Positions 1 through 64,000 of a stretch of DNA of 64,000 nucleotides are shown one piece after another (within the stretch, counting starts at the first letter, position 1; each line of letters starts with the position of its first letter). The stretch is from Patescibacteria group bacterium. Its GTDB lineage: Bacteria; Patescibacteriota; JAQUNI01. Where the stretch lies: NCBI GenBank assembly GCA_028717685.1, contig JAQUNI010000001.1, positions 54,306-118,305 on the forward strand. The letters run 5' to 3'. A model generated the notes under the pieces. That model saw only the letters and a list, made by a program, of their open reading frames with translations, made no database searches and was not told the origin of the DNA. The translations under genes were made by a program, and so were the position numbers.

Positions 1-199
1 ACTCTTTAGCTATCCTTTGAGGAATAGTGCTTGCAATATTATTTGCAGCTAATACCTCCTCTGAGAATCCCTCACAAATTAGGTCTGCAGAATATTTCTT
101 TATTATTTTGACTAACAAGCATTTAAGGGAATTATTCCTATCTAAACATTGTCTTTTATGATCTATACCTATCAAATTTATTTGTTTATGATTTTTCAT
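1..199 (-). CDS. hypothetical protein, N-terminal part only (gene runs off the window start)
   Basis: Minus-strand ATG at 199 with an open frame to position 1 (begins MKNHKQINLIGIDHKRQCLD...). Not in ORF track because it has no stop in the window. Confidence 0.35.
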   Translation of the reverse strand, partial: MKNHKQINLIGIDHKRQCLDRNNSLKCLLVKIIKKYSADLICEGFSEEVLAANNIASTIPQRIAKE

Positions 200-364
200 T
201 TTGCGCGGTAATAAAACCTACTTCGTATTCGAACTTACCTTCGAACCAATATCTTGGCTAATCTAAGCTCATTTTTGGGAAAATCGTCCGGACTGGGGTA
301 TCGAGGTCTTCGAATTAATATTTTGGCTAAAGAATCGCATTTTCAGGAAATTCGTATGGACTAG

Positions 365-436
<72 letters not shown>

Positions 437-445
437 AAAGACGAA

Positions 446-829
446 TTACGAAGTACGAATTATAGTTTTAGTAGTTTTAATGAGGCCATTGATCATTTTA
501 CTAAGTTCAATGGTTTGGGTAGCTACAGGGTCAAAATCTTTATTGCTCAAATAGTTTATATCTCTGGCAATTAACAACTGATTTTGAACCTCGGTTAAGG
601 ATCCTAAAGCGCGGCAATAAAACTGCATCTTCTCTTTATAAGAAGGTCTACTAAATCCTTCAGCAATATTAGAAGTGAAAGAAACGGCTGCTCTCCTTAA
701 TTGGCTAGTTAAACCAAAGATTTCTTCTCTGGGAAATTTTTGGGTGACTTTGTAGATCATCAAGACTAATTTGTGTCCTTCTTTCCAAACTCGCAAATCG
801 GTAAAAGATTTAATTTTATTTTGATCCAT
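446..829 (-). CDS. four-helix-bundle protein (23S rRNA intervening-sequence protein / Avd-like fold family)
   Basis: 127 aa. Shares the conserved core with the two pilus-locus paralogs (W-x-K, LT-Q-RRAAVS-SNIAEG). Lies 10 bp from tRNA-Gln. Confidence 0.6.
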   Translation of the reverse strand: MDQNKIKSFTDLRVWKEGHKLVLMIYKVTQKFPREEIFGLTSQLRRAAVSFTSNIAEGFSRPSYKEKMQFYCRALGSLTEVQNQLLIARDINYLSNKDFDPVATQTIELSKMINGLIKTTKTIIRTS

Positions 830-873
830 GAAAATTGTTTATCCGTGATTCGTAATTCGGAATTCGTGATTCG

Positions 874-2397
874 CTATTTCACAATCTCCCCTCCCAAAAC
901 CTCCAGTGCTTCTTTAGTTAAATTGTTATTCTGTTGCAATTCTACCTTTTCACATTGAATCTGCCATTTGCCACCTAAGATTTGGTCTAAAACCCCTTCC
1001 ACTGTTTTTTTATTGCGGGCTTGAGAAACCATATCCTTATGGAAATCCCGCGGGAAACCCAAAACTAAAGAGCCATCGCGAAAAGCGACTGGCTGGCAGA
1101 GTTTCAAGAAAGCGCACAAAGAATAATTTAAAGGCTCCACCGCCTTTAACACCTCATTCCATTTACCTACCACCTGTTCTAAATTCATTGTCGGCTTTTG
1201 ATATTCGGGTAAGGAAGGAAATGATGTTTTTTCTTCTTTTTCTTCCAGTTTCGGGCTTTGGATTTTTTCCCGCGCTTCCGCTACCTTACCCATTGCTTCA
1301 CTATATTCTATAATGGCTAACTCCAAAGACAATTGAGGAATTAAAGCCGCATCCAAACTATTCTTCGCGGCCATAAAAAGCCTCACTAAATAGGCTAAAC
1401 TTTTCAGAGAGAAATTTTGGGCGCGAGCAACTAATTCTTCTTTTTGGGCAGAAGAAAAAGAAAGCCCGGCGTGATCCAGCAAAGCGGGCTGAACCTTAGC
1501 CAACATCATTCTGCGGAGATAATCAACAAGCTCGTCCGTAAAATTAAATAAGTCTTGACCATTGGCGACAGTCTCATTTACTTTGCGAATAGCTTGCGCA
1601 CTGTCGCAAGAAGCCAGCATATTCACGAAATCTGATATTAAAGACCAATCGACCGTGCCTAAAAAATCAGCCACTTTGCGGAGCTTGAGCTCTTTTTTGG
1701 GCCAAGAGAGAATCTGACCTAAAACACCTTCGGCATCCCGCTCCCCGCCGTCCGCTTTGATGGCGATCAATCTCAAAATCTCGGGGTTTAAAACGCGCTT
1801 CTCCTCCCTTAAAATCCGCGTTAAGCGGTGTTCAATTTCAGCGACGGTCAATTTTTTAAAATCAAATCTCTGACAGCGCGAGAGAATCGTCTCGGGCACT
1901 TCGTGCACCTCTGTCGTCGCTAAAATGAAAAGAGTATGCGGAGGCGGCTCTTCCAAGGTTTTCAAAAGAGCGTTAAAGGCTTCCCGCGTCAACATATGCG
2001 CTTCATCAATAATATAAACTTTAAAACTATCTCTTTGGGGCGCGAAACGCACATTCTCACGGAGAGCGCGAATTTCATTGATGCCGCGGTTGGAGGCGGC
2101 GTCAATCTCAACCAAATCCAATGACCTGCCAGAGGTAATCTCCTGACAACTCGCGCAACGGTTGCAGGGTTCCACCTTTCCGAGCCTGCGTTCGCGCGCG
2201 CTTTTTTTGTTCTGGCAATTAATCGCCTTAGCGAGAATGCGCGCCACGGTGGTCTTGCCAATGCCGCGAGGACCCGCGAAAATATAAGCATGGGCAATCT
2301 TGCCCAAGCTTAACTCATTCTTTAAAGTTTGGATAATGGCAGTCTGTCCTTCCATTTCAGAAAATTTTTGAGGTCTGTATTTACGATATAAAGTCAT
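874..2397 (-). CDS. dnaX: DNA polymerase III subunit gamma/tau
   Basis: 507 aa. Walker A GPRGIGKTT, zinc-binding cysteine cluster CNRCASCQ, clamp-loader AAA+ layout. Confidence 0.9.
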   Translation of the reverse strand: MTLYRKYRPQKFSEMEGQTAIIQTLKNELSLGKIAHAYIFAGPRGIGKTTVARILAKAINCQNKKSARERRLGKVEPCNRCASCQEITSGRSLDLVEIDAASNRGINEIRALRENVRFAPQRDSFKVYIIDEAHMLTREAFNALLKTLEEPPPHTLFILATTEVHEVPETILSRCQRFDFKKLTVAEIEHRLTRILREEKRVLNPEILRLIAIKADGGERDAEGVLGQILSWPKKELKLRKVADFLGTVDWSLISDFVNMLASCDSAQAIRKVNETVANGQDLFNFTDELVDYLRRMMLAKVQPALLDHAGLSFSSAQKEELVARAQNFSLKSLAYLVRLFMAAKNSLDAALIPQLSLELAIIEYSEAMGKVAEAREKIQSPKLEEKEEKTSFPSLPEYQKPTMNLEQVVGKWNEVLKAVEPLNYSLCAFLKLCQPVAFRDGSLVLGFPRDFHKDMVSQARNKKTVEGVLDQILGGKWQIQCEKVELQQNNNLTKEALEVLGGEIVK

Positions 2398-2440
2398 AAA
2401 TTGGGAATGGGGAATTAAGAATTAGGAATCAGGAATAAGA

Positions 2441-2923
2441 TTACGAATTACTTATATTTTTGCTTGCTTCTTTTTTATTAAACACAAAAAATTTATAGCC
2501 AATAAAATTCCAGATTAAAGAAACCGCGGTAGCCACAACCTTGACCGCGTTCGCCCATAATCCGACCGAGAGCCCGAAATGCGCGCTTACCACGGTAGTG
2601 CCCAAATAAACAATCGAACTGTTAATCCCCATTCCTATAATTGTCACAAAGATAAACTGGGCATATTGAAAAACTGCCCGCTCCTCTCCTTTATATTTGA
2701 AGGCCCACAGGCGATTCCAAAAGAAACTGTTCGTGGAAGCAATCGCGAAAGAGATCGCATTAAAAACGAAAACCGGCCAGCCGCGGTAAATACTAAAAAC
2801 CCACATCTCTAAATTTAAAATCCCGAAGTCAATCGCCGTGTTTATAAAGCCGACAACCACAAAACGCAAGAATTGACCAATAATGGGATACTTTTGCAAA
2901 AGATTTTTATTTTCTGGACCCAT
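2441..2923 (-). CDS. GtrA-family membrane protein (polysaccharide synthesis/translocation accessory)
   Basis: 160 aa, four predicted TM segments, N-terminal RFVVVGFINTAIDFGILNL signature typical of GtrA. Confidence 0.65.
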   Translation of the reverse strand: MGPENKNLLQKYPIIGQFLRFVVVGFINTAIDFGILNLEMWVFSIYRGWPVFVFNAISFAIASTNSFFWNRLWAFKYKGEERAVFQYAQFIFVTIIGMGINSSIVYLGTTVVSAHFGLSVGLWANAVKVVATAVSLIWNFIGYKFFVFNKKEASKNISNS

Positions 2924-3019
2924 AATTTTGTTTTATCTGATTAAAATTAAACAATTTTATTTTAACAAAAAAAAGAGAATCCAGCAATTAAAAAGATTCT
3001 TCGTTTCTGAAATTACGAA

Positions 3020-3050
3020 ATAGGCAGAGACGCAAGATTTTGCGTCTCTA
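3020..3050 (-). terminator. stem-loop just 3' of the 3051..3746 gene (candidate intrinsic terminator)
   Basis: agagacgc-aagatttt-gcgtctct hairpin abutting the stop codon; the U-tract is weak. Confidence 0.35.
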
Positions 3051-3746
3051 CTACTCCTCATCTACCAATCCTTCCAAACCTTCCAGCTCGCTGTCCAAGT
3101 CATCCACAATCTGACCGGGAACGACTTCTTTCTCTACCTCGGCAGAAGGCACAGCATTCTCATTTCCCCTTTTTTCTACCATATCTTTCAAACTCGTTTT
3201 CTTGATAATATTCTCCACCGCGCCCCATTCGGATTCGCCTTGAGCGGGAATAACCAATGTTACCTCATCACCAGCTTCGCCTTTAAAATAAGTGACGCTC
3301 GCTAATAAAACTTTGTAGGATTTGTTTTCAACAATTACCTGATACTCCCCTTTATCATCCTGGGAAAGCACGCCTAACACCTTTTTACGCTCCACGGGCC
3401 CAATTTGTTTGTAAATAAAAGAACCGTCCTCGGTAATGGTAAGTTTAAGGGTATCACCCTGAATAATCTTGGATTTAGAGGCATAATTGGCAGGCACGGG
3501 GTATTCTGTGTCGTCCGGCGCGACCATACTCTGACCATTGAAAATTCCCTGAATAATCCGCGTTTTTCCCACAGAAGAGGCTAACTCTTGAGCCTTTTCT
3601 ATAATTTGTTTTTTACTGATTTTTGGCTTGGAGCTTTCCACATCTCCCCCCAAAAATTCAGTCAGAACCTTTTTAGCCTGGGAAAGATTGGACTCCGCTT
3701 GCTCTAATATTTCACGAATTAAAGCGATTTTTTCTAAATCTGCCAT
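3051..3746 (-). CDS. hypothetical protein with acidic C-terminus
   Basis: 231 aa ORF, no recognisable motif. Followed by a stem-loop. Confidence 0.45.
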   Translation of the reverse strand: MADLEKIALIREILEQAESNLSQAKKVLTEFLGGDVESSKPKISKKQIIEKAQELASSVGKTRIIQGIFNGQSMVAPDDTEYPVPANYASKSKIIQGDTLKLTITEDGSFIYKQIGPVERKKVLGVLSQDDKGEYQVIVENKSYKVLLASVTYFKGEAGDEVTLVIPAQGESEWGAVENIIKKTSLKDMVEKRGNENAVPSAEVEKEVVPGQIVDDLDSELEGLEGLVDEE

Positions 3747-3873
3747 TTTTTTGCAATTTCTCTTTTATTTTATTTTTGGAGAAATTACCTGTTAATTTTT
3801 AGTTTTTGTTTTTGCGACTTTTTGATAAAAATAATATAGCAAAAAAAAGGGGAAAGGTCAATGATTTGCATTT

Positions 3874-3922
3874 GACCCCACTAGAGAAACATGCCCCACA
3901 CGAATTTCTAACGGGGTTGACC
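3874..3922. repeat. copy of the dispersed CCCCGTTAGAGAA / TTCTCTAACGGGG palindromic motif family
   Basis: gaccccactagagaaac...tttctaacggggttgacc in the divergent intergenic region. Confidence 0.5.
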
Positions 3923-4035
3923 TTCCAGAAATAAAGTTTTATAATTAATTTAACAGCACGAAACTTGCCTGTACTTTTTGAAGTTAAGACGAATAATGTC
4001 CTCCTTCGTTCTAGCGAACTACGGAGGGCAAAAAA

Positions 4036-4980
4036 ATGAAAACCAAAAAAATCAGAATCATTAAATCTTATAATCTAACTTGGTATGATCTGGAGGCGCC
4101 GGAAGAAAAAGAATATAAATTTTTGCGTGAGCGTTTTCAATTTCACCCCCTAGATATTCAGGACTGCATTTCACCGGTGCAACGCCCTAAGATGGAAGAA
4201 TATAATCACTATATTTTTTTAATTGTCCGCATACCCTTCTACCAAAAGGAGGAGAGAGTGATTCGCGCTATGGAGATAGATATCTTTGTGGGGCAAAATT
4301 ATCTCGTTACCGCGCATCAGGGCAAAAGCACTACCTTGAAAGACTTTGTCCGCGAATGCCACGATTATCGCACGATTCGGGAAAAATATTTTCAATTTGG
4401 ACCTGGCTTCTTATTATATGAAATCTTAAACCGGATGTTTGACCGCTGCTATTCTCTCCTTGACGCCGTAGGTAGCGAAATTGACCGCGTGGAAAATAAA
4501 ATGTTCAAAGGCCAGGAAGGAGAGATCGTGGAAATCATCGCGGGAATCAAGAGAAATGTAATCAATCTACGCAAAATCATGAAAGCGCACGGACCACTGA
4601 TGAAAAGATTAATCAACAACGAAAAATTCTTTTTAAATTTAAACGGCGCCCGCTTTAACAACAAGGACATTCTTTTTGATAATCTTTCAGACAAGGTCCA
4701 AGACATCTGGGACATCCTTGACGGCCATACGGAAACGATTGCCGCTTTAGAGACTACGAATGAAAATCTGATTTCTCATCGTTTGAATGAAATCATGAAA
4801 ACCCTCACGATTGTCTCATCTATCCTTTTACCAGCAGCGTTGGTGACACAAATCTTCGGCATGTCCTACGACAACGCGCCTCTTTTAACCAATCGGATCG
4901 GATTCATTATTGTTTTCCTTTTAATCTTCTTTTTACCGCTTACTCTCATTCTTTTTTTCAAAAAGAAAAAATGGTTGTAA
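4036..4980 (+). CDS. CorA-family divalent cation transporter
   Basis: 314 aa, cytoplasmic N-domain plus two C-terminal TM helices, with GMSYDNAP in place of the canonical YGMNF loop. Confidence 0.7.
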   Translation: MKTKKIRIIKSYNLTWYDLEAPEEKEYKFLRERFQFHPLDIQDCISPVQRPKMEEYNHYIFLIVRIPFYQKEERVIRAMEIDIFVGQNYLVTAHQGKSTTLKDFVRECHDYRTIREKYFQFGPGFLLYEILNRMFDRCYSLLDAVGSEIDRVENKMFKGQEGEIVEIIAGIKRNVINLRKIMKAHGPLMKRLINNEKFFLNLNGARFNNKDILFDNLSDKVQDIWDILDGHTETIAALETTNENLISHRLNEIMKTLTIVSSILLPAALVTQIFGMSYDNAPLLTNRIGFIIVFLLIFFLPLTLILFFKKKKWL

Positions 4981-5084
4981 AATTGATTGACTTACGTTAT
5001 ATTATAAAGGCAGCTTTTTAAAAAATAGCTGTCTTTATTAGTTATGTGCTGTTGGCAAAGAATACCGGAAAGGAGGGATAACTG

Positions 5085-5789
5085 ATGCACCTTGCAAAAA
5101 CTACGGCGGCACTCCATATGGGTTCCGAGCTAATCGGTAAAATATACAGAACCCAAGGAGGCTTAGCGCTAAGGATCGTGCGCGTGGTTCATCAATGGCC
5201 AATTTTCAAATGGGTCACAGCGGATATATTGACAGCAATGCGTATGGTAATTGCATTTACCAATGTCTTGCTGTTTATCCTAGGAATAAAATGGGGCTTA
5301 AAGAATTTTCTTCCTTTCTTGCTAAGCCTTACCATTATTGCCTATGGATCCGACCTCTTTGACGGACAAATGGCCCGCTTGGAAGTAGAAGAAGGGAAAA
5401 AGAAAAAAGATACAAATTTTGGTCCTTGGTTTGACAATATGGCGGACAAAGCCGTATGCATACCAAGTATGTTTTTCATAATGTGGTTGCGGAGAGTTTA
5501 TCTTGCGCCGATTGCAATGCTAATCGTAGATATCACTTTGGGAATTTTTCGCTGGGTGATTGCTCGGAAATATAAAATCCAGCTTAGCGCTAATCATTAT
5601 GGAAAATTCAAAACATGGTTGCAGGGTTTTAGTATCAATTTTGTTTTAGTAGACTACCTTATTCCGGGTATTGGACAGGTGGGATATTACATTTTGCTCT
5701 TTGGGGCTATCCCTGTAGGCATATTAAGCTTCCTAAAACATTATCAGAATGCATATCCTCAAATCAAGAGAGCGCAAAACGGGCTTTGA
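5085..5789 (+). CDS. CDP-alcohol phosphatidyltransferase family protein
   Basis: 234 aa membrane protein with DG-x2-AR...G-x3-D-x3-D (DGQMAR...GPWFDNMAD). Confidence 0.6.
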   Translation: MHLAKTTAALHMGSELIGKIYRTQGGLALRIVRVVHQWPIFKWVTADILTAMRMVIAFTNVLLFILGIKWGLKNFLPFLLSLTIIAYGSDLFDGQMARLEVEEGKKKKDTNFGPWFDNMADKAVCIPSMFFIMWLRRVYLAPIAMLIVDITLGIFRWVIARKYKIQLSANHYGKFKTWLQGFSINFVLVDYLIPGIGQVGYYILLFGAIPVGILSFLKHYQNAYPQIKRAQNGL

Positions 5790-5889
5790 AATAAAAGGCC
5801 CTTTTTTTTATCAATTTAATGAGGTAAAATAGGAGAAGGAATGAAATTATTCTACCTTGAATTACGAAATTCATTTGTCTATTAGCAGG

Positions 5890-5965
5890 CTATTCTCCCT
5901 CCCCCTCCAACTCCCCCTCGGGCAGGGGGAGTGTAATCAAGCTTATCGCTAATAGACGATACATT
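5890..5965. repeat. GC-rich ~76 bp element, copy 1 of 2 (second copy at 26135..26210)
   Basis: ctattctccctccccctcc-aact-ccccctcgggcagggggagtgtaatcaagct..., about 90 percent identical to the second copy; contains the hairpin ccccc-tcgggca-ggggg. Confidence 0.6.
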
Positions 5966-5992
5966 TTAGAATAATTAGAAATTTACAAATTT

Positions 5993-7459
5993 ATGCTTCA
6001 ACTCTACAACACTCTAACCAAAAAAAAGGAAACATTTATACCTCTGCATCGCGGCAAAGCAACGATGTATACCTGCGGTCCGACGGTTTATAATTACGCC
6101 CACATTGGCAATTTTCGCGCCTATTTAACCGCGGACATTTTGCGCCGTTTTTTGGAATATTCAGGCTATGAAGTAAAACACGTAAAAAATATTACCGATG
6201 TGGGACACTTAACGTCTGATTCCGACACTGGCGAGGATAAAATTGAAGCAACCGCGAAAAAGAAAAAATTGGATCCTTATGAAATTTCGCGTTTTTACAC
6301 GGAAAGATTTTTAGAGGATGAGGCACGGCTTAATATCCTCCCGGCGCACAAATATCCCCGCGCCACCGCGCATATTCAGGAAATGATTAAAGCAATCGCC
6401 AGTTTAATCAAAAATGGCTACGCCTATGAAAAAAATGGCAATGTATTTTTTGATATTGCGCGCTTTAAAGATTATGGTAAATTATCCGGCAACACTTTGG
6501 AAAAACTAAAACAAGGAGCGCGGATTGAACCCCATCCGGATAAAAAAAATCCTTTTGATTTTGCCCTCTGGAAAAAAGCGGAAAAGGACCATATTATGCG
6601 CTGGGAATCGCCTTGGAGCGCGGGGTATCCCGGGTGGCATATTGAATGTTCAGCAATGAGCATGGAATACCTTGGCGAAACATTAGATATTCACACGGGC
6701 GGAGAGGATAATATCTTTCCTCACCACGAAGATGAAATCGCCCAATCAGAAAGTTTAACAGGCAAGCCCTTTGTCCATTATTGGGCGCATACAAGCTGGC
6801 TCCTTGTGGACAACGAAAAAATGAGCAAATCGCGCGGTAACTTTTACACTTTGCGCGATCTTGTTAAACTTGGCTACTCGCCGATGGCTTTCCGGCTTTT
6901 GGTTTTGCAATCACACTACAAAAGCCATCTCAATTTCACCCATGGGGCAATTGACGCGGCGCAAGAAGGCTTACAAAAAATATACGATTTTACAGAAACT
7001 ATGCTCTTATCCGGCGAACACGAAAAAGGCGGCGCTTCGCCTCAAACAATCCGAAAGTTGATAAAGGAATACGAAAAAAAATTCATAGAAGCGCTGAACG
7101 ACGATTTGAATACGCCCCAAGCCGTAGCCGTATTGTTTGATTTTATACGAAAAATCAATAATCTCGCTCCTCTGCGCAAGCGCGAAGCAAAGCCGATTTA
7201 CAAATTTATATTACATTTGGATCGGGTTTTGGGACTCAAGATAGACAAAGTGGGTCAAGAAAAGCAGGAAATTCCAGAAGAAATAAAAAAGATGGCAGAG
7301 GAAAGAGAAAAGGCGCGCGAGGCAAAAGATTTCGCGCAAGCGGATAACTTGCGAAGGGAAATTAAAAAGGCCGGATTCCTAATCCGCGATACAAAGAAAG
7401 GCGCAATTTTGACTAAAAAAAGAGGGCACTCTCTAAACAGTGCCCACGTAAGGAGCTAA
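5993..7459 (+). CDS. cysS: cysteine--tRNA ligase
   Basis: 488 aa, class I motifs HIGN (AHIGNFRAY) and KMSKS (KMSKSRGN). Confidence 0.92.
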   Translation: MLQLYNTLTKKKETFIPLHRGKATMYTCGPTVYNYAHIGNFRAYLTADILRRFLEYSGYEVKHVKNITDVGHLTSDSDTGEDKIEATAKKKKLDPYEISRFYTERFLEDEARLNILPAHKYPRATAHIQEMIKAIASLIKNGYAYEKNGNVFFDIARFKDYGKLSGNTLEKLKQGARIEPHPDKKNPFDFALWKKAEKDHIMRWESPWSAGYPGWHIECSAMSMEYLGETLDIHTGGEDNIFPHHEDEIAQSESLTGKPFVHYWAHTSWLLVDNEKMSKSRGNFYTLRDLVKLGYSPMAFRLLVLQSHYKSHLNFTHGAIDAAQEGLQKIYDFTETMLLSGEHEKGGASPQTIRKLIKEYEKKFIEALNDDLNTPQAVAVLFDFIRKINNLAPLRKREAKPIYKFILHLDRVLGLKIDKVGQEKQEIPEEIKKMAEEREKAREAKDFAQADNLRREIKKAGFLIRDTKKGAILTKKRGHSLNSAHVRS

Positions 7460-7482
7460 CAATTTTTTAACTTGAATCATTA

Positions 7483-8568
7483 TTAGGACAGGGGTGGGTA
7501 GAAAAAAAACAACTGGACGCGGGGATTGCCCACGATCATATAATCTCTTTCTGATAAACAGTGGGGCATCATTAGGGTCACGCCCGGTTTTAAATAAAGG
7601 TCGGAACCAAATCCCCTTAAGTATCCGCTCCCAGAAGTCACGGCTATTCCATAGAAGAAGCCCTCTTTGCATATTTTAACCTCTGAATTAACCGTAAGGC
7701 GAGAAGCGCCAAAGAATTGCTGTGTACCATCTGGCAGGATGGCGCATTCGTTATTTCCGCCTTCCGCCCAGATGGTGCGGGGCTTCATAAACACTTCACT
7801 TTCAAACTTTTCCCTGTTGAGATAGCCAAAGTCAAGAGAACCTAGGGCTGTTTCCCAGTCCAATCCTAATAGCCCGTCGGCAGCACGAGGCAGACCAAGC
7901 ATCTTCCACTCGGCGAAGATGCTCCAGTCCGTCGGTTCCTGCGGCTCAAGGACACAGCAACCCATCAAGGAATGTGGCACTCCCGCGGGAATATAGAAGA
8001 TATCCCCCCCAATCTCTGGTTCATATATATACATATAGTTGCGCATCGCGTTTCCGTTTTGATCCTTATACCATCCCGTAATGTCACGGCGAGTGATCTG
8101 GCGGTCCCAGCCCACCCATACTTTGGCATCTCTCCTTATTGCTATAATAATCCAGGCTTCCGTCTTCCCAAAAGGAGAGTTTAAATGTTTTTGCGCAAAT
8201 TTGCGATCCGGATGCCAGTGGACAGGGATATAGCTTGCTGTGTCAAAAATCTTTACTAAAATCCCCAGCGCCTGCCCCCATTTTAGTAAATGGTCGGGTC
8301 CTAACATTTCGGCTGGGAATTGCGCAATCAGCTCGGTTAAAAGGACGGTGCCGCCTTCAGGAAGCGCAACCCGCCCAATCCCTTCATTGGGCTCGTTCGT
8401 TCTTCCTGGCGTCATTGCCTTGTTTGTAGAAAGAAACCAGCCTTCGGGGCGGCGATCATCTTTAGGATGAGGTTCGCCAAAGAATTGCGCCCTTAACTTT
8501 CCACCCTGGTAACAATGTGGAAAAACACTGGGGACCAGAACCAACGGACGTTCTAATAAGCTTCCCAT
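7483..8568 (-). CDS. class I mannose-6-phosphate isomerase-like cupin protein
   Basis: 361 aa with PVHWHPD and FYIPAGVPHSL metal-binding cupin motifs. Looks more GC-rich than its neighbours. Confidence 0.5.
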   Translation of the reverse strand: MGSLLERPLVLVPSVFPHCYQGGKLRAQFFGEPHPKDDRRPEGWFLSTNKAMTPGRTNEPNEGIGRVALPEGGTVLLTELIAQFPAEMLGPDHLLKWGQALGILVKIFDTASYIPVHWHPDRKFAQKHLNSPFGKTEAWIIIAIRRDAKVWVGWDRQITRRDITGWYKDQNGNAMRNYMYIYEPEIGGDIFYIPAGVPHSLMGCCVLEPQEPTDWSIFAEWKMLGLPRAADGLLGLDWETALGSLDFGYLNREKFESEVFMKPRTIWAEGGNNECAILPDGTQQFFGASRLTVNSEVKICKEGFFYGIAVTSGSGYLRGFGSDLYLKPGVTLMMPHCLSERDYMIVGNPRVQLFFFYPPLS

Positions 8569-8657
8569 CTTTGACCTCCTTGAAAGAGAGTTATTGGTTT
8601 ATAGCGTTGTGAAAAAGAGCCCTCTAGAATTTAAAATTTTAACACTGTCTTATAAAA

Positions 8658-9704
8658 ATGTCTAATTTTTGGCAAAAACTTCCCAAACCCTTTATTTGTC
8701 TGGCTCCCCTGGCAGGGATCTCTGACTCCCCTTTTCGCCAAATCTGCAAGGAATTTGGCGCGGATGCGGTTTTTACCGAAATGATCTCCGCTGAAGGACT
8801 TAGCCGCGAGCAAAATAAAACTCTAGAACTTACTTATTTTTCTCAAAAAGAACGACCCATTATTTTGCAACTCTTTGGTAAAAATCCAGAGAGTTTTGGG
8901 CGCGCCGCGCAAGTGATTCAAAATTTATCGCCTAGGAAAAAACCAGATGGCGTTGATTTAAATCTAGGCTGTCCGGCGCGCAAGGTAAAAACTCACGGTT
9001 CGGGAATCGCTTTGATGCGCGATCCCGATCTTGTTAATAAAATTATCGCCGCAATCACCGCGAACACCGATCTGCCGCTCTCCATTAAAATCCGCGCGGG
9101 AATTAGGAAAGAAGGGATTAAAGCGGCGAGTTTCGCCTCAAAAATCAACTGGCAAAAACTAGCCGCCATTATTGTCCACGGCCGTTATCTAGAACAAGGA
9201 TTTTCCGGACCCATTGATTATACGGAAATTAAAAAAATCAAAATGATTGTGGGCGATAAAACCGTGATTGGAAATGGAGGGATTAATGGCTTAAGAAGCG
9301 CCCAAATAATGTTTAAAAAAACAGATGTTGATGGCATAATGATTGGCAAGGGAGCTTTGGGGAGACCGTGGATTTTTGAAAAAATTAAAAAAGCCTTAAA
9401 AAGAAAGACTCCCCCCTTCCTCCCGGAGGTCAAGGGAGAAATAAATACTCCCCCTCTTGATAAAGAAGGGGAAAGAGAGAGGGTCTTCGCCCCTTTATTG
9501 CCAAACACAATAAAAACCGCCCTCAAGCACGCGAGATTGATGATTGAACTCAATGGCGAGGGAAAGGGAATACGGGAAATGCGGAAACACCTTTTGTGGT
9601 ATTTCCGCGATTTTGAGGGCGCTAAAGGAATAAGAAAAAAACTTACTAAAATTGAAACATTTAGAGATTTGGAGGACACTCTCCTTTATCTTTCCAGCAA
9701 TTAG
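8658..9704 (+). CDS. tRNA-dihydrouridine synthase
   Basis: 348 aa, N-terminal LAPLAGISDSPFR and LNLGCPARKV, characteristic of the Dus family. Confidence 0.85.
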   Translation: MSNFWQKLPKPFICLAPLAGISDSPFRQICKEFGADAVFTEMISAEGLSREQNKTLELTYFSQKERPIILQLFGKNPESFGRAAQVIQNLSPRKKPDGVDLNLGCPARKVKTHGSGIALMRDPDLVNKIIAAITANTDLPLSIKIRAGIRKEGIKAASFASKINWQKLAAIIVHGRYLEQGFSGPIDYTEIKKIKMIVGDKTVIGNGGINGLRSAQIMFKKTDVDGIMIGKGALGRPWIFEKIKKALKRKTPPFLPEVKGEINTPPLDKEGERERVFAPLLPNTIKTALKHARLMIELNGEGKGIREMRKHLLWYFRDFEGAKGIRKKLTKIETFRDLEDTLLYLSSN

Positions 9705-9883
9705 CCGCAACAATCATACCGCAAAAGATTAAGGCTGAAAGAATGATGAGCAATTTTATTATAAGCATCCCCCACCTTTTTTTAAAAGATGGGGAACCCT
9801 CTTTCTTTAATAAACGCACCCTTTGAACCCCTTCTTTTTCTATGCTATACTAAAATGAATTAACAGGCAAAATCTAGAAGCCT

Positions 9884-11242
9884 ATGGCCGGAACGCAAAA
9901 TCAAAAAGAAATAGAAAAAATGCCGCCTCAAAATATTGAAGCCGAGAAATCGGTTTTAGGGGCGGTGATGCTTGATCAAGACGCAATCATAAAAATCGCG
10001 GACACGATTAATGCCCAGGATTTTTATGTGCAAAAAAACAAACAAATTTTTGAAGTAATGCTTGAGCTTTATGAAAAGAGAGAACCGATTGACATCTTAA
10101 GCCTGTCTAACTGCCTGGAAAACAAAGGCACATTAAAAGAGCTGGGGGGGTCAACGTATTTAACGAGCCTCGTGAATAGCGTGCCTAGCGCCGCGAATAT
10201 TTTGCATTACGCGAAGATTGTTCGGGAAAAAGCGACCTTGCGCAGACTGATTCAAACTGGCCAAAAGATTGTGGAGTTAGGATATCTGGAAGAAGAGGAT
10301 TTGGAAAAATTATTAGATAAAGCAGAGCAAGGATTATTTTCCGTTTCCCAGAAATACTTAAAACACAATTTCATCCCCATCCAGAGTATTTTAACCGAGG
10401 CCTTTGACCGCATTGATGAACTCCACAAACAGAAAGGCAAGCTCCGCGGCTTGCCGACAGGCTTTACAGATTTAGATAATCTCCTGGCAGGTCTGCAAAA
10501 TTCCGACCTTATTGTCCTCGCCGCCAGACCTTCAATGGGGAAAACTTCTTTAGCCCTGGATATTGCCCGCCAAGTAGCCACGCAAACGAAAGTGCCGGTT
10601 GGCATCTTTAGTTTGGAAATGAGTAAAGAACAGCTTGTGGACCGTCTCCTTTGCGCCGAAGCGGGCGTGGACCTTTGGAAAATGCGTACCGGTAAAATTA
10701 AAGAGGATGAATTCCCATATATTGGCGAGGCAATGGGCGTTTTGGCGGAAACGCCGATCTTTTTAGATGATTCCGCAACCAGTAATATTATGGAAATCCG
10801 CACTAAAGCCCGCCGCCTGCAAATGGAGCATAAAGTGGGACTCTTAATTATTGATTATTTGCAGTTGATGGAGGGCCGCACAACTGACAATCGGGTGCAG
10901 GAAGTTTCAGAAATTTCCCGCAATTTAAAGGCAATTGCCAGAGAACTTAATATCCCCGTCCTTGCTTTGTCTCAGCTCTCGCGCGCCGTGGAATCGCGCT
11001 CACCGGCCATTCCTCAACTTTCTGATTTACGCGAATCGGGCAGTATTGAACAAGATGCCGATGTGGTAATATTTATCTATCGGGAAGTAATGTACAAGCG
11101 GGAAACCGAACGCGCTAATATTGCCGACATCTTTATTAAAAAACACCGCAATGGTCCTACTGGCCAACTGGAGCTTTATTTTAACGAAAATCAAGCTTCA
11201 TTCAAAAATCTAGACAGGCAACACAGTGAACTAACTACCTAA
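9884..11242 (+). CDS. dnaB: replicative DNA helicase
   Basis: 452 aa, N-terminal PQNIEAEKSVLGAVM, Walker A ARPSMGKTS, DnaB C-terminal RecA-like domain. Confidence 0.92.
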   Translation: MAGTQNQKEIEKMPPQNIEAEKSVLGAVMLDQDAIIKIADTINAQDFYVQKNKQIFEVMLELYEKREPIDILSLSNCLENKGTLKELGGSTYLTSLVNSVPSAANILHYAKIVREKATLRRLIQTGQKIVELGYLEEEDLEKLLDKAEQGLFSVSQKYLKHNFIPIQSILTEAFDRIDELHKQKGKLRGLPTGFTDLDNLLAGLQNSDLIVLAARPSMGKTSLALDIARQVATQTKVPVGIFSLEMSKEQLVDRLLCAEAGVDLWKMRTGKIKEDEFPYIGEAMGVLAETPIFLDDSATSNIMEIRTKARRLQMEHKVGLLIIDYLQLMEGRTTDNRVQEVSEISRNLKAIARELNIPVLALSQLSRAVESRSPAIPQLSDLRESGSIEQDADVVIFIYREVMYKRETERANIADIFIKKHRNGPTGQLELYFNENQASFKNLDRQHSELTT

Positions 11243-11328
11243 CTGTCATTTCATAAAGCAGCCTGCCATGGGCGGACTTCGTCACGCCGAAGGCGGACTC
11301 CTCGCGTAATGACATTTATTTACTAACT

Positions 11329-11610
11329 ATGTTTGACTCTCTTAAAAATCTCAACCAATTAAGGCAACAAGCTAAAAAAATCAAAAAAGAATTAGGTAAA
11401 GAAATCTTGATCGGCACCGCGGAAGATGGCAAAATTCAAATCACGATGGACGGCAACCAAGAGGTGAAGGCTGTGCGCGTAGAACCGGATTTGCTTACTT
11501 CCGAAAACAAGGAAAAAATTGAAAAAGGCATCAAAGAAGCGATTACCCAATGCATTACCCAAATGCAAATGGCGATGGCAAGGAAGATGCAGAATGGAGG
11601 AATGTTTTAA
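11329..11610 (+). CDS. ybaB: nucleoid-associated protein YbaB/EbfC
   Basis: 93 aa with the typical YbaB pattern; sits upstream of recR, the classic arrangement. Confidence 0.85.
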   Translation: MFDSLKNLNQLRQQAKKIKKELGKEILIGTAEDGKIQITMDGNQEVKAVRVEPDLLTSENKEKIEKGIKEAITQCITQMQMAMARKMQNGGMF

Positions 11611-11746
11611 GTTAAAAGTTAAAAGTGCAAAGTGAAAAGTTGAATTTAAAGTTTAAAGTTTCTTTTGTAAAAGCAGCTGCTCCGCAATAATTTTGTACTT
11701 TAAACCGCAATTTTGAACTTTGAATTTTTAACTTTGAACTAATTTT

Positions 11747-12352
11747 ATGTCTCTTCTTCCCCAATCCATAAAAGATTTAATAGACGAATTTGCCAAGCTG
11801 CCCGGCATCGGTCCTAAGACCGCGGCTAGGCTTACTTTTTATTTATTAAAACAGCCGGATCAAGAACTGGAACGTTTTGGCGAAACCTTGCAAAATCTAA
11901 AGCAGAAAATCAACCTCTGCCCCACTTGCTTTACATTAGTTCAAAATAACTTCTGTCCTTTTTGCGATAATGTTAACCGCGATTCTGATCTAATCTGCAT
12001 AGTGGAAGAACCTTTGGATATTATTGCCCTGGAAAAAACCAAAGAATACCGCGGGCTTTACCATGTCCTCCACGGCATCATTTCACCGATGGATGGAATC
12101 GGACCCGAACACCTAAAAATCCCCGAGCTAATCTCCCGCATTAAAAAAAATAAACCCAAGGAGATTATCATCGCGACCAATCCCTCTCTTGAGGGAGAGG
12201 CAACGGCGATGTATTTACAACGGATTTTAAAAGATTTCAAGATCAAGCTTACTCGCCTTGGACGGGGATTGCCCACAGGCGGCGAATTGGAATATGCGGA
12301 TGAAATTACCCTAGTGAACGCTCTGCAAGGGCGGAGAGAAATAAAGCTGTAA
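11747..12352 (+). CDS. recR: recombination protein RecR
   Basis: 201 aa, helix-hairpin-helix, C4 zinc finger CPTCFTLVQNNFCPFC, Toprim domain. Confidence 0.92.
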   Translation: MSLLPQSIKDLIDEFAKLPGIGPKTAARLTFYLLKQPDQELERFGETLQNLKQKINLCPTCFTLVQNNFCPFCDNVNRDSDLICIVEEPLDIIALEKTKEYRGLYHVLHGIISPMDGIGPEHLKIPELISRIKKNKPKEIIIATNPSLEGEATAMYLQRILKDFKIKLTRLGRGLPTGGELEYADEITLVNALQGRREIKL

Positions 12353-12407
12353 AACAAAATATAGAGACGCAATTCATCATATCTCTATAACATATTGATT
12401 CTATTTT

Positions 12408-12448
12408 CTATAGAGACAGGTTTAAAATTTGTCTCTATAGTTTTTTTT
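12408..12448 (+). terminator. intrinsic terminator after recR
   Basis: Perfect 10-bp stem ctatagagac / gtctctatag with 13-nt loop, followed by T8. Confidence 0.7.
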
Positions 12449-12452
12449 ATTT

Positions 12453-12492
12453 ACCCCGTTAGATTCGGTTTAGAAATATATTTCTAAACGGG
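12453..12492. repeat. copy of the CCCCGTTAGA palindromic motif family
   Basis: ccccgttagattcg-gtttagaaatatatttctaaac-ggg; inner part is a perfect palindrome. Confidence 0.5.
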
Positions 12493-12499
12493 ATTGGAT

Positions 12500-12823
12500 C
12501 TAACCTGGTTTACACACAATCTCTTGCACTTGTAAAACTGTATACTGCGGACGAAAACCTTGCCTTTTGGTATATCGCTTTTTCGCTTTGAATTTCAAAA
12601 TATGCACTTTTTTACCTTTCTTCGCTGGCTCCAAAACCTTGACGGAAACCAAAGCGCCAGAGACGCGCGGCTGACCGATCTTAATCCCTTTGTCATCTGC
12701 ATATGCTAGAACATCATCTAAATTCACGATTTCTTCTTTTTGGACATCCATTTTATCCACTTCTAAAACATCACCCCGCGAAACCATATATTGTTTTCCC
12801 TGAACACGAATAATCGCAAACAT
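12500..12823 (-). CDS. rplU: 50S ribosomal protein L21
   Basis: 107 aa, MFAIIRVQGKQYMVSRGDVL... typical of bL21. Confidence 0.9.
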   Translation of the reverse strand: MFAIIRVQGKQYMVSRGDVLEVDKMDVQKEEIVNLDDVLAYADDKGIKIGQPRVSGALVSVKVLEPAKKGKKVHILKFKAKKRYTKRQGFRPQYTVLQVQEIVCKPG

Positions 12824-12915
12824 AAAATAAGGTAAATAATAATACGTGTTGAGATTATAGCAAAAAAAGAAAAACTGGTCAAATAAAAATAATACGCGCT
12901 TCTCTAGAAAAGGTG

Positions 12916-14037
12916 CTATAAAGAAACATTACGCGCCTCCTTACGGCGGTACCGCAAAACCAAGGTTAAAGCCAGACTAACCATAACGACGATCATAATG
13001 ATCAGCGCCAAAAGTTTTTCTTTAGCTTGTAGAAACAAACCCGAAACCCCAAAGGCAAAAGATAAAAAATATAGAAAGAGCACGGCTTGACGATGAGTAA
13101 AGCCAATGCCCAAAAGACGGAAATGCAGATGTTTTGCGTCGCCCTTAAATGGCGAACGGTGCTCAAAAAAGACACGGCGGCAAATCACCCACAATGCGTC
13201 TAAAATCGGAATCCCCATAATAAGGAGCGTGGTGGCGATTTTTCCTCCCGCTAAAATAGCAAGCACCGCAAGCATAAAACCAGCGAACGTACTCCCGCCT
13301 TCGCCTAAAAAAATCTTCGCTGGATGGAAATTCAGAACTAAAAACCCCAAGAATGCGCCGGCGCAAATCACGGATAATAAAGCCGTTTCTGGCTGGTGCA
13401 CGGCTTGGCTTAAACTTAAAAAAAACAAAATGCCTGCTCCAATCGCTGTAACCCCCGAAGCCAAACCATCCAAACCATCCAGATATTTCGTAGTGTAGAT
13501 CATGCCCAAAATCCAGAAAAAGGCAAACAAATCCGCAAACAAAGTAAGATAATAAGGAATACCCGCTAAAGTAAAAATATGGATTTTCACCTGATCAAAA
13601 TAAAAAAGCCCACCCAAAGGATTAGTCGCGTATTTGATGCCAATGCCGGAAGCTACGATGGCGGCAGCGGCAAGGAGCGGCCAGATAAACTGCTTCCACG
13701 GTTTCAAATTATATTTGTCGTCTAAAATTCCTCCAATCATTAAAAATAAGCCGCCTATTAAGACGCCAATAATATTTTTCAGCCTAATCGTGCCTGTGGC
13801 TAAACTATGCGTAAAGAAAAGGTAAAATAGAACTACCAAAGCGAAAGCCGCATAAACCGCCAGACCGCCTAAAAGAGGAATCGGCGCCTTTTGAATCTTG
13901 CGTGGTAAAATTGGATAATCCAAAATCTTGAAATGCAAAGCCAACTTGCGTACTAAAAAAGTCAAAATCAAACATAGCAACGCTCCAATGAAAAAGGGAG
14001 GAATAAAACTGGCTAAATTATAATTGAAAGTTGACAT
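12916..14037 (-). CDS. glycosyltransferase family 4 polyprenyl-phosphate sugar-1-phosphate transferase (MraY/WecA family)
   Basis: 373 aa, about 10 TM helices, IPLLGG loop, conserved D-x-x-D region and DAKHLHFRLL motif. Confidence 0.65.
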   Translation of the reverse strand: MSTFNYNLASFIPPFFIGALLCLILTFLVRKLALHFKILDYPILPRKIQKAPIPLLGGLAVYAAFALVVLFYLFFTHSLATGTIRLKNIIGVLIGGLFLMIGGILDDKYNLKPWKQFIWPLLAAAAIVASGIGIKYATNPLGGLFYFDQVKIHIFTLAGIPYYLTLFADLFAFFWILGMIYTTKYLDGLDGLASGVTAIGAGILFFLSLSQAVHQPETALLSVICAGAFLGFLVLNFHPAKIFLGEGGSTFAGFMLAVLAILAGGKIATTLLIMGIPILDALWVICRRVFFEHRSPFKGDAKHLHFRLLGIGFTHRQAVLFLYFLSFAFGVSGLFLQAKEKLLALIIMIVVMVSLALTLVLRYRRKEARNVSL

Positions 14038-14145
14038 TGAAAAAAATTAAAAATGAAAAGTGAAAAATGTAAAATTAAATTGAAAACAATTTTTTCATTT
14101 TAGATTGTGATTTTTAATTTTTCATTTTATATTTTACGTTTTCTA

Positions 14146-15735
14146 CTACACTTCCTTAAACAGCGCGCTGGAATGGGCTTTTGCGTCTTTGATATTTTCG
14201 GCTTTATGCAGCCGCGGTTTAGGCGTTACTAAAAAGCCCATATATTTTTTTAAGGCAAGTCGCGTCTGGGCGTCAATCGCGGGCACGCTCCCAAAAAAGA
14301 TGGTTACAACGGGCAGTAAAATCCACTGTAAAACCATATAAAAATACTCATAACGCCGATGCCGTTTGGGTCGCGGCGGCACTAAAACTGTGGAAATAAT
14401 CGCGGAAACGAAAATCCCAACCATAGAAAGGGACATTAAAAGCCGCGTCAAATAGGGAAGATTGCGCGCTAACACTGTTTCCCGAAAATCATCGCCTCCC
14501 AGAAATATGGGCATCCAACCGACAACCATTAAAATAATCGCCGTTACCGCCCAAGAATATTTTCCCTCTAACTCCCTGTAAATAATGCGCGTCTTTTTGA
14601 AAAAAGGAATGCCGCGCGTTCTTATGGAACGAAAAATCACATAAGGCAAATTTTCCACGCCCCAACCCCAACGCCTCCGCTGTTTATATTGATTTACAAT
14701 ACTTTCCCAAAAAGATCTGCCCAAAACCGTATCCATAGAGACCGGCATATAAAGAGGAATCACGCGATAGTTCCCGCGATAATGGAAAAAGCATTGATAG
14801 AAAATGCGCGAGTCTTCCGAGACGATATTCGTCTGCCAAAAACCGATTTCCACCGCGGTTTGGAAGCTCATCGCGTGGGAAGAAAAAGTTCCCATTCGCT
14901 CTGGACGCTCCTGCTCCATCATATGCCAAAAGGTAGTGGAAGCGCTAGCCACGCGCGCGAGAGCCGGCGCATCCCAAAGGTTGTTATTAAAGAAAGGAAC
15001 AGGTTGGTAGGAAGCGCGCGTCCGATTTGGTGTCGCAAGATAATGATAGGCAAGACAGGAAAAATATCTGGGGTGGACACAGGTATCGGCGTCAAAAACA
15101 GAAACGATCACATTGTCATAGGGGATACCCTCTCTATCAAGCCATTTTTGGACCTCGCGACCCGCCCAAGTCTCGTTAGAACCCTTGCCGGCAAGTTCGC
15201 CGATAATATCGCCAGGGTGCACCGTAACCATAAATTTATAAAACTTGCTGCCAAATTTTTCTTCTAGGGCACCTGCGTTTTTTAAACCGTTTTCACAATC
15301 CCTCTCTTCCACGCCGAGCACAACAATCATCTTCCCTGTAGGATAATCGGAATCCACTAGGGCTTTAAAAGTGGTTTCTAAAACCTCCAATTCTTCTTTA
15401 TAAGTAGGCAGGATAATCAAATGATAAAGCTCGCTCCATTTTTTATCACCCTGAAAGCTCTGGCATTTTGAGAACCAATCCGTTTTCAGATAGCGCTTCA
15501 TGCGAAAATAAGAAGCAACCTGGTGGATGCAAAGATAAGAAACGCGCAAGAGCCAGTGCAAATCAAAGGCAATAATAAAAATCGCCACGGAGACAGGCTC
15601 AATAAATGAGAATATAATACAAGAAAGAAGCGTGCCCCAAGCCAAAGCCGCAGGAAGAATTTCTAAACTGCGATAAAGAATCCGATCAGAGGGGCTATCT
15701 AAACTTGTGTAGTGAGCGATACCTTTAGGGTCCAT
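14146..15735 (-). CDS. membrane glycosyltransferase family 2, processive type
   Basis: 529 aa with VFDADT (DXD) and QRRRWGWG (Q-x-x-RW) motifs of cellulose/chitin-synthase-like GT2 enzymes, flanked by TM segments. Confidence 0.7.
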   Translation of the reverse strand: MDPKGIAHYTSLDSPSDRILYRSLEILPAALAWGTLLSCIIFSFIEPVSVAIFIIAFDLHWLLRVSYLCIHQVASYFRMKRYLKTDWFSKCQSFQGDKKWSELYHLIILPTYKEELEVLETTFKALVDSDYPTGKMIVVLGVEERDCENGLKNAGALEEKFGSKFYKFMVTVHPGDIIGELAGKGSNETWAGREVQKWLDREGIPYDNVIVSVFDADTCVHPRYFSCLAYHYLATPNRTRASYQPVPFFNNNLWDAPALARVASASTTFWHMMEQERPERMGTFSSHAMSFQTAVEIGFWQTNIVSEDSRIFYQCFFHYRGNYRVIPLYMPVSMDTVLGRSFWESIVNQYKQRRRWGWGVENLPYVIFRSIRTRGIPFFKKTRIIYRELEGKYSWAVTAIILMVVGWMPIFLGGDDFRETVLARNLPYLTRLLMSLSMVGIFVSAIISTVLVPPRPKRHRRYEYFYMVLQWILLPVVTIFFGSVPAIDAQTRLALKKYMGFLVTPKPRLHKAENIKDAKAHSSALFKEV

Positions 15736-15793
15736 AAAAAAAATGTAAAATTAAAAATGAAAAATGTAAAATAACATTTGAGATTTTACATTT

Positions 15794-16207
15794 TTACTGG
15801 TTAATATAAATAAGACTTACTGCTCCGATTAAAACAAAAATTTGCACCGTGAACGCGGTTAAAAGTAAAATATAATTTACAAGACGATCTTTCAAATAAA
15901 ACCAAAAACCGAGGACAAAATTCATTAAGATAATGAAGAGCCCGATTAAAGGAAGGGTAAAAACACGGTGATAAGAACCGATTAAATCAATGCCAAAATA
16001 GATATTATAATGAAGAGGAATGGGATATTCCGAGGGTTTGATAAAATAAGCCAAAAAAATCCAACTTAAAATGTTAAAAAATAAGCTCCCCAAAAAAAAT
16101 CCTAAATTAGTTTTATTGCGCCAAAACTGGGCGCGAAAAAAGCTCCGGACATAAGCCCAGAAATGGCGAAAAATATTCGGTTTTTCTTGATTCTGAACTT
16201 CTTGCAT
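15794..16207 (-). CDS. hypothetical membrane protein
   Basis: 137 aa, four hydrophobic segments, no motif recognised. Confidence 0.4.
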   Translation of the reverse strand: MQEVQNQEKPNIFRHFWAYVRSFFRAQFWRNKTNLGFFLGSLFFNILSWIFLAYFIKPSEYPIPLHYNIYFGIDLIGSYHRVFTLPLIGLFIILMNFVLGFWFYLKDRLVNYILLLTAFTVQIFVLIGAVSLIYINQ

Positions 16208-16414
16208 CTTGCTATAACTATATCTAAAAAAGCCTTAAAAGTAAACCCCGTTAGAGAATTTTGTCGTCCTTCGGTTCTTTGAGCTGAGCTCAAAATTATA
16301 TCCCTACTGTTCATAAATTAGATTGCTAAAATGTGGAATATTTTCTATAATAAATACGAAGTGACATCAGTAAACCCCATTAGGGAACGAAGCTTTCTAG
16401 CAGGGTAAATAAAA

Positions 16415-18019
16415 ATGCACACAAAAAGCAAAATCACAGTAGTTTTATTTTTACTGATTTTGATTCTCGCCGGCGTCTTCCGTTTTTGGCAAATCAGGGA
16501 TCTTCCTGGCGGACTCTACTCGGATGAAGGCGCGAATGGCTTGGATGTTTTGGATATCTTATCCGGCAAGAACCGCGATGTCTTTTATGAGCGCAACTAT
16601 GGTCGGGAGGGATTATTCTTCTACCTGCTCGCTCTCTCGGTTAAAATTTTTGGCATTGGTGTCTGGCAAATGAAAATCGTCTCGGGGATTTTAGGAATCC
16701 TCACGATTATCGGCCTTTATCTCTTGACCAAAACACTTTTTAACCGCACGATCGCCCTTTTAGCCTCTCTATTTGCCGCAGTGTCTATTCCTTATACTTT
16801 CTTGAGCCGCGTGGCTTTCCGCGCCAATATGCTGCCTTTTGTCTCGGTTTTTCTTTTTTATTTCTGCGTGAAGACCCTCAAAGATAAAAAGGATAAATAC
16901 TTTTATTCTTTTTTAGCCGGCATCTTCTTAGCCTTAGGATTTTATACTTATATTTCTTTCCGCATTATCCCCTTCTGCATCATCGCTCTTATTATCCTAT
17001 TTGAAATTATTTGCCGCCGCACTGGCAACCCGAAAGGATTTATTGTCCCTCACCGAAAACAAATTTTCACTGCTCTTATTGCTTTTCTGATTGCCATCGC
17101 GCCTCTTGCTTTCTATTTCTACCAACACCCCTCTTCTTTTTTTGGCCGCGCCAATGATGTTTCTATTTTGAATCCCAATCTAGCGCATGGCCCTTTTTAT
17201 TATCTCCTCCGTAATGTTGGTCTCACCGCAATTATGTTTAATGTCTATGGCGATGCCAATTGGCGCCATAATCTTTCGGAAGCGCCATTTTTTGACCCTG
17301 TGACTGGCGTTCTTTTCTTAGTCGGCTTGATCATCGCGGCGACTATATTTTTAAAAACAGGTTTAAAAGTTTTAAAGCATAAAGACATCGCTTTGCGCGA
17401 AACCTTTGCCGGCTATCTTCTTATTTTTGGCTGGCTTTTCAGCCTCCTTGTTCCGATGATAGCAACAGAAGAAGCAATTCCGCATTTCTTGCGCAGTATT
17501 GGCATTATCCCTGTCGTGTTTATTTTTCCCGCTTTGGGTCTGCGCGCCCTTTTCTTACGCATCCGCTACCGACCAGTGATGCTCGGTTTCCTGCTTCTTC
17601 TTTTAGTTGTCTTTGTGGTTAATTATAATCTCTGGCTATATTTTCAAGTAGCTAAAAACTCTTACGGATATTATACCTCCTATTATGGCGATTTAACTTT
17701 GGTCAGTAACTATATCAATGAAATTAACACGGGTAATACTAAATCCTCTCTCACTACTAGCGCTAATACTTTTCTAGTGCTTGATGATAAGGCTGACCGC
17801 ACTGTCAGCTTCTTAACTGCGCCCGCGAATCCTTATACTTTAATACCAATCAACGCAGAGATAAAAACGACCTATCCCGAAAGCGCGAAAATTATCTTCC
17901 CCTCTTTAAGTTTTAATCGCTTGGCTTCCTTCCAGAATATTTTCCCGGAAGCGAGATTAGTCTACGAAGAATACAATCGGTTTGGGGAAAAGGCGTTTGA
18001 AGTATATACCCTGCAATAA
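16415..18019 (+). CDS. GT-C glycosyltransferase family 39 (ArnT/PMT-like)
   Basis: 534 aa polytopic protein with the first-loop acidic motif (YSDEGANGLD) typical of ArnT/PMT-type GT-C enzymes. Confidence 0.7.
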   Translation: MHTKSKITVVLFLLILILAGVFRFWQIRDLPGGLYSDEGANGLDVLDILSGKNRDVFYERNYGREGLFFYLLALSVKIFGIGVWQMKIVSGILGILTIIGLYLLTKTLFNRTIALLASLFAAVSIPYTFLSRVAFRANMLPFVSVFLFYFCVKTLKDKKDKYFYSFLAGIFLALGFYTYISFRIIPFCIIALIILFEIICRRTGNPKGFIVPHRKQIFTALIAFLIAIAPLAFYFYQHPSSFFGRANDVSILNPNLAHGPFYYLLRNVGLTAIMFNVYGDANWRHNLSEAPFFDPVTGVLFLVGLIIAATIFLKTGLKVLKHKDIALRETFAGYLLIFGWLFSLLVPMIATEEAIPHFLRSIGIIPVVFIFPALGLRALFLRIRYRPVMLGFLLLLLVVFVVNYNLWLYFQVAKNSYGYYTSYYGDLTLVSNYINEINTGNTKSSLTTSANTFLVLDDKADRTVSFLTAPANPYTLIPINAEIKTTYPESAKIIFPSLSFNRLASFQNIFPEARLVYEEYNRFGEKAFEVYTLQ

Positions 18020-18044
18020 TTTTTTTACTATTTATCAAAATTTA

Positions 18045-18181
18045 ATAATTTTCCCTGCGAAAAATTTTCAATTTTCAATTTCTAATTTTTATTAAATTTT
18101 TAATCTTAAAATTTTTAAACATTTAAAATTGATTTATTGAAAATTTAATAAAAATTGAAAATTAGAAATTAAAAATTACTT
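18045..18181. repeat. AT-rich MITE-like element, copy A (terminal inverted repeats aattttcaatttctaattt / aaattagaaattaaaaatt)
   Basis: Left TIR 18070..18088, right TIR about 18160..18178; element ends in aaaattactt directly abutting the ATG of the next gene. Highly similar to copy B. Confidence 0.55.
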
Positions 18182-19933
18182 ATGAAATGGCTCACTAAAT
18201 TTGCTCCTCCTCTTCTGATCACTATAATAGTTTTGGTTTCCTTTTTTTCGGTCCAAAAAGATTCCGCGATTATGGATGAGGTCGCCCATATCCCTGCTGG
18301 CTATTCCTACCTGAAATTTGGAGACTACCGCTTAAATCCCGAGCATCCCCCTTTAGCGAAAATGCTGTCCGCTCTTCCTCTCCTTTTCTTGCACCTCCAA
18401 TTCCCCTTAAACCATCCCACTTGGACAACCGACGTGAATGGTCAATGGGAAGCGGGATATCAGTTTTTATACCACCTTGGCAATGACGCGGATCAAATAC
18501 TCTTTTGGTCGCGCCTGCCGATTATCGCTCTTTTAATCTTGCTGGGGATCTATGTCTGGAAATGGGCAAAAGAGCTCCTGGGGGCAAAATGGGCGCTGGC
18601 GGTTCTGTTTTTGTATGCTTTCTCTCCCACGATTATTGCCCATAGCCACTATGTGACCACTGATTTAGCCGCAACATGTTTTATCTTTATCGCCTTTTAT
18701 TATTTTGTTCATTATTTAAAAAAACCGAGCCTTAAGAATACTCTTTTGGCTGGTCTTGCTCTGGGCTTAGCCGAGGTCGCTAAATTTTCGGCGGTTCTTC
18801 TTTTCCCGTGTTTTGTTCTCCTTGCCCTTATTCCCCTCCTTTTAAACAGGTCTCCCCAAACTTCTTGGCTCAAGCAAACAAAAAACCATATCGGCAAATT
18901 TATCCTCATTTGTTTGATCGCGCTCGGAGTAATCCTTATTGTCTATCAACCCGCGGTCTGGGCTTTCAATTTAGAAAAACAACAAGAATTAATCCGCGGT
19001 TCTATCGGACCGGAAAAAATTGAAAATATTGTGCTCGCTATAAGTAAAATCCCAGGAGCGCAAGGTTTTGCCCAATATATCTTGGGCGTTGTGATGGTCT
19101 TTGCCCGCGTGGGAGGCGGCAACACCAATTACTTCTTGGGTCAGGTTTCTAATCAAGGGTGGTGGTATTATTTCCCAACCTGTTTTTTTCTAAAAGAAAC
19201 AATTTCGGTCTTAATCTTAACAGGATTAGCTTTGCTTTTTGTGATTCGCAAATTTGTCATCAATCTCGTAAAAGACCGTCCGCGCAAATGGCTTCCTTGG
19301 TTTAGGGAATACGCGCTTTGTCATCTGGCGGAAATCTCAATGGTAGTTTTTATCATTGTTTATGGGGTAGTCAGCATGAGAGGCAAACTGAACTTAGGCG
19401 TCCGCCACATTATGGTCCTTTTCCCCTTTATCTATATTTTAATCATTAAAGAATTCAAACGGCGTATAGCAGAAACTGCCTATAAAAAACTTTTCACAGG
19501 AATATTGATTGTTCTCCTTGTTTGGGTTGGCGTGGAAGTCACGATAAATTATCCTTCGTACCTTGCTTATTATAACGAGCTTGGTGGCGGTCCGAAGAAT
19601 GGCTATAAATTGATCACAGATTCCAATCTGGACTGGGGGCAGGATTTAAGACGTATGGCGGAATGGGTGAACGCCAATCCTGAAATCTCAAAAATTAAAG
19701 TAGATTATTTTGGCGGCGGAGTGCCCTCTTATTATCTTGGCGATAAATATCAAGAATGGCATTCGCAAAATGGACCAACAACGGGTTGGATTGCTGTCAG
19801 CGCAAATTATTTTTCTGAAAGTATTTATCGCAAAGATTCCACCTTTGCCACCTCTTACTATTATCTAGAATTAAAAAAGCCCGAAAAAATCTTCGGGCAT
19901 TCCATATTTGTGTATTATATACCGGAGGAATAA
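18182..19933 (+). CDS. GT-C glycosyltransferase family 39 (ArnT/PMT-like), second tandem paralog
   Basis: 583 aa polytopic protein; loop motif MDEVAHIPAGYSY and PEHPPLAKML resemble the ArnT/PMT family. Confidence 0.7.
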   Translation: MKWLTKFAPPLLITIIVLVSFFSVQKDSAIMDEVAHIPAGYSYLKFGDYRLNPEHPPLAKMLSALPLLFLHLQFPLNHPTWTTDVNGQWEAGYQFLYHLGNDADQILFWSRLPIIALLILLGIYVWKWAKELLGAKWALAVLFLYAFSPTIIAHSHYVTTDLAATCFIFIAFYYFVHYLKKPSLKNTLLAGLALGLAEVAKFSAVLLFPCFVLLALIPLLLNRSPQTSWLKQTKNHIGKFILICLIALGVILIVYQPAVWAFNLEKQQELIRGSIGPEKIENIVLAISKIPGAQGFAQYILGVVMVFARVGGGNTNYFLGQVSNQGWWYYFPTCFFLKETISVLILTGLALLFVIRKFVINLVKDRPRKWLPWFREYALCHLAEISMVVFIIVYGVVSMRGKLNLGVRHIMVLFPFIYILIIKEFKRRIAETAYKKLFTGILIVLLVWVGVEVTINYPSYLAYYNELGGGPKNGYKLITDSNLDWGQDLRRMAEWVNANPEISKIKVDYFGGGVPSYYLGDKYQEWHSQNGPTTGWIAVSANYFSESIYRKDSTFATSYYYLELKKPEKIFGHSIFVYYIPEE

Positions 19934-20090
19934 ATTTCTAATTTTCAATTTCTAATTTCTATTAAATTTTTAATTTTAAAATTTTCAAACACCATTAGAA
20001 ATGAAAAATTTCTAGACGGGATAAACCTTTTAAAAATTAATTCATTAGAAATTTAATAAAAATTGAAAATTAGAAATTGAAAATTACTTA
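19934..20090. repeat. AT-rich MITE-like element, copy B
   Basis: Left TIR 19940..19958 and right TIR 20067..20085 are perfect reverse complements; internal sequence near-identical to copy A; right end overlaps the stop codon of the convergent gene. Confidence 0.55.
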
Positions 20091-21136
20091 TAATACACCA
20101 ATCCCTGCACCCTTAAATCAATATAGTATTTAATTTCTTTATTATTTTTCCCAATATCCTCTTTGAAAACTAAGGTTAAAGCTTCAAGTTGGTTTTGCAA
20201 GCTCTGTCTAGTGTCAAAAAATATTTGATAACCTTTGTCCGTTTTTATATACAAGTCGCGGGAATCAGAAATCGGCACAATGAATTCTTGGATTTTCAAA
20301 TCCGTCTTTAGAGATAACAAATCCCGCACTTGAAAAAGGAAACTTAAAAAAGAGGGGTCTAAAATCTGCTCGCGCGGTTCTACTTTTTTAAAAGACTGAT
20401 CATAAAGAACGGGTAATCCCTTTTCCCATACCGTTTCCTCGGGAATTTCCTCGCCGATTATTCCTTCCGCATCTAAAAAGTGATAAAGAATAGTGGGATT
20501 TTCGGGATAGGAGGTTGGAGTCAAGATGGCTTGTGACTCTTTATCTTTAACTTCCCCGATTTCCTCCCTACTCGTAGAATCACTGGCAAAAGCTTCAGGG
20601 GGTAAAAATAAATCCTGCGGCGCGCCATTTGCCCAAATCGCTTTCGGCTCCCTCTCGGTAATGATAATTTTTAAAACATCGGGGAATTCTTTTTTAATGT
20701 CTATTTTCTCAATCTGGGCAAAATGGGCATAGATTACGCTGCTTAAATGCTTTTTACCCGCAATAATCAAATTTTCTTTGGGAAAAATAAAGGCGCGTCC
20801 CTTTAAATTCTCGCGCGCCAAATTTTCCACATCTTCACCCTTGACATTAACATTGCCTACCACTACAATCTCCTTGATTTGCCAGAACGGAAAAAAGAAT
20901 AAAAAATAAACAAGCGAACCTAACGCAAGCAAAAAAAGGAAAAAGGCAATTTTCCGCTGCAAATGTCCCGAAGCCTCGCGGACGCGAAAACGAGGAGTCG
21001 CGAGATAAATCCTCGGGCTCGCTAAGGTCCGCTTTTTCCTAAAAAACCCGCGTTTCCACTCCACTTTCCTTTTGCGGGATTTTTGTTTATACGGGTTTAA
21101 GTATAATTTTTTGCGGCTGGGTTTATGAGAAAACAC
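20084..21136 (-). CDS. FtsQ/DivIB-like cell division protein (POTRA domain)
   Basis: 350 aa; basic N-terminus, one TM helix, then POTRA-like IKEIVVVGNVNVKGEDVENL. The ORF starts with GTG; the true start may be further in. Confidence 0.5.
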   Translation of the reverse strand: MFSHKPSRKKLYLNPYKQKSRKRKVEWKRGFFRKKRTLASPRIYLATPRFRVREASGHLQRKIAFFLFLLALGSLVYFLFFFPFWQIKEIVVVGNVNVKGEDVENLARENLKGRAFIFPKENLIIAGKKHLSSVIYAHFAQIEKIDIKKEFPDVLKIIITEREPKAIWANGAPQDLFLPPEAFASDSTSREEIGEVKDKESQAILTPTSYPENPTILYHFLDAEGIIGEEIPEETVWEKGLPVLYDQSFKKVEPREQILDPSFLSFLFQVRDLLSLKTDLKIQEFIVPISDSRDLYIKTDKGYQIFFDTRQSLQNQLEALTLVFKEDIGKNNKEIKYYIDLRVQGLVYYK

Positions 21137-21166
21137 TTGACAAAATACTAATGTTTATTATATAAT
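21137..21166 (+). promoter_or_regulatory. sigma-70-type promoter (TTGACA-18 nt-TATAAT)
   Basis: Perfect -35 TTGACA (21137..21142) and -10 TATAAT (21161..21166), about 90 bp upstream of the 21257 gene, which has an AAGGAGA ribosome-binding site. Confidence 0.5.
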
Positions 21167-21256
21167 ATTAACTCGCTCTTTGATGGTACATTCTATATCT
21201 ATATTTAGTTGTGCTTTGAATAGTTACAAAAAATTCTAATAATAAGGAGAGATGTT

Positions 21257-21751
21257 ATGTCTTTTAATAGCGATATATATGATAGTTTTAGGGATATAAC
21301 AACACCATATCAAGAGAAAAAAGTCGTAGCAGAAAAATTAGAAGGGATTATGCAAGAAATAGGAGAAATCTCTGCTAATTTGGTGCAACTCAACTCTGTG
21401 GAATTGTTAAAAGAGATTCTTTCCTTCCTTAAGCAAGATAGGCGAGGAGAAGCAGAGGAAGCCATTGGAAAAGCATGGCCAACTCTGGAACGTGAGTATT
21501 ATAGTCTCGCGGAAGGATCCTCTTCCATCCCTCCTGAAAAGAAAAAAAAATTCTGGAAAATAGCCTCTTTAATAGAAGAGGCTGAGGACGATTTTATAGC
21601 CCAAGGATTAGATACTAACGTGTCTTTTTCTTTGGGCGGGGATAGCCATATAAGAACCATTAAACAGGACATGTGGCTCCCTCCAGACAAAAGAACCTAT
21701 ACGGTTCTTTTGCAAGAATTAATGCAAGCTGTATCTCTTCCGCAACCCTAA
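21257..21751 (+). CDS. hypothetical protein (first gene of the small plus-strand island)
   Basis: 164 aa, strong SD, no recognisable domain. Confidence 0.5.
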   Translation: MSFNSDIYDSFRDITTPYQEKKVVAEKLEGIMQEIGEISANLVQLNSVELLKEILSFLKQDRRGEAEEAIGKAWPTLEREYYSLAEGSSSIPPEKKKKFWKIASLIEEAEDDFIAQGLDTNVSFSLGGDSHIRTIKQDMWLPPDKRTYTVLLQELMQAVSLPQP

Positions 21752-21904
21752 AAGTTGCGGATTTTTTTATAAGAATTGAAATATGATTTTTCACGATGCG
21801 ATTTCCCAAACACTTGCTCTGTGATTAATCTTCTGCTTTAATATAAACAGGTTTGTTCCTAAATGCACCCTTAATGCACCTTGAATATCTTCAGGAGGTG
21901 AAAA

Positions 21905-22165
21905 ATGGCGGAAGGTTTAAATATAAAACTAAGCCCTGTCCAAAGCTTAACAGCAAGAATAATCGCTGGAAAAGAAAATATGACAGGAGAAGAAATAATA
22001 ACTGTCGCCCTAAACCTATATGAAACCGTACAGGGTGAGCTAGACTCATCACCTGACCGAGTAACCTTAGCGTTGGTGAAAAACGATGGAGAAATTTACA
22101 AGGAAATAATTCTCCCTAACCATATTCCTATACTACCCGCCCACACCGATATAATTTCAATATAA
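21905..22165 (+). CDS. small ribbon-helix-helix-like protein (paralog 1)
   Basis: 86 aa with AGGAGGTG ribosome-binding site; N-terminal strand-helix-helix pattern; alignable to the next ORF (L-I-S...ALxxL...EL-S...LALV...KEIxLP). Confidence 0.45.
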   Translation: MAEGLNIKLSPVQSLTARIIAGKENMTGEEIITVALNLYETVQGELDSSPDRVTLALVKNDGEIYKEIILPNHIPILPAHTDIISI

Positions 22166-22193
22166 AAACCATCATCTTAAGGGAGGTTTAACA

Positions 22194-22469
22194 ATGTCAG
22201 AGTTGAGTATCACATTTAGTAAGAACTGGAGTGCCGAGATAACAAGAATGGCTGAAAAAAGGGGAATAGAACCAAAAAACTTGATTTTAGACGCGCTGAC
22301 TGTATTATCAGCCTTAGAAGAAGAACTAGCTTCTGGAGAGGGAAAACAAGGTTTAGCTTTAGTAAGCCCCCGTTTCCGAATCAGAAAAGAAATAGTGCTT
22401 CCCCGTTATTCCTCTAAACTATTAACAAAGAATGCGCTCACAATAGAGCCCACACTCGCCGTAGACTAA
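22194..22469 (+). CDS. small ribbon-helix-helix-like protein (paralog 2)
   Basis: 91 aa with GGGAGG ribosome-binding site; ITFSKNWSAEITRMAEKRGIEPKNLILDAL resembles a CopG/Arc-type RHH. Confidence 0.45.
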   Translation: MSELSITFSKNWSAEITRMAEKRGIEPKNLILDALTVLSALEEELASGEGKQGLALVSPRFRIRKEIVLPRYSSKLLTKNALTIEPTLAVD

Positions 22470-22499
22470 AAGCTACGGTTTTTTTATTCTACTAGACCC

Positions 22500-22640
22500 T
22501 TCTCCGCCTCCCGCTTCCCAAGGGGAGAGGAGTTATTATCCCCTCCTTTCCAAGGAGGGGCTAGGGGAGGTTCTGAGTCAGAACCCCACCCATCCTCCCC
22601 TTGGAAAGGGGAGGTGGGGGGAGAAAGGAAGGGGTCTTTC
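22500..22640. repeat. GC-rich imperfect palindrome / hairpin cluster (probable bidirectional terminator)
   Basis: Hairpins cccctcc-tttccaa-ggagggg and cctcccc-ttggaaa-ggggagg arranged around the perfect palindrome ggttctgagtcagaacc, between the island and the convergent serS. Confidence 0.5.
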
Positions 22641-23926
22641 TACCTCTTAATCTCTTTGAACCCACAATACTTCTGCAAAATCTTGGGCACTTCAATGGAA
22701 CCGTCTTTGCGCTGGTAATTTTCCATAATCGCAATTAAAACCCTACCAATCGCAATAGCAGTAGAGTTGATAGTATGGACAAATTTTTTATTCCCTTTCT
22801 CGTCTTTATATTTGATATTCAGACGGCGCGCTTGGAAATCCGTGTCGTGACTCGCCGAAACTACCTCGCGATAACAACTCTCTGACGGCAGCCAAGCTTC
22901 TAAGTCAATTTTTTTAGCATTAGGCGCGCCCAGATCGCCGGTTGCGATATTCACGGCTTGATAATGAATTCCCAAGCCCTGCCAAATTTCTTCCACGATT
23001 TTAACAATCATTTCGTAAACTTGCCACGAATCTTCTTGCGTAGCGAACGCGAACATTTCCAGTTTATCAAATTGATGCCCCCGCAAAATTCCTTTTAAAT
23101 CCTTACCATAAGCGCCAGCCTCCCGCCGAAAGCAAGACGAAAAACCCATATAAAGTTTTGGTTTCCCGGGGGCTAGCCCCAAAATCTCGTCCATATGGTA
23201 CGCTGCAAGCACAACCTCGGCAGTGCCAATTAAATATAATTTTTCTTTTTCATCACCCGTGAGCTCATAAATCTCATTTTTATCCGCGGGGAAGAAGCCT
23301 GTGCCATACATCGCGGCTTCGCGCACGAGCATAGGCGGCAGGATCGGAGTAAAACCTTTTTTAATTAAAATATCTAAGACATATTGTATAAGAGCAAATT
23401 CCAGGCTCACAAGCTCGTTTTTTAGATACCAAAAACGGGCGCCTGAAACCTGCGCGCCTTTTTTAATATCTATTAAATCCAAAGCCTCTCCCAATTCATA
23501 ATGGGATTTGGGTTTAAAATCAAATTTTGATGGCTCTCCCCATTGATGATCCACCGCGTTGCCAGAAGCATCCGACGCCACTGACACAGAATGATCCGAA
23601 AGATTGGGAAATTGATCTAATAAAATTTTGATCTCCGCTTCTTTCTTCTCCAATTCCTCCCTTAAAACCTGCAATTGCTCCTTGTTCTTTTTCATTCCCA
23701 TAATCATCTTGGCTTTTTCCTCCTCGCCCTGCGTCTGCACAACCTTTGCTGAAAATTCGTTCTTGACTTGTTCCAACTCATTTTTCTTTTGAATTAATGC
23801 CCGCCGTTTTTTATCCCAATCTAAAAATTCATCCACTTTTCCTGATGGCATTGCCTTTAAATGGCGATTTTTTAATTCTTGGCGCCAGAGGTCTGGCTGT
23901 TCGCGCAATAATTTTATGTCAATCAT
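22640..23926 (-). CDS. serS: serine--tRNA ligase
   Basis: 428 aa, N-terminal coiled-coil arm and class II catalytic core. Confidence 0.92.
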   Translation of the reverse strand: MIDIKLLREQPDLWRQELKNRHLKAMPSGKVDEFLDWDKKRRALIQKKNELEQVKNEFSAKVVQTQGEEEKAKMIMGMKKNKEQLQVLREELEKKEAEIKILLDQFPNLSDHSVSVASDASGNAVDHQWGEPSKFDFKPKSHYELGEALDLIDIKKGAQVSGARFWYLKNELVSLEFALIQYVLDILIKKGFTPILPPMLVREAAMYGTGFFPADKNEIYELTGDEKEKLYLIGTAEVVLAAYHMDEILGLAPGKPKLYMGFSSCFRREAGAYGKDLKGILRGHQFDKLEMFAFATQEDSWQVYEMIVKIVEEIWQGLGIHYQAVNIATGDLGAPNAKKIDLEAWLPSESCYREVVSASHDTDFQARRLNIKYKDEKGNKKFVHTINSTAIAIGRVLIAIMENYQRKDGSIEVPKILQKYCGFKEIKR

Positions 23927-23950
23927 AATTTTATCTTTATAACGTGAATA

Positions 23951-26068
23951 TTAAAGTCCTAAATTTTGAGATATATCTTGCATCGCCCGGAGGCCGATTT
24001 TCACAAACTCTTCTAAAGATAAACCAAAGGATTCACAAGAAGTAATTACTTCTCGCCGCGCGCCTTGGGCGAAGGATTTTTCTTTAAATCTCTTTAAGAT
24101 AGACTGCATTGATAAATCAGATAATTTTTTTGATGGCAAAACCAAGGTGGCAGCCACAATCAAACCAGTCAAAGGATCCACAGCGTAAATCGCTTTTTCC
24201 ATCAAGGTTTTGCGAGGCGCGCCGCATTGATCATTATGCGCCTTAATGCCAACCAAAATTACGGGATGCACTCCTTCCTGCTCTAAAATCCCTACGGTGG
24301 TCGGACCGTGTTTTTCCGGCGCTTCGCGATAATCAAACATTTCCATATCTAAGTCGTGCAGAAGACCAGTAAGCCCCCAGACTTCCTTATTCTTTTGAAA
24401 ATGCTTGGCAAGAGCAGCCATTATCGCTTCCGTTGCCAACATATGTTTGCGCGAATTTTCATTCTTCACATATTGGCAAACCAAATCCCAAGCTTTGGCG
24501 CGCGTAATCCCTAGGTTCTCTGCCTCTTCGTTTTGAGCGGGCGCTTTTGTCGCTGGACAGACCTTTTGCGTATTTAATGGTTTCATTAAAGGAAAAAATA
24601 CTGCCTCACGGATGCTCGGAGCGTTGGTTAAAAACATTACCAGACGATCAATACCCATGCCCCAACCCGCGATCGGCGGCATTCCGTATTCCATTGCCCG
24701 CACATAATCTTCATCCATCATATGCGCCTCCGCGTCTCCCGCTTCCCGCATTTCAACCTGTTCTTCAAAACGCCTACGCTGCTCCAGAGGGTCAACTAAC
24801 TCAGAATAAGCATTGACTAATTCCTGCCCTAAAACCACTAACTGAAAACGATCCACAATCTTTGGATTCTGGTCATTCCTGCGCGCCAAGGGCGATAATT
24901 CAATGGGATGACCAGTTAGAAAAAGGGGACCTTTAATTTTCGGCCGCGAAACCTTTTTGTATAATTGATCTACTAAACCCCCAAAGCCTAATTTGCCAAA
25001 GCCTTCAATTTCAATTTTTTTCTTCCGCATTTCCTTTCTAAGTTTCTCCGCGGTATCAGCCTTGTTAATATCAATACCGCAATCTTCCAAAATCAAGCTT
25101 CCAAAATTTTTTCTCTGCCAAGGAGGAGTAAAATCTATTTTCTGACCTTGATAGTCAATCTGCAAGCTCCCAAAAACGCGGTTTAAGAGATAAACCAACA
25201 TTTCTTCAGTTTGCGCCATTAAAAATTCATAATTTTTGTAAGCCCAATAAAATTCCAGCATCGTAAAATCTTGAAGATGGGCGGTGTCCATTCCTTCATT
25301 GCGAAAAACCCGCGCCATCTCAAAAACCTTTTCCAAACCGCCTACAATTAAGCGCTTCAAATATGTTTCCGGCGCAATCCTTAAATACAAGGGAATTTGC
25401 AGGGCTTCGTGCTCTGTAATGAAAGGACGCGCGAGCGCGCCCGAAGCCTTGGTTTGAAGCACTGGCGTCTCCACCTCCAAAAAACCCCTCTCCGTCAGAA
25501 AATCACGCAGGGCATCGCAGATCTCCGCGCGCTTTTTGAAACGCTCACGCACTTCCGGATGAACAAGCAGATCCAAATAACGTTCCCGAAATCTAATCTC
25601 TTGATTAGAGAGACCTTTCCATTTTTCCGGCAAAGGACGGATGGATTTAGCGAGAATTTTATAATCGGAAACGAGGAGGGTTCTTTCCCCTTTCCGAGTG
25701 ACAAATACGGTTCCTTGGAGTTCAATAAAGTCGCCAATGTCAAAATTTTTAAAAAATTTGTATTTCTCCGGACCTGAAATGTCTTTTTTGAGATAAGCTT
25801 GGATTCTGCCGCTTTCATCATCAATATGGATGAAGGTAGAGCCGCCGTGTTCGCGAATGTTGCGTATGCGCCCCGCGACCACAATCTCGCCTTTTTCTTT
25901 TTCTATGGCTTCAAAATCATCCAATATTTTTTTGACTGTATGCGTCCGACGCGAAGAATCAGGGTAAGGATTGATTTCGGCTTTTAAAATTTTATTCAAT
26001 TTTTCTTTGCGATTTTGGATTAAATCTTTAAGCATATATTTTATTATACCTTGAGTTACGAAATTCAT
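23951..26068 (-). CDS. lysS: lysine--tRNA ligase (class II) fused to a C-terminal HD-domain phosphohydrolase
   Basis: 705 aa. Residues 1 to about 500 are a complete LysRS. The last ~200 aa carry HD-domain motifs: H (RKHMLATEA), HD (LLHDLD), H (KAHND), D (YAVDPL). Confidence 0.85.
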   Translation of the reverse strand: MNFVTQGIIKYMLKDLIQNRKEKLNKILKAEINPYPDSSRRTHTVKKILDDFEAIEKEKGEIVVAGRIRNIREHGGSTFIHIDDESGRIQAYLKKDISGPEKYKFFKNFDIGDFIELQGTVFVTRKGERTLLVSDYKILAKSIRPLPEKWKGLSNQEIRFRERYLDLLVHPEVRERFKKRAEICDALRDFLTERGFLEVETPVLQTKASGALARPFITEHEALQIPLYLRIAPETYLKRLIVGGLEKVFEMARVFRNEGMDTAHLQDFTMLEFYWAYKNYEFLMAQTEEMLVYLLNRVFGSLQIDYQGQKIDFTPPWQRKNFGSLILEDCGIDINKADTAEKLRKEMRKKKIEIEGFGKLGFGGLVDQLYKKVSRPKIKGPLFLTGHPIELSPLARRNDQNPKIVDRFQLVVLGQELVNAYSELVDPLEQRRRFEEQVEMREAGDAEAHMMDEDYVRAMEYGMPPIAGWGMGIDRLVMFLTNAPSIREAVFFPLMKPLNTQKVCPATKAPAQNEEAENLGITRAKAWDLVCQYVKNENSRKHMLATEAIMAALAKHFQKNKEVWGLTGLLHDLDMEMFDYREAPEKHGPTTVGILEQEGVHPVILVGIKAHNDQCGAPRKTLMEKAIYAVDPLTGLIVAATLVLPSKKLSDLSMQSILKRFKEKSFAQGARREVITSCESFGLSLEEFVKIGLRAMQDISQNLGL

Positions 26069-26134
26069 TTTGTTATTGTGGGAGATTTTTCCTCCTCTTG
26101 ACCTGCGGGAGACAGGGAGGGGTCTAATAAATGA

Positions 26135-26210
26135 CTATTCTCCCTCCCCCTCCGCCTCCCCCTCGGGCAGGGGGAGTGTAATCAAGCTCCTCGTTAATAG
26201 ATGACATATT
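26135..26210. repeat. GC-rich ~76 bp element, copy 2 of 2
   Basis: ctattctccctccccctcc-gcct-ccccctcgggcagggggagtgtaatcaagct..., near-identical to 5890..5965. Confidence 0.6.
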
Positions 26211-26258
26211 CCGCAATTCAAGGTCTTTAATATATTATACCAAAAACCGTAAATTTTA

Positions 26259-26293
26259 CCAAACAAAAACAGAGACGCAAAATTTCACGTCTC
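26259..26293 (-). terminator. intrinsic terminator after greA
   Basis: On the minus strand: agagacg-tgaaattttg-cgtctct followed by GTTTTTGTTT. Confidence 0.5.
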
Positions 26294-26322
26294 TACGCAT
26301 AAAATATTTATCATCCCTCTCC

Positions 26323-26814
26323 TTAAGATATTTCCAAAATTTTGTATTCTATCTTACCACCCGGGGTCTCCACCTCTACTGTATCTCCTTTTTTCTTACC
26401 AAGAAGCGCCTGACCAATCGGGCTTTCATTAGAAATCTTCCCCAATGGAGGGTCAGCCTCGTTGGAGCCGACAATAGTAAATTCCTTCTCGCTGGCATTA
26501 TTTTTCACCTTCACACTGTTTCCCACTGCCACAATATTATGCTGACCATTTTTATCAATAATAACCGCATTTTTAATCGTATTTTCAATCTCTATGATCT
26601 TTCCTTCATTAAAAGCCTGTTCATCCTTTGCGTCTTGGTATTCCGCGTTTTCAGAAAGATCGCCCAGTTCCTTGGCTACTTTAATCCGATTGGCAATTTC
26701 TCTTCTCTTGACTGTCTTGATAAACTCCAATTTTTCTTTTAATTTTTTAAGCCCTTCGGCAGTAATATATTTCTTTGTCATATTTTGTAAGTTTTTTAAA
26801 ATGCGCTTACGCAC
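26323..26814 (-). CDS. greA: transcription elongation factor GreA
   Basis: N-terminal coiled-coil plus C-terminal FKBP-like domain; acidic tip LGDLSENAEYQDAKDEQ. True start is probably the internal Met at 26781 (MTKKYITAEGL). Confidence 0.85.
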   Translation of the reverse strand: MRKRILKNLQNMTKKYITAEGLKKLKEKLEFIKTVKRREIANRIKVAKELGDLSENAEYQDAKDEQAFNEGKIIEIENTIKNAVIIDKNGQHNIVAVGNSVKVKNNASEKEFTIVGSNEADPPLGKISNESPIGQALLGKKKGDTVEVETPGGKIEYKILEIS

Positions 26815-26947
26815 TATATAAGCACATTTCTAGAGTTTTCTATTTAATTTAATATCACCATCATAATCCAAGGAAAAGGTGATGTCAAGAGGATAAATCA
26901 AATGCAAACTTTAAAAATCAAGATGCCTGCCTAAGCTGTTACTTAAG

Positions 26948-27766
26948 CTAACGGGGATTTTTAAACTTTGCATTATTTACCAGTTCCACCAGATTCATAA
27001 GGAGCATCATCACGGTCATTGGTCCGACGCCGCCCGGCACAGGCGCCAGAAAAGAAGCTTTTTTCTTCACGCTCGCCGCTTCCACATCCCCTTGGATTTT
27101 TCCCGCCCTCCAGCTCGTACCGGCATCAATTACGACGGCTCCTTTCTTGATCATCGTCCTGCGAATTAAATTGGGTTTACCCACACCCGAAATAATGATA
27201 TCAGCTTTTTTAACTTGAGCGGCTAGAGCTTTTGTATTTTGATCGTAAACCTTTACGCTTGCGCCTAGTTTTTGCATTAAACGCGCCGTTGGCTCGCCCA
27301 CTAATTTCCCCGCTCCCACTACCGCTACTTTCCGACCCTTCACTCCAATCTTATATTCCGCAAGAAGCGCGGCAATTCCTAAAGCCACAGGCGAGACGAC
27401 AGCGCGATTTTTAAAACCCTCTACGTCCATCTTCTTGGGTATACATTTCAAGACTTGATCTCTATCAATACCTTGAGGCAGGGGCAATTGTACCACTACG
27501 CCGTGAGGTTTTTTTTCTTTAATCGCTAAACGCAATATTTGGCAAATCTTTGGAGCGGGAGAAGAGGGAGGCAAAGTGACTAAGGAAAAGCTGACCCCCA
27601 AGGAATGGCAAATTTCCTTTTTCTTGCGCACAAAAATTCGGGAGGCTCGATCCTGTCCGACCATCAAAACTAAAAGGCGAGGCTTTATAGATAGGCCCTT
27701 TATCTCCTTCTGAAGATAATGAAAAAAATTTCGGGCTAGTTTTTTACCATCTAAAATCTGGAACAT
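26948..27766 (-). CDS. folD: bifunctional methylenetetrahydrofolate dehydrogenase/cyclohydrolase
   Basis: 272 aa, NAD(P) fold VVGAGKLVGEPTA and PVPGGVGPMTV motif. Confidence 0.9.
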   Translation of the reverse strand: MFQILDGKKLARNFFHYLQKEIKGLSIKPRLLVLMVGQDRASRIFVRKKKEICHSLGVSFSLVTLPPSSPAPKICQILRLAIKEKKPHGVVVQLPLPQGIDRDQVLKCIPKKMDVEGFKNRAVVSPVALGIAALLAEYKIGVKGRKVAVVGAGKLVGEPTARLMQKLGASVKVYDQNTKALAAQVKKADIIISGVGKPNLIRRTMIKKGAVVIDAGTSWRAGKIQGDVEAASVKKKASFLAPVPGGVGPMTVMMLLMNLVELVNNAKFKNPR

Positions 27767-27897
27767 AATATTGGTAATCAGTAATTAGTAATTAGTAATT
27801 GGTAATCGGGAGTCCTATAAATTACAAAATTTTTGAAAAGGAGTGAGCAAGAAAATTAGAGACAAATACTTAATTCCTGCTTCCTGATTTGTTCTTC

Positions 27898-29823
27898 CTA
27901 CTGCCTATTGAAATACCACTCTAACACATTTTTTGCGATAGGCACGGCTGCTGCTTCACCGCCACCGCCGCCTTCAATTAAAATAGTAAGTGCAATTTTA
28001 GGGTGGTCGTAAGGCGCAAAACCAGTAAACCAAGCATGGGTAGGCTGTCCGCTGCCCGCAAATTGCGCGGTGCCTGTTTTTCCCGCCACCGCCACGGGAA
28101 GGCTATTAAGCAAACGGGCGGAACCTTCGGTCACGGTTTGGCGCATACCTTGCCGCACCACCTCTAAACTTTTGCTACTAATAAAATCTTTTCGGATAAT
28201 CTCGGGGGAGATTTCTGTTTCTTTTTTTTCTATCTCATCAATCATCTTGTAGCCAATCTTTGGCTTGTAAAGAATCCCGCCATTCGCAATAGTAGCAATA
28301 TAATTAGTAAGCTGCAAGGGACTCACTAAAATATCCCCTTGGCCAATACTCGCGTGATAAGTGTCTCCGATGTACCATTGTTCCCCTTTGACTTTTTCTT
28401 TCCATGCCGCATCAGGCACGAGGCCCGCTGCTTCTCCCGGTAAATCCACGCCGAGAGGGGCATTAAAACCAAACTTACTTGCCCAGGCTTTTATTCTATC
28501 TATTCCTAAACCCTCAATTCCAATGTCTTCATTTCCTCCGCCTACCATATAAAAAAACACATTGCAGGACTCGGCAATCGCGCGTCTGACATCCACCGCG
28601 CCGTGGGCTTTCCAGTCCGGAAAATTCCAAACCGTCCCTCCCCAACCTTGGTAAATGAGATTCCCCGGGCAATTCACTACTTCCGACGGGGTAATAATTT
28701 TTTCCTCTAAAGCGGCGGCGGCGATGAGAGGTTTGATAATGGAACCCGGGGGATATTCTCCGGAAATCGCTCGATTAAACAAAGGCTCGCTAGGATCACG
28801 ATTCAACTCGTTCAATTTCTCTTCTGAAATCCCTTGGGTAAAAAGGTTATTATCATAAAAAGGGAAATTAACCAGCGCTAGAATGTGGCCATTCTCCGGA
28901 TCCATAGCCACAACGGCTGCTCTTTCTGTTTTTGTTTGAGAAAGCATTGCCTTAACTTCCTCGGCAATCTTTTTTTCCAATTCTAGGTCCAAAGAGAGCT
29001 GCAAACTGCGACCCGCCTCGGGACTTTCTTGCCCGATGATCTTGGCAATTTGCCCGCGCGAATTTACCTCCGCAATCTTGCGACCATTTTTACCTTTTAA
29101 GACTTGTTCGTAGGAATATTCCACACCTTGTTTGCCAATATAATCGGTTAAAAAATAGCCCTGCTCTTTGTTCGCGGCGTACTCTTCCGGCGAAATCCTG
29201 CCGGTATAACCTATAATATGGGAAATAAGTTCCCCGCCAAGATATTCCCGCACAGGAGAACTAAGAAGACTAATCCCGGGCAGAGAAGATAATTTTGCGT
29301 CCAGAATTAACGCCTGGTCGCGCCCTAAATTACGCACCAAGATTTCCGGTTCATAAGAATGAGGATCCGCCTCCTGAAAAGCGGTCTCAATCTCTGTCGC
29401 GTCTTTCCCTAAAATCTGGGCTAAATTTTCAATAAAACTTTTTCTCTCGGGAGGAGGAGGCAAATCCGCAGGAATGAACACAACCTCGAAATTGGGAATG
29501 TTGCGCACCAATAAGTTACCCTTCTGATCATAAATAACGCCCCGAGGAGCCGCCAGGCTTAAAGTGCGAATCCGATTACTTTCCGCTTCCCTGGTGTAAG
29601 ACTCCCCAGCTAAAATCTGCAGGGAAAAAATACGCCAACCCAAGATCAAAAAACAAATAATCACTACCAATCTGAAAAGACTCAAGCGCCCTAAGCGGAA
29701 ACGCAGATCCGCCGGCCTTAAATCATCCTCTTGCGCAAAACCTTCCTGTCCCTCCCAATCCTTCTCCGCTAAAAACTTTTCGGAAATCTTAAATTCGGAT
29801 TTTGAAAAATTAAAAAAATGCAT
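27898..29823 (-). CDS. mrdA: penicillin-binding protein 2 (peptidoglycan transpeptidase)
   Basis: 641 aa, N-terminal TM anchor, SxxK (SIIKP), SCN and KTGTA motifs; located downstream of mreBCD. Confidence 0.85.
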   Translation of the reverse strand: MHFFNFSKSEFKISEKFLAEKDWEGQEGFAQEDDLRPADLRFRLGRLSLFRLVVIICFLILGWRIFSLQILAGESYTREAESNRIRTLSLAAPRGVIYDQKGNLLVRNIPNFEVVFIPADLPPPPERKSFIENLAQILGKDATEIETAFQEADPHSYEPEILVRNLGRDQALILDAKLSSLPGISLLSSPVREYLGGELISHIIGYTGRISPEEYAANKEQGYFLTDYIGKQGVEYSYEQVLKGKNGRKIAEVNSRGQIAKIIGQESPEAGRSLQLSLDLELEKKIAEEVKAMLSQTKTERAAVVAMDPENGHILALVNFPFYDNNLFTQGISEEKLNELNRDPSEPLFNRAISGEYPPGSIIKPLIAAAALEEKIITPSEVVNCPGNLIYQGWGGTVWNFPDWKAHGAVDVRRAIAESCNVFFYMVGGGNEDIGIEGLGIDRIKAWASKFGFNAPLGVDLPGEAAGLVPDAAWKEKVKGEQWYIGDTYHASIGQGDILVSPLQLTNYIATIANGGILYKPKIGYKMIDEIEKKETEISPEIIRKDFISSKSLEVVRQGMRQTVTEGSARLLNSLPVAVAGKTGTAQFAGSGQPTHAWFTGFAPYDHPKIALTILIEGGGGGEAAAVPIAKNVLEWYFNRQ

Positions 29824-29950
29824 TAATGGTTCGGCACAGCTCCTTAAGCTTTGCCCTGTAATCCGCCTAAGGCGGACAGGGCTTTGCCGAAGGATTAAAG
29901 TATAAGTCCGCCCAGCCGTATGGCGTGCGCGGCCTGCCTGCCTCCTTTTT

Positions 29951-30505
29951 TTATTTAATTTGTTCTTCTGTCTTTAATAATACAGAATAACAATATCTTA
30001 ATATCCTGTAGCTCAATATTGTCACCGCTAAATTATAAAATATTGTGGGCAAAACCAGATATTTTAAATCATAAAATAAATCTATTTGAAGATCGCTTAA
30101 GCGCATCCAGCTAAAAAGTTTTACCAAAATAATCAGGGCTAAATTGTAAATCATACTGCCTAAAATAGTCATGAGAATAATCGCGCTCACGCCCCTTTCT
30201 CTGAATAACTTAAGAGATAATATTCTGACCAAGAAGATAACTAAAATAAAACTTAGAGTTACCACCCCGAAAGGAAGACTGGAACTAAAGTCTAAAAAAA
30301 GCAAAAATGGGAAATACCATTTCAAGGTTGTCTTGACTCCGAGGGTAAGAAAACAAATTAAGAAACCAATCAAAATAAAGTTTGGCCTCGCTAATCCAAT
30401 ACTTAAATGAGGTCCCCAAACCAACTCCAGAAAAAGTAAAAATAATAAAATCAGCAAGAAAAAAAATTTATTCATAATAGTTAAGCTTGCGGCAAAATTC
30501 TCCAT
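29951..30505 (-). CDS. mreD: rod shape-determining protein MreD
   Basis: 184 aa polytopic membrane protein between mreC and mrdA; assigned by position and topology. Confidence 0.5.
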   Translation of the reverse strand: MENFAASLTIMNKFFFLLILLFLLFLELVWGPHLSIGLARPNFILIGFLICFLTLGVKTTLKWYFPFLLFLDFSSSLPFGVVTLSFILVIFLVRILSLKLFRERGVSAIILMTILGSMIYNLALIILVKLFSWMRLSDLQIDLFYDLKYLVLPTIFYNLAVTILSYRILRYCYSVLLKTEEQIK

Positions 30506-30579
30506 TTAAAAGATGCGGACCACACCTATCTCCTTAAAATCTTCAATCTGAAGGATTGATGGTTCGGCTTCGCTCACCA

Positions 30580-31410
30580 TTAATCATTGAGCGTAGTTGA
30601 AGAGTTGACATCCGTCACGACCAGCACCTTTTCTAATTTTGAAAAGTTCACATAAGACCGCACTTGGGCTTTTTGGAAAAGTTCACCGCTATTACTTTCC
30701 ACCTTCACAATTTCACCAATCACTAACCCTTTGGGCAATTCACCGGAAAGCCCAGAGGTAATAACTATATCCCCGACCTGCACAATCTCGTTTTGGGGAA
30801 TCATCTCCATTGTCAATCCCAAACCATGCTGACCATAAATATTACCACTTGCTCGCGAATCAATAATTAAAGCGTTCACCACGCTATTTTGATCAGTAAT
30901 TAATAAAACGGTCGCTGTTTTGGAAAAAACTTCAATTACCTTGCCGACCAAAAATCCTTCCCCGAAAATCACGGGCGCGCCAACCCTGACATTATCTTGC
31001 GCGCCGCGATTGATTTTCAGACTCTGAATGAGATTGTCCGGATTCCGCCCAATGACTTCAGCGTCAATTCCTCTCACTCCTCCCTTCTCTTTAAATTTTA
31101 ATTGATCACGTAAAAACACGTTTTCCTTCTCTATTTCTCTTAATCTCACATTTTCCGCAATTAAATGATAATTCTCTTCACTTAAACCTTGGTTTTCCCG
31201 CGCGAGATCTCGGATCGCCGTCAAGAGATGAAAAAAATTATCAATTTTATTGACTGTTTTAAAAGCCGCTCTTTCCACGGACGCAGTAACAACAAAAATC
31301 GCATTTTCCACAGGACGCAAAACCTTCACGTAATGCAAAAAAATGAGCAGTGTAATCACGCCCATTGCTAATAAAATCATACCCGATTTAGAACGAAAAA
31401 AACGAGGCAT
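30580..31410 (-). CDS. mreC: rod shape-determining protein MreC
   Basis: 276 aa, N-terminal TM, coiled-coil, beta-rich C-domain; immediately downstream of mreB. Confidence 0.75.
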   Translation of the reverse strand: MPRFFRSKSGMILLAMGVITLLIFLHYVKVLRPVENAIFVVTASVERAAFKTVNKIDNFFHLLTAIRDLARENQGLSEENYHLIAENVRLREIEKENVFLRDQLKFKEKGGVRGIDAEVIGRNPDNLIQSLKINRGAQDNVRVGAPVIFGEGFLVGKVIEVFSKTATVLLITDQNSVVNALIIDSRASGNIYGQHGLGLTMEMIPQNEIVQVGDIVITSGLSGELPKGLVIGEIVKVESNSGELFQKAQVRSYVNFSKLEKVLVVTDVNSSTTLND

Positions 31411-31518
31411 AAAAAAGCGTAAAGTGAAAAGTGTAAAGCGTAAAGTGTAAAAAATAATAACCCAGTATTTTAAGTTGCACGCTGTTCATTTTATGCTTTA
31501 CGCTTTAAGTTTTAAGCT

Positions 31519-32559
31519 TTATTTATACTGCGTGTCCACCAACACCTCGCGCAAGAGGTCTAAATTTTCTAAGACCATGCCCGCGCCCCGAACAACACAA
31601 GTCAAGGGATCATTGGCGATCTGGACGGGCATCTGCGTCTCGCGTGCGACAAGACGGTCAAGACCGCGCAGGAGCGCGCCTCCGCCCGCCAAAATAATAC
31701 CCCGATCCATAATATCCGCGACAAGTTCAGGAGGGGTTTCCTCAATCGTTCCTTTAATATTAGAAACTAGATTTCTGATGGAACGCGATAAGGCTTCGCG
31801 CACCTGACTATCATTAATAATCACCTCCTTTGGCAGACCCGTGACGAGGTCCCGACCGCGCAACTTTGCTTCCAAGGGTTTCTTCAAAGGCCAAGCCGAG
31901 CCAATGGCGATTTTAATTTCTTCGGCTTTCCTTTCGCCGATTAATAAATTAAAGTGGTCGCGGGAATATTGAATAACATTCTCGTTTAATTCATCTCCCG
32001 CAATCCGCAACGATCGCGCCACCACGCCCCCGCCCAGAGAAATTACCGCCATCTCGGTTGTGCCGCCGCCGATATCCACAATCATACTTCCCGAAGCATC
32101 TTGCACGGGAAGGCGGGAACCGATGGCCGCGGCCATCGGTTCTTCAATCAAGAAAGCTTGCCTCGCGCCAGCCGTGCGCGTGGCATCCTCCACCGCTCGC
32201 CGCTCCACTTCGGTGCAGCCCGAAGGAATGCCAATCACTACCCTAGGTCGCGGAATAAGAGTGAACATTCCTTGGTGCACCTTCTGAATAAAATATTTTA
32301 ACATCTGCTCGGTCACTTCAAAATCAGAAATCACCCCGTCCACAAGTGGACGAGTGGCTACAATATGCATCGGCGTTCTTCCCACCATCTTTTTCGCTTC
32401 ATTGCCAATTGCCAAAACCTGACCCGTCTTCGTATTCATAGCCACGACCGAAGGCTCATTGATGACGATGCCTTTCCCACGCACATACACTAAGGTATTC
32501 GCTGTCCCTAAATCAATGCCGATGTCGCGGGAAAAAGCGCCTAAAAAACGATTAAACAT
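31519..32559 (-). CDS. mreB: rod shape-determining protein MreB (actin-like)
   Basis: 346 aa, IGIDLGTANTLVYV phosphate-1 motif and DIGGGTTE. Confidence 0.92.
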   Translation of the reverse strand: MFNRFLGAFSRDIGIDLGTANTLVYVRGKGIVINEPSVVAMNTKTGQVLAIGNEAKKMVGRTPMHIVATRPLVDGVISDFEVTEQMLKYFIQKVHQGMFTLIPRPRVVIGIPSGCTEVERRAVEDATRTAGARQAFLIEEPMAAAIGSRLPVQDASGSMIVDIGGGTTEMAVISLGGGVVARSLRIAGDELNENVIQYSRDHFNLLIGERKAEEIKIAIGSAWPLKKPLEAKLRGRDLVTGLPKEVIINDSQVREALSRSIRNLVSNIKGTIEETPPELVADIMDRGIILAGGGALLRGLDRLVARETQMPVQIANDPLTCVVRGAGMVLENLDLLREVLVDTQYK

Positions 32560-32624
32560 AATTTGGAATTAGGAATAGAGAATAATGAATAAGGAATAAG
32601 GAATTCTGAAAGTTACGCAATTCC

Positions 32625-32675
32625 TAAAAAAGGAGTAAGCAGAAATCTAAGGCAAACGCTTAACTCCTGCTTCCT
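32625..32675 (-). terminator. intrinsic terminator after proS
   Basis: On the minus strand: GGAGTTAAGC...GCTTACTCC stem (one bulge) followed by T6. A related sequence occurs after mrdA at 27833..27885. Confidence 0.5.
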
Positions 32676-32699
32676 AATTCCTGATTCCTGATTCCCAAC

Positions 32700-34187
32700 C
32701 TAGTACGCTTGGGCGAAGAGCCAGCGATATTTCGCGTCTTTGCCGCAGTAAATACATTTACCTCTCTCTTCCTTTACGTCAAGCTCCAAACATCGCGCAG
32801 TCGCACGAGTTTCTTCTTTAATCTTATCCTCGCATTCGCTCTTCTCACACCAAAAGGCGCGCAGAAAACCCCGCTCCTTCTTCATTATATCTTGAAACTC
32901 CGGATAAGAATCAATAAGATGGGTGTGCTCTTGCGTGAATTTTTGGTGCCGCTCGAAAATCTCTTTTTGCATTATCTCCAGAGCCTTGCGAACCATAGAC
33001 GGCAATTCCGCAAGTTTTATTTTCTCTTTAACAAAATTATCGCGCCTGACTAAAGTCGCCGCTCCCGCTTTCATTTCCCGCTCACCAATTTCCACGCGCA
33101 GAGGCACCCCTTTCAATTCCCACTTATTAAATTTAAAACCGGCAGTTTCTCCTTCTCTTAAATCCACTTCCACGCGGAAATCTTGGAGCGACTCTTTCAC
33201 CTTTTCCGCAAAACCCAATACCTTGTCCTGACTTTCTGTTTTGAATATTGGAATAATGATGACCTGTAGGGGCGCGATTTGCGGAGGGAGAACCAAACCA
33301 TTATCATCGCCGCCCGCCATCACAAGACCGCCGATGCTGCGCGTGGAAAGACCCCAGCTGTTCTGCCAAGGATAAAGATCGCGCCGGTCTTTGTTTTGCA
33401 CGGTCCAATGAAAAGCGCGCGAGAAGTTTTGACCCAAATCGTGCGAAGTGCCACCCTGCAGAGCCCTGCCATCCGGCATCAAAATTTCAAAACTAAAAGT
33501 TTTTGCGGCGCCGGCAAATTTTTCTCTCTCGCTCTTCACGCCCGCGATGCCATAAAGAGATAAAAGCTCATTGTAGACTTTTTTGTATGTTTGAAGCGCC
33601 CACGTTACTGTCTCCAGACTCTCTTTCTGGGTCGCGTGCGCGCAGTGCCCTTCCTGCCACAAAAATTCCGAAGTCCTTAAAAATAAATAGGTTCTTTTCT
33701 CCCAGCGCACTACATTATTCCACTGATTAATCATAATCGGCAAGTCGCGCCAAGACTTCACCCATTTTTTGTACATTTCATACATCACAGTTTCCGAGGT
33801 GGGACGAATCACAAGTTTCTCTTTCAGTTTCTCGCCGCCTGCTTCCGTGACAACAGCCATCTCCGGAGCAAATCCCGCCACATGCTCTTTCTCTTTATTT
33901 AAAAAACTTTCCGGAATAAAAAGGGGAAAATAAGCATTTTGGACGCCATGGGTTTTAATTAAAGGGTCAAGAAAGGCTTGGATTTTCTCCCACAAAGCGT
34001 AACCATAAGGCCTAATAACCATACAGCCCTTCACAGGCGCGTAATCCGCGAGTTCCGCTTTCAAAATAACATCTTGATACCACTTTCTTAGATCTTGGCT
34101 CTTTTTGGTAATTTGTTTAACCCTCCCGCTGTTCGCCTCAGATAAACTGTTTGAGGATTTCGCTTGTTCGGTTTTATTTTTAATCAT
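32700..34187 (-). CDS. proS: proline--tRNA ligase (archaeal/eukaryotic type)
   Basis: 495 aa, class II core and a C-terminal zinc-binding domain ending CIYCGKDAKYRWLFAQAY. Confidence 0.9.
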   Translation of the reverse strand: MIKNKTEQAKSSNSLSEANSGRVKQITKKSQDLRKWYQDVILKAELADYAPVKGCMVIRPYGYALWEKIQAFLDPLIKTHGVQNAYFPLFIPESFLNKEKEHVAGFAPEMAVVTEAGGEKLKEKLVIRPTSETVMYEMYKKWVKSWRDLPIMINQWNNVVRWEKRTYLFLRTSEFLWQEGHCAHATQKESLETVTWALQTYKKVYNELLSLYGIAGVKSEREKFAGAAKTFSFEILMPDGRALQGGTSHDLGQNFSRAFHWTVQNKDRRDLYPWQNSWGLSTRSIGGLVMAGGDDNGLVLPPQIAPLQVIIIPIFKTESQDKVLGFAEKVKESLQDFRVEVDLREGETAGFKFNKWELKGVPLRVEIGEREMKAGAATLVRRDNFVKEKIKLAELPSMVRKALEIMQKEIFERHQKFTQEHTHLIDSYPEFQDIMKKERGFLRAFWCEKSECEDKIKEETRATARCLELDVKEERGKCIYCGKDAKYRWLFAQAY

Positions 34188-34207
34188 ATGGATGCAAAAA
34201 ACTTGTA

Positions 34208-34247
34208 GTGAACCCCATTAGAGAATGAAGTTCTCTAACGGGGTAAA
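34208..34247. repeat. copy of the CCCCGTTAGAGAA / TTCTCTAACGGGG palindromic motif family
   Basis: gtgaaccccattagagaa-tgaag-ttctctaacggggtaaa between rseP and proS. Confidence 0.55.
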
Positions 34248-34258
34248 TTTATTGAATA

Positions 34259-35356
34259 TTAGAAGAACATTTTAATTTTGTCCACAATGCCGAATTTTAA
34301 AACATCACGCGAAGTAATCATCAGCATCAATCCCATCAAAAGCACAAAACCCACTGTATTAGCCCATCTTTCAAACTTCCGATTCAAAGGGCGACGGATG
34401 ATGCTTTCCACGCCTAAAAAGAGCAGACGCCCGCCATCCAAAGCGGGAAAAGGAAGGATATTGATAATCGCGAGATTAATGGAAAGAAGAGCGGTAAACT
34501 GCATCAAATAAACAAACCCTAAAGCAGTCGCGCGCCCCGTCATCACCGCCACGCCCACGGGACCAGACAGGTCCGCGGAAACTTTTCCCGTCATAATAAT
34601 GTTCGCAACGAGATCATACAAAGTCCGCGCAATGAATTTCACGGCATAAGCAGTATCTATAATTCCCGCTTTCACCGCCTGCAGCAGGGGATAAGAAATA
34701 ATCGCGGTTTTTACAAGCCCCACGCCCATAGGACCGTCGCCCTCGGGAAAATTAACGCGCGGCGTCCCTTTAAGGATAATTAATTCCTTACCCCTTTCAA
34801 CGAGGAAGGTGGTTTCGCTACCGCGCGACGCGTTGATTATTTGCTGCATATCCTCTATTTCTTTAATTTCCTTGCCATTAATCTCGCGCACGGTATCGCC
34901 TATTTCCAAACCTGCGGCTTCAGCGGGCGAACCTTTATTAATCTCCAAAATCTGTACTTTAGGATCCCTAATGTTGCCTTTAACCTCGCCCTCCACCGTC
35001 TGCGGCGCGCCAATCTTGTAGCCCGCGGAAATTAAGACAGCAGCTAAAACAAGGTTCATCACGACCCCTGCCACCAAGGTGAGAGCGCGCTTGCCATAAG
35101 ACTTAGAGGTAAAACTGCGCGGATCTTGCTTTTCTCCTCCGTCTTCACCCTGAATCTTAACAAAACCGCCTAGGGGAATAAGATTCATCGAGTAAACCGT
35201 CTCCCCGCGCCGCACAGCAAAAAGACGCGGCGGAAAGCCGAAGCCGAATTCTTCTACCCCCATTCCGAATTTCTTTGCCATCACAAAATGGCCCAACTCG
35301 TGGACAAAAATCAGCAAACCTAAAATTAAAATAAAAACAAAAAGAGTAAAAAACAT
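34259..35356 (-). CDS. rseP: RIP metalloprotease RseP (site-2 protease, M50 family)
   Basis: 365 aa, HELGHF zinc motif in the first TM region, central PDZ domain. Confidence 0.85.
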   Translation of the reverse strand: MFFTLFVFILILGLLIFVHELGHFVMAKKFGMGVEEFGFGFPPRLFAVRRGETVYSMNLIPLGGFVKIQGEDGGEKQDPRSFTSKSYGKRALTLVAGVVMNLVLAAVLISAGYKIGAPQTVEGEVKGNIRDPKVQILEINKGSPAEAAGLEIGDTVREINGKEIKEIEDMQQIINASRGSETTFLVERGKELIILKGTPRVNFPEGDGPMGVGLVKTAIISYPLLQAVKAGIIDTAYAVKFIARTLYDLVANIIMTGKVSADLSGPVGVAVMTGRATALGFVYLMQFTALLSINLAIINILPFPALDGGRLLFLGVESIIRRPLNRKFERWANTVGFVLLMGLMLMITSRDVLKFGIVDKIKMFF

Positions 35357-35480
35357 GGAAAATTTCTAATTGACCTAATGTCTAATTTCTAAATAATTCC
35401 CAATGTCTAATAACCAATGACTAAAGAAAAATTTTAGACATTAGACATCAGTTATTAGTTAGGTCAATATAAAAATTAGA

Positions 35481-36038
35481 TTAATGAGGCATGATTTCCT
35501 TTTCTTTCTTCTCGCTCATCATTTCTAATTTCAGGGTATATTCCTTGGTCTTCTGATCCAATTCCTCTAAACCACGAAACTTTTCATCCTCGGACATAGC
35601 TCCTTGTTTGGTCGCTTCTTGAACCTCTTCCCTGACCTTGTCACGCCAATGCCGCAAAGCAATCCGACTCTGCTCCAGTTTTTCCCTCAAAACCTTGATG
35701 AGCTGCTCCCTCCTCTCCTCCGTAAGATCAGGGAGTTTAATCCGAATAGCGTCCCCTTCTATGCTCGGATTTAAACCTAAGGGGGAACTCGCAATAGCCT
35801 TTTCCACATCCTTAATCACATTTTGATCCCAAGGTCTCACCACTAATATATTCGGTTCCGGAGCGGAAATGCTGCCTAGCTCTCGAATCTGCATCCGCGA
35901 GCCGTAAACCTCTACGACTAAATTTTCCACCAGAGAAGGATTTGCCCTGCCCGTCCGTATCCCCGCCAATTCTTCACCAAAATGCTTTAATGCCGCATCA
36001 AACTCGGGAGCGTATTTTTTAAAAATTGACTCAAACAT
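35481..36038 (-). CDS. frr: ribosome recycling factor
   Basis: RRF pattern (RTGRANPSLVENL, PLTEERR). The ORF-track start at 36056 lies inside a repeat; ATG at 36038 (MFESIFKK) is the more likely start. Confidence 0.9.
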   Translation of the reverse strand: MFESIFKKYAPEFDAALKHFGEELAGIRTGRANPSLVENLVVEVYGSRMQIRELGSISAPEPNILVVRPWDQNVIKDVEKAIASSPLGLNPSIEGDAIRIKLPDLTEERREQLIKVLREKLEQSRIALRHWRDKVREEVQEATKQGAMSEDEKFRGLEELDQKTKEYTLKLEMMSEKKEKEIMPH

Positions 36039-36045
36039 ATAGTAA

Positions 36046-36168
36046 GTAAACCCCATTAGAGAACTTCTTTTCTCTAACCCCGTTTGGAAATATGTTTCTA
36101 ACGGGGTCAGCGTCTATATTTTTCCCACCACCGACTTTGTCGGCGGCTTTCTCTAACGGGGTAAAAAT
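36046..36168. repeat. cluster of three copies of the CCCCGTTAGAGAA / TTCTCTAACGGGG motif
   Basis: gtaaaccccattagagaa...ttctctaacccc-gtttggaaatatgtttctaacgggg...tttctctaacggggtaaaaat, plus a ccgac-tttg-tcgg hairpin. Confidence 0.55.
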
Positions 36169-36170
36169 AA

Positions 36171-37217
36171 TTATTTCTTGACTGCTCTCAAACCTAAATA
36201 AATAGTGTTGGGATTCACAGGATGATACCTGATGATATGGATCGCTTCAGCCGCATACATTTTGCGCACCTGCCAAGACTCGCCCTCGTTCACCGACTTA
36301 AAGACCGTATTCCCAGCAATAAAAAACAACTCTTCTTGATTCTGGGGATTCACCGCGATCGCCACAATCGGCAAAGAAGCGGAGGGCGTTAAAGTCTTCA
36401 TCGGCGTCCAAGTCCTGCCTCCGTCTTGACTTAAGAGCAAGCCATAGCTCGTCGCCAGATAAAAAGTATTATTCCGCCTATCCCTTTCCAATTGATAAAT
36501 CCACGACCCGCCCTTAAAGGGCTTTAAACCCTCCAGGGCAATTTCCGTCCAGGAAATGCCGCCGTCCTCGCTTTTAAAAATACCCTCGGTAGACGTTACA
36601 TACCACATCATTCTAGAATCCTGCTCGTCCATCTGCAGCCTTCCTGTCTTCGCCGTAAGTTCTGCTAATTTAGTCCATGTTTTGCCCTGATCCTCTGATT
36701 TTAAAATCCCGCCCCAACCCGTGGTGGTAATGATATTATTATGATTATACCAATCAATCACAACATTATAAAGGGGCTGTCCCGCTATCGCGTCGGTAAA
36801 AATCATCTCCCAATTTTCTCCGCCGTCGCGCGTCGCGTATAGCCGGCCTGCCCCGCCCGAAAACACGCTCACATACATAATCTTAGGGTCGTCAGAATCA
36901 ATAGCCATATCCCAAACGTCCCCAATGGTAATTTTCGTTGCCGCCCAGGTGTCCCCATTATTGCGAGAAACATACATTCCCTTGCCTTCCGAACCAAGAT
37001 AAATTGTCTCTTTGTCCACGGGGTCAAAAACAATCTTTAAGATATTTAAAGCGGCAATGCTACTCTTCTCGTCAATCTTCACTTTGAAGGCCCAGGTCTC
37101 ACCCCCGTCATCCGATCGCCAAATCCCCGCCTGCTTGGATTGAAAACAACCTGGCAGGCTTAAACCTAAAAAGAGGAAGGTTATAGGGAGCAAAAGAAGG
37201 AACGATTTTCGGGTCAT
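36171..37217 (-). CDS. BNR/Asp-box repeat lipoprotein (beta-propeller)
   Basis: 348 aa, signal peptide with lipobox-like LPGC, at least six Asp-box repeats (DGGETW, NGDTW, DGGENW, DQGKTW, DGGISW, DGGRTW). Confidence 0.55.
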   Translation of the reverse strand: MTRKSFLLLLPITFLFLGLSLPGCFQSKQAGIWRSDDGGETWAFKVKIDEKSSIAALNILKIVFDPVDKETIYLGSEGKGMYVSRNNGDTWAATKITIGDVWDMAIDSDDPKIMYVSVFSGGAGRLYATRDGGENWEMIFTDAIAGQPLYNVVIDWYNHNNIITTTGWGGILKSEDQGKTWTKLAELTAKTGRLQMDEQDSRMMWYVTSTEGIFKSEDGGISWTEIALEGLKPFKGGSWIYQLERDRRNNTFYLATSYGLLLSQDGGRTWTPMKTLTPSASLPIVAIAVNPQNQEELFFIAGNTVFKSVNEGESWQVRKMYAAEAIHIIRYHPVNPNTIYLGLRAVKK

Positions 37218-37222
37218 AAAAA

Positions 37223-38167
37223 TTAGATATTAATTAACAATGTTTCTAAAGCCAAACGTTTATTAATATTAAATTTCAAATTTTTTAAAATGATTTGCGT
37301 TGTCTGCGCAAGAGACAAAACCTCTCGGCTGGCGTAAGCTTGGCTTGCCTTCACAATCTCCGGAGCAAAATCGGGATTACTCGCTAAATCCAGGCAATTA
37401 TTTTTGGCTAAGATTAAATTGTGATAAAAACCAAGCCACTCTCTTAGCATCTCTTCTAAAGCTTTGCCGTCGCGGGAGACTTTTTCCGCAAAGATAAAAC
37501 GCCTGGCCAGAGAATCACTTTTTAATCGGATCAGATTGCGGACATAATCTATTTTCTTTTCCACTTCCTCGGGATTTTGAAAATAAGTCCAAGCCAATCC
37601 CGGACGCCCTTCCGAAAGATAAGCCAAGACGCGGGCTTGCTCCGAAGAGGCTCCCGCGCTCTTTAAAAAACTTTCTATCTCGCATAGGGCGACGCGGTAA
37701 AACTTAAAAATCTGGCACCGCGAAACAATCGTGGGCAATAAAATTTTTGCAGAGGGAGCGATTAAAATCAAAATCGTCTGCCCCGATGGTTCTTCTAAAA
37801 GCTTCAAAAAAGAATTCGCCGCTGGTCGGTTCATCTTTTCCGCGCAGGGCAGAAAGGCGATTTTATAAGAAGCGAAATAAGGAGTAAGAGCAAGATGATG
37901 TTTTAGTTCCCTCATCTGGTCAATAGTCACCAGTTTTTCTCCCTCCACAATTTTCACATCTGGATGCGCGCTTATTTTTTCCTTGTCTGCCAAATCCAAA
38001 ATTTCCGCGATAAACCGCTTTGCGATTGCTTCTTTTCCTAAATGCGGATCGCCCGCAAAAAGATAGGCATGAGCAAAATTTTTCCGCGCCAAACTATGGC
38101 TCAAAATCTCAAGCTGAATTTTATGTCCCGCAATGCCGGAAAAAACATTCTTTGGAGGATTCGCCAT
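37223..38167 (-). CDS. holB: DNA polymerase III subunit delta'
   Basis: 314 aa AAA+ clamp-loader fold with degenerate Walker A (GDPHLGKEA). Confidence 0.75.
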   Translation of the reverse strand: MANPPKNVFSGIAGHKIQLEILSHSLARKNFAHAYLFAGDPHLGKEAIAKRFIAEILDLADKEKISAHPDVKIVEGEKLVTIDQMRELKHHLALTPYFASYKIAFLPCAEKMNRPAANSFLKLLEEPSGQTILILIAPSAKILLPTIVSRCQIFKFYRVALCEIESFLKSAGASSEQARVLAYLSEGRPGLAWTYFQNPEEVEKKIDYVRNLIRLKSDSLARRFIFAEKVSRDGKALEEMLREWLGFYHNLILAKNNCLDLASNPDFAPEIVKASQAYASREVLSLAQTTQIILKNLKFNINKRLALETLLINI

Positions 38168-38380
38168 ATTTTCTGTGTCCAGCGCCTTTTTGAACGCCCC
38201 GCCGTCTTTTTCGTCGGAGGAAAAGAAACTACAACTTTTCGGTGAGGCTTTAATAGCTTGCCAAAAAGGGGCTTTAATTTATTATAACATAATTTTGAAA
38301 TAAAAAAAGTGCGGGCTAATTGACCGCACCTAAACATAAAAAGTCTGTATTCGCAATCTAAATTTCTGTCTGTGGAACAA

Positions 38381-39151
38381 TTATAAAATCTTTAATAACT
38401 GCTCATGAATTTTCGTGCCATTACTCGCCAAAAAGATACTATTTTTATCATTCTTTTCCTGCCTCCCTTTAAAATCGGTGATTAAAGCCCCTGCCTCTTG
38501 AGCAATTAATTTACCCGCAATATAATCGTAAATTTCATTGTCATTATTGATAATCGCCTCAATTTTCCCAGAAGCTAAGAGACAAAAATCCAAGGCGGGC
38601 GACCAATTAGTTAAGACTCTTTTCACTTTTACTGCGTTTAGTTTTCTGGTAAGATTATCGGCGTATTCTCTGGAATTAACATCATTACAAGTATAAACAA
38701 CACTAACTCTTTTGATGTCCGCTTCTTGATTAACTCGCAGTTTTTTATTTTCCAAAAAGGCGCCTTTTCCTTTTTCGGCGCGATAGGTCTGATTTAAGAT
38801 GGGGCTGTGAATCACCGCGGAGATCACCTCATTATTTTTCAATAAAGCGATGCAAACCGAAAAATTGGGAATACCTAAAACAAAATTATTGGAGCCATCC
38901 ATAGGATCAACAACGAAGGTGTAATCTGATTTTTTATCTATTATTCCTTTCTCTTCGGAAAAAATATTGTAATGAGGAAATTCCAGGGAGAGAATCTTTA
39001 AGATTACAGCTTCGGATTCCAAATCCGCCTCTGTACGAAAATCAGAAACAGTGGATTTCTCTTGCAGCTCCATCGTCTTGCCAAAATATTTTTTGAGAAT
39101 TCGGCCGCCATTTTCTGCGGCTTGGATTATTTTTTTTAAGCTAGAATCCAT
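38381..39151 (-). CDS. inositol monophosphatase family protein
   Basis: 256 aa with FVVDPMDGSNNF metal-binding motif of the IMPase/SuhB family. Confidence 0.8.
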   Translation of the reverse strand: MDSSLKKIIQAAENGGRILKKYFGKTMELQEKSTVSDFRTEADLESEAVILKILSLEFPHYNIFSEEKGIIDKKSDYTFVVDPMDGSNNFVLGIPNFSVCIALLKNNEVISAVIHSPILNQTYRAEKGKGAFLENKKLRVNQEADIKRVSVVYTCNDVNSREYADNLTRKLNAVKVKRVLTNWSPALDFCLLASGKIEAIINNDNEIYDYIAGKLIAQEAGALITDFKGRQEKNDKNSIFLASNGTKIHEQLLKIL

Positions 39152-39234
39152 ATATCCCTATTTTACCAAAAAATCCTGCTTGCGGATAAAAAAACAGAAT
39201 TATATTCATTTTAAAAAAATAGTTAGCCCTACCT

Positions 39235-40245
39235 TTAAGTTTTACTAGACAGAATACTGTGCTTGTAGAGTTCCAAATTCTCTAGGGCTATGCCCGTGCC
39301 GCGAACCACGCAGAGAAGGGGATCTTCGGCAACATAAGAAGGCACGCCGATTGCTTTGCTCACGAGTTTATCCATATTGCGTAAAAGGGCGCTTCCACCG
39401 GATAAAACCATCCCCCGATCAATCACGTCCGCGGAAAGCTCGGGCGGTGTTTTTTGAAGCACGGATTTAATCACGTTGATAATCTCTCGCAAAGGATCTT
39501 GAATCGCTTCGGTCACTTCATTAGAGGTGATTTCAATGCTGCGCGGCAATCCCCCGACAATGTCGCGACCGCGAATCTCCGTCTTTTTATTTTCCGAAAG
39601 AGGCAAAGCGCTTCCGAGCTTGATTTTTACCGCTTCCGCCGTGGCGTCGCCAATCGCTAAATTATGCTTCGCACGCACATAATCTGTAATCGCTTGATCA
39701 AATTTATTGCCAGCCACGCGCGCAGAATTGGAGGTTACCACCCCTCCCAAAGAAATAATCCCCACCTCGGTCGTCCCGCCGCCGATGTCAATAATCATAT
39801 TCCCCACGGATTGACCGATTGGAATCCCCGCTCCAATTGCCGCCGCCACAGGTTGCTTGATTAAATAAACCGCTTTGGCGCCCGCGTTCATCGTAGCGTC
39901 CACCACCGCTCTCCTCTCTGTGGAAGTAATCCCCACAGGCACAGAGACCATCACTTCCGGACGAAATAACCTGACCCCGCCAGTCGCTTTGTTAATAAAA
40001 TAACGCAGCATCGTTTCGGTAATCCGATAATCCGCAATCACCCCGTCGCGCATTGGCTGGGAAGCTTTGATGTTTTCGTGGGTGCGGCCAAGCATTTGCT
40101 TCGCTTCCAACCCCACCGCTAAAATTTTATTGTCATCTAAAGAAACCGCCACTACTGTCGGTTCGTTAATCACCATTCCCCTCTTCGGCACGCAGACTAG
40201 GGTATTCGCGGTGCCGAGATCAATACCAATGCGTTTTGTGAACAT
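39235..40245 (-). CDS. MreB-like actin homolog (second paralog, stand-alone)
   Basis: 336 aa, IGIDLGTANTLVCV and DIGGGTTE; about 60 percent identity by eye to the operon-encoded MreB. Confidence 0.85.
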   Translation of the reverse strand: MFTKRIGIDLGTANTLVCVPKRGMVINEPTVVAVSLDDNKILAVGLEAKQMLGRTHENIKASQPMRDGVIADYRITETMLRYFINKATGGVRLFRPEVMVSVPVGITSTERRAVVDATMNAGAKAVYLIKQPVAAAIGAGIPIGQSVGNMIIDIGGGTTEVGIISLGGVVTSNSARVAGNKFDQAITDYVRAKHNLAIGDATAEAVKIKLGSALPLSENKKTEIRGRDIVGGLPRSIEITSNEVTEAIQDPLREIINVIKSVLQKTPPELSADVIDRGMVLSGGSALLRNMDKLVSKAIGVPSYVAEDPLLCVVRGTGIALENLELYKHSILSSKT

Positions 40246-40746
40246 AATGAAAACTTAAAACGAAAAGCGTAAAACGCAAAACTACAATGCAAAACTTAAA
40301 ACTTTTTTTATCTTACTTGACGCCTTGATTATAGCATAGCGGAAATTGACGAGTCAAAGGAACGAATCTAGCAGTTGGAATTAAGAATCAAGAATTAAGG
40401 GATTGTTATATTTGTTTCATTGTTGCATTGTTGCATTGTTGAATTCGTAAATATCTTTTCGACCGTCATTGCGAGGCTATTTCCATAGAATCTTAGAAGC
40501 TACATTATCAACCCCCCTACCCCCTTGCCAGGGGGGTCAATTTTTTCCCCTTAGAAAATGAAGGGTGGGGGCTGGAAAAATTTTCTCCCCTGATAAGGGG
40601 AGAAGCAAGAGGGGTTGTAAAATGTAAATCAAAAAAGACAAGATTTTTTTTCTTGCCTTTTCTGTTGTAACCTCTTGATAATCTAATTTTTTAAAAATAG
40701 AACTTTAAGCCCCTCACTTGGTGGCATGGGGGAGAATTCAGAGAGA

Positions 40747-42021
40747 TTATTTTACTCTTTTTATTTCCGCTCCTAAAGACTTTAATTTTCCTTCTATATT
40801 TTCATATCCCCGATCAATCTCCTCCGCCCGTTCAATGATTGATCGTCCGGAGGCGGCGAGAGCGGCGAGAACCAAGGTCGCGCCAGCGCGCAAATCAAGG
40901 CTCGTAATCTTACGACCGCGAAGTTTGGTCGGACCAAAAATTTTGGCGCGGTGGGCGTCCAGAATCTCCACTCTCGCGCCCATCTTTTTAAGTTCCCCTA
41001 AATATTGCAACCTGCCTTCGTACATTGGATCGTGAACCATACTCTCGCCTTTAGCTTGAGTCAAAAGCACGGCAAAGGGCGCCTGCAAATCTGTAGGAAA
41101 ACCGGGATAGGGCAAGGTTTGGATTTTCAGAGCATTAAAACGGGGCGAGGGTAAAGTCTGCACATAATCCTTGCCCACGACAAAATGAGCGCCTGTTTCT
41201 TCTAACTTCTTCAAAAAAATCTTCAAATGTCCCGGATCCAAATTCTTTACTTTCACTGCGCCACCCGTGATTAAACCCGCGATAATCAATGTTCCCGCTT
41301 CAATCATATCGGGTATAATTTTGTGCCGAACGCCATGCAAAGTCTTGACGCCTTCAATCACAATCGTGTGCGTCCCCGCCCCATGAATCTTGGCTCCCGC
41401 TTGCCTTAAAAAACGCGCCAGATCTTGGACATGGGGCTCCGAGGCGGCAAGCTTAATCACGGTTCTACCCTTGGCCGTCACAGCCGCCATAATTAAATTC
41501 TCAGTTGCCGTCACGCTAAATTCTTCTAAAACCACTTCCGTTCCTCTCAATGCTTTCGTTTCCAAAACATAACAATCTTTCTCATGACGGATTTTCACCC
41601 CTAAGGATTGCAGAGCGTCCAAATGCGTATCTATAGGTCTTGCGCCAATATGACAACCACCAGGGTGAGGAATTTTTACTCTTCCAAAACGCGCGAGGAG
41701 TGACCCCACTAAAAGAATAGAGGAGCGCATCTCCCGCACTTCGGGAAAATTTAAGCCTCGAGATTTGACCGCCATCGCGTTCAATCGCACGCGATGGCTT
41801 CTCAGGTCACTTGCGACCTCTATATTCAGCCGCTCTAAGATTCGCTTCATCTTTTCCACATCCAAAATATTAGGGACATTTTCCAAAACCGTGCTACCCT
41901 GAACAAGTAGGCTTGCTGCCAAAATGGGAGTAGCTGCATTCTTTGCGCCTTGCACAGTAACCTCACCATTTAATTTTTTTCCACCTTGGATAATAAATTT
42001 TGCCATAAATGACTTTGACAA
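40747..42021 (-). CDS. murA: UDP-N-acetylglucosamine 1-carboxyvinyltransferase
   Basis: 424 aa, N-terminal KFIIQGGKKLNGEVTVQGAKNA, EPSP-synthase-like fold. Confidence 0.9.
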   Translation of the reverse strand: MSKSFMAKFIIQGGKKLNGEVTVQGAKNAATPILAASLLVQGSTVLENVPNILDVEKMKRILERLNIEVASDLRSHRVRLNAMAVKSRGLNFPEVREMRSSILLVGSLLARFGRVKIPHPGGCHIGARPIDTHLDALQSLGVKIRHEKDCYVLETKALRGTEVVLEEFSVTATENLIMAAVTAKGRTVIKLAASEPHVQDLARFLRQAGAKIHGAGTHTIVIEGVKTLHGVRHKIIPDMIEAGTLIIAGLITGGAVKVKNLDPGHLKIFLKKLEETGAHFVVGKDYVQTLPSPRFNALKIQTLPYPGFPTDLQAPFAVLLTQAKGESMVHDPMYEGRLQYLGELKKMGARVEILDAHRAKIFGPTKLRGRKITSLDLRAGATLVLAALAASGRSIIERAEEIDRGYENIEGKLKSLGAEIKRVK

Positions 42022-42146
42022 TTGGTTCTTAATATGCTAAGTTAAATGCCGCCTTATTTTCCCTTGTTCAATGGCTGGCTGGATTATAATATGGTTAAAT
42101 TCTCAAGAACAAACACTAAAACAGTTAAATAACAAACAATTGATTT

Positions 42147-43505
42147 ATGCCCTATCTTTTCCGCCGCTTTCTTCTATTTCTAATCATCTTCATCTTTCTC
42201 TTGGCTGCCCCTTTAGTCTGTTTTTACGCTCGAGGGTATCGTTTTGATTTCCAAACTTTAGAATTCACGAAAACCGGCACCATCAGCATTAAAACTATTC
42301 CGCGCGGCGCTAGTATTTATCTGAATAATAAACTCTATCAAAACTTAAGCCCGACAAAAATTGATGGCTTAAAACCCAAAGACTACACCCTGAAAGTCAC
42401 CAAACCCGGATACCAAGACTGGCAAGCGACCTTGACCGTAAAGCCCGAACTGGTAACCTCGGCAACACACATTATCCTCTTCCCAGAAAAAATCGAAGAA
42501 GAAGTATTGACAGCCGGCCAAATCAATAATTTTAATTTAAGCCCAGACCAAAAAAAAATTATTTATAATATCGCGCAGGGCGAGGATAAAGGTCTCTGGA
42601 TCTTTGATCTGGACAAAAAACAAAATCTCAAAATTTCTGACATTTATTTTGATGAATTTGATTGGTCAGAGGATAGTCAGAAAGCGATTTTAACAAGAGA
42701 AGAAAAAAGCCAAAAAAGATACGGCATTTTGAATCTGAAGGCAAATGATGCGCCAGATTATTCATTTAAAATTCAAGATTTAGGAAGTGTCTTCCAAAAA
42801 CCAATTGAAGAGGTGCATTGGCAAGCGGGTAATAATCAGAGGCTATTTCTTTTAAGCCAAGGTGATCTTTATGAAGTGAACTTTATAAAACTTGAAATTA
42901 CCTTGCTCCAAAAAAACATTAAAGCCTACGCGCCCAATGCTTACGGCCTTTTCTGGATTCAAGAAGATCAAAGAAATTATTCCCTCGTTGCTCAAGATTA
43001 CCGTCTTCTGAATCGCACCCAAATGATTGCTTCTTTGCCGGCGCGAGAAGAATATAAGATTATCCCGGGCGCAAAAAAAATTGCCGTTCTCGCGGATAAT
43101 GATCTTTTCTTAATCCAAGACGAATCAACCTTGCAAATTGCGTCTAACGTAATAGACGCAATTTGGTCGCCAGACGGACAAAGATTGCTCTATTTTAACG
43201 AGCATCAATTAGGGAATTATTACTTAAAAGATGAAGAGAATATAATCTTAACGCGAGATAGCAGAATTCTAAAAAATGTCGGCTGGTGGCCGCGATCACA
43301 ATATATAACCTTCACTGCGGAAGGAAAATTAAAATTTCTTGACGCAGCGCCAGAGATGAATACCCACTATATTACCGAGATAAAAAACACCCGCATCCCT
43401 GACACCAGAATTTACTGGAATAAAGATACAAAAGGAATCTTTATGCTTTCCCAAAATAGTCAAGAAGAAAGGGAAATTATGGAGATGAGATTAATAGAAG
43501 AATAG
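42147..43505 (+). CDS. PEGA domain-containing membrane-anchored protein
   Basis: 452 aa, N-terminal TM, PEGA-like domain (IKTIPRGASIYLNN...KPGYQDW), then a beta-rich region. Confidence 0.5.
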   Translation: MPYLFRRFLLFLIIFIFLLAAPLVCFYARGYRFDFQTLEFTKTGTISIKTIPRGASIYLNNKLYQNLSPTKIDGLKPKDYTLKVTKPGYQDWQATLTVKPELVTSATHIILFPEKIEEEVLTAGQINNFNLSPDQKKIIYNIAQGEDKGLWIFDLDKKQNLKISDIYFDEFDWSEDSQKAILTREEKSQKRYGILNLKANDAPDYSFKIQDLGSVFQKPIEEVHWQAGNNQRLFLLSQGDLYEVNFIKLEITLLQKNIKAYAPNAYGLFWIQEDQRNYSLVAQDYRLLNRTQMIASLPAREEYKIIPGAKKIAVLADNDLFLIQDESTLQIASNVIDAIWSPDGQRLLYFNEHQLGNYYLKDEENIILTRDSRILKNVGWWPRSQYITFTAEGKLKFLDAAPEMNTHYITEIKNTRIPDTRIYWNKDTKGIFMLSQNSQEEREIMEMRLIEE

Positions 43506-43531
43506 AATCTTAAGGGCGGCTTCGCCATTTA

Positions 43532-43559
43532 GGGTGTCGCTCGCAAGCGACACCTTTTT
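43532..43559 (+). terminator. intrinsic terminator after the PEGA protein gene
   Basis: ggtgtcgct-cgca-agcgacacc stem-loop followed by TTTTT. Confidence 0.7.
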
Positions 43560-43661
43560 AACAAATTAACAAAAAATTCAGGTTTAAGTTTACCCCCACA
43601 CCAATACATTGATGGTGGGGGCACACCAAAATCTTTGGTGAAGGATTTGGCGCCGCATACT

Positions 43662-44189
43662 TTACCTCTTGGAAAACTGCGGCGCGCGCCGGGCTCCTTT
43701 GAGCCCGTATTTTTTTCTCTCTTTTTTACGCGGATCGCGCTTTAGGAAACCGGCTCGTTTTAGCCTTTTCCGGAAATTGGGCTCAAAAAGGAATAAAGCT
43801 CGCGCAATCCCATGGCGCACTGCTTCGGATTGGCCCTTGACCCCGCCACCCTTGACCTTCACTTCCAAGTCAAAACCCTCCGGACGACCGACACAATTCT
43901 GGGCTTCGCATACTATTTTTTGCAAGCGGGATTCTAAAAAATATTTTGGGTAATCTTTATTATTGACTGTGATCTGACCCTTTCCGACCCTTAATTTGAC
44001 ACACGCAACCGCCTCTTTTCGCCTCCCCACAGCATAAAAATAACGCCCCTTGCGCGATCCCTTGCCCTTGGATACCTTCAGGTCCACTTCCTTCTCCGCT
44101 ATTTGCGCGGGAGTCTCTTTTTTCGATTTAGATCCGGGTTTGACCTTCACCTTTTTGGAAATACTTTTCGTTTTTTTTGAACTCTGCAT
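43662..44189 (-). CDS. rpsI: 30S ribosomal protein S9 with Lys-rich N-terminal extension
   Basis: 175 aa; C-terminal 130 aa is canonical uS9 ending ...RRAPQFSKR; about 45 extra basic residues at the N-terminus. Confidence 0.9.
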   Translation of the reverse strand: MQSSKKTKSISKKVKVKPGSKSKKETPAQIAEKEVDLKVSKGKGSRKGRYFYAVGRRKEAVACVKLRVGKGQITVNNKDYPKYFLESRLQKIVCEAQNCVGRPEGFDLEVKVKGGGVKGQSEAVRHGIARALFLFEPNFRKRLKRAGFLKRDPRKKERKKYGLKGARRAPQFSKR

Positions 44190-44265
44190 AAATTAATTGT
44201 TCTTTTGAAAACTTAGAAGATAAAAATTTTTTAAGAAATAATAAACCCTTACCACAAACTAAAGC

Positions 44266-44697
44266 TTAAAACGACCTCTGATGTTCTGATAACGAGGTAA
44301 ACTTATTTTGATAAGGATGTTTCTGAGCCGTAAAAATTTTTAACCGTCTTAACATTGTCTTCCTTAATTTATTATCGGGCAGCATTCCCCTCACTGCTCT
44401 TCTTAATACGAGAGACGGATCGCGACCAAAGGCCTTTTTAAATGTTTCCGTCTTTAAACCGCCAGGATAGCCGCTATGACGATAATATTTCTTTTGCTCG
44501 ACCTTTTTGCCTGTGACCCTTATTTGACGCGCGTTAATCACTACCACCCAATCCCCCCGATCTTCATAGAGAACAAATTGGGGCTTGTTTTTCCCCCTTA
44601 AAAGAATAGCAGTCTCACCTGCCAAACGTCCCAGCACTTTATTTTTGGCATCAAGGAGATGCCACTCTCTTTCAATTTCTCTCCCTTTGACTTTCAT
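44266..44697 (-). CDS. rplM: 50S ribosomal protein L13
   Basis: 143 aa; upstream of rpsI as in the conserved rplM-rpsI operon. Confidence 0.9.
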   Translation of the reverse strand: MKVKGREIEREWHLLDAKNKVLGRLAGETAILLRGKNKPQFVLYEDRGDWVVVINARQIRVTGKKVEQKKYYRHSGYPGGLKTETFKKAFGRDPSLVLRRAVRGMLPDNKLRKTMLRRLKIFTAQKHPYQNKFTSLSEHQRSF

Positions 44698-44825
44698 AGA
44701 GATAATATCTAATTTCTAATATTAAATACAATAGCTAATAATTAAAGCTTTTGTAACTTATAGCCTATAACTTGTGACTCAAGCCTTGTATTACAAGTTT
44801 CAAGTTATAAATTATAAAAATTATT

Positions 44826-45176
44826 TTACACTAATTCTATCTTCACCATTTTTGCACTGTCGCCAGCACGAGAGGAAAGTCTGATTATTCTGGTATAACC
44901 GCCAGGGCGCGTTTTATATTTCGGCCCTAGGACTTTAAAAACTTTTCCAGTCGCTTCTTTGGTCAAAAAGCGCAAAACATAACGCCGGTTCGCCAAACTT
45001 TCCGATTCTTTTCCCCGGGTCACCAATCTCTCCGCTAAAGGCCGCACCGCTTGCGCTCTGGCAGCTGTGGTCACAATTTGGTTATGCAAAATCAAAGCAT
45101 TAGCCAACTGCCTAAGCAAAGCCTTTCTTTCATCGGGAGTTCTTTTTAATTTATTTCCCTTCTTTAAATGACGCAT
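44826..45176 (-). CDS. rplQ: 50S ribosomal protein L17
   Basis: 116 aa; downstream of rpoA as in the conserved alpha operon. Confidence 0.9.
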   Translation of the reverse strand: MRHLKKGNKLKRTPDERKALLRQLANALILHNQIVTTAARAQAVRPLAERLVTRGKESESLANRRYVLRFLTKEATGKVFKVLGPKYKTRPGGYTRIIRLSSRAGDSAKMVKIELV

Positions 45177-45303
45177 AATAAAATCTTTTTACCCCACACC
45201 TTTGTAAGAAGAGTACCCCGCGAGCCTAGGCTAACGGGTATGAATAGATATCAGTGAAATCCTTGCCTTCCGAGGTTTAATACTTCACGAGAAAGTGCGG
45301 GAT

Positions 45304-46281
45304 TTATTTTTTTTGCTGCAATAAAATTCCTTTCCGACCTAGAATTCTTTTTATCTCTTTTCTCGCCGAATCACCAATGCCGGGGATTTTGCCCAACTTC
45401 TCTTCAGTCATTTTAGCTAAATCTTTCACCTTGGTAACTCTTTTCTTCTTGAGAGCGTTCAACGTCCGCTTAGATAACCTTAGTTCCTCCAAAGACAAAT
45501 CTTCTAAAATGGCGGCGCTTGCCAAAACCGCTTTCTCTCTCTTATCCCCTACGTTCCGTCTCGGAGTCTTTTTAATCATCTCCTTGACTTTAGCCAGTTT
45601 TAACCCTGCCAGACAAGAAAAATGATTCACTAAAATCTTTGCCGCTTCTTCCAAGGCGTCTTTAGGGCTCACTGTACCATCCGTCTCCAAGTCTATATTC
45701 AACTTATCAAAATTCGTCATTTCTCCCACCCGAATATTCTCAATCTTGTAGGATACATTCTTAATAGGAGTAAAAATCGCATCAACGGCAATTTCACCAA
45801 TTTCGCGCTTCTCTTCCTCCCTTTGTTCCACTGGTTTGTACCCCCTCCCTTGACTCACTGTAATTTCCATCTCCAGTTCAGCTTTCTTATCCGTCAAGGT
45901 CGCAATGCGCAAATCGGGATTAGCGATCTCCACATCGCTCCCCGTTTTTATATCACGCGCCTTCACTTCCTTTTCACCCTTAACATTTAAAGTAATCTTG
46001 ACTGGTTCTCTTTTATACACTTTGAACCTCAACTGCTTCAAATTTAAAATGATATCCACCATATCTTCTTTCACAAAAGGCAAAGCGGAAAATTCATGAT
46101 CCACCCCCTTAATCTTTACCGCGGTTACCGCCCCTCCAGGCAAAGAGGAAAGCAATACCCTCCGCAGAGCATTGCCCAGGGTTAAACCGTATCCTGGAAA
46201 ACAGGGCTCAATTACTAAAGTCGCCCGATTCCCTTGGGATTTAATGATTTCCACTTTTTGCGGTAATTGAATTTCCTCCAT
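45304..46281 (-). CDS. rpoA: DNA-directed RNA polymerase subunit alpha
   Basis: 325 aa; N-terminal dimerisation domain and C-terminal HhH domain; sits between rpsD and rplQ. Confidence 0.92.
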   Translation of the reverse strand: MEEIQLPQKVEIIKSQGNRATLVIEPCFPGYGLTLGNALRRVLLSSLPGGAVTAVKIKGVDHEFSALPFVKEDMVDIILNLKQLRFKVYKREPVKITLNVKGEKEVKARDIKTGSDVEIANPDLRIATLTDKKAELEMEITVSQGRGYKPVEQREEEKREIGEIAVDAIFTPIKNVSYKIENIRVGEMTNFDKLNIDLETDGTVSPKDALEEAAKILVNHFSCLAGLKLAKVKEMIKKTPRRNVGDKREKAVLASAAILEDLSLEELRLSKRTLNALKKKRVTKVKDLAKMTEEKLGKIPGIGDSARKEIKRILGRKGILLQQKK

Positions 46282-46367
46282 ATTATTTGGTTCTAAAAGA
46301 CACTTCTTGAAGACTTAGGGTAAATTTTTATCTCTAAGCCTTGAAGCGCTTTTTATCTAAAATGTTA

Positions 46368-46994
46368 TTAACGCGAATAGTACTCCACAATCAACGCCAT
46401 ATCCACGGAATGATCGACATCTCTGCGACCTGGTTTTCTTAAAACTGTAATTACCTTAGTTTTAGGCTCTACAGAAAGCCACGTTACGGGTGCTTCCACA
46501 GGCAAATCAAGTTCTTTAAAATACTTATTATTTTGCGCCCTGGGAATTAAGGCAATCTTATCCTTCTCCTTCACCTCATAAGAGGGGATATTAACTTTTT
46601 TACCGTTGACTACAAAAAATTCATGATTCACTAATTGCCTCGCCTGCTGACGCGAACGAGCTAATTGCGCCCGATAAACGACATTGTCCAATCTGGATTC
46701 TAAAATTTGAAACAAAATATCGCCGGTAACTCCTTTTTTTTGACTTGCCACTTTATAATAGCGGCGGAATTGCCGTTCCAGAATACCATAAAGACGGCGC
46801 AGTTTCTGTTTCTCGCGCAAATGAAGACCATATTCGGATAGCCTGGCATTAAAGGCTTTAGGGCCTGTCCTGCCAGGAATATAATTTTTGCGCACCATCG
46901 CGCATTTAGGACTAAGACACCGCCCACCCTTTAAAAAAAGTCTTATTCCTTCACGGCGACAAAGGCGACATTTAGGACCTATTAATTTAGCCAT
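46368..46994 (-). CDS. rpsD: 30S ribosomal protein S4
   Basis: 208 aa, N-terminal zinc ribbon (CRLCRREG...C..C), S4 domain. Confidence 0.92.
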   Translation of the reverse strand: MAKLIGPKCRLCRREGIRLFLKGGRCLSPKCAMVRKNYIPGRTGPKAFNARLSEYGLHLREKQKLRRLYGILERQFRRYYKVASQKKGVTGDILFQILESRLDNVVYRAQLARSRQQARQLVNHEFFVVNGKKVNIPSYEVKEKDKIALIPRAQNNKYFKELDLPVEAPVTWLSVEPKTKVITVLRKPGRRDVDHSVDMALIVEYYSR

Positions 46995-47102
46995 AAATTC
47001 GGAATTAGGAATAGGGAATTATGAATCATGAATCAGAAATTAGGAAGCGAGGAAAAAAGCTGTTCATCTTTATTCCTGATTCCTGATTCCCACTTCCTTT
47101 AG

Positions 47103-47561
47103 TTATACTCTTCTTGCTTTGCGCGGCCGACAACCATTGTGAGGAATAGGCGTAACATCCTGAATAGATAGAATAGTTAAACCGTTGGCCGCAAGTGCTC
47201 TCACTGCCGATTCACGCCCCGACCCAATCCCGTTTAAGAAAACGTCCACCTTTTCTAAACCATAAATCTGTGATTTTTCGCAAGCGCTTTGAGCTACTTT
47301 AGAAGCGGCATAAGGCGTGGATTTCTTTGCTCCCCTGAATCCCAAGCGTCCAGCAGAACCTTGGGCAATCACATTACCATGCAAATCGGTCAAACTAATA
47401 ATAGTATTATTATAAGTAGCATAAATGTGTGCTTGACCTTGCGGCACGTATTTCCGAATTTTCTTGCGTTTTCCCTCGGGTTTCGCCTCGCCCGTTTTGG
47501 CTTTCTGCTCTGTATCGTAATCCGCATTAGATTCAATTGTTTTAATCTTCTTTTTGCCCAT
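47103..47561 (-). CDS. rpsK: 30S ribosomal protein S11 with basic N-terminal extension
   Basis: 152 aa; canonical uS11 core (HIYATYNNTIISLTD) preceded by about 25 extra Lys-rich residues. Confidence 0.9.
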   Translation of the reverse strand: MGKKKIKTIESNADYDTEQKAKTGEAKPEGKRKKIRKYVPQGQAHIYATYNNTIISLTDLHGNVIAQGSAGRLGFRGAKKSTPYAASKVAQSACEKSQIYGLEKVDVFLNGIGSGRESAVRALAANGLTILSIQDVTPIPHNGCRPRKARRV

Positions 47562-47640
47562 AATGTTGGAATTAGGAATTGTGAATCAGGAATTAGGAAA
47601 GAAGAAAAAAGGCTATTCATCTTTATTCCTTATTCAGATT

Positions 47641-48030
47641 TTATGTTTTTTCTGACGCCGACCTGCGACCGCTGCCTGCTGTTTTACGGACATTGCCCCG
47701 CACTGTCCGAGAGTTGGTGCGGGTACGTTGACCGCGGGCAGGAAGATTCTTCGCGTGCCGCGAGCCCCTATAACTTCCAATTTCTTTAAGACGTTTAATA
47801 TTGGTGGCGACTATCCTTCTTAAATCCCCTTCCACCTTATATTTTTTTTCAATAATATCCCGGAGCCTCCCTTCTTCTTCACTCGTCAGGAGAGACACAT
47901 GTTTATCGACATCCACCCGCGCCTCCACTAAAATTTTTCTAGCCAAAGATTGCCCTATGCCATAAATATAGGTTAAACCAATCTCTATTCTCTTATTGGG
48001 AGGTAAAATAACCCCTGCGATGCGAGCCAT
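47641..48030 (-). CDS. rpsM: 30S ribosomal protein S13
   Basis: 129 aa, [26 protein letters not shown]. Confidence 0.92.
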
Positions 48031-48132
48031 AAAATTGGAATTGTGAATTATGAATTATGAATTATGAAATTTGACAGCACATTCTTAATTTTAGATTTTC
48101 GCGATTCGTAATTCGTAATTCTAGATTCGGTG

Positions 48133-48246
48133 TTAGCCTTGCCTTTGTTTATGTTTGGGATTTTCACAAATCACAAAAACCCGTCCCCTCCGCCGGACAA
48201 TTTTACATTTTTTGCAAATCTTTTTTACAGAAGGTCTGACTTTCAT
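48133..48246 (-). CDS. rpmJ: 50S ribosomal protein L36
   Basis: 37 aa, not in the ORF track (<60 aa): [37 protein letters not shown], with the C-x2-C...C-x4-H zinc ribbon; between infA and rpsM as expected. Confidence 0.88.
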
Positions 48247-48364
48247 AATCCAAAATTATTAACTCTTCGGCAAAGTTCAGGCCGTTCAGGTCGTTCAGAC
48301 TCCGAAGAGTCTTCAGACTCAAGGAGCTCTGAAAAGGTACTGAACAAAGTCGAAGCATTAAAGA

Positions 48365-48583
48365 CTATAATGATCGATAAACGATGCGGCCGAGGGAAAG
48401 ATCATAAGGACTTAATTCCACGCGAACCCTGTCACCCGGCATAATCCGAATCTTGTTCAGCCGCATTTTACCGGAGAGATGTGCTAAAATCTCATGGCCG
48501 TTTTCCAGTTTCACCTTAAAGGTCGTAGATGGCAAAACTTCGGAAACTTTCCCCTCCATTTCAATTACATCTTTTCTGGACAT
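48365..48583 (-). CDS. infA: translation initiation factor IF-1
   Basis: 72 aa from the internal Met ([13 protein letters not shown]...). The ORF-track version (to 48631) adds 16 N-terminal residues that are probably not translated. Confidence 0.9.
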
Positions 48584-48721
48584 CCTGCCGGAAAACACAG
48601 GATTATTTTTAGTCTTCTTGAACTTAATCATAGGAAATAAAACCCCTTGAAAATCTTACTTAATGTAACATAAAATACTAAAAAAAACAAGGATTTCTGC
48701 TAAACCCGATTTACCCTGCGT

Positions 48722-48765
48722 GATAAACCCCGTTAGATCCCGTTAGAAATATATTTCTAACGGGG
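48722..48765. repeat. copy of the CCCGTTAGAAATA palindromic motif (perfect 26-bp palindrome)
   Basis: cccgttagaaatatatttctaacggg is a perfect palindrome, preceded by a direct half-site ccccgttaga. Confidence 0.6.
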
Positions 48766-48931
48766 CCACGCGTAGTTTAAAAACCACGCTCAAGGTGTTT
48801 TTATATTATATAACCAAAGACACTAAAGAAGCAATACCTCCCAAAGAAATATGACGAAATCCTTATCTCGCGGAGACAAATGCCTTTTAAATATTCTAAC
48901 ATTACAACTTCTTAAATTTACCAACTATTCT

Positions 48932-50707
48932 TTAGGGAAGGGCGCTTAAAACTTGAACTTCTATCTTTTTCTCCAAGGCAGGAACCTTTCGAACCCAAAA
49001 TGGCCAAAGGCGAATATCTACCTGCCGTACCTCCGCAAGCGATTGCAGATATTTTTGAGCCGCTTCTTTGTTTAAATTGACAATCTTTTCCTTAACCTTC
49101 CCCTCGTCAATTTTCCAAAATACCTCCTTTTCTATATGCACCGTCATTAGGGCTTTTTTTTCATTTAAATCAACGCTCTCTAACTTATAACTTACCCCCT
49201 CTTCAGAAAGATTAAGGATATATTTATCGGTTCCCAAAAGACTACTTACCGCGCGCAAGGCCGCATCCCGAGCCTCTTCTTGGGAAAAAATGAGCGCCCT
49301 CATTTGAATTTTAACGACGGTCTCAAATGTATCCGCTTCCTCGTCAACCTTCTTACTGTGTTTCACTTCCGAAACCTCGCTAATAAGCGCCCCCTCGGAT
49401 AAGGTAAACCCAGCAGGGAGATTATTATTAATTTCTGCGCGGGCGCTAGACGTGAGACTCTCAGTAATCGCTTTTTGCGCTTCCTCTAAATCCTTTTGGG
49501 TTACTATTTCTATATCGCGCGAAATTCCACCGACGAATGGATTACTGCTCTTCGCATAAATCTTCTCTTGTTTAGCGGGCGAAAAGGCCACGATGTAAAA
49601 ATCCGATGGTCCGATATTGCCTTCGGGACCAGCCTGATCCGCTACCACGCCGACCTTCACGCTGCCCGGAATCACCTTGCCTTCGCCAGAAACTGACGCA
49701 GGAGGAATAGTCACCTGACTTTCTGTCCGAAATAAAATATTTTCTCGCGACATTAAACGAGTAGTGGGCACAAGGAGCTGACTCACGCCCAATTCATTAT
49801 AAAGGATGACCTCTCCCCGCGCTTTTTCTAAAACCTGTTTCTTTCCCGTAGGTTTAAAAATTCGCGTTTCCTGTTTTTCCAAAGTAATGATCCGCCCGCT
49901 AATGCCCTCTTTTGAATTATCCGTTGCAGGGACGTCAGCTTTCACGACAAGGCTCACGTTCTCGCTCAAAGGTTCACTCTTGGGCACAATCGTAACCGTT
50001 GCCTTTGGTAAAATCAAAAAAATAATCACTAAAATCAGAAAAAAGCTAAAGCCGATAAATCCTAAACCCACTTTTGCCGAAAGAGAGGAAAGCCTTGTTG
50101 TTTTTCGTTTAGATCTCTTCTTTATCCTCCCTCTGTATTCTCTTTCGGGAGAAGGGTCCGGCGGGCGGGAAGAATCAGATTCCACAGGCGACGACCTCCG
50201 CCTTGGATCGGCGAGACTAGTCTGCCCAGAGGAAGAATCTTGCCGTAAAGGGTAAAACTTATTGCTCTTGGCACGGCGAATAATATCAGACACAGAGACC
50301 GCGGCCACGCCATCAGGGGACAAAAATGGATTGGCGGCTCGCGGAGAAGATTGACGCCAATCTTCTCTTTGCGGGATTGGATTTCCCATCTTCGTCTCTT
50401 GCGGCTTTTCAATCTCCGTAGTCAAGACTGCTTGGTTGCCTACTTTTTCTCGGACTTCTAAGCCGGCGCGAGTAGCCAGATGCTTCCCCAGTTGATCGGC
50501 GGTAACAATAATAATCTTTCGGCCTAAAATGTCACCCTGGCTTTTTAAAAGCTTCAGATTGATGAAACTTTGCGAGAGGAGAGCCCTTTGAGGAATTACC
50601 AAAATAATCTCTCTATCGGTAATCTTCCGAATCCGATCAATTACGCTCGTAATCTCTTCATCAATATCAATGTAAATGGTTTTCATAATAATAAACTCAA
50701 AGCTCAA
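48932..50707 (-). CDS. hypothetical membrane-anchored protein
   Basis: 591 aa; N-terminal soluble region, Ser/Pro/Arg-rich linker, single central TM (GLGFIGFSFFLILVIIFLIL), large C-terminal domain. No motif recognised. Confidence 0.45.
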   Translation of the reverse strand: MSFEFIIMKTIYIDIDEEITSVIDRIRKITDREIILVIPQRALLSQSFINLKLLKSQGDILGRKIIIVTADQLGKHLATRAGLEVREKVGNQAVLTTEIEKPQETKMGNPIPQREDWRQSSPRAANPFLSPDGVAAVSVSDIIRRAKSNKFYPLRQDSSSGQTSLADPRRRSSPVESDSSRPPDPSPEREYRGRIKKRSKRKTTRLSSLSAKVGLGFIGFSFFLILVIIFLILPKATVTIVPKSEPLSENVSLVVKADVPATDNSKEGISGRIITLEKQETRIFKPTGKKQVLEKARGEVILYNELGVSQLLVPTTRLMSRENILFRTESQVTIPPASVSGEGKVIPGSVKVGVVADQAGPEGNIGPSDFYIVAFSPAKQEKIYAKSSNPFVGGISRDIEIVTQKDLEEAQKAITESLTSSARAEINNNLPAGFTLSEGALISEVSEVKHSKKVDEEADTFETVVKIQMRALIFSQEEARDAALRAVSSLLGTDKYILNLSEEGVSYKLESVDLNEKKALMTVHIEKEVFWKIDEGKVKEKIVNLNKEAAQKYLQSLAEVRQVDIRLWPFWVRKVPALEKKIEVQVLSALP

Positions 50708-50736
50708 ATGTCAAAACTCAAAACTACAGGTCAAAA

Positions 50737-51096
50737 CTAAAAATTTTTCTTTTTATATTTTTTTAAAAGTTGATTTAATATTTTCAATAAAGGTTTTCGC
50801 CAATCATCTTCTAACTGAGATTTGATGAGTTGCACTAATATCTTATCTCCTGAAGTCAGATGCAATTTTTCCAACTTTTTACATTGAGCTAAAATTTCAA
50901 AATCAATATCGGTGGCTAAAACATATTTGCTTTTCTCTAATGGGGTTAACTGAAACTGCTTTGTCAATCTCTGTTTTCTTCTTTGAAGTAATTCCTGATA
51001 ATGCCTATCTTCTTTTAAAACTTTTCTTAATTTATATCCCTGATATCCTAGATTCAGATAAAAATCTTCAATCGCTTGCATTGATTTCTCTTGCAT
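50737..51096 (-). CDS. hypothetical protein
   Basis: 119 aa basic ORF immediately downstream of the FtsA-like gene on the same strand. Confidence 0.4.
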   Translation of the reverse strand: MQEKSMQAIEDFYLNLGYQGYKLRKVLKEDRHYQELLQRRKQRLTKQFQLTPLEKSKYVLATDIDFEILAQCKKLEKLHLTSGDKILVQLIKSQLEDDWRKPLLKILNQLLKKYKKKNF

Positions 51097-51118
51097 AACT
51101 TTTAACTTTTAACTTATC

Positions 51119-52417
51119 TCATGTTTGCATCATCCTCACCACGCGCCTTAAAATGCCGCCCATCGCCCCTTCCTCGCCAGCTAAATCCAGAGCCAAGTTT
51201 GCGAGCGCCATTGGCGTCACATCTTGAGTCTGGGTGAGTTTCCCGGTTTGATCCACAATATTTACCACTTCCTCCGGTTTAATAAAACTTACTTGCGGCA
51301 GTTTGGCAAAAGCTAAATCTTCTGACCAGCGAGGATTCACAATACTCGCTTTGATTTCCGGCAAGAGAGAGCCGCCGCCGCAAAGCAGAATCCGCGAAGG
51401 CAATAAATCAGATTCAGTAAACTCTGATAAAGCGAGTTCCAAACCCGACATCCAGACTCGCGTATCGCCGGCCAAAACTTCTTTAACGCGATTGAGCTCT
51501 CTTATATCTAACTGACCTAAGGAATATTTGATTTTTAATTCCTCTGCCTCGGGCAATCCTATCCCTAATTCTTGAGAGATTCTTTTGGTAAAAGCGCGTC
51601 CGCCGAGGGCGAACATTTTGGTCCCCTCCACACCTCCATTGCGCACGACCGCGATATCCGTCGTCCCGCCGCCTACATCAAGAAAAATAGCGGAAAATTC
51701 CGGCGCGTCTTCAAGCCCCAAGGAACGCGCCACGGCGTAAGGCTCGGCGGCGATAGAGAGTAAATCTAAATCTAATTCCGCGGCAATAGTCTGAAGCGCG
51801 CCCAAGTGCACTAAAGGGGCGTAAGCATTGAAGATGCCAATAGAGACATCTTTGCCTTGAAAACCCAAAGGATTAGTCACCCTGTAGCCATCAATCCTGA
51901 CATCCACAATCGCCGCGTTAATCAATTTCACGTCAATCTCCGCGTGCCCTGTTTCCCAAGCAAGCTGCTTCCTTACTTTATCAAAAGCTTTCCATTGCAC
52001 CTTATGCAGAATATTCTTTAATTCCGGCATATCAATCTTGGTTTTAGGCTTCAATCTTTCATAATGCACGGTCGTTGTGGACCCTTTAACAAGTTCGCCA
52101 GCAATACCCAAAATAACCTGCGTGGGGCGAAAACCCACTTCCTTCTCCGCTTCCCGGATCGCTTTCTCGCAGGTAGTGACGACGCCGGCAATATCCGTCA
52201 CCGCGCCTGATTGCATGTCGCCGAAAGCCTGATTCGCGCGACCCACTCCACCAACATAACCTTTACCCTCTTTAGAATCTACCTTGAAAATCAAAGCCTT
52301 TACTACCGCTGTCCCGATATCCAAAGCAAGAGCGTAATGGTTCTTTTCCTTTCTTTTTTTTAATCTTGCCAATAATCCCATAGTAATCCTCTTAAAAACC
52401 CAAAAATTTCCCCGCAA
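51119..52417 (-). CDS. actin-like ATPase of the FtsA/PilM family (probably cell division protein FtsA)
   Basis: 432 aa with LALDIGTAVVK, DVGGGTTDIAVV and LCGGGS motifs and an inserted subdomain resembling FtsA 1C. No ftsZ adjacent, so the assignment is tentative. Confidence 0.55.
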   Translation of the reverse strand: MRGNFWVFKRITMGLLARLKKRKEKNHYALALDIGTAVVKALIFKVDSKEGKGYVGGVGRANQAFGDMQSGAVTDIAGVVTTCEKAIREAEKEVGFRPTQVILGIAGELVKGSTTTVHYERLKPKTKIDMPELKNILHKVQWKAFDKVRKQLAWETGHAEIDVKLINAAIVDVRIDGYRVTNPLGFQGKDVSIGIFNAYAPLVHLGALQTIAAELDLDLLSIAAEPYAVARSLGLEDAPEFSAIFLDVGGGTTDIAVVRNGGVEGTKMFALGGRAFTKRISQELGIGLPEAEELKIKYSLGQLDIRELNRVKEVLAGDTRVWMSGLELALSEFTESDLLPSRILLCGGGSLLPEIKASIVNPRWSEDLAFAKLPQVSFIKPEEVVNIVDQTGKLTQTQDVTPMALANLALDLAGEEGAMGGILRRVVRMMQT

Positions 52418-52625
52418 AATTAGGAGTTGATTTTTATTAACAGATGAGGTTTAAAATCGTTTATTTTTTTATTCAGGCGTTCCTCTCTACTTCATTTCTT
52501 TAAAAAATACAACATATCACAAAAAATATGACCTTCAGCGATAAAATATGTCTCGCCTCTTACTGAAATAATTATACAATTTTTGTCTTGATTTGACAAA
52601 TGTTTATCCACAAAGCCTTCTGCTA

Positions 52626-52654
52626 TTGACTTTTCCTGATTTTTATATTATATT
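52626..52654 (+). promoter_or_regulatory. candidate sigma-70-type promoter for the rlpA-like gene
   Basis: TTGACT, 17 nt spacer, TATATT; downstream gene has AGGGAGG ribosome-binding site. Confidence 0.35.
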
Positions 52655-52696
52655 AAACACTCCCCAAAAACCGAAAAAATAGGGAGGAAAAACAGA

Positions 52697-53281
52697 ATGA
52701 TAAAAGTATGGCTTGTCCTTATTATTTCTATGTTGGCAGGGGTGCTCGTTTATCAACTCACACATCCCGCGATACCCATTACGCCTACGCAGAATTTGCC
52801 GACTCAACGGTCCGAGAAAAAAGAAAATGCGCGGAAAACAATTTTATGTCGTAACGTTCATTATACCATAACAACATCGCGCTTGCCCCGCAGCAAGATA
52901 ATGCAAATTAAAATTGAAGCGCTTGCCAGTTGGTATGGCGAAATATTCCACGGCAAAATAATGGCGAATGGCGAAAAATTTGATAAAAATAATTTCACTA
53001 TTGCCACGAATCTATCAAAAACCATTCTACCTTTAAACCAAAGGGTGACGGTGCAAAACCCGCGGACTAAAAAAGAAGTCATCGCCCGCGTGACCGATCG
53101 CGGACCGTGGGATTGTGCTATGGAGAATGGTAAAATAGAACTAGTATATCTGAATGAACATCTCGTGCCTCATCCCGAAAGAAAGTTTGACCTTTCCGAA
53201 AGGATGGCGCGCGAGTTAGGTTTTTGGGAAAAAGGGGTAGAGAAGATTATTATCCTCTTCTCCATACCCGCAGAGTCTTAA
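52697..53281 (+). CDS. RlpA-like double-psi beta-barrel protein (septal lytic transglycosylase family)
   Basis: 194 aa, N-terminal TM/signal, DPBB signature ASWYG...GKIMANGEKFD...VTDRGPW. Confidence 0.7.
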   Translation: MIKVWLVLIISMLAGVLVYQLTHPAIPITPTQNLPTQRSEKKENARKTILCRNVHYTITTSRLPRSKIMQIKIEALASWYGEIFHGKIMANGEKFDKNNFTIATNLSKTILPLNQRVTVQNPRTKKEVIARVTDRGPWDCAMENGKIELVYLNEHLVPHPERKFDLSERMARELGFWEKGVEKIIILFSIPAES

Positions 53282-53300
53282 AAAAGACTCTTTTTTATTT
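53271..53300 (+). terminator. intrinsic terminator after the rlpA-like gene
   Basis: agagtctt-aaaa-aagactct stem-loop overlapping the stop codon, followed by TTTTTTATTTT. Confidence 0.65.
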
Positions 53301-53403
53301 TATCTTTATCCCTTCGCCTTTTTAGAGAAGAATACTCCGCAGTCTCTGCGGAGTGATAGATTTATATATCAATCCATCAAACAGCTTATCCCCCATTCAA
53401 TCT

Positions 53404-53432
53404 TTGACAAAATTAATATTCAATTATATAGT
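53404..53432 (+). promoter_or_regulatory. candidate sigma-70-type promoter
   Basis: TTGACA, 17 nt spacer, TATAGT, about 30 bp upstream of the 53465 gene. Confidence 0.4.
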
Positions 53433-53464
53433 ATCATCAGAAACTTAAAAAAACAAAAAACCTT

Positions 53465-54166
53465 ATGGAAAAAACAAAAAAATCTCCAACTACCTCTCTT
53501 AAAACAGTCCTGACCTTCATCTTGTTATTGCTTATTACCGCCGTCTTAATTTGCGCTGGTTACTGGTATAAGGATAATAAGACGGATCAAACGCAAAAAT
53601 CCGCTCCCGCGCCAGCAGCAACAACAACCAAAAAAAATAATACAGGAGTCTGGAATACATATGTAAATCAGAGATTTAATTATTCCGTGCAGTATCCCCC
53701 TAAATTAATCTTAATGCCTCTTTCCGAGGGGGATAATCCCTTCACGGACGCTGTAGAAATAGGCGATGAGGGCACCTTCATCGTGGAAAAAACAGAAACA
53801 CCAGGCGAGACGGACAAAACAATGGTTGTTGAGGGCATCTATTTAAACGACCAGAATAAAAATCTCACCCTTAAAGAATTCGCAGAAACCCAAGGTTCAT
53901 TTATTAATCTCTGTCATGAAGATAGACCAGAAAAAACCCAAGAAGTAACCGCTAAAAACGGCGCTAAAGGAATTGAAGCCTGGTATTGGGTTAAAGAGGG
54001 ATGCGAGGGAGCAGAGGCAAGGAAGTTAAATGATCCCTATGTTTTCTTTGACGCGCGACCAACTAACGATGTGATCATTGAATTATATGAAGGTCAAATA
54101 GATGATGTATTTCCCGAAATCGTCTCCACCTTTACTTTTATTGAACCTCGTAACTACGGAGATTAA
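53465..54166 (+). CDS. hypothetical membrane-anchored extracytoplasmic protein
   Basis: 233 aa, N-terminal TM anchor (VLTFILLLLITAVLICAGYW), Ala/Thr-rich linker, globular domain of unknown function. Confidence 0.45.
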   Translation: MEKTKKSPTTSLKTVLTFILLLLITAVLICAGYWYKDNKTDQTQKSAPAPAATTTKKNNTGVWNTYVNQRFNYSVQYPPKLILMPLSEGDNPFTDAVEIGDEGTFIVEKTETPGETDKTMVVEGIYLNDQNKNLTLKEFAETQGSFINLCHEDRPEKTQEVTAKNGAKGIEAWYWVKEGCEGAEARKLNDPYVFFDARPTNDVIIELYEGQIDDVFPEIVSTFTFIEPRNYGD

Positions 54167-54437
54167 TCCTCGCCCCAATAATCTGAAACCGTAATATATC
54201 GCACTAAAAGAAACGATCGGCGTAAAACATAAGTTTAATTATCAAAAAGGCTTTAAAGCACCATAAATCCCGCGCCTTTGCGAGCGGAATAAAAAGACCT
54301 TGGAAGGTAAGGGATTTTTTGATACCTAACTTGCCTAACGGCAGGTATTCTTCTCTAAAAGGCACGAGATAAACCATTCATCTCTAATGAATAGTTTTTT
54401 TTAAATTAAAAAACCTAGCAAAAAATGCTAGGGTAAT

Positions 54438-54803
54438 CTAAGAGATATCAAACACCTGAAAATCACTGCCTATGGCGACGAAGTAACCCGGACGACCGAA
54501 TTCTCCTGCCACTATTGTCCAAAACAAAGACCAAAGCAATAAAGATTGAGATGAACTTTGATGCCGCATACACAATGTGTATAGCGTTTTTGTGGACATC
54601 CCCAGGCTTTGCCGAGAATGACCGCCACCAAGCTCAGTCTCCAGAGCGGGAGGACTAATTATGTCTTCCTCTCTAATCGCATCATACTCGGCGAGTAGCG
54701 CGGATGGCAAATTATTTCGGATCAACTCCTTGTTATTGGTCTCGTTCTTTCCCATATGAAAACCTCCTTCACAAAAAGAATCTAGCTGAACTTTTCCCAA
54801 CAC
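54438..54803 (-). CDS. hypothetical protein (uncertain ORF)
   Basis: 121 aa ORF with atypical composition, overlapping the nitroreductase stop by 22 bp; a hairpin plus T-tract on the minus strand at 54400..54434 lends some support. Confidence 0.25.
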   Translation of the reverse strand: MLGKVQLDSFCEGGFHMGKNETNNKELIRNNLPSALLAEYDAIREEDIISPPALETELGGGHSRQSLGMSTKTLYTLCMRHQSSSQSLLLWSLFWTIVAGEFGRPGYFVAIGSDFQVFDIS

Positions 54804-55291
54804 ACAATCTCTGTAATGTTCTTGCGCGGCTTTGCCGCTGGCGTTTCATCTGGAACGCCAATAGGTAAAAGGGCGACTATTTTATATTTCTCCGGCACTT
54901 TTAATATTGCTTCTACTTTCTTTTGATCAAAAGAGCCAATCCAGCAAGCGCCCAATCCTTCCGCGGTGGCTTGCAGCGCCATATGCTCCACGGCAATAGC
55001 CAAGTCTACCGCATAGGCGGGAACTTCGCAAGACATCAGGCTTTTAGGATTCAAAGCCACAGCCGCGATCACAACAGGCGCCTCGGCGATAAAACTTTGG
55101 TTGGCAACAATACTAATCTTCTTGCGAATCTCTGTGTTGCGCACCACAATAAATTTCCAATCCTGGGCATTATGCGCCGAAGGGGCGAGCCGTGCGGCTT
55201 CCAAAATTTTATTCAGTTTTTCTTCAGGCACAGGATCCGCTTTGTACCTTCGAATACTGCGCCGTTCGCGAATTGCTTGCGTAACATCCAT
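54782..55291 (-). CDS. nitroreductase family protein
   Basis: 169 aa, N-terminal RRSIRRYKADPVPEEKLNKILEAARLAPSAHNAQDWKFIVV typical of the NADH/FMN nitroreductase fold. Confidence 0.8.
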   Translation of the reverse strand: MDVTQAIRERRSIRRYKADPVPEEKLNKILEAARLAPSAHNAQDWKFIVVRNTEIRKKISIVANQSFIAEAPVVIAAVALNPKSLMSCEVPAYAVDLAIAVEHMALQATAEGLGACWIGSFDQKKVEAILKVPEKYKIVALLPIGVPDETPAAKPRKNITEIVCWEKFS

Positions 55292-55294
55292 ATT

Positions 55295-55702
55295 TTATTT
55301 TTTCACTTTTTTAAAGCCTAAACTTTTTAATACTCTTATTGCCTGAATTAAATCCTTATCCTTCACTAAAATATGATCAGTGGAATAACTGGAAAGGACG
55401 AAAACACTGATCTTTGCCAGAGCTAACGACGTAGTGACTTTTGCCAGAAAACCCACTAATTCAAAGGGGAAAACTAAATCAAAAGTAATTATTTTCCATC
55501 CATTTTCCACGGATATTACACCATATTCAGGAATTTTCTCTTGTTCTATCACGACAGTGGTTTCCTTCTGGTCTTGGATCACCGCAAACGCATTAGGTAA
55601 AGGTCTCTTGGTTTTCAAAACTGCGTAAGTTTCATGGTGGATATAGATTTTTCCCTCCTTAAAATAATTTTTTAGTTCACTTTGATTTTGCTGACGGGCC
55701 AT
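55295..55702 (-). CDS. ACT domain-containing protein
   Basis: 135 aa; C-terminal region fits a beta-alpha-beta-beta-alpha-beta ACT-like pattern. Confidence 0.45.
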   Translation of the reverse strand: MARQQNQSELKNYFKEGKIYIHHETYAVLKTKRPLPNAFAVIQDQKETTVVIEQEKIPEYGVISVENGWKIITFDLVFPFELVGFLAKVTTSLALAKISVFVLSSYSTDHILVKDKDLIQAIRVLKSLGFKKVKK

Positions 55703-55854
55703 AATGACATTTGCGGGTTTTAATTTTAGAAATCTCTAAATTTTTTCGGTACCGAAAACTTGCCGATGTCCGATACGCCGGCCGACCTTTGCGACTGCCA
55801 ATTTTGGCATAATTTCTCATATCAAAATTATCACCCCTCTTACACTCAATTGCT

Positions 55855-56289
55855 TTACTTTACTTTGCGTGGCACCATGTCTTTTGGCTTATCCTTGATA
55901 TTTAAGAAATCCATAATACCTGATTTTATTCCCTCTAAAGTTTTGCTATTGTGCAGGCCAGCTTTCTCCGCCTGATTATAATCCAAGAATGATAATGCGC
56001 TTTCCCATTGCTCATTGTGGATATTTCCGATATTTTTCAAAGATAATTCCCCCCAAATGGCGTCAGAGGCATTCGTATTGCCTGGTTCACTAAACGATAG
56101 AGTGATTTCTCCCCTATTTTTGAGAGCAAAGTAGATTGGTCCACCCCCTTTTTTTAAAGAATTTCTTAAAAGGTCTTTATTCATAGCAGGCGGATCTATC
56201 CGGAAGGTATAACCTTTTTGCTCTTCGCTTTCAGGAGATAAATCTGGGTCCCCAGCTTCTTCAGGGTTAAATTTGATTTCTTCAGGCAT
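55855..56289 (-). CDS. hypothetical protein
   Basis: 144 aa ORF, no motif recognised. Confidence 0.4.
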   Translation of the reverse strand: MPEEIKFNPEEAGDPDLSPESEEQKGYTFRIDPPAMNKDLLRNSLKKGGGPIYFALKNRGEITLSFSEPGNTNASDAIWGELSLKNIGNIHNEQWESALSFLDYNQAEKAGLHNSKTLEGIKSGIMDFLNIKDKPKDMVPRKVK

Positions 56290-56705
56290 AGATTTGGTTT
56301 TAATTAGTTAAATTAATTGTCTAACTGCTATCCCGCTGCAGAGGCATCTTGCTTATATTATATCAAAAATTTTGGAAATAAAAAGGGCTATACCGCGAAC
56401 TTTTCGGAGGTCAGACGAAAGTCTGACAATTACCCTCGCGCGACCTCCGCGTGTCAAGCTTTCGCTTGACCTCCTTATGCGCGCCGCAACTTTTTGGAGA
56501 AAATAAAGATAAAACACGAAGCATTCTGCTACTGGGGCGCGTGCGTTTCTGGATTTCTGCTCCCTTGTCTCTTATCAAATATTTTGGTAATATTAGAATG
56601 TGGCAGGCGGTAATGTTCATATATAAAGTATTCCGCAATTTAATATTGCTAATAAATTATAATAAACTCGGGCAAAATCAATATAAAAACGGATAAGGGG
56701 AAAAA

Positions 56706-56861
56706 TTGGCTTATCATAAGGGAAAATTAGCCCATCTTGTCGATGTTTCCAATAATACGGTTACTGACATTAAAGCAGGAAAACAAGGTAATCTCACTAT
56801 AAGAAACTCTAAAAAAATCGCCAAAGCCCTCGGTATATCTGTGGATAATTTTTTAATATAA
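56706..56861 (+). CDS. small helix-turn-helix (XRE/Cro-type) protein
   Basis: 51-codon ORF with TTG start, not in the ORF track: HKGKLAHLVDVSNNTVTDIKAGKQGNLTIRNSKKIAKALGISVDNFL matches helices 2-5 of XRE-type HTH domains. Start codon uncertain. Confidence 0.35.
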   Translation: MAYHKGKLAHLVDVSNNTVTDIKAGKQGNLTIRNSKKIAKALGISVDNFLI

Positions 56862-56870
56862 TACATTCAT

Positions 56871-57242
56871 ATGGCAACAACAAAGAAAAAAATTCTCATC
56901 ATAGAAGACGAAAAGCCAATGGCACGCGCGCTTGAACTTAAACTCACGCACGCGGGCTTTGAGGTGAAAGCGGTATTTAATGGCGAGGAGGGAATCAAAC
57001 TTCTCCAAGAAGAAACCTACGCGCTCATCCTTCTCGATTTGGTAATGCCCAATGTGGACGGATTTATGGTACTGGAGATCCTTAAAGAGAAAAAAATAAA
57101 AACTCCGGTCATGGTTCTTACTAATTTGAGTCAAGATAAGGATGAGGAGCGTACGAAAGCGCTCGGCGCAAAGGAGTTTTTTATTAAATCCAATACGACA
57201 ATTGCAACCATCGTTGAGAAGGTAATAAAACTTCTAGAATAA
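56871..57242 (+). CDS. stand-alone response regulator receiver domain (CheY-like)
   Basis: 123 aa: KILIIEDEKPM (acidic pocket), phospho-acceptor Asp in ILLDLVMP, T/K in VMVLTNL...K. Confidence 0.8.
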   Translation: MATTKKKILIIEDEKPMARALELKLTHAGFEVKAVFNGEEGIKLLQEETYALILLDLVMPNVDGFMVLEILKEKKIKTPVMVLTNLSQDKDEERTKALGAKEFFIKSNTTIATIVEKVIKLLE

Positions 57243-57312
57243 CTATTTTCTTGTGAACCCCGCTAGAGTTATTTTTATGGTTAAAACGGGGAAAAAAATA
57301 AAAATATAAAAT

Positions 57313-59061
57313 ATGAAGGACAAATTAAAAAACGATACAGTCAATTCCAACGGGGTGAAATTTGACGACAAAACAATAAAGAAGATTCTCTTAAAAGGGA
57401 ACTATATTACTGAAGAAGATGTTAAGAACGCGGATGATTTTGCCACAACGCACCAAGTGTCATTCATAGGGTATCTGCTCCAAGAAAATCTCATCACCAA
57501 GGACCTCTTGGGGCAGGCGATTGCCGAATCGTTCAAGGTTCCCTACGCTGACTTAAATTCAGCACCACCCGCACCTCTGCAGGTGCAAAAAATTCCGGAG
57601 GAGACCGCGAAAAAATATCACGCGGTTATTTTCGCTGAAGAAAAAAACAAAACCGTAGTCGCCACCGATAATCCAGAAGATCCAACACTCCTGCCGGAAT
57701 TAGAAAAGCTGTTTGTCGGCAGGAGGTTGAGCATTGTCTATTCGCTGACCGAGGACATCAACGCGAGCTTTGTGCATTATCAAAAGCCGCTTGAAACCCG
57801 CTTCTCTAAGATTATTGAGAGCAAAGGGCGAGTCGCGCCAGAGCTTTTGGAAGAAATTTTTGATGACGCGCTCGTATATCATGCCTCCGACATCCATTTT
57901 GAACCCAGGCAGAAAGATGTGCTTGTGCGGTTTCGCATTGACGGCGTTTTACAAGAAACCGGCAGGATCCCCAAAGAATATTACGAAAATATTCTTAATC
58001 GCATCAAGGTGCAAAGCGGTTTGCGCATTGATGAACACTTTGCCGCGCAAGACGGTTCGCTCCGGTATGAACCCTCCTCCTTTAAAGCTTCCTCCTACGC
58101 TAACGCTCCAGCGGGCAAAAAGGATAGCGTTGTTGTTGACCTTAGAACCTCAGTTGTCCCCACTGTTGAAGGAGAAAAAGTGGCATTGCGCGTACTCTCG
58201 GCATATGTGCAAGGATTTTCTCTTGGTGATCTTGGTCTTTCGCCGGCACATCAGCAGATACTTGAGCAAGCCGCCACAAAACCATTTGGCATGATTCTCG
58301 TAGCAGGTCCCACTGGTTCCGGAAAAACCACTACGCTTTACGCACTTTTGAAACTTGTAAATAGCCCAGAGGTGAACATCACCACTATTGAGGACCCGGT
58401 GGAGTACAGGGTGCTCGGCGTGAATCAAATTCAAATCAATCCTCTAACAAATCTCACTTTTGCCAAAGGACTGCGTTCTATCGTCCGCCAAGACCCGGAT
58501 ATTATTCTGGTCGGCGAGATTCGCGACGAAGAAACAGCAGAAATCGCCGTAAATGCGGCACTCACCGGCCATCTTCTCTACTCCACATTTCACGCCAACG
58601 ATGCCGCTACCGCCATTCCTCGGCTTCTGGATATGGGCATTGAACCGTTTCTTTTGGCTTCCACGCTTGAGGTTATTGTCGCCCAGCGACTCGTGCGTAA
58701 AATTTGCGAACATTGCCGGCATAGTGTTACCAAATCGGCAAATGATTGGAAGACGCCTCAGCTTCGGTCAGTTATGCCATATCTTTCCAAAAAGTCGATC
58801 ACGCTCTATGAAGGGAAGAAGTGCGAGATGTGCGGCTATACGGGGTACAAAGGACGAACTGCTATTTTTGAATTCATCCAAATCACTCCGGAGATGCGGA
58901 ATCTCATCTTACACTCCCCGTCAACTAAAGAAATCTGGCAACTCGCCAGTAAGGATGGTTCAAAAACACTTTTTGAAGACGGCATTGAAAAAGTTAAGAC
59001 TGGAGTAACCACAATAGAAGAGCTGCTTCGCGTCGCCGAACCGCCGCAGAAGAGTGGGTAG
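57313..59061 (+). CDS. pilB: type IV pilus assembly ATPase PilB (GspE family)
   Basis: 582 aa: N-terminal GSPII_E N1 domain, Walker A VAGPTGSGKTTT, Asp/His boxes, tetracysteine motif (CEHC...CEMC). Confidence 0.9.
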   Translation: MKDKLKNDTVNSNGVKFDDKTIKKILLKGNYITEEDVKNADDFATTHQVSFIGYLLQENLITKDLLGQAIAESFKVPYADLNSAPPAPLQVQKIPEETAKKYHAVIFAEEKNKTVVATDNPEDPTLLPELEKLFVGRRLSIVYSLTEDINASFVHYQKPLETRFSKIIESKGRVAPELLEEIFDDALVYHASDIHFEPRQKDVLVRFRIDGVLQETGRIPKEYYENILNRIKVQSGLRIDEHFAAQDGSLRYEPSSFKASSYANAPAGKKDSVVVDLRTSVVPTVEGEKVALRVLSAYVQGFSLGDLGLSPAHQQILEQAATKPFGMILVAGPTGSGKTTTLYALLKLVNSPEVNITTIEDPVEYRVLGVNQIQINPLTNLTFAKGLRSIVRQDPDIILVGEIRDEETAEIAVNAALTGHLLYSTFHANDAATAIPRLLDMGIEPFLLASTLEVIVAQRLVRKICEHCRHSVTKSANDWKTPQLRSVMPYLSKKSITLYEGKKCEMCGYTGYKGRTAIFEFIQITPEMRNLILHSPSTKEIWQLASKDGSKTLFEDGIEKVKTGVTTIEELLRVAEPPQKSG

Positions 59062-59067
59062 TAGGAT

Positions 59068-59084
59068 TAGTTGGTAGTTTGTAG
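59068..59084. repeat. left inverted repeat flanking four-helix-bundle gene 1
   Basis: tagttggtagtttgtag is the perfect reverse complement of 59468..59484. Confidence 0.7.
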
Positions 59085-59103
59085 TGAGTAGTTAGTAGTA
59101 AAT

Positions 59104-59463
59104 ATGAAAATTGAATCGTACGAAAATTTAATTGTGTGGCAAAAGTCAATGGATCTGGTGATTGCTGTTTATGCATTGACAGAAAAATTTCCAAAAGAAG
59201 AACTATACGGTTTAACTTCACAAATGCGCCGCGCAACTGTTTCAGTTCCTTCCAATATTGCGGAAGGTAGTAGGCGTGGTTCTCGAAAAAATTTTAGAAA
59301 TTTTTTACTCAATGCGTATGGTTCCAGTGCAGAGCTTGGGACTCAGATCAAAATCGCGAAACGGCTTTCATACGGAAAAACCAAAAATTATGAGCAAGCG
59401 GATGCACTGCTTGATGAAGTAATGCGCATGTTAGACAAATTGACGTATGGGCTCAAAGAATAA
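59104..59463 (+). CDS. four-helix-bundle protein (23S rRNA IVS-protein / Avd-like fold family), copy 1
   Basis: 119 aa (MKIESYENLIVWQKSMDLV...LTSQMRRATVSVPSNIAEG); about 92 percent identical to the copy at 61765..62124. Confidence 0.7.
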   Translation: MKIESYENLIVWQKSMDLVIAVYALTEKFPKEELYGLTSQMRRATVSVPSNIAEGSRRGSRKNFRNFLLNAYGSSAELGTQIKIAKRLSYGKTKNYEQADALLDEVMRMLDKLTYGLKE

Positions 59464-60886
59464 AAGTCTACAAACTACCAACTACAAACTACAAACTATC
59501 TTCCTAGGCAAAGAACGGGACTATTTTATTGAGAATTTAAGCATGCTGGTCGCCGCTGGCATGCCGATTTTGGGCGTTCTCGACTCCATTGCCAAAGAAC
59601 TGCGCTCGCGCCGCATGAAAAAAATTCTTGCTCTTATTCGGGAATATATTGAATCTGGCTCGCCAATTTGGAAAGCGCTTCAAACAACTAACCTGTTTGC
59701 CGACCACACTATCTCGCTTATCCGCCTTGGCGAAGAATCGGGAAAGCTTACGGAGAACTTAAAAGTGGTCGCGAATGAACAAGAAAAAAATCGGGTGTTC
59801 CACTCCAAGCTTCGTTCCGCCATAATGTATCCTGTATTCGTACTCTCACTCACGGTCATTATCGGTGTGGGCATTGCGTGGTTTATTTTGCCCAAGCTGG
59901 CGCTGGTGTTTGCCCAGCTTAAAATAACCTTGCCCCTTATCACAAAAATTTTGATCGGATCGGGAACATTTCTTGGCGAATATGGCCAATACGTCGTGCC
60001 CGCGGCAGTTATAGCAATATCAGTTATTTTTTTCTTTATTTTCTCATTTCCAAAAACAAAATTTATCGGGCAATTTATTTTATTTTCTTTGCCCGGCGTT
60101 AAACAACTTATTAAGGAAGTGGAGCTGGCGCGGCTCGGTTATCTTTTAGGCACGCTTCTTGACGCTGGACTGCCGGTAACCCAAGCGCTCAACTCGCTCG
60201 CAAGCGCTACCGAGATTGCGCCATACAAAAAACTCTACAAACACCTGCGCGACTCGGTAGAAGACGGCAATCCGTTCCGGAAAAGCTTTATTTCCTTTAA
60301 GCGCACTAATCATCTTATTCCCGAACCTATTCAGCAACTCATCGTCGCTGGTGAACAGTCAGGCACTCTTTCAGCAACTCTTCTTAAAATCGGAGAGACT
60401 TATGAAGCTAAAGCGGACACGACGACAAAAAATTTGACCGTGATTCTGGAGCCGATATTACTCGTCATCGTGTGGCTCGGCGTTGTAGCCGTGGCGTTAG
60501 CAGTGATTTTGCCAATCTACAGCCTTATCGGCGGATTTAACGCCAACCAGCCCGCAGCGGCACAGCCTCCTCCTGCCGAAGAACAGGTAATCAGTCCGCC
60601 GCCAAGTGTGGAAACAACAGCTCCAGATACAGAAACCGTGGAAGTAATACCCCCTCCGGATACAGAAATCATAGAGAAAAAACCAACAACGCTCCGCGTT
60701 CTTCCCACTAGCGTAGGGTATCTTAACGTGCGCGAGAAACCATCATTAACAAGTAAAATCGTCACGCGCGTTAAGCCGGGTGAAACATTTGAATACACTG
60801 AAAAAAACGAGAGCTGGTATAAAATTATTTTGCCGGATGGCAATTCCGGATGGGTGTTTGAAAAATATGTTGAAGAAAATGAATAA
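59447..60886 (+). CDS. pilC: type IV pilus platform protein PilC (GspF family) with C-terminal SH3b-like domain
   Basis: 479 aa: two GspF repeats and three TM segments, then a Pro/Thr/Glu-rich linker and an SH3b-like domain (YLNVREKPSLTSKIVTRVKPGETFEY...WYKI...GWV). ATG overlaps the 4HB stop. Confidence 0.85.
   Translation: MGSKNKSLQTTNYKLQTIFLGKERDYFIENLSMLVAAGMPILGVLDSIAKELRSRRMKKILALIREYIESGSPIWKALQTTNLFADHTISLIRLGEESGKLTENLKVVANEQEKNRVFHSKLRSAIMYPVFVLSLTVIIGVGIAWFILPKLALVFAQLKITLPLITKILIGSGTFLGEYGQYVVPAAVIAISVIFFFIFSFPKTKFIGQFILFSLPGVKQLIKEVELARLGYLLGTLLDAGLPVTQALNSLASATEIAPYKKLYKHLRDSVEDGNPFRKSFISFKRTNHLIPEPIQQLIVAGEQSGTLSATLLKIGETYEAKADTTTKNLTVILEPILLVIVWLGVVAVALAVILPIYSLIGGFNANQPAAAQPPPAEEQVISPPPSVETTAPDTETVEVIPPPDTEIIEKKPTTLRVLPTSVGYLNVREKPSLTSKIVTRVKPGETFEYTEKNESWYKIILPDGNSGWVFEKYVEENE
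59468..59484. repeat. right inverted repeat flanking four-helix-bundle gene 1 (also encodes the N-terminus of PilC)
   Basis: ctacaaactaccaacta; read in the pilC frame it encodes LQTTNYKLQT. Confidence 0.7.
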
Positions 60887-61038
60887 ACAAAACTAACAAA
60901 TGACACATAACATCTGACACATGACATTTGACACATATGAAACAAAAAAAATTATAGGAAAATAAAAGGGCATCGTCAGATGTTAGGTATCAGATGTTCC
61001 AAAAGGGTTTACCCAGCACCACTTTTTAGATTATAAAC

Positions 61039-61731
61039 ATGTATTACGTCTATACCTTAATTAGTAAGTTAAAAAATAAGACAGAAATATATATTGGATC
61101 AACAAATGATCTGAGAAGAAGACTAAGAGATCATAATAATGGTAAAGAAAGATCTACAAAACGTTATAGGACGTGGAATCTGATTTACTACGAAGCATAT
61201 ATAACAGAGAGTCTAGCAAGATTAAGAGAAAAACGATTGAAACATCACGGAAATGCGATGAAAGAATTAAAAAAAAGAATCGGATTATCCGAATGGAAAA
61301 GTGGTGCTGGGTTTACCTTGCTGGAAGTTCTTCTCTCTATCGCGGCGATCGCGATTATCGCCGTAATTTCTATTCCCATTTATCAGTCGTTTCAGGTGCG
61401 AAACGATCTTGATATCGCGACCATGGAAATTGCCCAAACTTTGCGGCGCGCGCAAGTACTTTCCCAAGCGGTTGATGGCGACACAAGCTGGGGCGTTTCT
61501 CTCGCAAGCGGAAATATCACGCTTTTTAAGGGCGTAAGTTACGCCACCCGCGATACCAATTTTGATGAAGTGTTTGATGTATCAACAAATATCACTCCAT
61601 CGGGACCTTCCGAAATCGTGTTTGTAAAATTTACAGGCTTACCACAGACCACGGGGACAATAATGCTATCCTCCAATATGAATGAAACGAGAAATATAGT
61701 AATTAACCAGAAGGGAATGGTTAATTATTAG
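61039..61731 (+). CDS. GIY-YIG nuclease domain fused in frame to a type IV prepilin
   Basis: 230 aa. Residues 1-90 are a complete GIY-YIG domain (YYVYTL...IYIGSTNDLRRRLRDHN...YYE...E). Residues 74-91 look like a prepilin leader (MKELKKRIGLSEWKSGAG) followed by the cleavage/methylation motif G/FTLLEV and a hydrophobic helix. Confidence 0.7.
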   Translation: MYYVYTLISKLKNKTEIYIGSTNDLRRRLRDHNNGKERSTKRYRTWNLIYYEAYITESLARLREKRLKHHGNAMKELKKRIGLSEWKSGAGFTLLEVLLSIAAIAIIAVISIPIYQSFQVRNDLDIATMEIAQTLRRAQVLSQAVDGDTSWGVSLASGNITLFKGVSYATRDTNFDEVFDVSTNITPSGPSEIVFVKFTGLPQTTGTIMLSSNMNETRNIVINQKGMVNY

Positions 61732-61736
61732 TTGGT

Positions 61737-61752
61737 AGTTTGTAGTGGGTAG
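61737..61752. repeat. left inverted repeat flanking four-helix-bundle gene 2
   Basis: agtttgtagtgggtag is the perfect reverse complement of 62129..62144. Confidence 0.7.
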
Positions 61753-61764
61753 TTGGTAGTAAAT

Positions 61765-62124
61765 ATGAAAATTGAATCATACGAAAATTTAATTGTGTGG
61801 CAAAAGTCAATGGATTTAGTGATTGCTGTTTATGCATTGACAGGAAAATTTCCAAAAGCAGAACTATACGGTTTAACTTCACAAATGCGCCGCGCGGCTG
61901 TTTCAATTCCTTCCAATATCGCGGAGGGGAGCAGGCGCGGTTCTCGGAAGGATTTTAGAAATTTTTTACTCAATGCGTATGGTTCTGGTGCAGAGCTTGA
62001 AACTCAAGTTAAAATTGCGAAACGACTTTCATACGGAAAAACCAAAGATTATGAGCAGGCGGACGCGCTGCTCGATGAAGTAATGCGCATGTTAAACAAA
62101 TTGACGTATGGGCTCAAAGAATAA
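61765..62124 (+). CDS. four-helix-bundle protein (23S rRNA IVS-protein / Avd-like fold family), copy 2
   Basis: 119 aa from the ATG at 61765 (the ORF track starts at an upstream TTG). Ten substitutions relative to copy 1. Confidence 0.7.
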   Translation: MKIESYENLIVWQKSMDLVIAVYALTGKFPKAELYGLTSQMRRAAVSIPSNIAEGSRRGSRKDFRNFLLNAYGSGAELETQVKIAKRLSYGKTKDYEQADALLDEVMRMLNKLTYGLKE

Positions 62125-62746
62125 AAATCTACCCACTACAAACTACAAACTACCCACTCAACAAGGCTTCAGCCTTGTTGAAGTTATTCTCGCCAGCGCG
62201 GTGTTTGTTTTGTTCGTTACCGCGCTTGTCGGAGCGTACCTCTATGGGCAGGAGTCAACCGCGCTTGCCGGCAATCGCGCGCGCGCGACGATTCTTGCCG
62301 AAGAAGGGCTTGAGGCAGTGCGCAATATCCGCGATGCCGGATTTTCTAATCTCACCGACGGCACCTACGGATTGGCTGTTGTCGGCAACCAATGGGCGTT
62401 ATTCGGAACATCAGACACAACGGGTATTTTTACCCGCCAAATTACAATTTCCGCTGTAGATTCAGAACGAAAAAGCGTGACTGCGAATGTCGCTTGGCAA
62501 CAAAATGCCCAGCGCCCGGGAGCAGTTGCCCTGACGACCTATCTTACTAACTGGAAAAAGGCGACTCCTGTCAATTCCTGCGATATTTACTGCCAGTTGT
62601 TGGGAACCTATACCACTGGTACCTGTCGGGAAAATTCCCAACAATGTACTAAGTATGACGAGATTTATGAGGCGGGCGGTGATCCTATTTGTGTGACTAG
62701 TTTTCCTGGCGACGCCAGCCATGATACTTGTTGCTGCAAACCATAA
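62108..62746 (+). CDS. type IV pilin-like protein with Cys-rich C-terminus
   Basis: 212 aa: leader MGSKNKNLPTTNYKLPTQQG, cleavage motif G/FSLVEV (Glu at +5), hydrophobic helix; eight Cys in the last 55 residues. ATG overlaps the 4HB copy 2 stop. Confidence 0.7.
   Translation: MGSKNKNLPTTNYKLPTQQGFSLVEVILASAVFVLFVTALVGAYLYGQESTALAGNRARATILAEEGLEAVRNIRDAGFSNLTDGTYGLAVVGNQWALFGTSDTTGIFTRQITISAVDSERKSVTANVAWQQNAQRPGAVALTTYLTNWKKATPVNSCDIYCQLLGTYTTGTCRENSQQCTKYDEIYEAGGDPICVTSFPGDASHDTCCCKP
62129..62144. repeat. right inverted repeat flanking four-helix-bundle gene 2 (encodes part of a prepilin leader)
   Basis: ctacccactacaaact; in the pilin frame it encodes LPTTNYKL. Confidence 0.7.
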
Positions 62747-62751
62747 TTTAG

Positions 62752-62823
62752 GGATTAGTTTGTAGTGAGTAGTTGGTAGGTTGTAGTTTTCTACTCACTA
62801 CTCACTACAAACTACAAACTAAC
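62752..62823. repeat. inverted-repeat hairpin of the leader-coding motif with no gene in the loop
   Basis: agtttgtagtgagtagttggtag...ctactcactactcactacaaactacaaact: the same arms that flank the 4HB genes, here adjacent, just upstream of the pilin ATG at 62824. Confidence 0.6.
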
Positions 62824-63348
62824 ATGCTACCAACTACAAACTACCAACTACAAACCCAGCGTGGCTTCACGCTAATTGAACTGCTTCTCTATGTTGCCGT
62901 TGCGTCGGCGATACTTTTGGCGATTTCGGTTTTTCTTTCAATCCTCCTTCAGTCGCGCATCAAAAATCAAACTATCGCTGAAGTGGAACAGCAGGGGCTT
63001 CAAGTTATGCAACTCGTTACGCAAACCGCGCGCAACGCCGAGGCAATCACCTCGCCAGCGCAGGGCGCAAGCGCTTCATCTTTGACGCTTGACGTTATTT
63101 CTGCTGCCAGTGACCCCACTATTTTTGATCTCGCAAGCGGCGCGATTCGCGTCAAAGAAGGGGCTGGTTCAGCTACCGCTCTTACTAATTCTCGCGTTAC
63201 CGCTTCCGCTCTCACATTCCAAAATCTCTCTCGCACCGACACTCCGGGCACGGTTCGCGTCCAATTCACCCTCGCACATACAAATCCAGAAGGCAGAAAT
63301 GAATACTCATTTACTAAAACATTTATCGGCTCTGCGAGCCTGCGCTAG
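62824..63348 (+). CDS. type IV pilin-like protein
   Basis: Start taken at ATG 62824 (ORF track: 62773). Leader MLPTTNYQLQTQRG, cleavage motif G/FTLIEL (Glu at +5), hydrophobic helix LLYVAVASAILLAISVF. Confidence 0.7.
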   Translation: MLPTTNYQLQTQRGFTLIELLLYVAVASAILLAISVFLSILLQSRIKNQTIAEVEQQGLQVMQLVTQTARNAEAITSPAQGASASSLTLDVISAASDPTIFDLASGAIRVKEGAGSATALTNSRVTASALTFQNLSRTDTPGTVRVQFTLAHTNPEGRNEYSFTKTFIGSASLR

Positions 63349-63480
63349 TCATAATGCGGCAAATGCCGCAACGACTGACACTTGATACCTAGCACCTGAC
63401 AACTGACCACTAACATCTAACATTTTGTTAGGTGTCAGATGCCAAATGTCAGGTGTTAGGTGCTAGGTGTCAAGTGTTAA

Positions 63481-63927
63481 TTGTATAGAACCAGGTTATT
63501 CACACTCATGATTATTTTAAAATATAAAAAGTGTTATAATAAACAGGAGGATGGGTTCATTACCCTAATAAGTGTCTTGGTGGTTGGAGCGGTTGGAATA
63601 GCCCTCACAATTTCCGTGATTTTGCTCGGGCTTGGGTCGTCGCGAACAAGTTTTACGAATGAGCAGTCAAACCAAGCGAAAGCCCTCACTAACGCCTGTG
63701 CCGAAGAAGCTCTTCAGCAAATTCGTGATTCTGTGAATTTTGAAGGTACCGGTAGCCTTACTTTAGGTCTGGGCAGCTGCACCTATACCGTGACCAAACT
63801 TGTTAGCCAGAACCGAACCGTCACCGCCAGCGGGACAGTGGGAACAATCATAAGAAAAGCAAGTATTGCTCTTGATACAATCAGACCGAGCATCAACATC
63901 ACTTCCTGGCAAGAGGTGGCTGATTAG
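63481..63927 (+). CDS. minor pilin/pseudopilin-like protein
   Basis: 148 aa: G/FITLIS followed by a hydrophobic helix (VLVVGAVGIALTISVILLG); Ser instead of Glu at +5. True start is probably an internal Met. Confidence 0.5.
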   Translation: MYRTRLFTLMIILKYKKCYNKQEDGFITLISVLVVGAVGIALTISVILLGLGSSRTSFTNEQSNQAKALTNACAEEALQQIRDSVNFEGTGSLTLGLGSCTYTVTKLVSQNRTVTASGTVGTIIRKASIALDTIRPSINITSWQEVAD

Positions 63928-64000
63928 TTAGTAGTTTGTAGTGAGTAGTGAATAAAAAACTACCAACTAACACGCTACCAACTACAAGCTAAATAAACAT
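63928..64000. repeat. further copy of the pilin-leader inverted-repeat motif at the window edge
   Basis: agttagtagtttgtagtgagtagtg...ctaccaactaacacgctaccaactacaagc; probably precedes another pilin-like gene beyond the window. Confidence 0.45.

Follow-up and report, generated by a model that had tools for sequence, protein, structure and literature searches.

Why a near-identical, GC-rich sequence should precede two aminoacyl-tRNA synthetase genes, cysS and lysS, is the question raised by this locus within the 64,000 nucleotides of DNA from a Patescibacteria group bacterium that were analyzed (hereafter, the window). The available evidence makes it probable that the two copies belong to a lineage-restricted, miniature non-coding transposon-like (MITE-like) repeat family in Candidatus Doudnabacteria. 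The original prediction, that a mobile or structural element is likelier than a shared promoter, is supported by the presence of inverted ends, at least seven copies, orthologous sites from which the element is absent, and a 7-bp target duplication.

The stretches at 5890-5965 and 26135-26210, on the same strand, differ at 8 of 76 nt (89.5% identity), and ungapped similarity between them reaches 89 nt (5877-5965 versus 26122-26210) at 85%. A 32-mer, CTCCCCCTCGGGCAGGGGGAGTGTAATCAAGC, is identical in both copies and occurs in the window at 5911 and 26156 only (0 expected; 100 shuffles). The hairpin CTCCCCC-tcgggca-GGGGGAG, with a C-rich run ahead of it, is present in both, and the GC contents of the two 76-bp sequences are 53 and 55%, compared with 49% for the full copy, 34% for intergenic DNA in the window and 44% for coding DNA. 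The approximately 90% identity, the hairpin with its C-rich run, and the GC-richness (53-55% versus 34%) that had been described for the pair are thus confirmed, as are the gene positions, with one copy upstream of cysS and the other upstream of lysS in the opposite orientation; the latter copy is inverted relative to its gene because lysS is on the minus strand. By contrast, the assigned extent of 76 bp was too short. This stretch is only the inner part (core) of a longer non-coding element with inverted-repeat ends and shared arms outside the core; core-bearing elements span 112-198 bp, and all elements measured span 112-222 bp.

A full-length unit, of approximately 175-200 bp, is bounded by 16-nt outer terminal inverted repeats (CCTTGAATTACGAAAT ... 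ATTTCGTAATTCAAGG), within which inner inverted repeats of 10-13 nt (GTCTATTAGC ... GCTAATAGAC) enclose two GC-rich hairpin modules. Module 1 comprises a GC-rich hairpin and a G-rich tail; module 2, the part first noticed, comprises a C-rich head and the CTCCCCC/GGGGGAG hairpin, followed by GTGTAATCAAG. The complete plan is visible in the copies on two contigs from outside the window, L003 and L004, and the lysS-proximal copy (copy 2) also has every part.

The cysS-proximal copy (copy 1; 5855-5966, plus strand, as delimited by alignment; nhmmer 5838-5991, E 6.5e-36) is a 112-bp short form, located between a CDP-alcohol phosphatidyltransferase gene (5085-5789) and cysS (5993-7459, plus strand), with 27 nt between the end of its core and the cysS ATG (5993). 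Its left outer terminal inverted repeat, CCTTGAATTACGAAAT (5855-5870, plus strand), is an exact match to the consensus arm, and its left inner inverted repeat, GTCTATTAGC (5877-5886, plus strand), pairs via perfect arms with the right inner inverted repeat, GCTAATAGAC (5948-5957, plus strand). Between these lies module 2 (5890-5931, plus strand), with the C-rich head CTATTCTCCCTCCCCCTCC and then the hairpin (5911-5931), a region that is near-invariant in four aligned copies. Module 1 and the right outer inverted end are both lacking. Copy 2 (26049-26223, plus strand, by alignment; nhmmer E 1.7e-58) is full length, at 175 bp, and occupies most of the spacer that separates lysS from greA (26323-26814), both of which are on the minus strand. 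The left arm CCTTGA(A/G)TTACGAAAT is common to both copies, at 5855 and 26049, and in copy 2 forms the left outer terminal inverted repeat, CCTTGAGTTACGAAAT (26049-26064, plus strand). This is followed by module 1, an extra 47 bp relative to copy 1 (26078-26124, plus strand, from alignments), with its G-rich tail ending GGGGTC; by GTCTAATAAATGAC (26122-26135), which repeats the inner inverted-repeat motif internally and in direct orientation; by module 2 (26135-26176, plus strand), with its C-rich head and hairpin (26156-26176); by the right inner inverted repeat, CTCGTTAATAGAT (26190-26202, plus strand), which has 2 mismatches to the consensus CTCGCTAATAGAC; and by the right outer terminal inverted repeat at 26208-26223, the reverse complement of the arm, which on the minus strand reads CCTTGAATTGCGGAAT. 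Module 1, which is absent in copy 1, is present in the copies on L003, L004 and a third contig, L012. Because two direct GTCTA(T/A)TA motifs bracket module 1, its absence from copy 1 could reflect deletion between them; alternatively, module 1 could be a secondary insertion.

The elements have strong predicted folds, and the hairpins are symmetric, such that they would form on either strand. The plus-strand RNA fold of 5850-5992 has z = -4.7, with the inner inverted repeats paired; the minus-strand fold of copy 2 has a predicted energy of -70.9 kcal/mol (z = -5.6), and the fold of the L004 copy, with a long closing stem and three hairpins, reaches -87 kcal/mol (z = -9.6). In the six complete elements the two 16-nt outer arms differ from one another by 1-4 mismatches, and across these arm pairs there are 18 one-sided changes and 0 compensatory ones; on sequence grounds, such uncompensated decay is the pattern of decaying transposon ends, not that of a selected RNA stem. 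The core is better conserved than the ends in four aligned copies. This extra conservation is in part a matter of ascertainment, since the L003 and L004 copies were fetched by an exact core 28-mer; the copy at L012 1127-1290, which was found independently of the core, via its arms, differs at approximately 5 of 52 core positions (~90% identity). Core conservation was therefore set aside as a sign of function, being largely due to ascertainment.

A protein of a Candidatus Doudnabacteria metagenome-assembled genome (MAG) shares 95% identity with the window LysRS, and the search for further copies also led to this lineage. A core 28-mer scan of public metagenome contigs retrieved L003 and L004, and a C-head pattern scan of species-representative genomes gave two real matches, both in that same MAG (L006, which is the L003 contig, and L012); nine further matches to the C-head pattern, in GC-rich genomes, e.g. 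of Streptomyces and Gemmatimonadales, were set aside as chance. An exact core 30-mer ending AATCAAGC had no match in the genome contigs scanned, because relatives differ in its last bases. With nhmmer, seven core-bearing copies are identified: the two in the window (5855-5966 and 26049-26223), L003 6448-6645, L004 117-289, and three on L012, which lie inside 2.6 kb. The seven span three sampled sources and both orientations relative to genes. In 202 kb of Doudnabacteria DNA there are 13 occurrences of the outer arm when up to 2 mismatches are allowed, versus 0.5 in shuffles, with matches only in the window, in close-relative MAG contigs (L003, L012, L016 and the Logan contig L018) and in L004. 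There was no arm match in contigs of relatives at 81% identity or below, or in the 9.8-kb contig of a relative with 94% CysRS identity, and viral contigs, phage records and plasmid records contain no match to the element.

The genes next to the outside copies are varied. The L003 copy neighbours two glycosyltransferase genes; the L004 copy neighbours a gene for a 172-aa protein without a Pfam match, downstream of the leuS 3' end (leuS being one gene away); and the L012 copies neighbour genes for an unknown 352-aa protein, an unknown 242-aa protein and an HD-domain protein. At L012 2340-2570, the upstream ORF for the 352-aa protein (1305-2363) has its last codons and stop inside the element. 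Taking the direction of flanking transcription as reference, the C-rich sense applies to two copies and the G-rich sense to three, one copy is between convergent genes and one is between divergent genes, i.e. there is no strand or orientation preference relative to genes among the seven. Only two of the seven adjoin synthetase genes, both in the window. The search for further copies and their neighbours thus went against the implied synthetase link, which rests on the window copies, because not one of the five copies found in related contigs has a synthetase gene as its immediate neighbour; within the available data, the position beside two tRNA-synthetase genes looks coincidental.

Evidence for mobility comes from comparison of related sites. 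In L016, a 120-bp element flanked by TAAATAG and TGAATAG separates mreC from the gene that follows, while the orthologous mreC spacer of the window has TAAATGG once and no element. The filled site reads TTTTTAAATAG-(CCTTTAATTACG...TTCAAAG)-TGAATAG-AGAATC, with the element in parentheses, and the window reads TTTTAAATGG-AGAATT, so that, as aligned, L016 carries a clean insertion of 120 bp accompanied by a duplication of 7 bp; this filled/empty pair concerns another cargo type that shares the ends, not a core-bearing copy. For a core-bearing copy, that on L003, a perfect 7-bp duplication, TAGTAAA, is present directly outside CCTT...AAGG. A clear 7-bp target duplication is seen at two of the six complete elements, the other four being without one. 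Unrelated cargos are found inside the same outer arms at L003 501-663, L016 9766-9987 and L016 5176-5295.

At the cysS site, the element is absent from relatives with 94, 81 and 73% CysRS identity, which keep the upstream terminator and the -10-like box and have other sequence between that box and cysS. The cysS leaders turn over very quickly among close relatives. In the cysS leader of the 94% relative (L023 7020-7100), different, short tandem duplications (GTCTCAAGATCT twice, GCGTAGCCATGA twice) are present in place of the element. At the greA-lysS site, the 95% relative (L016 9766-9987) has the same arms with identical boundaries and a different, partly chimeric cargo; this cargo recurs at L003 501-663, L012 4713-4812 and L016 19589-19638, and one of its inner repeats is of the window type. 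The combination of shared boundaries and different cargo indicates exchange of cargo by recombination between family members. At the same site, the spacer of the 81% relative is without arms and contains unrelated GC-rich hairpins, and that of the 70% relative is only 124 nt long and contains no element. At both loci, Logan short-read contigs break off within the element, 79 nt short of cysS and 75 nt short of lysS, which is the behaviour expected at assembly-graph repeats. On L012 (2340-2570 and 3530-3700), GC-rich inserts of 60 and 31 nt are nested exactly in the CTCCCCC/GGGGGAG hairpin loop.

The location of the two window copies relative to transcription signals is of interest with respect to possible effects on expression. 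At lysS, a promoter-like TTGGTA-17-TATAAT sequence with an upstream TG (26234-26262, minus strand) is outside the element, just upstream on the lysS strand, and is preceded by a terminator-like hairpin of greA (26296-26269, lysS strand); its TGnTATAAT box is kept in the 95 and 81% relatives. Copy 2 starts approximately 10 nt downstream of the promoter-like site and stops 13 nt short of the probable ATG of lysS (26035); if this promoter is used, copy 2 would thus be essentially the whole lysS 5' leader, in the G-rich sense. A TATAAT 7 nt before the lysS ATG is in the flank, outside the element. The longest lysS ORF (23951-26068, minus strand) has its start at 26068, adding 11 codons (MNFVTQGIIKY) inside the left arm of the element; the start at 26035 is likelier because the 95%-identical homologue has 694 aa, and it is this spurious extension that the left outer terminal inverted repeat of copy 2 overlaps. 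The window LysRS has a C-terminal HD domain (PF01966) fusion, as do many homologues in Patescibacteria, Spirochaetota and Planctomycetota.

At cysS, the terminator-like hairpin of the upstream gene (5781-5801 and a T-run) and a -10-like TAAAAT (5825-5830), together spanning 5781-5830 on the plus strand and outside the element, are kept in all relatives; the sequence from there to cysS is not. Copy 1 lies between this box and a second conserved -10-like box, TAGAAT (5967-5972), which has counterparts in relatives, and thus either forms part of the cysS leader, in its C-rich sense, or immediately precedes a proximal promoter. Copy 1 is flanked by AATTATTCTA (5845-5854) and TAGAATAATT (5967-5976), which make up a perfect inverted pair of 10 bp; in the 81% relative this pair is present without the element. 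A consensus scan at both loci found no promoter inside the element. For annotation purposes, the element explains the unusually long GC-rich spacers before cysS and lysS, the spurious 11-codon extension of lysS and the breaks in short-read assemblies.

Prokaryotic MITEs are typically less than 500 bp, have no coding capacity and have terminal inverted repeats of approximately 4-30 bp, with flanking direct repeats mainly in young copies and fading with time (PMC10969869). They occur as dispersed copies with insertion polymorphism between related genomes, in AT-rich intergenic targets, and have a related autonomous insertion sequence, the transposase of which acts in trans; their transcripts form very stable stem-loops and they are typically AT-rich, this being a tendency, not a requirement (PMC10969869). 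The Doudnabacteria elements are 112-222 bp and non-coding. A conserved ORF is impossible because there are indels of 22, 31, 47 and 60 nt between copies and both orientations are used; ORFs of 43-44 aa across copy 2 were rejected as small proteins, being unpreserved given these indels. Their 16-nt terminal inverted repeats are within the typical range, with the right arm of copy 1 lost. The target duplications are TAGTAAA (L003) and TAAATAG/TGAATAG (L016), the latter checked against the empty site of the window. Seven core-bearing elements and at least three with the same arms and other cargo are dispersed over approximately 200 kb. The tendency to AT-richness is not followed by the core (53-55% GC), although the arms and target sites are AT-rich. 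Neither a transposase domain (Pfam) in window ORFs at 36-63 kb or in element neighbours, nor a transposase in the gene lists of L003, L012, L016, L021, L023, L024 and L027, which cover a small fraction of each genome, nor a longer element with the same ends in the approximately 200 kb sampled, was found.

It may be that the outer ends are recognized by a transposase supplied in trans, which cuts AT-rich intergenic targets with a 7-bp stagger, and that recombination or gene conversion between copies then shuffles the cargo, with elements persisting because intergenic insertions would be tolerated. Read-through leader transcripts of lysS (G-rich sense) and cysS (C-rich sense) would be predicted to form very stable hairpins, which could incidentally alter mRNA processing, stability or translation, by analogy with Correia and ERIC elements. 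There is no indication of a synthetase-specific function and no new regulatory principle for tRNA synthetases; the two leaders are, however, natural test cases for hairpin effects, since they concern two essential genes and opposite senses. The family would represent an active, or recently active, miniature mobile repeat in a small-genome CPR bacterium. No description of MITEs or related repeats in Doudnabacteria or CPR bacteria was found in the literature search, as far as which shows these would be the first repeats of the kind to be described for this CPR lineage.

Other readings of the same features have to be weighed against a MITE-like origin. The position of both window copies, immediately upstream of synthetase genes and downstream of conserved promoter-like boxes, is what would be expected of a cis-regulatory leader RNA common to aminoacyl-tRNA synthetase genes (T-box-like or other); two out of two copies upstream of such genes is nominally unlikely within the window, and the transcripts would be strongly structured. 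Such a leader is, however, highly improbable and largely refuted. Transcription would read the two copies in opposite senses, the orientation at cysS being opposite to that at lysS; the element is missing from the cysS leaders of close relatives, and a different cargo is found in the lysS leader of the 95% relative; none of the five outside copies directly abuts a synthetase gene; and the closing stem is without compensatory changes. No covariance-model match was obtained, i.e. there was no T-box (RF00230)/Rfam match at the gathering threshold, at E<=10 (copy 1) or at E<=1 (copy 2). Permissive Rfam matches at both loci, to eukaryotic microRNA models and similar, were weak and chance-level, and were rejected. 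At gathering thresholds only a tRNA-Gln is matched in the whole window, and ARAGORN gave no tRNA-like gene at either copy. That the hairpins would form on either strand is compatible with a host-maintained structural element (e.g. a bidirectional terminator or insulator, a hairpin processed by RNase III, or a site bound by a protein) that is kept similar by gene conversion and spread by recombination, not by transposition, as are the intergenic location, the hairpin-forming repeats in many spacers of the genome, and the cargo exchange at the fixed greA-lysS site, which shows recombination between copies. This too is improbable: the 7-bp duplications, the absence from orthologous sites of near relatives and the uncompensated decay of the arms all argue against it, there is no T-run after the hairpins, and a terminator scan gives only the separate terminators of the upstream genes.

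The GC-rich hairpin modules might themselves be the real repeat units, of a REP/REPIN-like type and moved by a single-copy REP-associated tyrosine transposase, with the AT-rich arms being pre-existing intergenic hairpins that serve as their insertion sites. The two modules are units of one kind in inverted orientation, the presence of module 1 varies independently of that of the arms, and on L012 the loop of module 2 contains nested GC-rich inserts. Similar arm-less hairpins occur at 22595-22613 and 40585-40602 (4 matches versus 0.03 expected), there is a REPIN-like inverted doublet at 22540-22614, and mobilization of this type would account for the arm-less hairpin clusters at 22490-22640 and 40505-40620. 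Further, AT-rich hairpins are present in many spacers, and copy 1 is within the pre-existing AATTATTCTA/TAGAATAATT pair. Against this, the mreC insertion is delimited precisely by the outer arms and has a 7-bp duplication, as is typical of terminal-inverted-repeat transposition, and the 16-nt arm recurs at unrelated sites with different cargos, so that the arms belong to the repeat; the DNA sampled yielded no Y1-transposase (RAYT) gene. The mobile unit hence has inverted ends and a 7-bp duplication, even though GC-rich palindromic modules are present, and a REP/REPIN-like origin is unlikely. There is also little probability, in our judgment, that the elements represent a Doudnabacteria-specific nested insertion system targeted to hairpin apices, with stems excised or processed from transcripts, as opposed to ordinary transposase-driven MITEs. 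In such a system GC-rich modules could enter hairpin loops and inverted-end units could enter AT-rich heptamer hairpins, and the long stems could be processed by analogy with RNase III-cleaved 23S rRNA intervening sequences; three genes for 23S rRNA-intervening sequence proteins in the window, bracketed by heptamer-array inverted repeats, would fit this hairpin-with-cargo logic. If so, a tiny genome could tolerate, or exploit, elements in essential leaders, e.g. those of lysS and cysS.

The target duplication of the Correia elements, MITEs of Neisseria, is TA, and in this respect they differ from the Doudnabacteria element, which has a 7-bp duplication and no detected element-borne promoter. 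The resemblance to Correia elements is architectural only, the host here being a CPR bacterium: these are non-coding, of approximately 100-200 bp, with terminal inverted repeats of similar length; they are dispersed as many intergenic copies, often just upstream of genes with which they are co-transcribed, the transcript being a long hairpin; and they have internal-deletion subtypes and strain-dependent insertion sites (PMC10969869). The BOX, RUP and SPRITE repeats of Streptococcus pneumoniae are likewise modular hairpin units, variable in number, with mutual insertion and clustering (PMC10969869), for which the counterparts here are the optional module 1 and the inserts nested within the loop of module 2; they are unrelated in sequence and, by contrast with them, the Doudnabacteria element shows a 7-bp duplication, and its terminal inverted repeats are well defined and shared. 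REP and REPIN sequences, short GC-rich imperfect intergenic palindromes that occur as inverted doublets (cf. window 22540-22614) and are lineage-restricted and vertically persistent (PMC3116915, PMC3337134), are not bounded, as are the Doudnabacteria units, by AT-rich terminal inverted repeats with target duplications. QMITE2 of Coxiella burnetii, with direct repeats of 7-9 bp, terminal inverted repeats of 23-29 bp, a 113-145 bp core and a very stable predicted transcript fold (PMC10969869), is similar in plan, but its sequence and host are unrelated and the core of the element studied here is GC-rich and modular.

The window contains other repeats. The GC-rich hairpin clusters without outer arms at 22490-22640 and 40505-40620 are of the CCCCT/AGGGG type, and the inverted doublet at 22540-22614, with 37-nt arms 1 nt apart, is just downstream of serS; at the equivalent position downstream of serS, L016 has a module-1-like match (13439-13486). 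Many spacers contain long AT-rich hairpins, the arms of which are imperfect tandem heptamers of a class that differs by site (AAAAATG, AATTTTC, AAAGCGT, ACTACAA, GGAATTA, ACGAATT and others), including those at 11604-11740, 14043-14142, 18063-18177, 19933-20086, 31414-31521, 32560-32700, 46996-47098, 47563-47635, 48025-48134, 62755-62855 and 63371-63484. The outer arm GAATTACGAA resembles the ACGAATT class. The three genes for 23S rRNA-intervening sequence proteins (PF05635; also bAvd-like) are at 446-829 (minus strand), 59104-59463 (plus strand) and 61753-62124 (plus strand), bracketed by inverted heptamer arrays at 431-470/844-878, 59065-59102/59457-59506 and 61726-61763/62118-62160, respectively, and look like hairpin-with-cargo insertions. 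Two of them share a common 300-nt repeat (91% identity) and are located in a type IV pilus cluster (T2SSE, 57313-59061; T2SSF, 59447-60886).

Follow-up and report, generated by a model that had tools for sequence, protein, structure and literature searches.

Heptanucleotide repeats of Xanthomonas (GGGAATC) and Nostoc (GGGGA(C/T)T) consist of 7-nt units, typically about four in tandem; 89–93% of these repeats are intergenic, and they lie mostly between co-directional genes, rarely between divergent ones, and near the end of the upstream gene, with 70–75 convergent inverted pairs per genome that have the potential to form stem-loops (Rehm et al. 2015, PMC4692102). The TAACTGA repeats of Beggiatoaceae, Cyanobacteria, and Bacteroidetes lie a few nucleotides upstream of start codons that have no ribosome-binding sites, occur in ribosomal-protein operons, and show a patchy phylogenetic distribution; they repeat this one word in direct orientation, and an inverted pair is reported once in 170 sets (MacGregor 2015, PMC4679880). 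Among the long simple-sequence repeats of prokaryotes, no unit length is more common than seven, a preference for which polymerase slippage has been put forward as the cause (Mrazek 2007, as cited in PMC4679880).

Inverted repeats that enclose a gene are found in the intervening sequences (IVSs) of 23S rRNA, in which a PF05635 (“S23p”) ORF resides in the loop of a stem formed by terminal inverted repeats, 28 bp long in Coxiella. These IVSs have no promoter of their own, form part of the host RNA, and are regarded as selfish, and ORF-less forms exist; their sites are helix 9, 25, or 45 of the 23S rRNA, and excision by RNase III has been demonstrated (Warrier et al. 2016, PMC4990558).

The DNA analyzed here (the window) is a stretch of 64,000 nucleotides from a Patescibacteria group bacterium. 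A preliminary description had presented eight of its spacers (those starting at 11611, 14038, 31411, 32560, 35357, 46995, 47562, and 48031 in Table 1) as a short tandem run followed by its reverse complement, and this organization is present in all eight, the coordinates of which are the exact stop-to-start gaps between ORFs. One long, weak stem can form in each spacer, as had been supposed, and at most loci the base of this stem lies no more than about 8 nt from the upstream stop codon and no more than about 12 nt from the downstream start codon. The palindromes exceed composition-matched shuffles, and their arms pair far better. When the two halves of each spacer were randomized independently, so that one stays A-rich and the other T-rich, the stem score was matched by none of 300 half-shuffles at seven of the eight loci and by 3 of 300 at 47562, and RNAfold z-scores against dinucleotide shuffles range from -2.35 to -5.16. 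The ybaB–recR spacer (11611–11746) folds with -36.2 kcal/mol, compared with -21.3 in shuffles (z = -5.16; 0/300 half-shuffles reach its stem score), and the palindrome at 18020–18181 has a stem score of 27 against a shuffle maximum of 19.

Table 1. Inverted heptamer elements, solo arrays, and PF05635 cassettes of the window, in order of position.
Feature	Coordinates	Strand	Words, arms, and statistics
Cassette 1, 3′ arm	441..465	-	ATTCGTA CTTCGTA ATTCGT; includes the gene's stop codon
Cassette 1 cargo, PF05635 gene	446..829	-	Pfam E = 3.4e-37; located by tblastn
Cassette 1, 5′ arm	839..873	-	CGAATCA CGAATTC CGAATTA CGAATCA; begins directly 3′ of dnaX stop codon
Solo array, GGAATNA family	2398..2440	-	fills 43-nt spacer upstream of dnaX start; T-rich strand in mRNA
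Palindrome, ybaB–recR spacer	11611..11746	+	AAAGTTA/AAAGTGN; arms 11611–11642, 11708–11739
Palindrome between two glycosyltransferase genes	14038..14145	-	AAAAATG/AAAAGTG; arms 14043–14086, 14092–14135; loop 5 nt; 0/300 shuffles
Short palindrome, AAAAATG family	15736..15793	-	arms 15741–15759, 15775–15793
Palindrome upstream of PMT_2 gene 18182–19933	18020..18181	+	TTTTCAA/TTTCTAA; arms 18063–18104, 18136–18177
Paralogue of 18020–18181, convergent spacer	19934..20083	.	arms 19940–19974, 20044–20078; z = -5.31
Decayed copy	27767..27897	-	left array GTAATYA; no excess folding, z = 0.0
Palindrome, mreB–mreC spacer	31411..31518	-	AAAGTGT/AAAGCGT; arms 31434–31452, 31489–31507; 0/300 shuffles
Palindrome, proS–mreB spacer	32560..32699	-	GGAATNA / TTCCTGA; arms 32580–32603, 32671–32694; 0/300 shuffles
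Palindrome, frr to M50 peptidase gene	35357..35480	-	CTAATGT / TAGACAT; arms 35375–35393, 35433–35451; z = -4.78
Solo heptamer array, leader of mreB2 (39235–40245)	40246..40302	-	3′ of best promoter-like site 40357–40328
Weaker palindromic insert, L17–L13 spacer	44698..44825	-	arms 44749–44775, 44793–44819; 2/300 shuffles reach score
Palindrome, S11–S4 spacer	46995..47102	-	GGAATCA; arms 47007–47033, 47072–47098
Palindrome, S13–S11 spacer	47562..47640	-	GGAATTA; arms 47582–47593, 47625–47636
Palindrome, L36–S13 spacer	48031..48132	-	GAATTAT vs GAATTAC; arms 48045–48062, 48104–48121
Cassette 2, 5′ arm	59062..59103	+	TAGTTGG TAGTTTG TAGTGAG TAGTTAG; starts at pilB TAG stop
Cassette 2 cargo, PF05635 gene	59104..59463	+	Pfam E = 8.1e-39; TIGR02436
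Cassette 2, 3′ arm	59465..59500	+	CTACAAA CTACCAA CTACAAA CTACAAA
Palindrome downstream of pilC	60887..61038	+	TGACACA / GATGTTA; arms 60895–60918, 60975–60998; 0/300 shuffles
Cassette 3, 5′ arm	61725..61764	+	upstream gene's TAG stop inside arm
Cassette 3 cargo, PF05635 gene	61765..62124	+	Pfam E = 4.2e-40
Cassette 3, 3′ arm	62125..62158	+	codes leader peptide of prepilin ORF 62108–62746
Empty palindrome, words of cassettes 2 and 3	62756..62855	+	arms 62756–62779, 62791–62814; loop 11 nt
Best-paired palindrome of window	63349..63480	+	CTGACAC / GGTGTCA; arms 63378–63407, 63448–63477; -74.5 kcal/mol, z = -10.85
Second empty palindrome, window edge	63921..63985	+	TAGTTNG/CTACCAA words

The short period of the repeats stands, and the range of 6–8 nt first given for it gives way to a single value of exactly 7 nt in lag scans, with TRF reporting 7 or 14 almost everywhere. 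A strict scan returned 13 tracts at lag 7 and none at lags 3–6 and 9–12, strict lag-7 tracts were absent from 200 spacer shuffles, and a looser scan returned 29 tracts at lag 7 against 0–3 at lags 4–11; an 8-nt period was dropped, with one strict tract at lag 8 against the 13 at lag 7. Head-to-tail units of exactly 7 nt fit heptanucleotide tandem repeats (STRR, long 7-nt SSRs). The same layout is repeated along the window, as the preliminary description had it, at a density of 0.45 lag-7 tracts per kb, and the density in 1.2 Mb from 79 loci of other bacteria is about 24-fold lower (0.019 per kb). Some 15 further instances were found beyond the eight spacers, solo arrays among them, and three enclose a gene; those listed comprise 839–873, 59062–59500, 61725–62158, and the other gene-less entries of Table 1. 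Window positions 43103–50524 and 46704–48084 are matched with 100% identity by two independent Logan assemblies (SRR22315509 and SRR22315508), so the palindromes are not an assembly artefact; the same identity makes these assemblies uninformative on strain-level copy-number variation.

At the gathering threshold, Rfam matched a single tRNA in the whole window and nothing else. The sense transcript folds no better than the antisense, and a bias towards G.U mismatches on the sense strand is absent (46 vs 30 in cassettes, p = 0.085; 8 vs 14 in the window palindromes); pairing at the RNA level has no sequence support. Pairing without preference for the transcribed strand, in arms that are AT-rich and easily melted, would suit a role at the DNA level, in which hairpins or cruciforms bind or stall proteins of replication, recombination, or the nucleoid. 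Such a role is nevertheless highly improbable, as the extrusion of cruciforms from duplex DNA is disfavoured by loops of 30–70 nt, and the positions of the elements follow stop and start codons and gene orientation, not replication features.

The repeat words had been thought to differ from locus to locus; instead, word families are common to several loci. The xGAATyz family occurs in at least nine places, TAGTTNG/CTACAAA in four, and AAAAATG and TTTTCAA in two each, and at least eight families (xGAATyz, TAGTTNG, AAAGTKN, AAAAATG, TTTTCAA, TAATYAG, CTAATGT, and TGACACN) are present in 64 kb, so that the one or few characteristic words per genome typical of heptanucleotide repeats are not seen in the window. 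Most of these families are AT-rich and have no G4 capacity, in contrast to the single dominant G-rich word per genome in Xanthomonas and Nostoc, which has been studied as a G-quadruplex former (PMC4692102); the Xanthomonas word GGGAATC itself also occurs in the window, for instance within gggaatcaggaatcaggaat at 47080–47098 on the minus strand. Lag-7 tracts are found in 19 of 43 co-directional spacers, one of five convergent spacers, and one of seven divergent spacers (a weak, T-rich tract), and this distribution agrees with that of the Xanthomonas repeats, the difference between co-directional and divergent spacers being a trend that is not significant in 64 kb (Fisher p = 0.22). Unlike the TAACTGA repeats, the window arrays are mostly paired and their words are many. 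The arrays were also compared with the cyanobacterial STRR, which Mazel reportedly described in 1990, and the window elements are best read as related to these STRR and to the Xanthomonas GGGAATC repeats.

REP/BIME elements are co-transcribed. The window elements resemble these and REPINs in being short extragenic palindromes that follow stop codons between co-directional or convergent genes, in many copies that evolve within the genome (Bertels & Rainey 2011, PMC3116915). REPs have one conserved consensus of 20–40 nt per family and a cognate RAYT transposase, whereas the elements described here have a 7-nt periodicity, many words, and an optional PF05635 cargo, form several small paralogous families without a single consensus, and are accompanied by no RAYT or other transposase in the 64-kb window. 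An assignment to MITEs was rejected, since no target-site duplication and no transposase-bearing parent were seen and the arms are whole tandem arrays, not short TIRs.

Three window elements (441–873, 59062–59500, and 61725–62158) enclose in their loop, between arms of about 25–40 nt, a gene of PF05635, the family of the 23S rRNA intervening-sequence protein, an Avd-like four-helix bundle. The protein of cassette 1 has 42% identity to the other two window copies, and the 3′ arm of this cassette ends 4 nt short of tRNA-Gln (364–436). Measured between the outer edges of their arms, cassettes 2 and 3 are about 92% identical (alignment A1, with a mean column identity of 89% when the unrelated flanks are counted), and the homology stops at the arm edges, with no target-site duplication at the borders of the duplicated cassette. 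The nearest solved structure to the protein of cassette 2 is 2GSC (Xanthomonas XCC0516), and the 3′ arm of this cassette is translated as the N-terminus of the pilC ORF, the ATG of which is inside the cassette (59447). A DGR accessory protein (Avd) was considered and rejected: the score with NCBIfam DivGenRetAVD is 32 bits, where the cut-off is 80, Pfam bAvd is below its cut-off, and the window contains no RT. The three cassettes share with the 23S IVSs a PF05635 ORF within terminal inverted repeats, and the other palindromes share the stem only. Unlike the IVSs, the cassettes have as hosts dnaX/tRNA-Gln, pilB/pilC, and pilin genes, not a 23S rRNA helix. The cassette stems are built of heptamer repeats; processing by RNase III, shown for the 23S IVS, is predicted for the window.

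Palindromes that carry cassette words without a gene are found at 62756–62855, 63921–63985, and 48031–48132. Beyond the first, on its 3′ side, come more CTACCAA/CTACAAA units, which code for a prepilin leader (ATG 62824), and the last, next to the L36 gene (48133–48246, minus strand), shares the word family of the cassette 1 arms. The gene-less palindromes are read as the putative cargo-less form of PF05635 cassettes, a link that draws on shared architecture, two word families, and co-occurrence; most window palindromes have no gene, and their words are absent beside PF05635 genes in the window. No transposase, reverse transcriptase, or RNase III (rnc) gene was found within the 64-kb window, and with neither a transposase nor a target-site duplication, mobility is argued from paralogy and polymorphism only.

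The same design is seen at PF05635 loci elsewhere. Among 80 metagenomic PF05635 loci of 33–67% GC, which carry no taxonomic assignment and some of which come from one organism, lag-7 matches of at least 16/21 are present in 67% of the upstream flanks and 64% of the downstream flanks; the proportion is 2.5% among 1018 control windows, and 0% at other lags. The upstream and downstream words agree at 3.3 of 7 positions when compared directly and at 6.2 of 7 when the downstream word is reverse-complemented. At about 26 of 46 loci, an ORF on the same strand ends no more than about 15 nt from the 5′ arm, and several loci have empty palindromes of the identical word nearby. The idea that every reading frame is closed in the 5′ arm and left open in the 3′ arm was rejected because the arms are alike in 44 cassettes (1.82 frames with stops in the 5′ arm vs 1.77 in the 3′ arm), this being the one test from which exact duplicates were removed. 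In a motif search that is a weak test, no conserved 23S motif was found in the 80 loci.

Among cultured organisms, the PF05635 locus on Nostoc punctiforme pNPUN01 is flanked by AGGAGTC x8 and CCTGACT x4, arrays are also found at PF05635 loci of Nostoc PCC 7120 and Anabaena sp. 90, and the PF05635 genes of Picosynechococcus and Gemmatirosa are flanked by period-8 arrays. Nearly all plasmid PF05635 matches come from heterocystous cyanobacteria, the taxa known for STRR. In Xanthomonas, the start of XCC0516 (PF05635, PDB 2GSC) is overlapped by a GGGAATC array situated 6 nt 3′ of bccP. No PF05635 gene was found in 10–20 kb of heptamer-rich loci selected by RecR (Falkowbacteria L014, Pedobacter L080). 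The family is large, with about 21,700 clusters at 50% identity, and many of its representatives have 140–630 aa. Judged from sequence, this type of cassette is widespread across bacterial phyla, and what recurs in many phyla appears to be an inverted heptamer design around a gene previously known from rRNA insertions. PF05635 has no text match in Rehm et al. 2015 (PMC4692102), where cargo genes are unmentioned, and no paper that joins heptamer repeats to PF05635/S23p was found in a literature search that missed many subscription papers and is no proof of novelty.

The preliminary description had taken the palindromes as an architectural habit of the genome rather than a set of independent elements. 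This is contradicted by copies that share their loops, by the sharply bordered duplication of an arm–gene–arm unit, and by differences between relatives at the same junction. The palindromes at 46995–47102 and 47562–47640 can be aligned as paralogues, loop included, as can 18040–18181 and 19934–20083, the loop of the latter holding a nested 38-nt small hairpin repeat. Between 32560–32699 and 27767–27897, the loop and right arm are still homologous (alignment A3, 79% column identity), and every unit of the left array at 27767–27897 departs from GGAATNA at one and the same position.

Relative L001 is about 92% identical to the window in genes and 90–95% identical in ordinary spacers; in the heptamer spacers, other sequence has taken the place of the element, or both arms have a different word. 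Unrelated sequence stands in place of 11611–11746 in its ybaB–recR spacer, AAAACTC/AAACCTC is found in both arms at the site of 14038–14145, and the 25 start-proximal nucleotides of 35357–35480 reappear upstream of recR; the element at 15736–15793 is conserved at 65 of 70 positions. The ribosomal-protein operon was compared with those of four relatives (L161–L164). Its S11–S4 spacer contains a GGAATCA palindrome in the window, an AAAGCGT palindrome in L161 (also the word of window 31411–31518), a TTTTTAA palindrome in L162, an unrelated 77 nt in L163, and 8 nt in L164. The GGAATTA word family of the S13–S11 spacer is present in L161 and L164 with other loops and copy numbers and absent from L162 and L163, and the L17–L13 spacer measures 128 nt in the window vs 9 nt in L161 and 4 nt in L163. 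Orthologous junctions in close relatives thus hold another word, another element, or only 4–12 nt, and the spacers behave as discrete, paralogous, insertion-polymorphic elements. The L36–S13, S13–S11, and S11–S4 junctions are occupied in most relatives by palindromes of differing words, which could also mean selection for a palindrome at those junctions.

These comparisons also bear on a purely mutational origin, in which slippage makes the arrays and intrastrand template switching makes the inverted copy, separately in each AT-rich spacer, with neither mobility nor function. Non-repetitive loop sequence common to copies at different junctions, the arm–gene–arm unit duplicated with sharp borders, and the 25-nt arm segment found at another gene in L001 all speak against such an origin, as does the scarcity of tracts in the 79 other bacterial loci, and the tight cross-phylum tie to one gene family would not be expected from slippage alone. 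We consider it quite unlikely, although it draws some strength from the prevalence of heptamers among long prokaryotic repeats (Mrazek 2007, as cited in PMC4679880), the array at 27767 that is re-worded in every unit, the copy numbers that vary between relatives, and the lack of a strand-specific G.U signal.

The palindromes had further been described as linking terminator and promoter. In its full form, this reading makes each palindrome a terminator hairpin with a promoter in its AT-rich downstream arm, and the set a selected, genome-wide punctuation of transcription units. The hairpins do lie 3′ of stop codons, with T-rich sequence past the stem at 31411, 14038, and 15736, and the same junctions are filled in several relatives. 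However, no palindrome at 30–49 kb is called an intrinsic terminator or has the make-up of an intrinsic terminator plus sigma-70 promoter module, and the promoter-like sequences inside palindromes amount to two weak 9/12 matches (48088–48061 and 31515–31488), while canonical GC-stem terminators and good sigma-70-like promoters (e.g., 40357–40328) occur elsewhere in the window. At most loci, the arm ends 1–12 nt before the ATG, which leaves no space for a -10 element and a leader unless the mRNAs are leaderless. The low share of tracts in divergent, promoter-bearing spacers (one of seven, weak and T-rich; a trend only) and the presence or absence of palindromes among close relatives inside the ribosomal-protein operon likewise make this reading very improbable.

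The proximity of the arrays to start codons lends itself better to a role in translation, in which the start-proximal array is read by a single-stranded-RNA-binding protein that drives or tunes SD-less initiation (S1, cold-shock protein, CsrA, or the PF05635 protein itself) and the other arm serves as a masking anti-array. The arrays lie 1–12 nt from the ATG at most loci without GGAGG, other spacers having GGAGG, and in 13 of 17 palindromes the arm nearer the start codon is the T-rich one. The start-proximal arm of the S13–S11 element is better kept across relatives than the other arm and the loop, solo arrays occupy leaders (2398–2440, and 40246–40302 behind a promoter-like site), and the TAACTGA repeats are alike in position, in the missing ribosome-binding site, and in their presence in ribosomal-protein operons (MacGregor 2015, PMC4679880). 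Relatives without the element are, however, also SD-less, their genes simply abutting (the S11–S4 spacer of L164 is “aaaaaatt”), so initiation does not depend on an array. The presence of at least eight unrelated words in one genome, together with fast word turnover, is hard to reconcile with sequence-specific recognition, and the start-proximal arm of the TAGTTNG cassettes is A/C-rich and translated. A function of this kind seems unlikely.

On balance, the spacers probably hold small self-complementary insertion elements, the cargo-less form of IVS-like PF05635 cassettes, whose spread and function we infer. Each element consists of an array of about 3–6 heptamer units, a loop, and the inverted array, fits exactly between a stop codon and the start codon of the co-directional gene that follows, and would be gained, lost, or swapped at a junction within a few percent of genomic divergence. 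The word may change by homogenization within an array; slippage in the 7-nt register could keep the arrays tandem, and inter-arm exchange or selection for pairing could keep the arms complementary as the word drifts. Presumably co-transcribed with the host operon, the element may fold back through its arms, such that the insert loops out and the stop and start codons are rejoined, which would explain how operons that are otherwise tightly coupled can tolerate insertions. By analogy with the rRNA intervening sequences, the long stem would be a likely RNase III substrate.

A wider proposal is offered tentatively, and we would sooner expect it to fail than to hold: PF05635 genes with inverted heptamer arrays may be an unrecognized, cross-phylum class of operon-parasitic cassettes, with cargo-less palindromes and solo arrays as non-autonomous derivatives, the 23S IVSs as a special case that landed in rRNA, and a PF05635 protein that recognizes or maintains the arrays. 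If so, the cassettes would insert right 3′ of stop codons, owe their expression to read-through, and be folded out of the RNA that carries them; the cyanobacterial STRR, Xanthomonas GGGAATC, and Beggiatoa TAACTGA repeats and the CPR spacers would all be non-autonomous derivatives of PF05635 cassettes. The PF05635 protein would be an array factor, whose relative Avd is pentameric, the arms having about five units. The PF05635 link would offer one explanation for heptamers being the commonest long simple repeats in bacteria, for the nature of the cyanobacterial STRR and the Xanthomonas GGGAATC pairs, and for the origin of the rRNA intervening sequences and “S23p” ORFs, and it would make the role of a very large, function-unassigned protein family testable.

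Non-coding DNA amounts to roughly 8.5 kb of the window, of which the elements, by a rough sum of those listed, take up about 2.2 kb. The Candidatus Doudnabacteria genome is tiny, and CPR bacteria are noted for reduced genomes, so the elements are a major unexplained component there. They also affect annotation, in that arms cause fused or mis-started ORF calls and downstream start codons fall inside the cassette. In this window, heptamer arrays encode pilin leader peptides, in which a change of one unit would shift the reading frame.

The intergenic palindromes of this Candidatus Doudnabacteria (Patescibacteria/CPR) genome, each composed of a heptamer array, a loop and the inverted array, lie among ordinary genes. 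The window has a G+C content of ~42%, and its housekeeping genes include dnaX, dnaB, ybaB, recR, several tRNA synthetases and two copies of mreB, together with an IF1–L36–S13–S11–S4–rpoA–L17–L13–S9 operon and a type IV pilus cluster; the non-coding part amounts to ~8.5 kb on the ORF-based gene map. The ORF list had a cut-off of 80 aa, which missed the L36 gene (37 aa), hidden in an apparent 334-nt spacer; with this gene in place, the palindrome at 48031-48132 constitutes the entire L36–S13 spacer. Each of the eight intergenic regions in the preliminary description coincides exactly with a stop-to-start gap and contains a series of short repeats, then the same series as its reverse complement, and the tandem repeats are confirmed with a unit of strictly 7 nt, not the 6–7 nt proposed. 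With the two halves shuffled separately, preserving the A-rich and T-rich halves, the real stem score was never attained in 300 shuffles at seven of these loci; the eighth, 47562-47640, had 3 such shuffles in 300 (arm coordinates from an ungapped best-stem search). Against dinucleotide shuffles, the RNAfold energies of the eight loci are lower by 2.35–5.16 SD, and that of 63349-63480 by 10.9 SD. A strict scan detected 13 lag-7 tracts, one at lag 8, none at lags 3–6 and 9–12, and no lag-7 tract in 200 shuffles of the spacers; a looser scan gave 29 lag-7 tracts versus 0–3 at other lags, and TRF reported period 7 or 14 nearly everywhere. Tract density is ~24-fold higher than in 79 loci (1.2 Mb) of other bacteria, in which 13 of the 23 tracts belong to Falkowbacteria (another CPR; L014) and Pedobacter zeae (L080). 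As two independent assemblies from other sequencing runs are 100% identical over the ribosomal-protein operon, the palindromes are not assembly artefacts.

A typical element begins no more than a few nucleotides from the upstream stop codon and ends 1–12 nt short of the downstream ATG, so that the whole spacer forms one hairpin whose base joins stop and start. In 13 of 17 elements the T-rich arm is the start-proximal one, and GGAGG is absent before the starts downstream of palindromes but present in other window spacers. Arrays occupy 19 of 43 co-directional spacers (paired in 11), one of five convergent spacers and, as a weak T-rich tract, one of seven divergent spacers; this bias is a trend that is not significant in the window (p = 0.22), and the heptamer repeats of Xanthomonas agree with it. 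The palindromes had been proposed to link terminator and promoter, a role not supported by a consensus scan of 30–49 kb, in which none of them was called as a terminator and only two weak promoter-like matches fell inside; a good promoter (40357-40328) lies upstream of the solo array forming the leader of mreB2.

The earlier view that these are not independent elements is contradicted, since they occur as discrete paralogous copies that are swapped between relatives. The element at 46995-47102 aligns with that at 47562-47640 across the non-repetitive loop, and those at 18040-18181 and 19934-20083, with near-identical arms, flank one gene, the latter having a small hairpin repeat lodged inside the loop. 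Loop and right arm are common to 32560-32699 and 27767-27897; all left-array units of the latter read GTAATNA in place of GGAATNA, and its folding is lost (z = 0), a new word having been homogenised across one array with the other arm uncompensated. Compared with the MAG JBAZQX010000004.1 (L001), whose RecR is 98% identical, genes show ~92% nucleotide identity and ordinary spacers 90–95%. There, 11611-11746 is replaced by unrelated sequence whose start-proximal part has the words of window 35357-35480, and the palindrome of 14038-14145 is kept with AAAACTC/AAACCTC in both arms, versus AAAAATG/AAAAGTG in the window.

Insertion polymorphism is also evident in the ribosomal-protein operon, compared in four relatives (S11 identity: L161, 89%; L164, 81%; L162, 72%; L163, 69%). 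The GGAATYA palindrome of the S13–S11 spacer recurs in L161 and L164 with the same word and a different loop and copy number; L162 has none (29 nt), and L163 is without a heptamer element. The S11–S4 spacer holds a GGAATCA palindrome in the window, an AAAGCGT palindrome in L161, a TTTTTAA palindrome in L162, only 8 nt ('aaaaaatt') in L164 and an unrelated 77 nt in L163. The remaining spacers were compared in the three relatives whose contigs cover them (L161, L162 and L163). The GAATTAT/GAATTAC palindrome of L36–S13 corresponds to an AAAGTTN palindrome in L161, a TTTTCAA palindrome in L162 and none (30 nt) in L163; L17–L13 measures 128 nt in the window, 9 nt in L161, 44 nt in L162 and 4 nt in L163; and L13–S9 measures 76, 5, 102 (with heptamers) and 9 nt, respectively. 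This comparison indicates that the ground state is abutting genes without SD, and that the palindromes are insertions subject to gain, loss and exchange.

Three elements, termed cassettes, enclose a PF05635 gene (23S rRNA intervening-sequence protein; TIGR02436 'four helix bundle protein'), the products of which show weak similarity to the DGR protein Avd. Compared between their outer arm edges, cassettes 2 and 3 are ~92% identical (alignment A1), and the homology ends at those edges; no target duplication is seen at the borders of the duplicated cassette. Their first array units contain the TAG stop of the upstream gene, and empty palindromes at 62756-62855 and 63921-63985 carry their words; the empty L36–S13 element belongs to the word family of cassette 1. 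Translation covers the 3' arms of the TAGTTNG cassettes: the pilC ORF and a prepilin ORF begin at an ATG inside the cassette and run on across the array. CTACAAA/CTACCAA arrays make up the PilC N-terminus and prepilin leaders, with another prepilin leader encoded by a further array outside the cassettes, and the same arrangement is found in a Parcubacteria relative (L167, 2853-2900). Because 7 = 1 mod 3, the gain or loss of one unit would shift the frame, making phase-variable pilin expression via array unit number conceivable.

Coordinates of cassettes, translated arrays and other features in the window
Feature	Coordinates	Strand	Remark
PF05635 gene, cassette 1	446-829	-	
PF05635 gene, cassette 2	59104-59463	+	
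PF05635 gene, cassette 3	61765-62124	+	
Cassette 1 arms	873-839 and 465-441	-	CGAATYA vs TRATTCG; between dnaX stop and tRNA-Gln
Cassette 2 arms	59062-59103 and 59465-59500	+	TAGTTNG vs CTACAAA
Cassette 3 arms	61725-61764 and 62125-62158	+	TAGTTNG vs CTACAAA
CTACAAA/CTACCAA arrays	59447-59500, 62108-62158, 62824-62855		last one outside the cassettes
L36 gene	48133-48246	-	
Nuclease–prepilin ORF	61039-61731	+	
AACCCCGTTAGA…TCTAACGGGGT copies	3907-3918, 12452-12463, 16244-16255, 34211-34245, 36049-36163, 48726-48767, 57256-57267, others		
GC-rich repeat	5913-5942, 26158-26187		30 nt identical
GC-rich hairpins	22470-22639; 40520-40620		

The association of PF05635 with heptamers extends beyond the window. 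A metagenome scan with the window protein yielded 80 loci (33–67% G+C). Their 120-nt flanks reach at least 16 of 21 lag-7 matches in 67% of cases upstream and 64% downstream, versus 2.5% of 1018 control windows from the same loci and 0% at other lags. In the 36 loci with both arms strong, reverse-complementing the downstream consensus heptamer brings it into agreement with the upstream one at 6.2 of 7 positions; compared directly, the two agree at 3.3. Arms have a median of ~5 units, G exceeds C in the 5' arm and C exceeds G in the 3' arm in 33 of 44 distinct loci, and ~26 of 46 loci have a same-strand ORF upstream whose stop lies no more than ~15 nt from the 5' arm; several metagenomic loci also have empty palindromes with the cassette's word. 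Word and protein similarity are weakly correlated (Mantel r = 0.28, p <= 0.0005), words matching at 7/7 positions at >=90% protein identity and 4.4/7 at 75–90% against a background of 3.7/7, which indicates that words turn over fast while arm complementarity is kept. At E <= 1e-3 the family is very large, with 21,714 cluster representatives, and the closest relatives of the window protein (65–82% identity) are scattered over CPR lineages. Numerous representatives measure 140–630 aa, the four-helix bundle occupying one end, which suggests that gene callers may often read through heptamer arms, fusing the cassette ORF to its neighbours.

The pattern recurs in finished genomes. Plasmid matches come nearly all from heterocystous cyanobacteria. 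Nostoc punctiforme pNPUN01 has AGGAGTC eight times upstream and CCTGACT four times downstream of its PF05635 gene, and arrays also accompany such genes in Nostoc PCC 7120 and Anabaena sp. 90. Period-8 arrays flank those of Picosynechococcus (L186) and Gemmatirosa (L187), with lag-8 scores of 17–21/21; in Gemmatirosa, the two arrays are apparently direct, not inverted. Cassettes also lie in CRISPR–Cas operons, between cas6 and cas4 in Anabaena sp. 90 pANA02 (L184) and between cas10/cmr2 and cmr3 on a Picosynechococcus PCC 7003 plasmid (L186), further cases of insertion between co-directional operon genes. The nearest solved structure to the window protein is Xanthomonas campestris XCC0516 (2GSC), whose start is overlapped by a GGGAATC array located 6 nt past bccP (supplementary table, Rehm et al. 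2015, PMC4692102).

Cyanobacterial STRR are heptamer repeats in spacers. Xanthomonas genomes each have 70–75 convergent pairs of GGGAATC repeats (PMC4692102), and Beggiatoaceae TAACTGA repeats lie next to start codons without RBS (PMC4679880). Heptamer repeats in spacers are thus already known, and the window adds a CPR case with many AT-rich words. No link between heptamer repeats and PF05635 cassettes was found in the literature searched, coverage of which was incomplete. Unlike REP elements, the window elements do not share a single consensus, and no RAYT transposase is present within the 64-kb window. 23S IVSs proper were ruled out by their defining location, being lodged in 23S rRNA, whereas the window elements lie elsewhere.

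Position inside operons, together with the lack of promoter and terminator signals, suggests that each element would be co-transcribed with its operon. The arms may then fold as RNA, and the stem could be processed by RNase III, by analogy with 23S IVSs, where RNase III cuts a terminal stem of 28 bp whose loop holds a PF05635 ORF (PMC4990558); such self-folding would render insertion harmless to coupled translation. The sequence gives no direct support to an RNA-level reading: folding does not differ between sense and antisense, and mismatches show no bias toward G·U (46 vs 30 in cassettes, p = 0.085; 8 vs 14 in window palindromes). No transposase, RT or RNase III genes occur within the 64-kb window.

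Other repeats and oddities accompany the palindromes. One ORF fuses a GIY-YIG nuclease domain (residues 1–75) directly to a prepilin motif and pilin body; with the cleavage motif (…KSGAG|FTLLEVLL) at about residue 90, prepilin peptidase would free the nuclease domain as a 'leader', and the ORF has the appearance of a pilin gene whose 5' end has received a selfish nuclease gene in frame. A second repeat family, its small hairpins based on AACCCCGTTAGA…TCTAACGGGGT and mostly located in spacers, has 19 matches (<=2 mismatches) versus 4.3 expected and resembles REP-type elements; one copy is that nested in the loop at 19934-20083. In L001 (14554-16500), a ~1.7-kb insertion with ORFs starts directly after a shared AACCCCGTTAGA hairpin half, in a divergent spacer that has 207 nt in the window (16208-16414). 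A GC-rich repeat (…CTATTCTCCCTCCCCCTCC…CCCCCTCGGGCAGGGGGAGTGTAATCAAGC) occurs twice, spacers also hold other C/G-rich hairpin modules, and GC-rich modules are inserted in L001 at places where the window has none.

Follow-up and report, generated by a model that had tools for sequence, protein, structure and literature searches.

The locus and its two repeats

The window, by which we mean the whole 64-kb stretch of DNA that was analyzed, contains two neighboring PMT genes followed by a convergent gene, and the second PMT gene lies between two AT-rich repeats, here called elements A and B (Table 1). Comparison of the window with itself and with shuffled sequences confirmed both of the repeats that flank the glycosyltransferase gene. 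A and B align in two blocks, one of 60 nt at 92% identity and one of 62 nt at 90%, and words of 20 to 24 nt taken from the elements occur six and three times in the window, against 0.13 and 0.00 times in shuffles, with a single occurrence outside A and B (at 37264, with 3 mismatches). The likeness thus exceeds what chance would produce in AT-rich DNA, an explanation that a preliminary description had named in stating what would undo its proposal. The spacers of A and B have a G+C content of 11 to 15%.

That description had placed two near-identical copies of about 140 to 150 bp at these positions, with 19-bp terminal inverted repeats. The copies and approximate places were borne out, but copy A measures about 122 bp (18062-18183) and copy B about 160 bp (19932-20091). 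Inverted repeats are present as well, but 19 bp was too low a figure: the arms are 56 to 57 nt long and 75 to 79% complementary (18063-18118 and 18122-18177 in A; 19933-19989 and 20029-20085 in B) and span the whole of each copy, which is a full-length imperfect palindrome. B differs from A by a central 38 to 39 nt (19990-20028) that form a small hairpin of their own. A and B align better directly (90 to 92%) than inverted (77 to 82%), so their reported direct orientation stands.

The element ends coincide with gene boundaries, as had been noted. A occupies the whole spacer between the two PMT genes, leaving 4 nt before the ATG at 18182; the left end of B is at the PMT stop codon (19931-19933), and B sits between two convergent stops, its right end overlapping the stop (20084-20086) and last codons of the convergent gene. 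The family described below behaves this way in general, most of its copies filling the whole spacer. RNA folding relative to shuffles gave z scores of -4.1 for A and -5.3 for B. Rfam 15 yielded no matches at E<=1 between 17800 and 20400, and over the whole window its sole match was one tRNA. The preliminary description had also suggested that the elements could act as paired terminator/promoter units; consensus scans found neither a sigma-70-like promoter nor an intrinsic terminator, with its short G+C-rich stem and U run, in A or B.

Table 1. Positions of the flanked gene, its neighbors, and the heptamer elements of the window
Feature	Position	Strand	Basis or remarks
Full-type element, PF05635 ORF 446-829, inverted CGAATTA-type arms	425..880	-	Pfam E=3.4e-37; 17 pairs span ORF in MFE fold
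Single heptamer array, GGAATNN	2398..2440	.	no partner arm in its gap
ORF-less heptamer hairpin, AAAGTTA type	11600..11746	.
ORF-less heptamer hairpin, AAAATGN type	14038..14145	.	one side of GT2 gene
Heptamer element, AAAATGN type	15736..15793	.	other side of GT2 gene; 86% over 42 nt vs 14038..14145
Upstream PMT_2 gene, 534 aa	16415..18019	+	Pfam; BLASTP; missing in relative L009
Element A, ORF-less AT-rich heptamer-armed palindrome	18056..18183	.	profile match E=1.7e-18
Flanked GT-C glycosyltransferase gene (PMT_2/PMT), 583 aa	18182..19933	+	Pfam; synteny in L006, L008, L009, L010
Element B, second ORF-less member	19927..20091	.	profile match E=5.5e-19
Downstream gene in convergent orientation, weakly matching an FtsQ-type POTRA domain	20084..21136	-	Pfam; orthologues in L006, L008, L009, L010
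Heptamer tract, GTAATTA type	27766..27897	.	weak partner arm
ORF-less heptamer hairpin, AAAGYGT type	31411..31524	.
ORF-less heptamer hairpin, GGAATNA/TNATTCC type	32560..32700	.
ORF-less heptamer hairpin, TAATGTC/TAGACAT type	35357..35480	.	weak A/B-family profile match, E~0.002
Period-7 hairpin	44698..44825	.	between ribosomal protein L13 and L17 genes
ORF-less heptamer hairpin, GGAATTA type	46995..47100	.
Copy related to 46995..47100	47560..47640	.	84% identical over 68 nt (47568-47635)
ORF-less heptamer hairpin, TGAATTA/CGTAATT type	48025..48130	.
Full-type element, PF05635 ORF 59104-59463, TAGTTTG/CAAACTA arms	59062..59506	+	Pfam E=8e-39; 40 pairs span ORF
ORF-less heptamer hairpin, TGACACA type	60887..61038	.
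Full-type element, PF05635 ORF 61753-62124, TAGTTTG/CAAACTA arms	61721..62165	+	Pfam; MFE fold
ORF-less hairpin, TAGTTTG/CAAACTA arms	62750..62860	.	type of the neighboring ORF-bearing elements 59062..59506 and 61721..62165
ORF-less heptamer hairpin, TGACACC/GGTGTCA type	63370..63485	.	gap MFE -74.5 kcal/mol
ORF-less heptamer element, TAGTTTG/CAAACTA type	63920..63995	.

The flanked gene in related genomes

The gene order GT4, GT2, hypothetical, PMT_2, PMT, FtsQ-like, SerRS, and LysRS is kept in the relatives L006, L009, and L010, and synteny of the flanked PMT gene extends to relatives at 64 to 88% protein identity. Relatives at 64 to 71% have gaps of 0 to 100 nt and no elements of the A/B type; the two gaps around the PMT orthologue measure 74 and 0 nt in L006, 100 and 97 nt in L009, and 37 and 2 nt in L010. 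Of the two window genes, it is the first that L009, a relative with a single PMT gene, does without. Gene order across these genomes shows the flanked PMT gene to be ancestral at its position and not carried in a mobile unit.

The preliminary description had suggested that this gene was inserted or duplicated as a cassette, and had proposed comparing relatives with one and with two GT39 genes. A cassette, whether of the integron/attC style or a composite unit, would account for like repeats in direct orientation placed exactly at both ends of a gene, and integron attC sites, too, are imperfect palindromes that lie where genes end, take up the space from one ORF to the next, and resemble their neighbors. 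Synteny in relatives that lack the repeats nevertheless refutes this idea, and the comparison that had been proposed, in which the single-PMT relative retains the flanked gene, goes against it as well. The two window PMT proteins have no BLASTP similarity (E=1.6), which also rules out a recent duplication of the gene. Unlike attC sites, A and B have no RYYYAAC ... GTTRRRY core sites, the trinucleotide GTT being absent from both; neither IntI nor an array of co-oriented variable cassettes is found in the window, and the genes beside the elements are core, housekeeping genes that lie on both strands and are syntenic where the elements are missing. A and B differ in age, and the GT2 gene, syntenic too, likewise lies between like elements. 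A cassette origin is thus extremely improbable, and a false lead is removed, that of a mobile glycosyltransferase cassette at this locus.

The two elements have different histories. A has orthologues in L008 (88% protein identity) and L131 (95%), while L132 (77%) has no upstream element. At the B site, L008 and L131 have other heptamer types, a different one in each close relative, so that the B of the window is not what its relatives carry there, and in L009 the corresponding convergent gap holds an ordinary G+C stem-loop with flanking A and T runs. Shared as it is with L131 and L008, A is the older copy. The 90 to 92% identity of A and B at a distance of 1.75 kb fits local copying or gene conversion.

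A CPR family and its ORF-bearing form

A profile search found only two members of the A/B sequence family in the 64-kb window but at least 60 near-full-length copies in all, most of them with each end no more than about 20 nt from the adjacent ORF. The family follows the pattern (AATTTYY)3-4-TATTAAAT...ATTTAATA-(RRAAATT)3-4 in many CPR genomes, and full-length matches at 73 to 83% identity occur in many CPR lineages. Loci were chosen by a degenerate 20-nt pattern that gave at least 120 loci, many of them chance matches in AT-rich non-CPR genomes, which were used as a control; among the matches listed, loci with this pattern have a median of 74 bits over 76 nt in CPR genomes and of 38 bits over 41 nt in non-CPR genomes, and other CPR genomes have two to five loci each. 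An exact 27-mer is present in ten metagenome loci, none syntenic with the window. The same 20-nt pattern also occurs at 36 loci on viral contigs, which probably reflect AT-rich chance.

At eight loci or more, these arms surround an ORF of about 125 amino acids belonging to PF05635. Such ORFs lie between A/B-type arms in L041, L140, L089, L141, L094, L107, and L098, and an independent test at the dprA-topA locus of P0223 found another; eight of these ORFs score above the Pfam cut-off. The full-length element measures about 470 to 510 bp. Two-block alignments show the short element to be the full element minus the interior of the ORF, and the ORF-less copies, A and B included, retain six codons from the start of the PF05635 ORF together with its stop. 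The arms of B are 80 to 93% identical to those of the ORF-bearing elements, the same range being given for A and B together, and the extra 38 nt of B have no convincing match in them (score <=15). These alignments show A and B to be members of the family, related to its ORF-bearing elements. Across the eight or more loci no ORF other than PF05635 was found between family arms, and no Pfam match other than PF05635 adjoins the elements; in the window there is no ORF-bearing element with AATTTYY arms, and none of its about 60 ORFs matches a transposase or integrase in Pfam. TIGR arrays (TIGR-Tas) were considered for their occurrence in CPR organisms and set aside, PF05635 being the only Pfam match beside the elements. 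The unit of a TIGR array is about 36 nt, compared with 7 here.

The earlier label "MITE-like" holds insofar as A and B belong to a miniature, ORF-less, dispersed family, but fails in that the full form encodes a PF05635 protein instead of a transposase and that no target-site duplication is visible. MITEs, Correia/NEMIS, ERIC/IRU, RUP, and Rickettsia palindromic elements are likewise 100 to 160 bp long, mostly palindromic, intergenic, and dispersed, and they share with this family long and short size classes, internal deletion of a larger parent, and breaks in short-read assemblies. If A and B were classical MITEs, they would be nonautonomous cut-and-paste elements that depend, in trans, on a transposase gene at another site in the genome, and the PF05635 ORF would be a passenger. 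Their small size (122 and 160 bp), terminal inverted repeats, lack of coding sequence, dispersal, presence or absence at orthologous sites among relatives, and the breaking of short-read assemblies at these elements all suit that account. Against it, the search for target-site duplications that had been recommended turned up none at B, where the window reads TAA, then B, then CTTATAAT, versus TAA directly followed by CTATTTATAAT at the empty sites of L006 and L010, a comparison that a duplication of 1 to 2 nt of A/T would escape. The window has no transposase; the only partner with the same ends encodes PF05635, the one ORF between the arms, whose start and stop persist in the ORF-less copies. 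The heptamer-periodic arms and the usual replacement of the whole spacer are further differences from MITE-type elements, and we regard this account as improbable. From REP/BIME sequences, which are G+C-rich palindromes of 20 to 40 nt that have a conserved head and are associated with a RAYT transposase, the elements differ in length, composition, and sequence, and no RAYT-like gene was seen. With no transposase, integrase, or target-site duplication in evidence, mobility has to be read from the distribution of the elements.

Heptamer elements elsewhere in the window

About 20 spacers of the window are made of 7-nt units (Table 1). Three PF05635 ORFs are enclosed by inverted heptamer arms, and about 17 elements, of other types, have no ORF; period-7 tracts number 28, other lags yielding 0 to 2 and shuffled sequence 0. 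One ORF-bearing element, located between the T2SSE and T2SSF genes, is 91% identical in DNA to the other with TAGTTTG/CAAACTA arms, whose ORF in turn is 76% identical to one in L094 that lies between arms of this type. The heptamer type is particular to each PF05635 subfamily. The GT2 gene provides a second case of one gene between like elements, and it too is syntenic.

Placement of the elements is uneven. Nearby elements are more similar than distant ones (permutation p<0.0002), and period-7 tracts occur in 4 of 27 divergent gaps versus 100 of 259 other gaps (p=0.019), a bias repeated in the A/B family itself, with 7 convergent copies versus 1 divergent (p=0.03). The heptamer class avoids divergent gaps. 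This avoidance and the likeness of neighbors would be expected if the elements had formed where they now stand, through slippage of heptamers, as bidirectional terminators or insulators, and had been homogenized between nearby spacers without ever moving, and the stem-loop in the orthologous convergent gap of L009 would then be a counterpart of B. It is difficult to reconcile such a local origin with the recurrence of one sequence of about 120 nt, complete with conserved mismatches and ORF remnants, in Saccharibacteria, Paceibacteria, Staskawiczbacteria, Kuenenbacteria, and others. Nor do A and B contain a site resembling a terminator or promoter; in codirectional gaps the elements leave no space for a separate promoter, and 0 to 2 nt suffice at the B site in L006 and L010. 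We judge an immobile, home-grown origin to have a low probability.

Pairing of the arms and conservation of the heptamers

If the arms were maintained for their pairing, compensatory changes would be expected, and the alignments point the other way. In the A/B family each heptamer carries one C.A and one T.G mismatch, both conserved. At variable arm positions 85.4% of cells are paired, versus 87.4 ± 0.4% in shuffles, which amounts to anticovariation, and C-G pairs account for 1 to 3 of 25 versus 10 to 13 for C.A. With the mirror structure made explicit, compensatory changes were fewer than in any shuffle, and the RNAalifold consensus is weak (-3.7 kcal/mol); given this weak consensus fold and the few compensatory changes, conservation of structure cannot be claimed. 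No excess of G.U pairs on the sense strand was detected in 14 hairpins (47 versus 42 antisense, p=0.67), and the stems consist almost entirely of A-U pairs, interrupted by a mismatch every 7 nt. The idea of a functional RNA stem is weakened by the anticovariation, the missing G.U excess, and the mismatched A-U stems.

The anticovariation, in which arm sequences are kept without becoming complementary, favors an account in which the heptamers are the working part, read by a repeat-binding protein such as the pentamer-forming PF05635, and hairpin potential is secondary. Heptamer arrays also lie beside cyanobacterial PF05635 genes, and in some of these (L192 and L190) they are direct or noncomplementary, which points to the arrays, and not the hairpin, as the essential part, and the specificity of heptamer type to PF05635 subfamily agrees with this. 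On the other side, binding is a putative role of PF05635, for which the structure look-up returned "uncharacterized" structures only; the window has no cognate ORF for A and B; and inverted arms are the rule in CPR genomes. As an account of the elements, we consider protein-binding arrays unlikely.

Proposed explanation and comparison with rRNA intervening sequences

We estimate a probability of about 0.72 that A and B are ORF-less miniatures of a palindromic, selfish CPR element encoding a PF05635 protein, and that they lie in spacers beside an old, syntenic gene. The full element would consist of inverted arms, (AATTTYY)n...(RRAAATT)n, around the ORF of about 125 amino acids ("23S rRNA intervening sequence protein," a four-helix bundle); the miniature would be the two ends of this element joined, and A and B would have filled the two spacers beside a PMT gene that was already in place. 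In the transcript the arms may pair into a long, imperfect A-U stem, and it may be because they do so that the element is tolerated in a spacer. Such a stem might be cut or trimmed by RNase III in the way IVS stems are, although the 64-kb window contains no gene for RNase III; alternatively, it might be an inert spacer that parts the PMT message from its neighbors. That the arms serve RNA processing is a tentative proposal, drawn by analogy, to which we give somewhat less than even odds. It is rather doubtful that they have no function beyond being tolerated, and more doubtful still that the heptamer arrays are binding sites, possibly for the PF05635 protein.

The closest known parallel is the IVS of 23S and 16S rRNA genes, as in Coxiella and Leptospira, where a stem surrounds a PF05635 (S23p/23S_rRNA_IVP) ORF of about 120 amino acids, as it does in the A/B family. 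In IVS elements the terminal-repeat stem is cut by RNase III, and the S23p ORF lies in the loop (PMC4990558); the rRNA genes of CPR organisms contain 23S_rRNA_IVP ORFs and also short ORF-less insertions (PMC11270868). They are taken to be selfish elements that spread horizontally (PMC4990558; PMC11270868). A terminal complementary stem is present in A, B, and the ORF-bearing elements of the window, whose three ORFs lie inside inverted arms; the long forms of the family carry the PF05635 ORF in the loop, A and B retain remnants of it, and short ORF-less versions exist in both groups. In contrast to IVS, which are inserted in a helix of 23S or 16S rRNA, A and B lie between protein-coding genes, and it is this intergenic position that sets the family apart from rRNA IVS of the same architecture. 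The arms of A and B also differ in being degenerate heptamer arrays with a C.A and a T.G mismatch per unit, and whereas excision from the transcript by RNase III, with no ligation afterward, is known for IVS, the elements described here are known from sequence alone.

These comparisons give an identity to a conspicuous part of CPR noncoding DNA, the spacers built of heptamers, and explain why short-read assemblies of CPR organisms break at gene ends. They also tie ORF-less palindromes to PF05635, a very abundant family (one subfamily alone has 3,591 clusters) with solved structures, and thereby make the heptamer arrays a concrete candidate ligand. A literature search of incomplete coverage found no published link of PF05635 genes to heptamer repeats, nor these CPR palindromes. 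More speculatively, and with the odds against it, heptamer-armed PF05635 elements could form a large, undescribed selfish class in rRNA genes and CPR spacers, with thousands of ORF-less relics making up much of the noncoding DNA; such a class could explain the STRR-type repeats of cyanobacteria, and the PF05635 protein could read the arrays and drive their spread or maintenance.

Heptanucleotide repeats have been used as fingerprinting markers for decades, and the heptanucleotide tandem repeats (STRR) of cyanobacteria were reportedly treated by Mazel et al. in 1990. TAACTGA repeats occur in Beggiatoaceae, Cyanobacteria, and Bacteroidetes, and the study concerned links them neither to PF05635 nor to hairpins (PMC4679880). 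Like the elements of the window, STRR and TAACTGA repeats are intergenic arrays of 7-nt units, but they are described as tandem repetitions, in direct orientation, of a single exact heptamer, which in many cases stand immediately upstream of start codons, in contrast to the degenerate inverted arms seen here. Inverted heptamer arrays flank the PF05635 gene in two of the six cyanobacterial plasmid loci inspected, and this association of gene and heptamers on plasmids suggests an origin for heptanucleotide repeats.

Elements A and B as ORF-less relatives of IVS-like elements

The two AT-rich elements that flank the PMT gene, A upstream and B downstream, are ORF-less members of a family, widespread among CPR genomes, that resembles intervening sequences (IVSs), has arms built of heptamers, and is associated with PF05635. 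A repeat finder run on region 17700-20400 aligned them in two blocks, separated in B by about 38 additional bases with no counterpart in A, so that the preliminary description of two related elements stands, with their sizes corrected to about 122 and 160 bp. Each is an imperfect palindrome with arms of 56 to 57 nt and 75 to 79% complementarity, and the RNA folds of A and B are more stable than those of dinucleotide shuffles (z = -4.1 and -5.3). Searching the window for 20- and 24-nt words of the elements gave six and three occurrences (0.13 and 0.00 in shuffles), all within A or B except for one match at 37264 with three mismatches. A ends 4 nt upstream of the ATG at 18182, while B begins at the stop of the flanked gene and at its other end covers the convergent gene's stop codon.

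Features of the window
Feature	Positions	Remarks
Element A	~18056-18183	
Element B	~19927-20091	
First A/B block	18062-18121; 19932-19991	92% identity
Second A/B block	18122-18183; 20030-20091	90% identity
First PMT_2 gene	16415-18019	matches PMT_2
Flanked PMT gene	18182-19933	matches PMT_2
Convergent FtsQ-like gene	20084-21136 (-)	
GT2 gene	14146-15735	bracketed by two elements sharing one type
PF05635 ORFs	446-829; 59104-59463; 61753-62124	each between inverted heptamer arms; E values of the three range from 1e-37 to 1e-40
ORF-less TAGTTTG/CAAACTA arms	62750-62860; 63920-63995	
Type IV pilus cluster	57313-63995	
GIY-YIG fusion gene	61039-61731	in pilus cluster; fused to prepilin N-methylation motif
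G+C-rich palindromes	5847-5965 and 26041-26210; also 22470-22639 and within 40246-40746	CCCCTCC/GGAGGGG-like runs
Short palindrome	12470-12499; 34212-34245; 36057-36090; 48724-48779; inside 3747-4035 and 16208-16414	ACCCCGTTAGAGAA...TTCTCTAACGGGGT

The assignment rests on elements that still carry an ORF. Three ORFs in the window encode proteins of PF05635 ("23S rRNA intervening sequence protein"), and in minimum free energy folds their arms form outer stems of 17 to 40 pairs that enclose the ORF. The arm type of the second and third of these ORFs, TAGTTTG/CAAACTA, recurs in the window without an ORF, and in a Staskawiczbacteria genome it encloses an ORF with 76% identity. Among the collected loci, an iterated HMM search found PF05635 ORFs of about 125 amino acids enclosed by arms of exactly the A/B type at seven (L041, L140, L089, L141, L094, L107, and L098), assignments that Pfam confirmed. 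As an independent test, a homologue from the database (P0223) was examined; ten samples have it between dprA and topA, and A/B-type arms fill the 34- and 58-nt gaps. The arms of A and B are 80 to 93% identical to those of ORF-bearing elements, and ORF-less members align to full elements in two blocks with the ORF interior missing; for example, positions 1-66 and 67-129 of L074 correspond to 13-76 and 442-504 of L089. These members retain AATGAATCAATTTTCAAAC (ATG AAT CAA TTT TCA AAC, or MNQFSN), the start of the ORF, fused to its end, GTTTAA or GTTTAG. The two-block match and the retained ORF termini identify A and B as deletion derivatives, the start codon having decayed in A. The earlier label "MITE-like" describes their form but not their membership.

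IVSs of 23S rRNA are bordered by complementary stem-forming sequences, are excised by RNase III, may contain an S23p (PF05635) ORF, and are suspected of mobility (PMC4990558); CPR rRNA genes harbor 23S_rRNA_IVP ORFs and many short insertions without an ORF (PMC11270868). Whereas known IVSs lie in rRNA genes, the family described here occupies spacers between protein-coding genes. Our literature search found no description of IVS-like elements in such spacers, of heptamer-built arms, or of ORF-less relics, and solved structures related to these PF05635 proteins are annotated only as uncharacterized.

Distribution of the family

Scanning GTDB genomes with a 20-base degenerate pattern returned at least 120 loci. 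Among the matches listed, similarity at CPR loci extended to the full 110 to 160 nt at 73 to 83% identity, in groups including Saccharibacteria, Parcubacteria/Paceibacterota, Staskawiczbacteria, and Kuenenbacteria, whereas it did not extend in the control, non-CPR genomes that this pattern had also selected (median best match, 74 bits over 76 nt in CPR loci versus 38 bits over 41 nt in the control). An exact 27-mer was found at ten JGI metagenome loci, none of them (0/10) syntenic with the window. A profile derived from an alignment of 25 members (A and B plus 23 CPR copies) recovered 60 near-full-length copies in the collected sequences. Co-directional gaps account for 44 of them, convergent gaps for 7, and a divergent gap for 1 (7:1, P = 0.03). 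In most, flanking ORFs lie within about 20 nt of both ends. Since the element is usually the entire spacer, the coincidence of its ends with gene boundaries, first remarked on for A and B and borne out here, is a trait of the whole family. One Parcubacteria genome (L022; 3203-3354 and 5449-5607) has two copies of the AT-rich family, and an identical pair of small G+C hairpins (CCACTGCTCCGCAGTGG ... CCAGTGCGAAGCACTGG) encloses each of them, so that copy and hairpins together are a composite element.

The flanked gene and the ages of A and B

The flanking elements had been taken as a possible sign that the gene was inserted or duplicated as a cassette. Gene order in relatives refutes this: the orthologue occupies the same neighborhood (GT4, GT2, hypothetical, PMT_2, PMT, FtsQ-like, SerRS, and LysRS) in four of them, so the gene was in place before the elements arrived. 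Nor did BLASTP detect similarity between the two adjoining PMT proteins (E = 1.6). In one relative, L009 (GCA_040961635.1), the locus (3555-5874, compared with window positions 15794-19933) has a single PMT gene, orthologous to the flanked, "second" one; the variable gene is therefore the first. Logan contigs containing the flanked gene reach a length of only about 1.8 kb and stop inside the elements, as repeats would be expected to cause. The window is core chromosomal (DnaX, DnaB, RecR, aminoacyl-tRNA synthetases, MreBC, ribosomal proteins, RpoA, and pilus genes), its host, as judged by homologues, belongs to the Patescibacteria (CPR) and is of Parcubacteria type, and genes for a transposase, an integrase, or RNase III are absent from it.

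The flanked gene and the B site in relatives
Locus	Protein identity	Gaps around gene (nt)	B site	Remarks
L008	88%	199 / 235	AAAATNN-type heptamer hairpin	elements present
L010	71%	37 / 2	nothing	
L006	69%	74 / 0	nothing	
L009	64%	100 / 97	ordinary G+C stem-loop	without first PMT_2 gene
L131			ATTTTAA type	
L132			AACTTTT array	77% relative

From these comparisons, A and B differ in age. An orthologous A is present in L008 and in L131, a relative at 95% protein identity, and the B site holds something different in each relative that has anything there. Elements have entered, or been replaced in, pre-existing spacers. B may have derived from an A-like copy through local copying or conversion. 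A possible trace of such an event is ACTTAT, a right flank that A and B have in common; the convergent gene uses it as coding sequence at B, and it is absent from the L008 copy of A. In L132, the spacer 3' of the PMT orthologue (1897-2036) consists of three tandem copies of a block of about 47 nt, itself made of AACTTTT-type heptamers, which shows higher-order amplification of heptamer arrays.

Sequence and pairing of the arms

The elements may be tolerated because their arms would pair in transcripts and undergo processing as IVS stems do, or because they are inert. There is real evidence against selection for a hairpin. In the alignment of A, B, and the 23 CPR copies, the mirror register places AATTTCT opposite GAAAATT, or AATTTTC opposite AGAAATT, in every heptamer pair, which leaves each unit with a C.A mismatch and a T.G mismatch. 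The arms anti-covary (CT opposite GA, TC opposite AG), pair by pair and in mixed-type elements as well; C-G pairs are almost absent (only 1 to 3 of 25), pairing falls below that in all 500 shuffles, and no excess of G.U was found on the sense strand. Such conserved imperfection argues for common descent and for constraint that acts on the sequence itself and not on its pairing, but it may alternatively reflect selection against perfect palindromes.

Heptamer elements and other palindromes in the window

Many further spacers of the window fold as a single long hairpin with arms of degenerate 7-nt units, of a sequence type specific to each spacer. Self-similarity at lag 7 forms 28 tracts (1,222 nt), against 0 to 2 at other lags from 4 to 12 and none in local shuffles. 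Neighboring elements resemble each other: similarity is greater between elements separated by less than 3 kb than between distant pairs (permutation P < 0.0002, or P = 0.002 when the 59- to 64-kb cluster is left out), A and B being the most similar pair. Across the window and the CPR loci, divergent gaps contain period-7 tracts less often (4/27) than other gaps do (100/259; P = 0.019). In most heptamer types seen, one of the strands includes a stop codon (TAA for AATTTCT, TGA for GAAAATT, and TAG for AGAAATT), and because 7 equals 1 modulo 3, three or more units put stops in all three frames directly after or before genes; AT richness alone may account for this content.

Two PF05635 elements with 91% identity to each other, together with several ORF-less hairpins that share their TAGTTTG type, break up the type IV pilus cluster, which includes T2SSE, T2SSF, pilins, and the GIY-YIG fusion. 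A second class of intergenic palindromes is G+C rich and without a match in Rfam; two copies, one 5' of CysRS and the other between GreA and LysRS, are 85 to 86% identical and oppositely oriented relative to transcription. The short palindromes that recur in many spacers look like a REP-like family separate from the heptamer elements.

PF05635 genes and heptamers on plasmids

A tblastn search of plasmids with one of the window's PF05635 proteins matched 28 records, almost all cyanobacterial, and six loci were inspected. Inverted heptamers flank the gene in Anabaena sp. 90 (L189; AGGTGAC/GTCACCT) and Nostoc edaphicum (L191; TAGGGAG/CCCTACT), direct heptamer arrays lie on both sides in Pseudanabaena (L192), noncomplementary heptamer arrays occur in Nostoc PCC 7120 (L190), inverted 8- to 9-mers occur in Picosynechococcus (L193), and Calothrix (L194) has none. 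Stretches of 25 and 32 kb around two of these loci contain only 4 and 3 period-7 tracts, two of which in each stretch flank the PF05635 gene. This small sample of six loci suggests that the association of PF05635 genes with heptamers is general. In L196, the array 5' of the PF05635 gene is 280 nt long. In L189, L192, and L193, the genes, annotated "four helix bundle protein," lie within CRISPR-Cas operons, twice between cas6 and cas4 and once between cas10 and cmr3, and are flanked there by repeat arrays, of heptamers in the first two and of 8- to 9-mers in the third.
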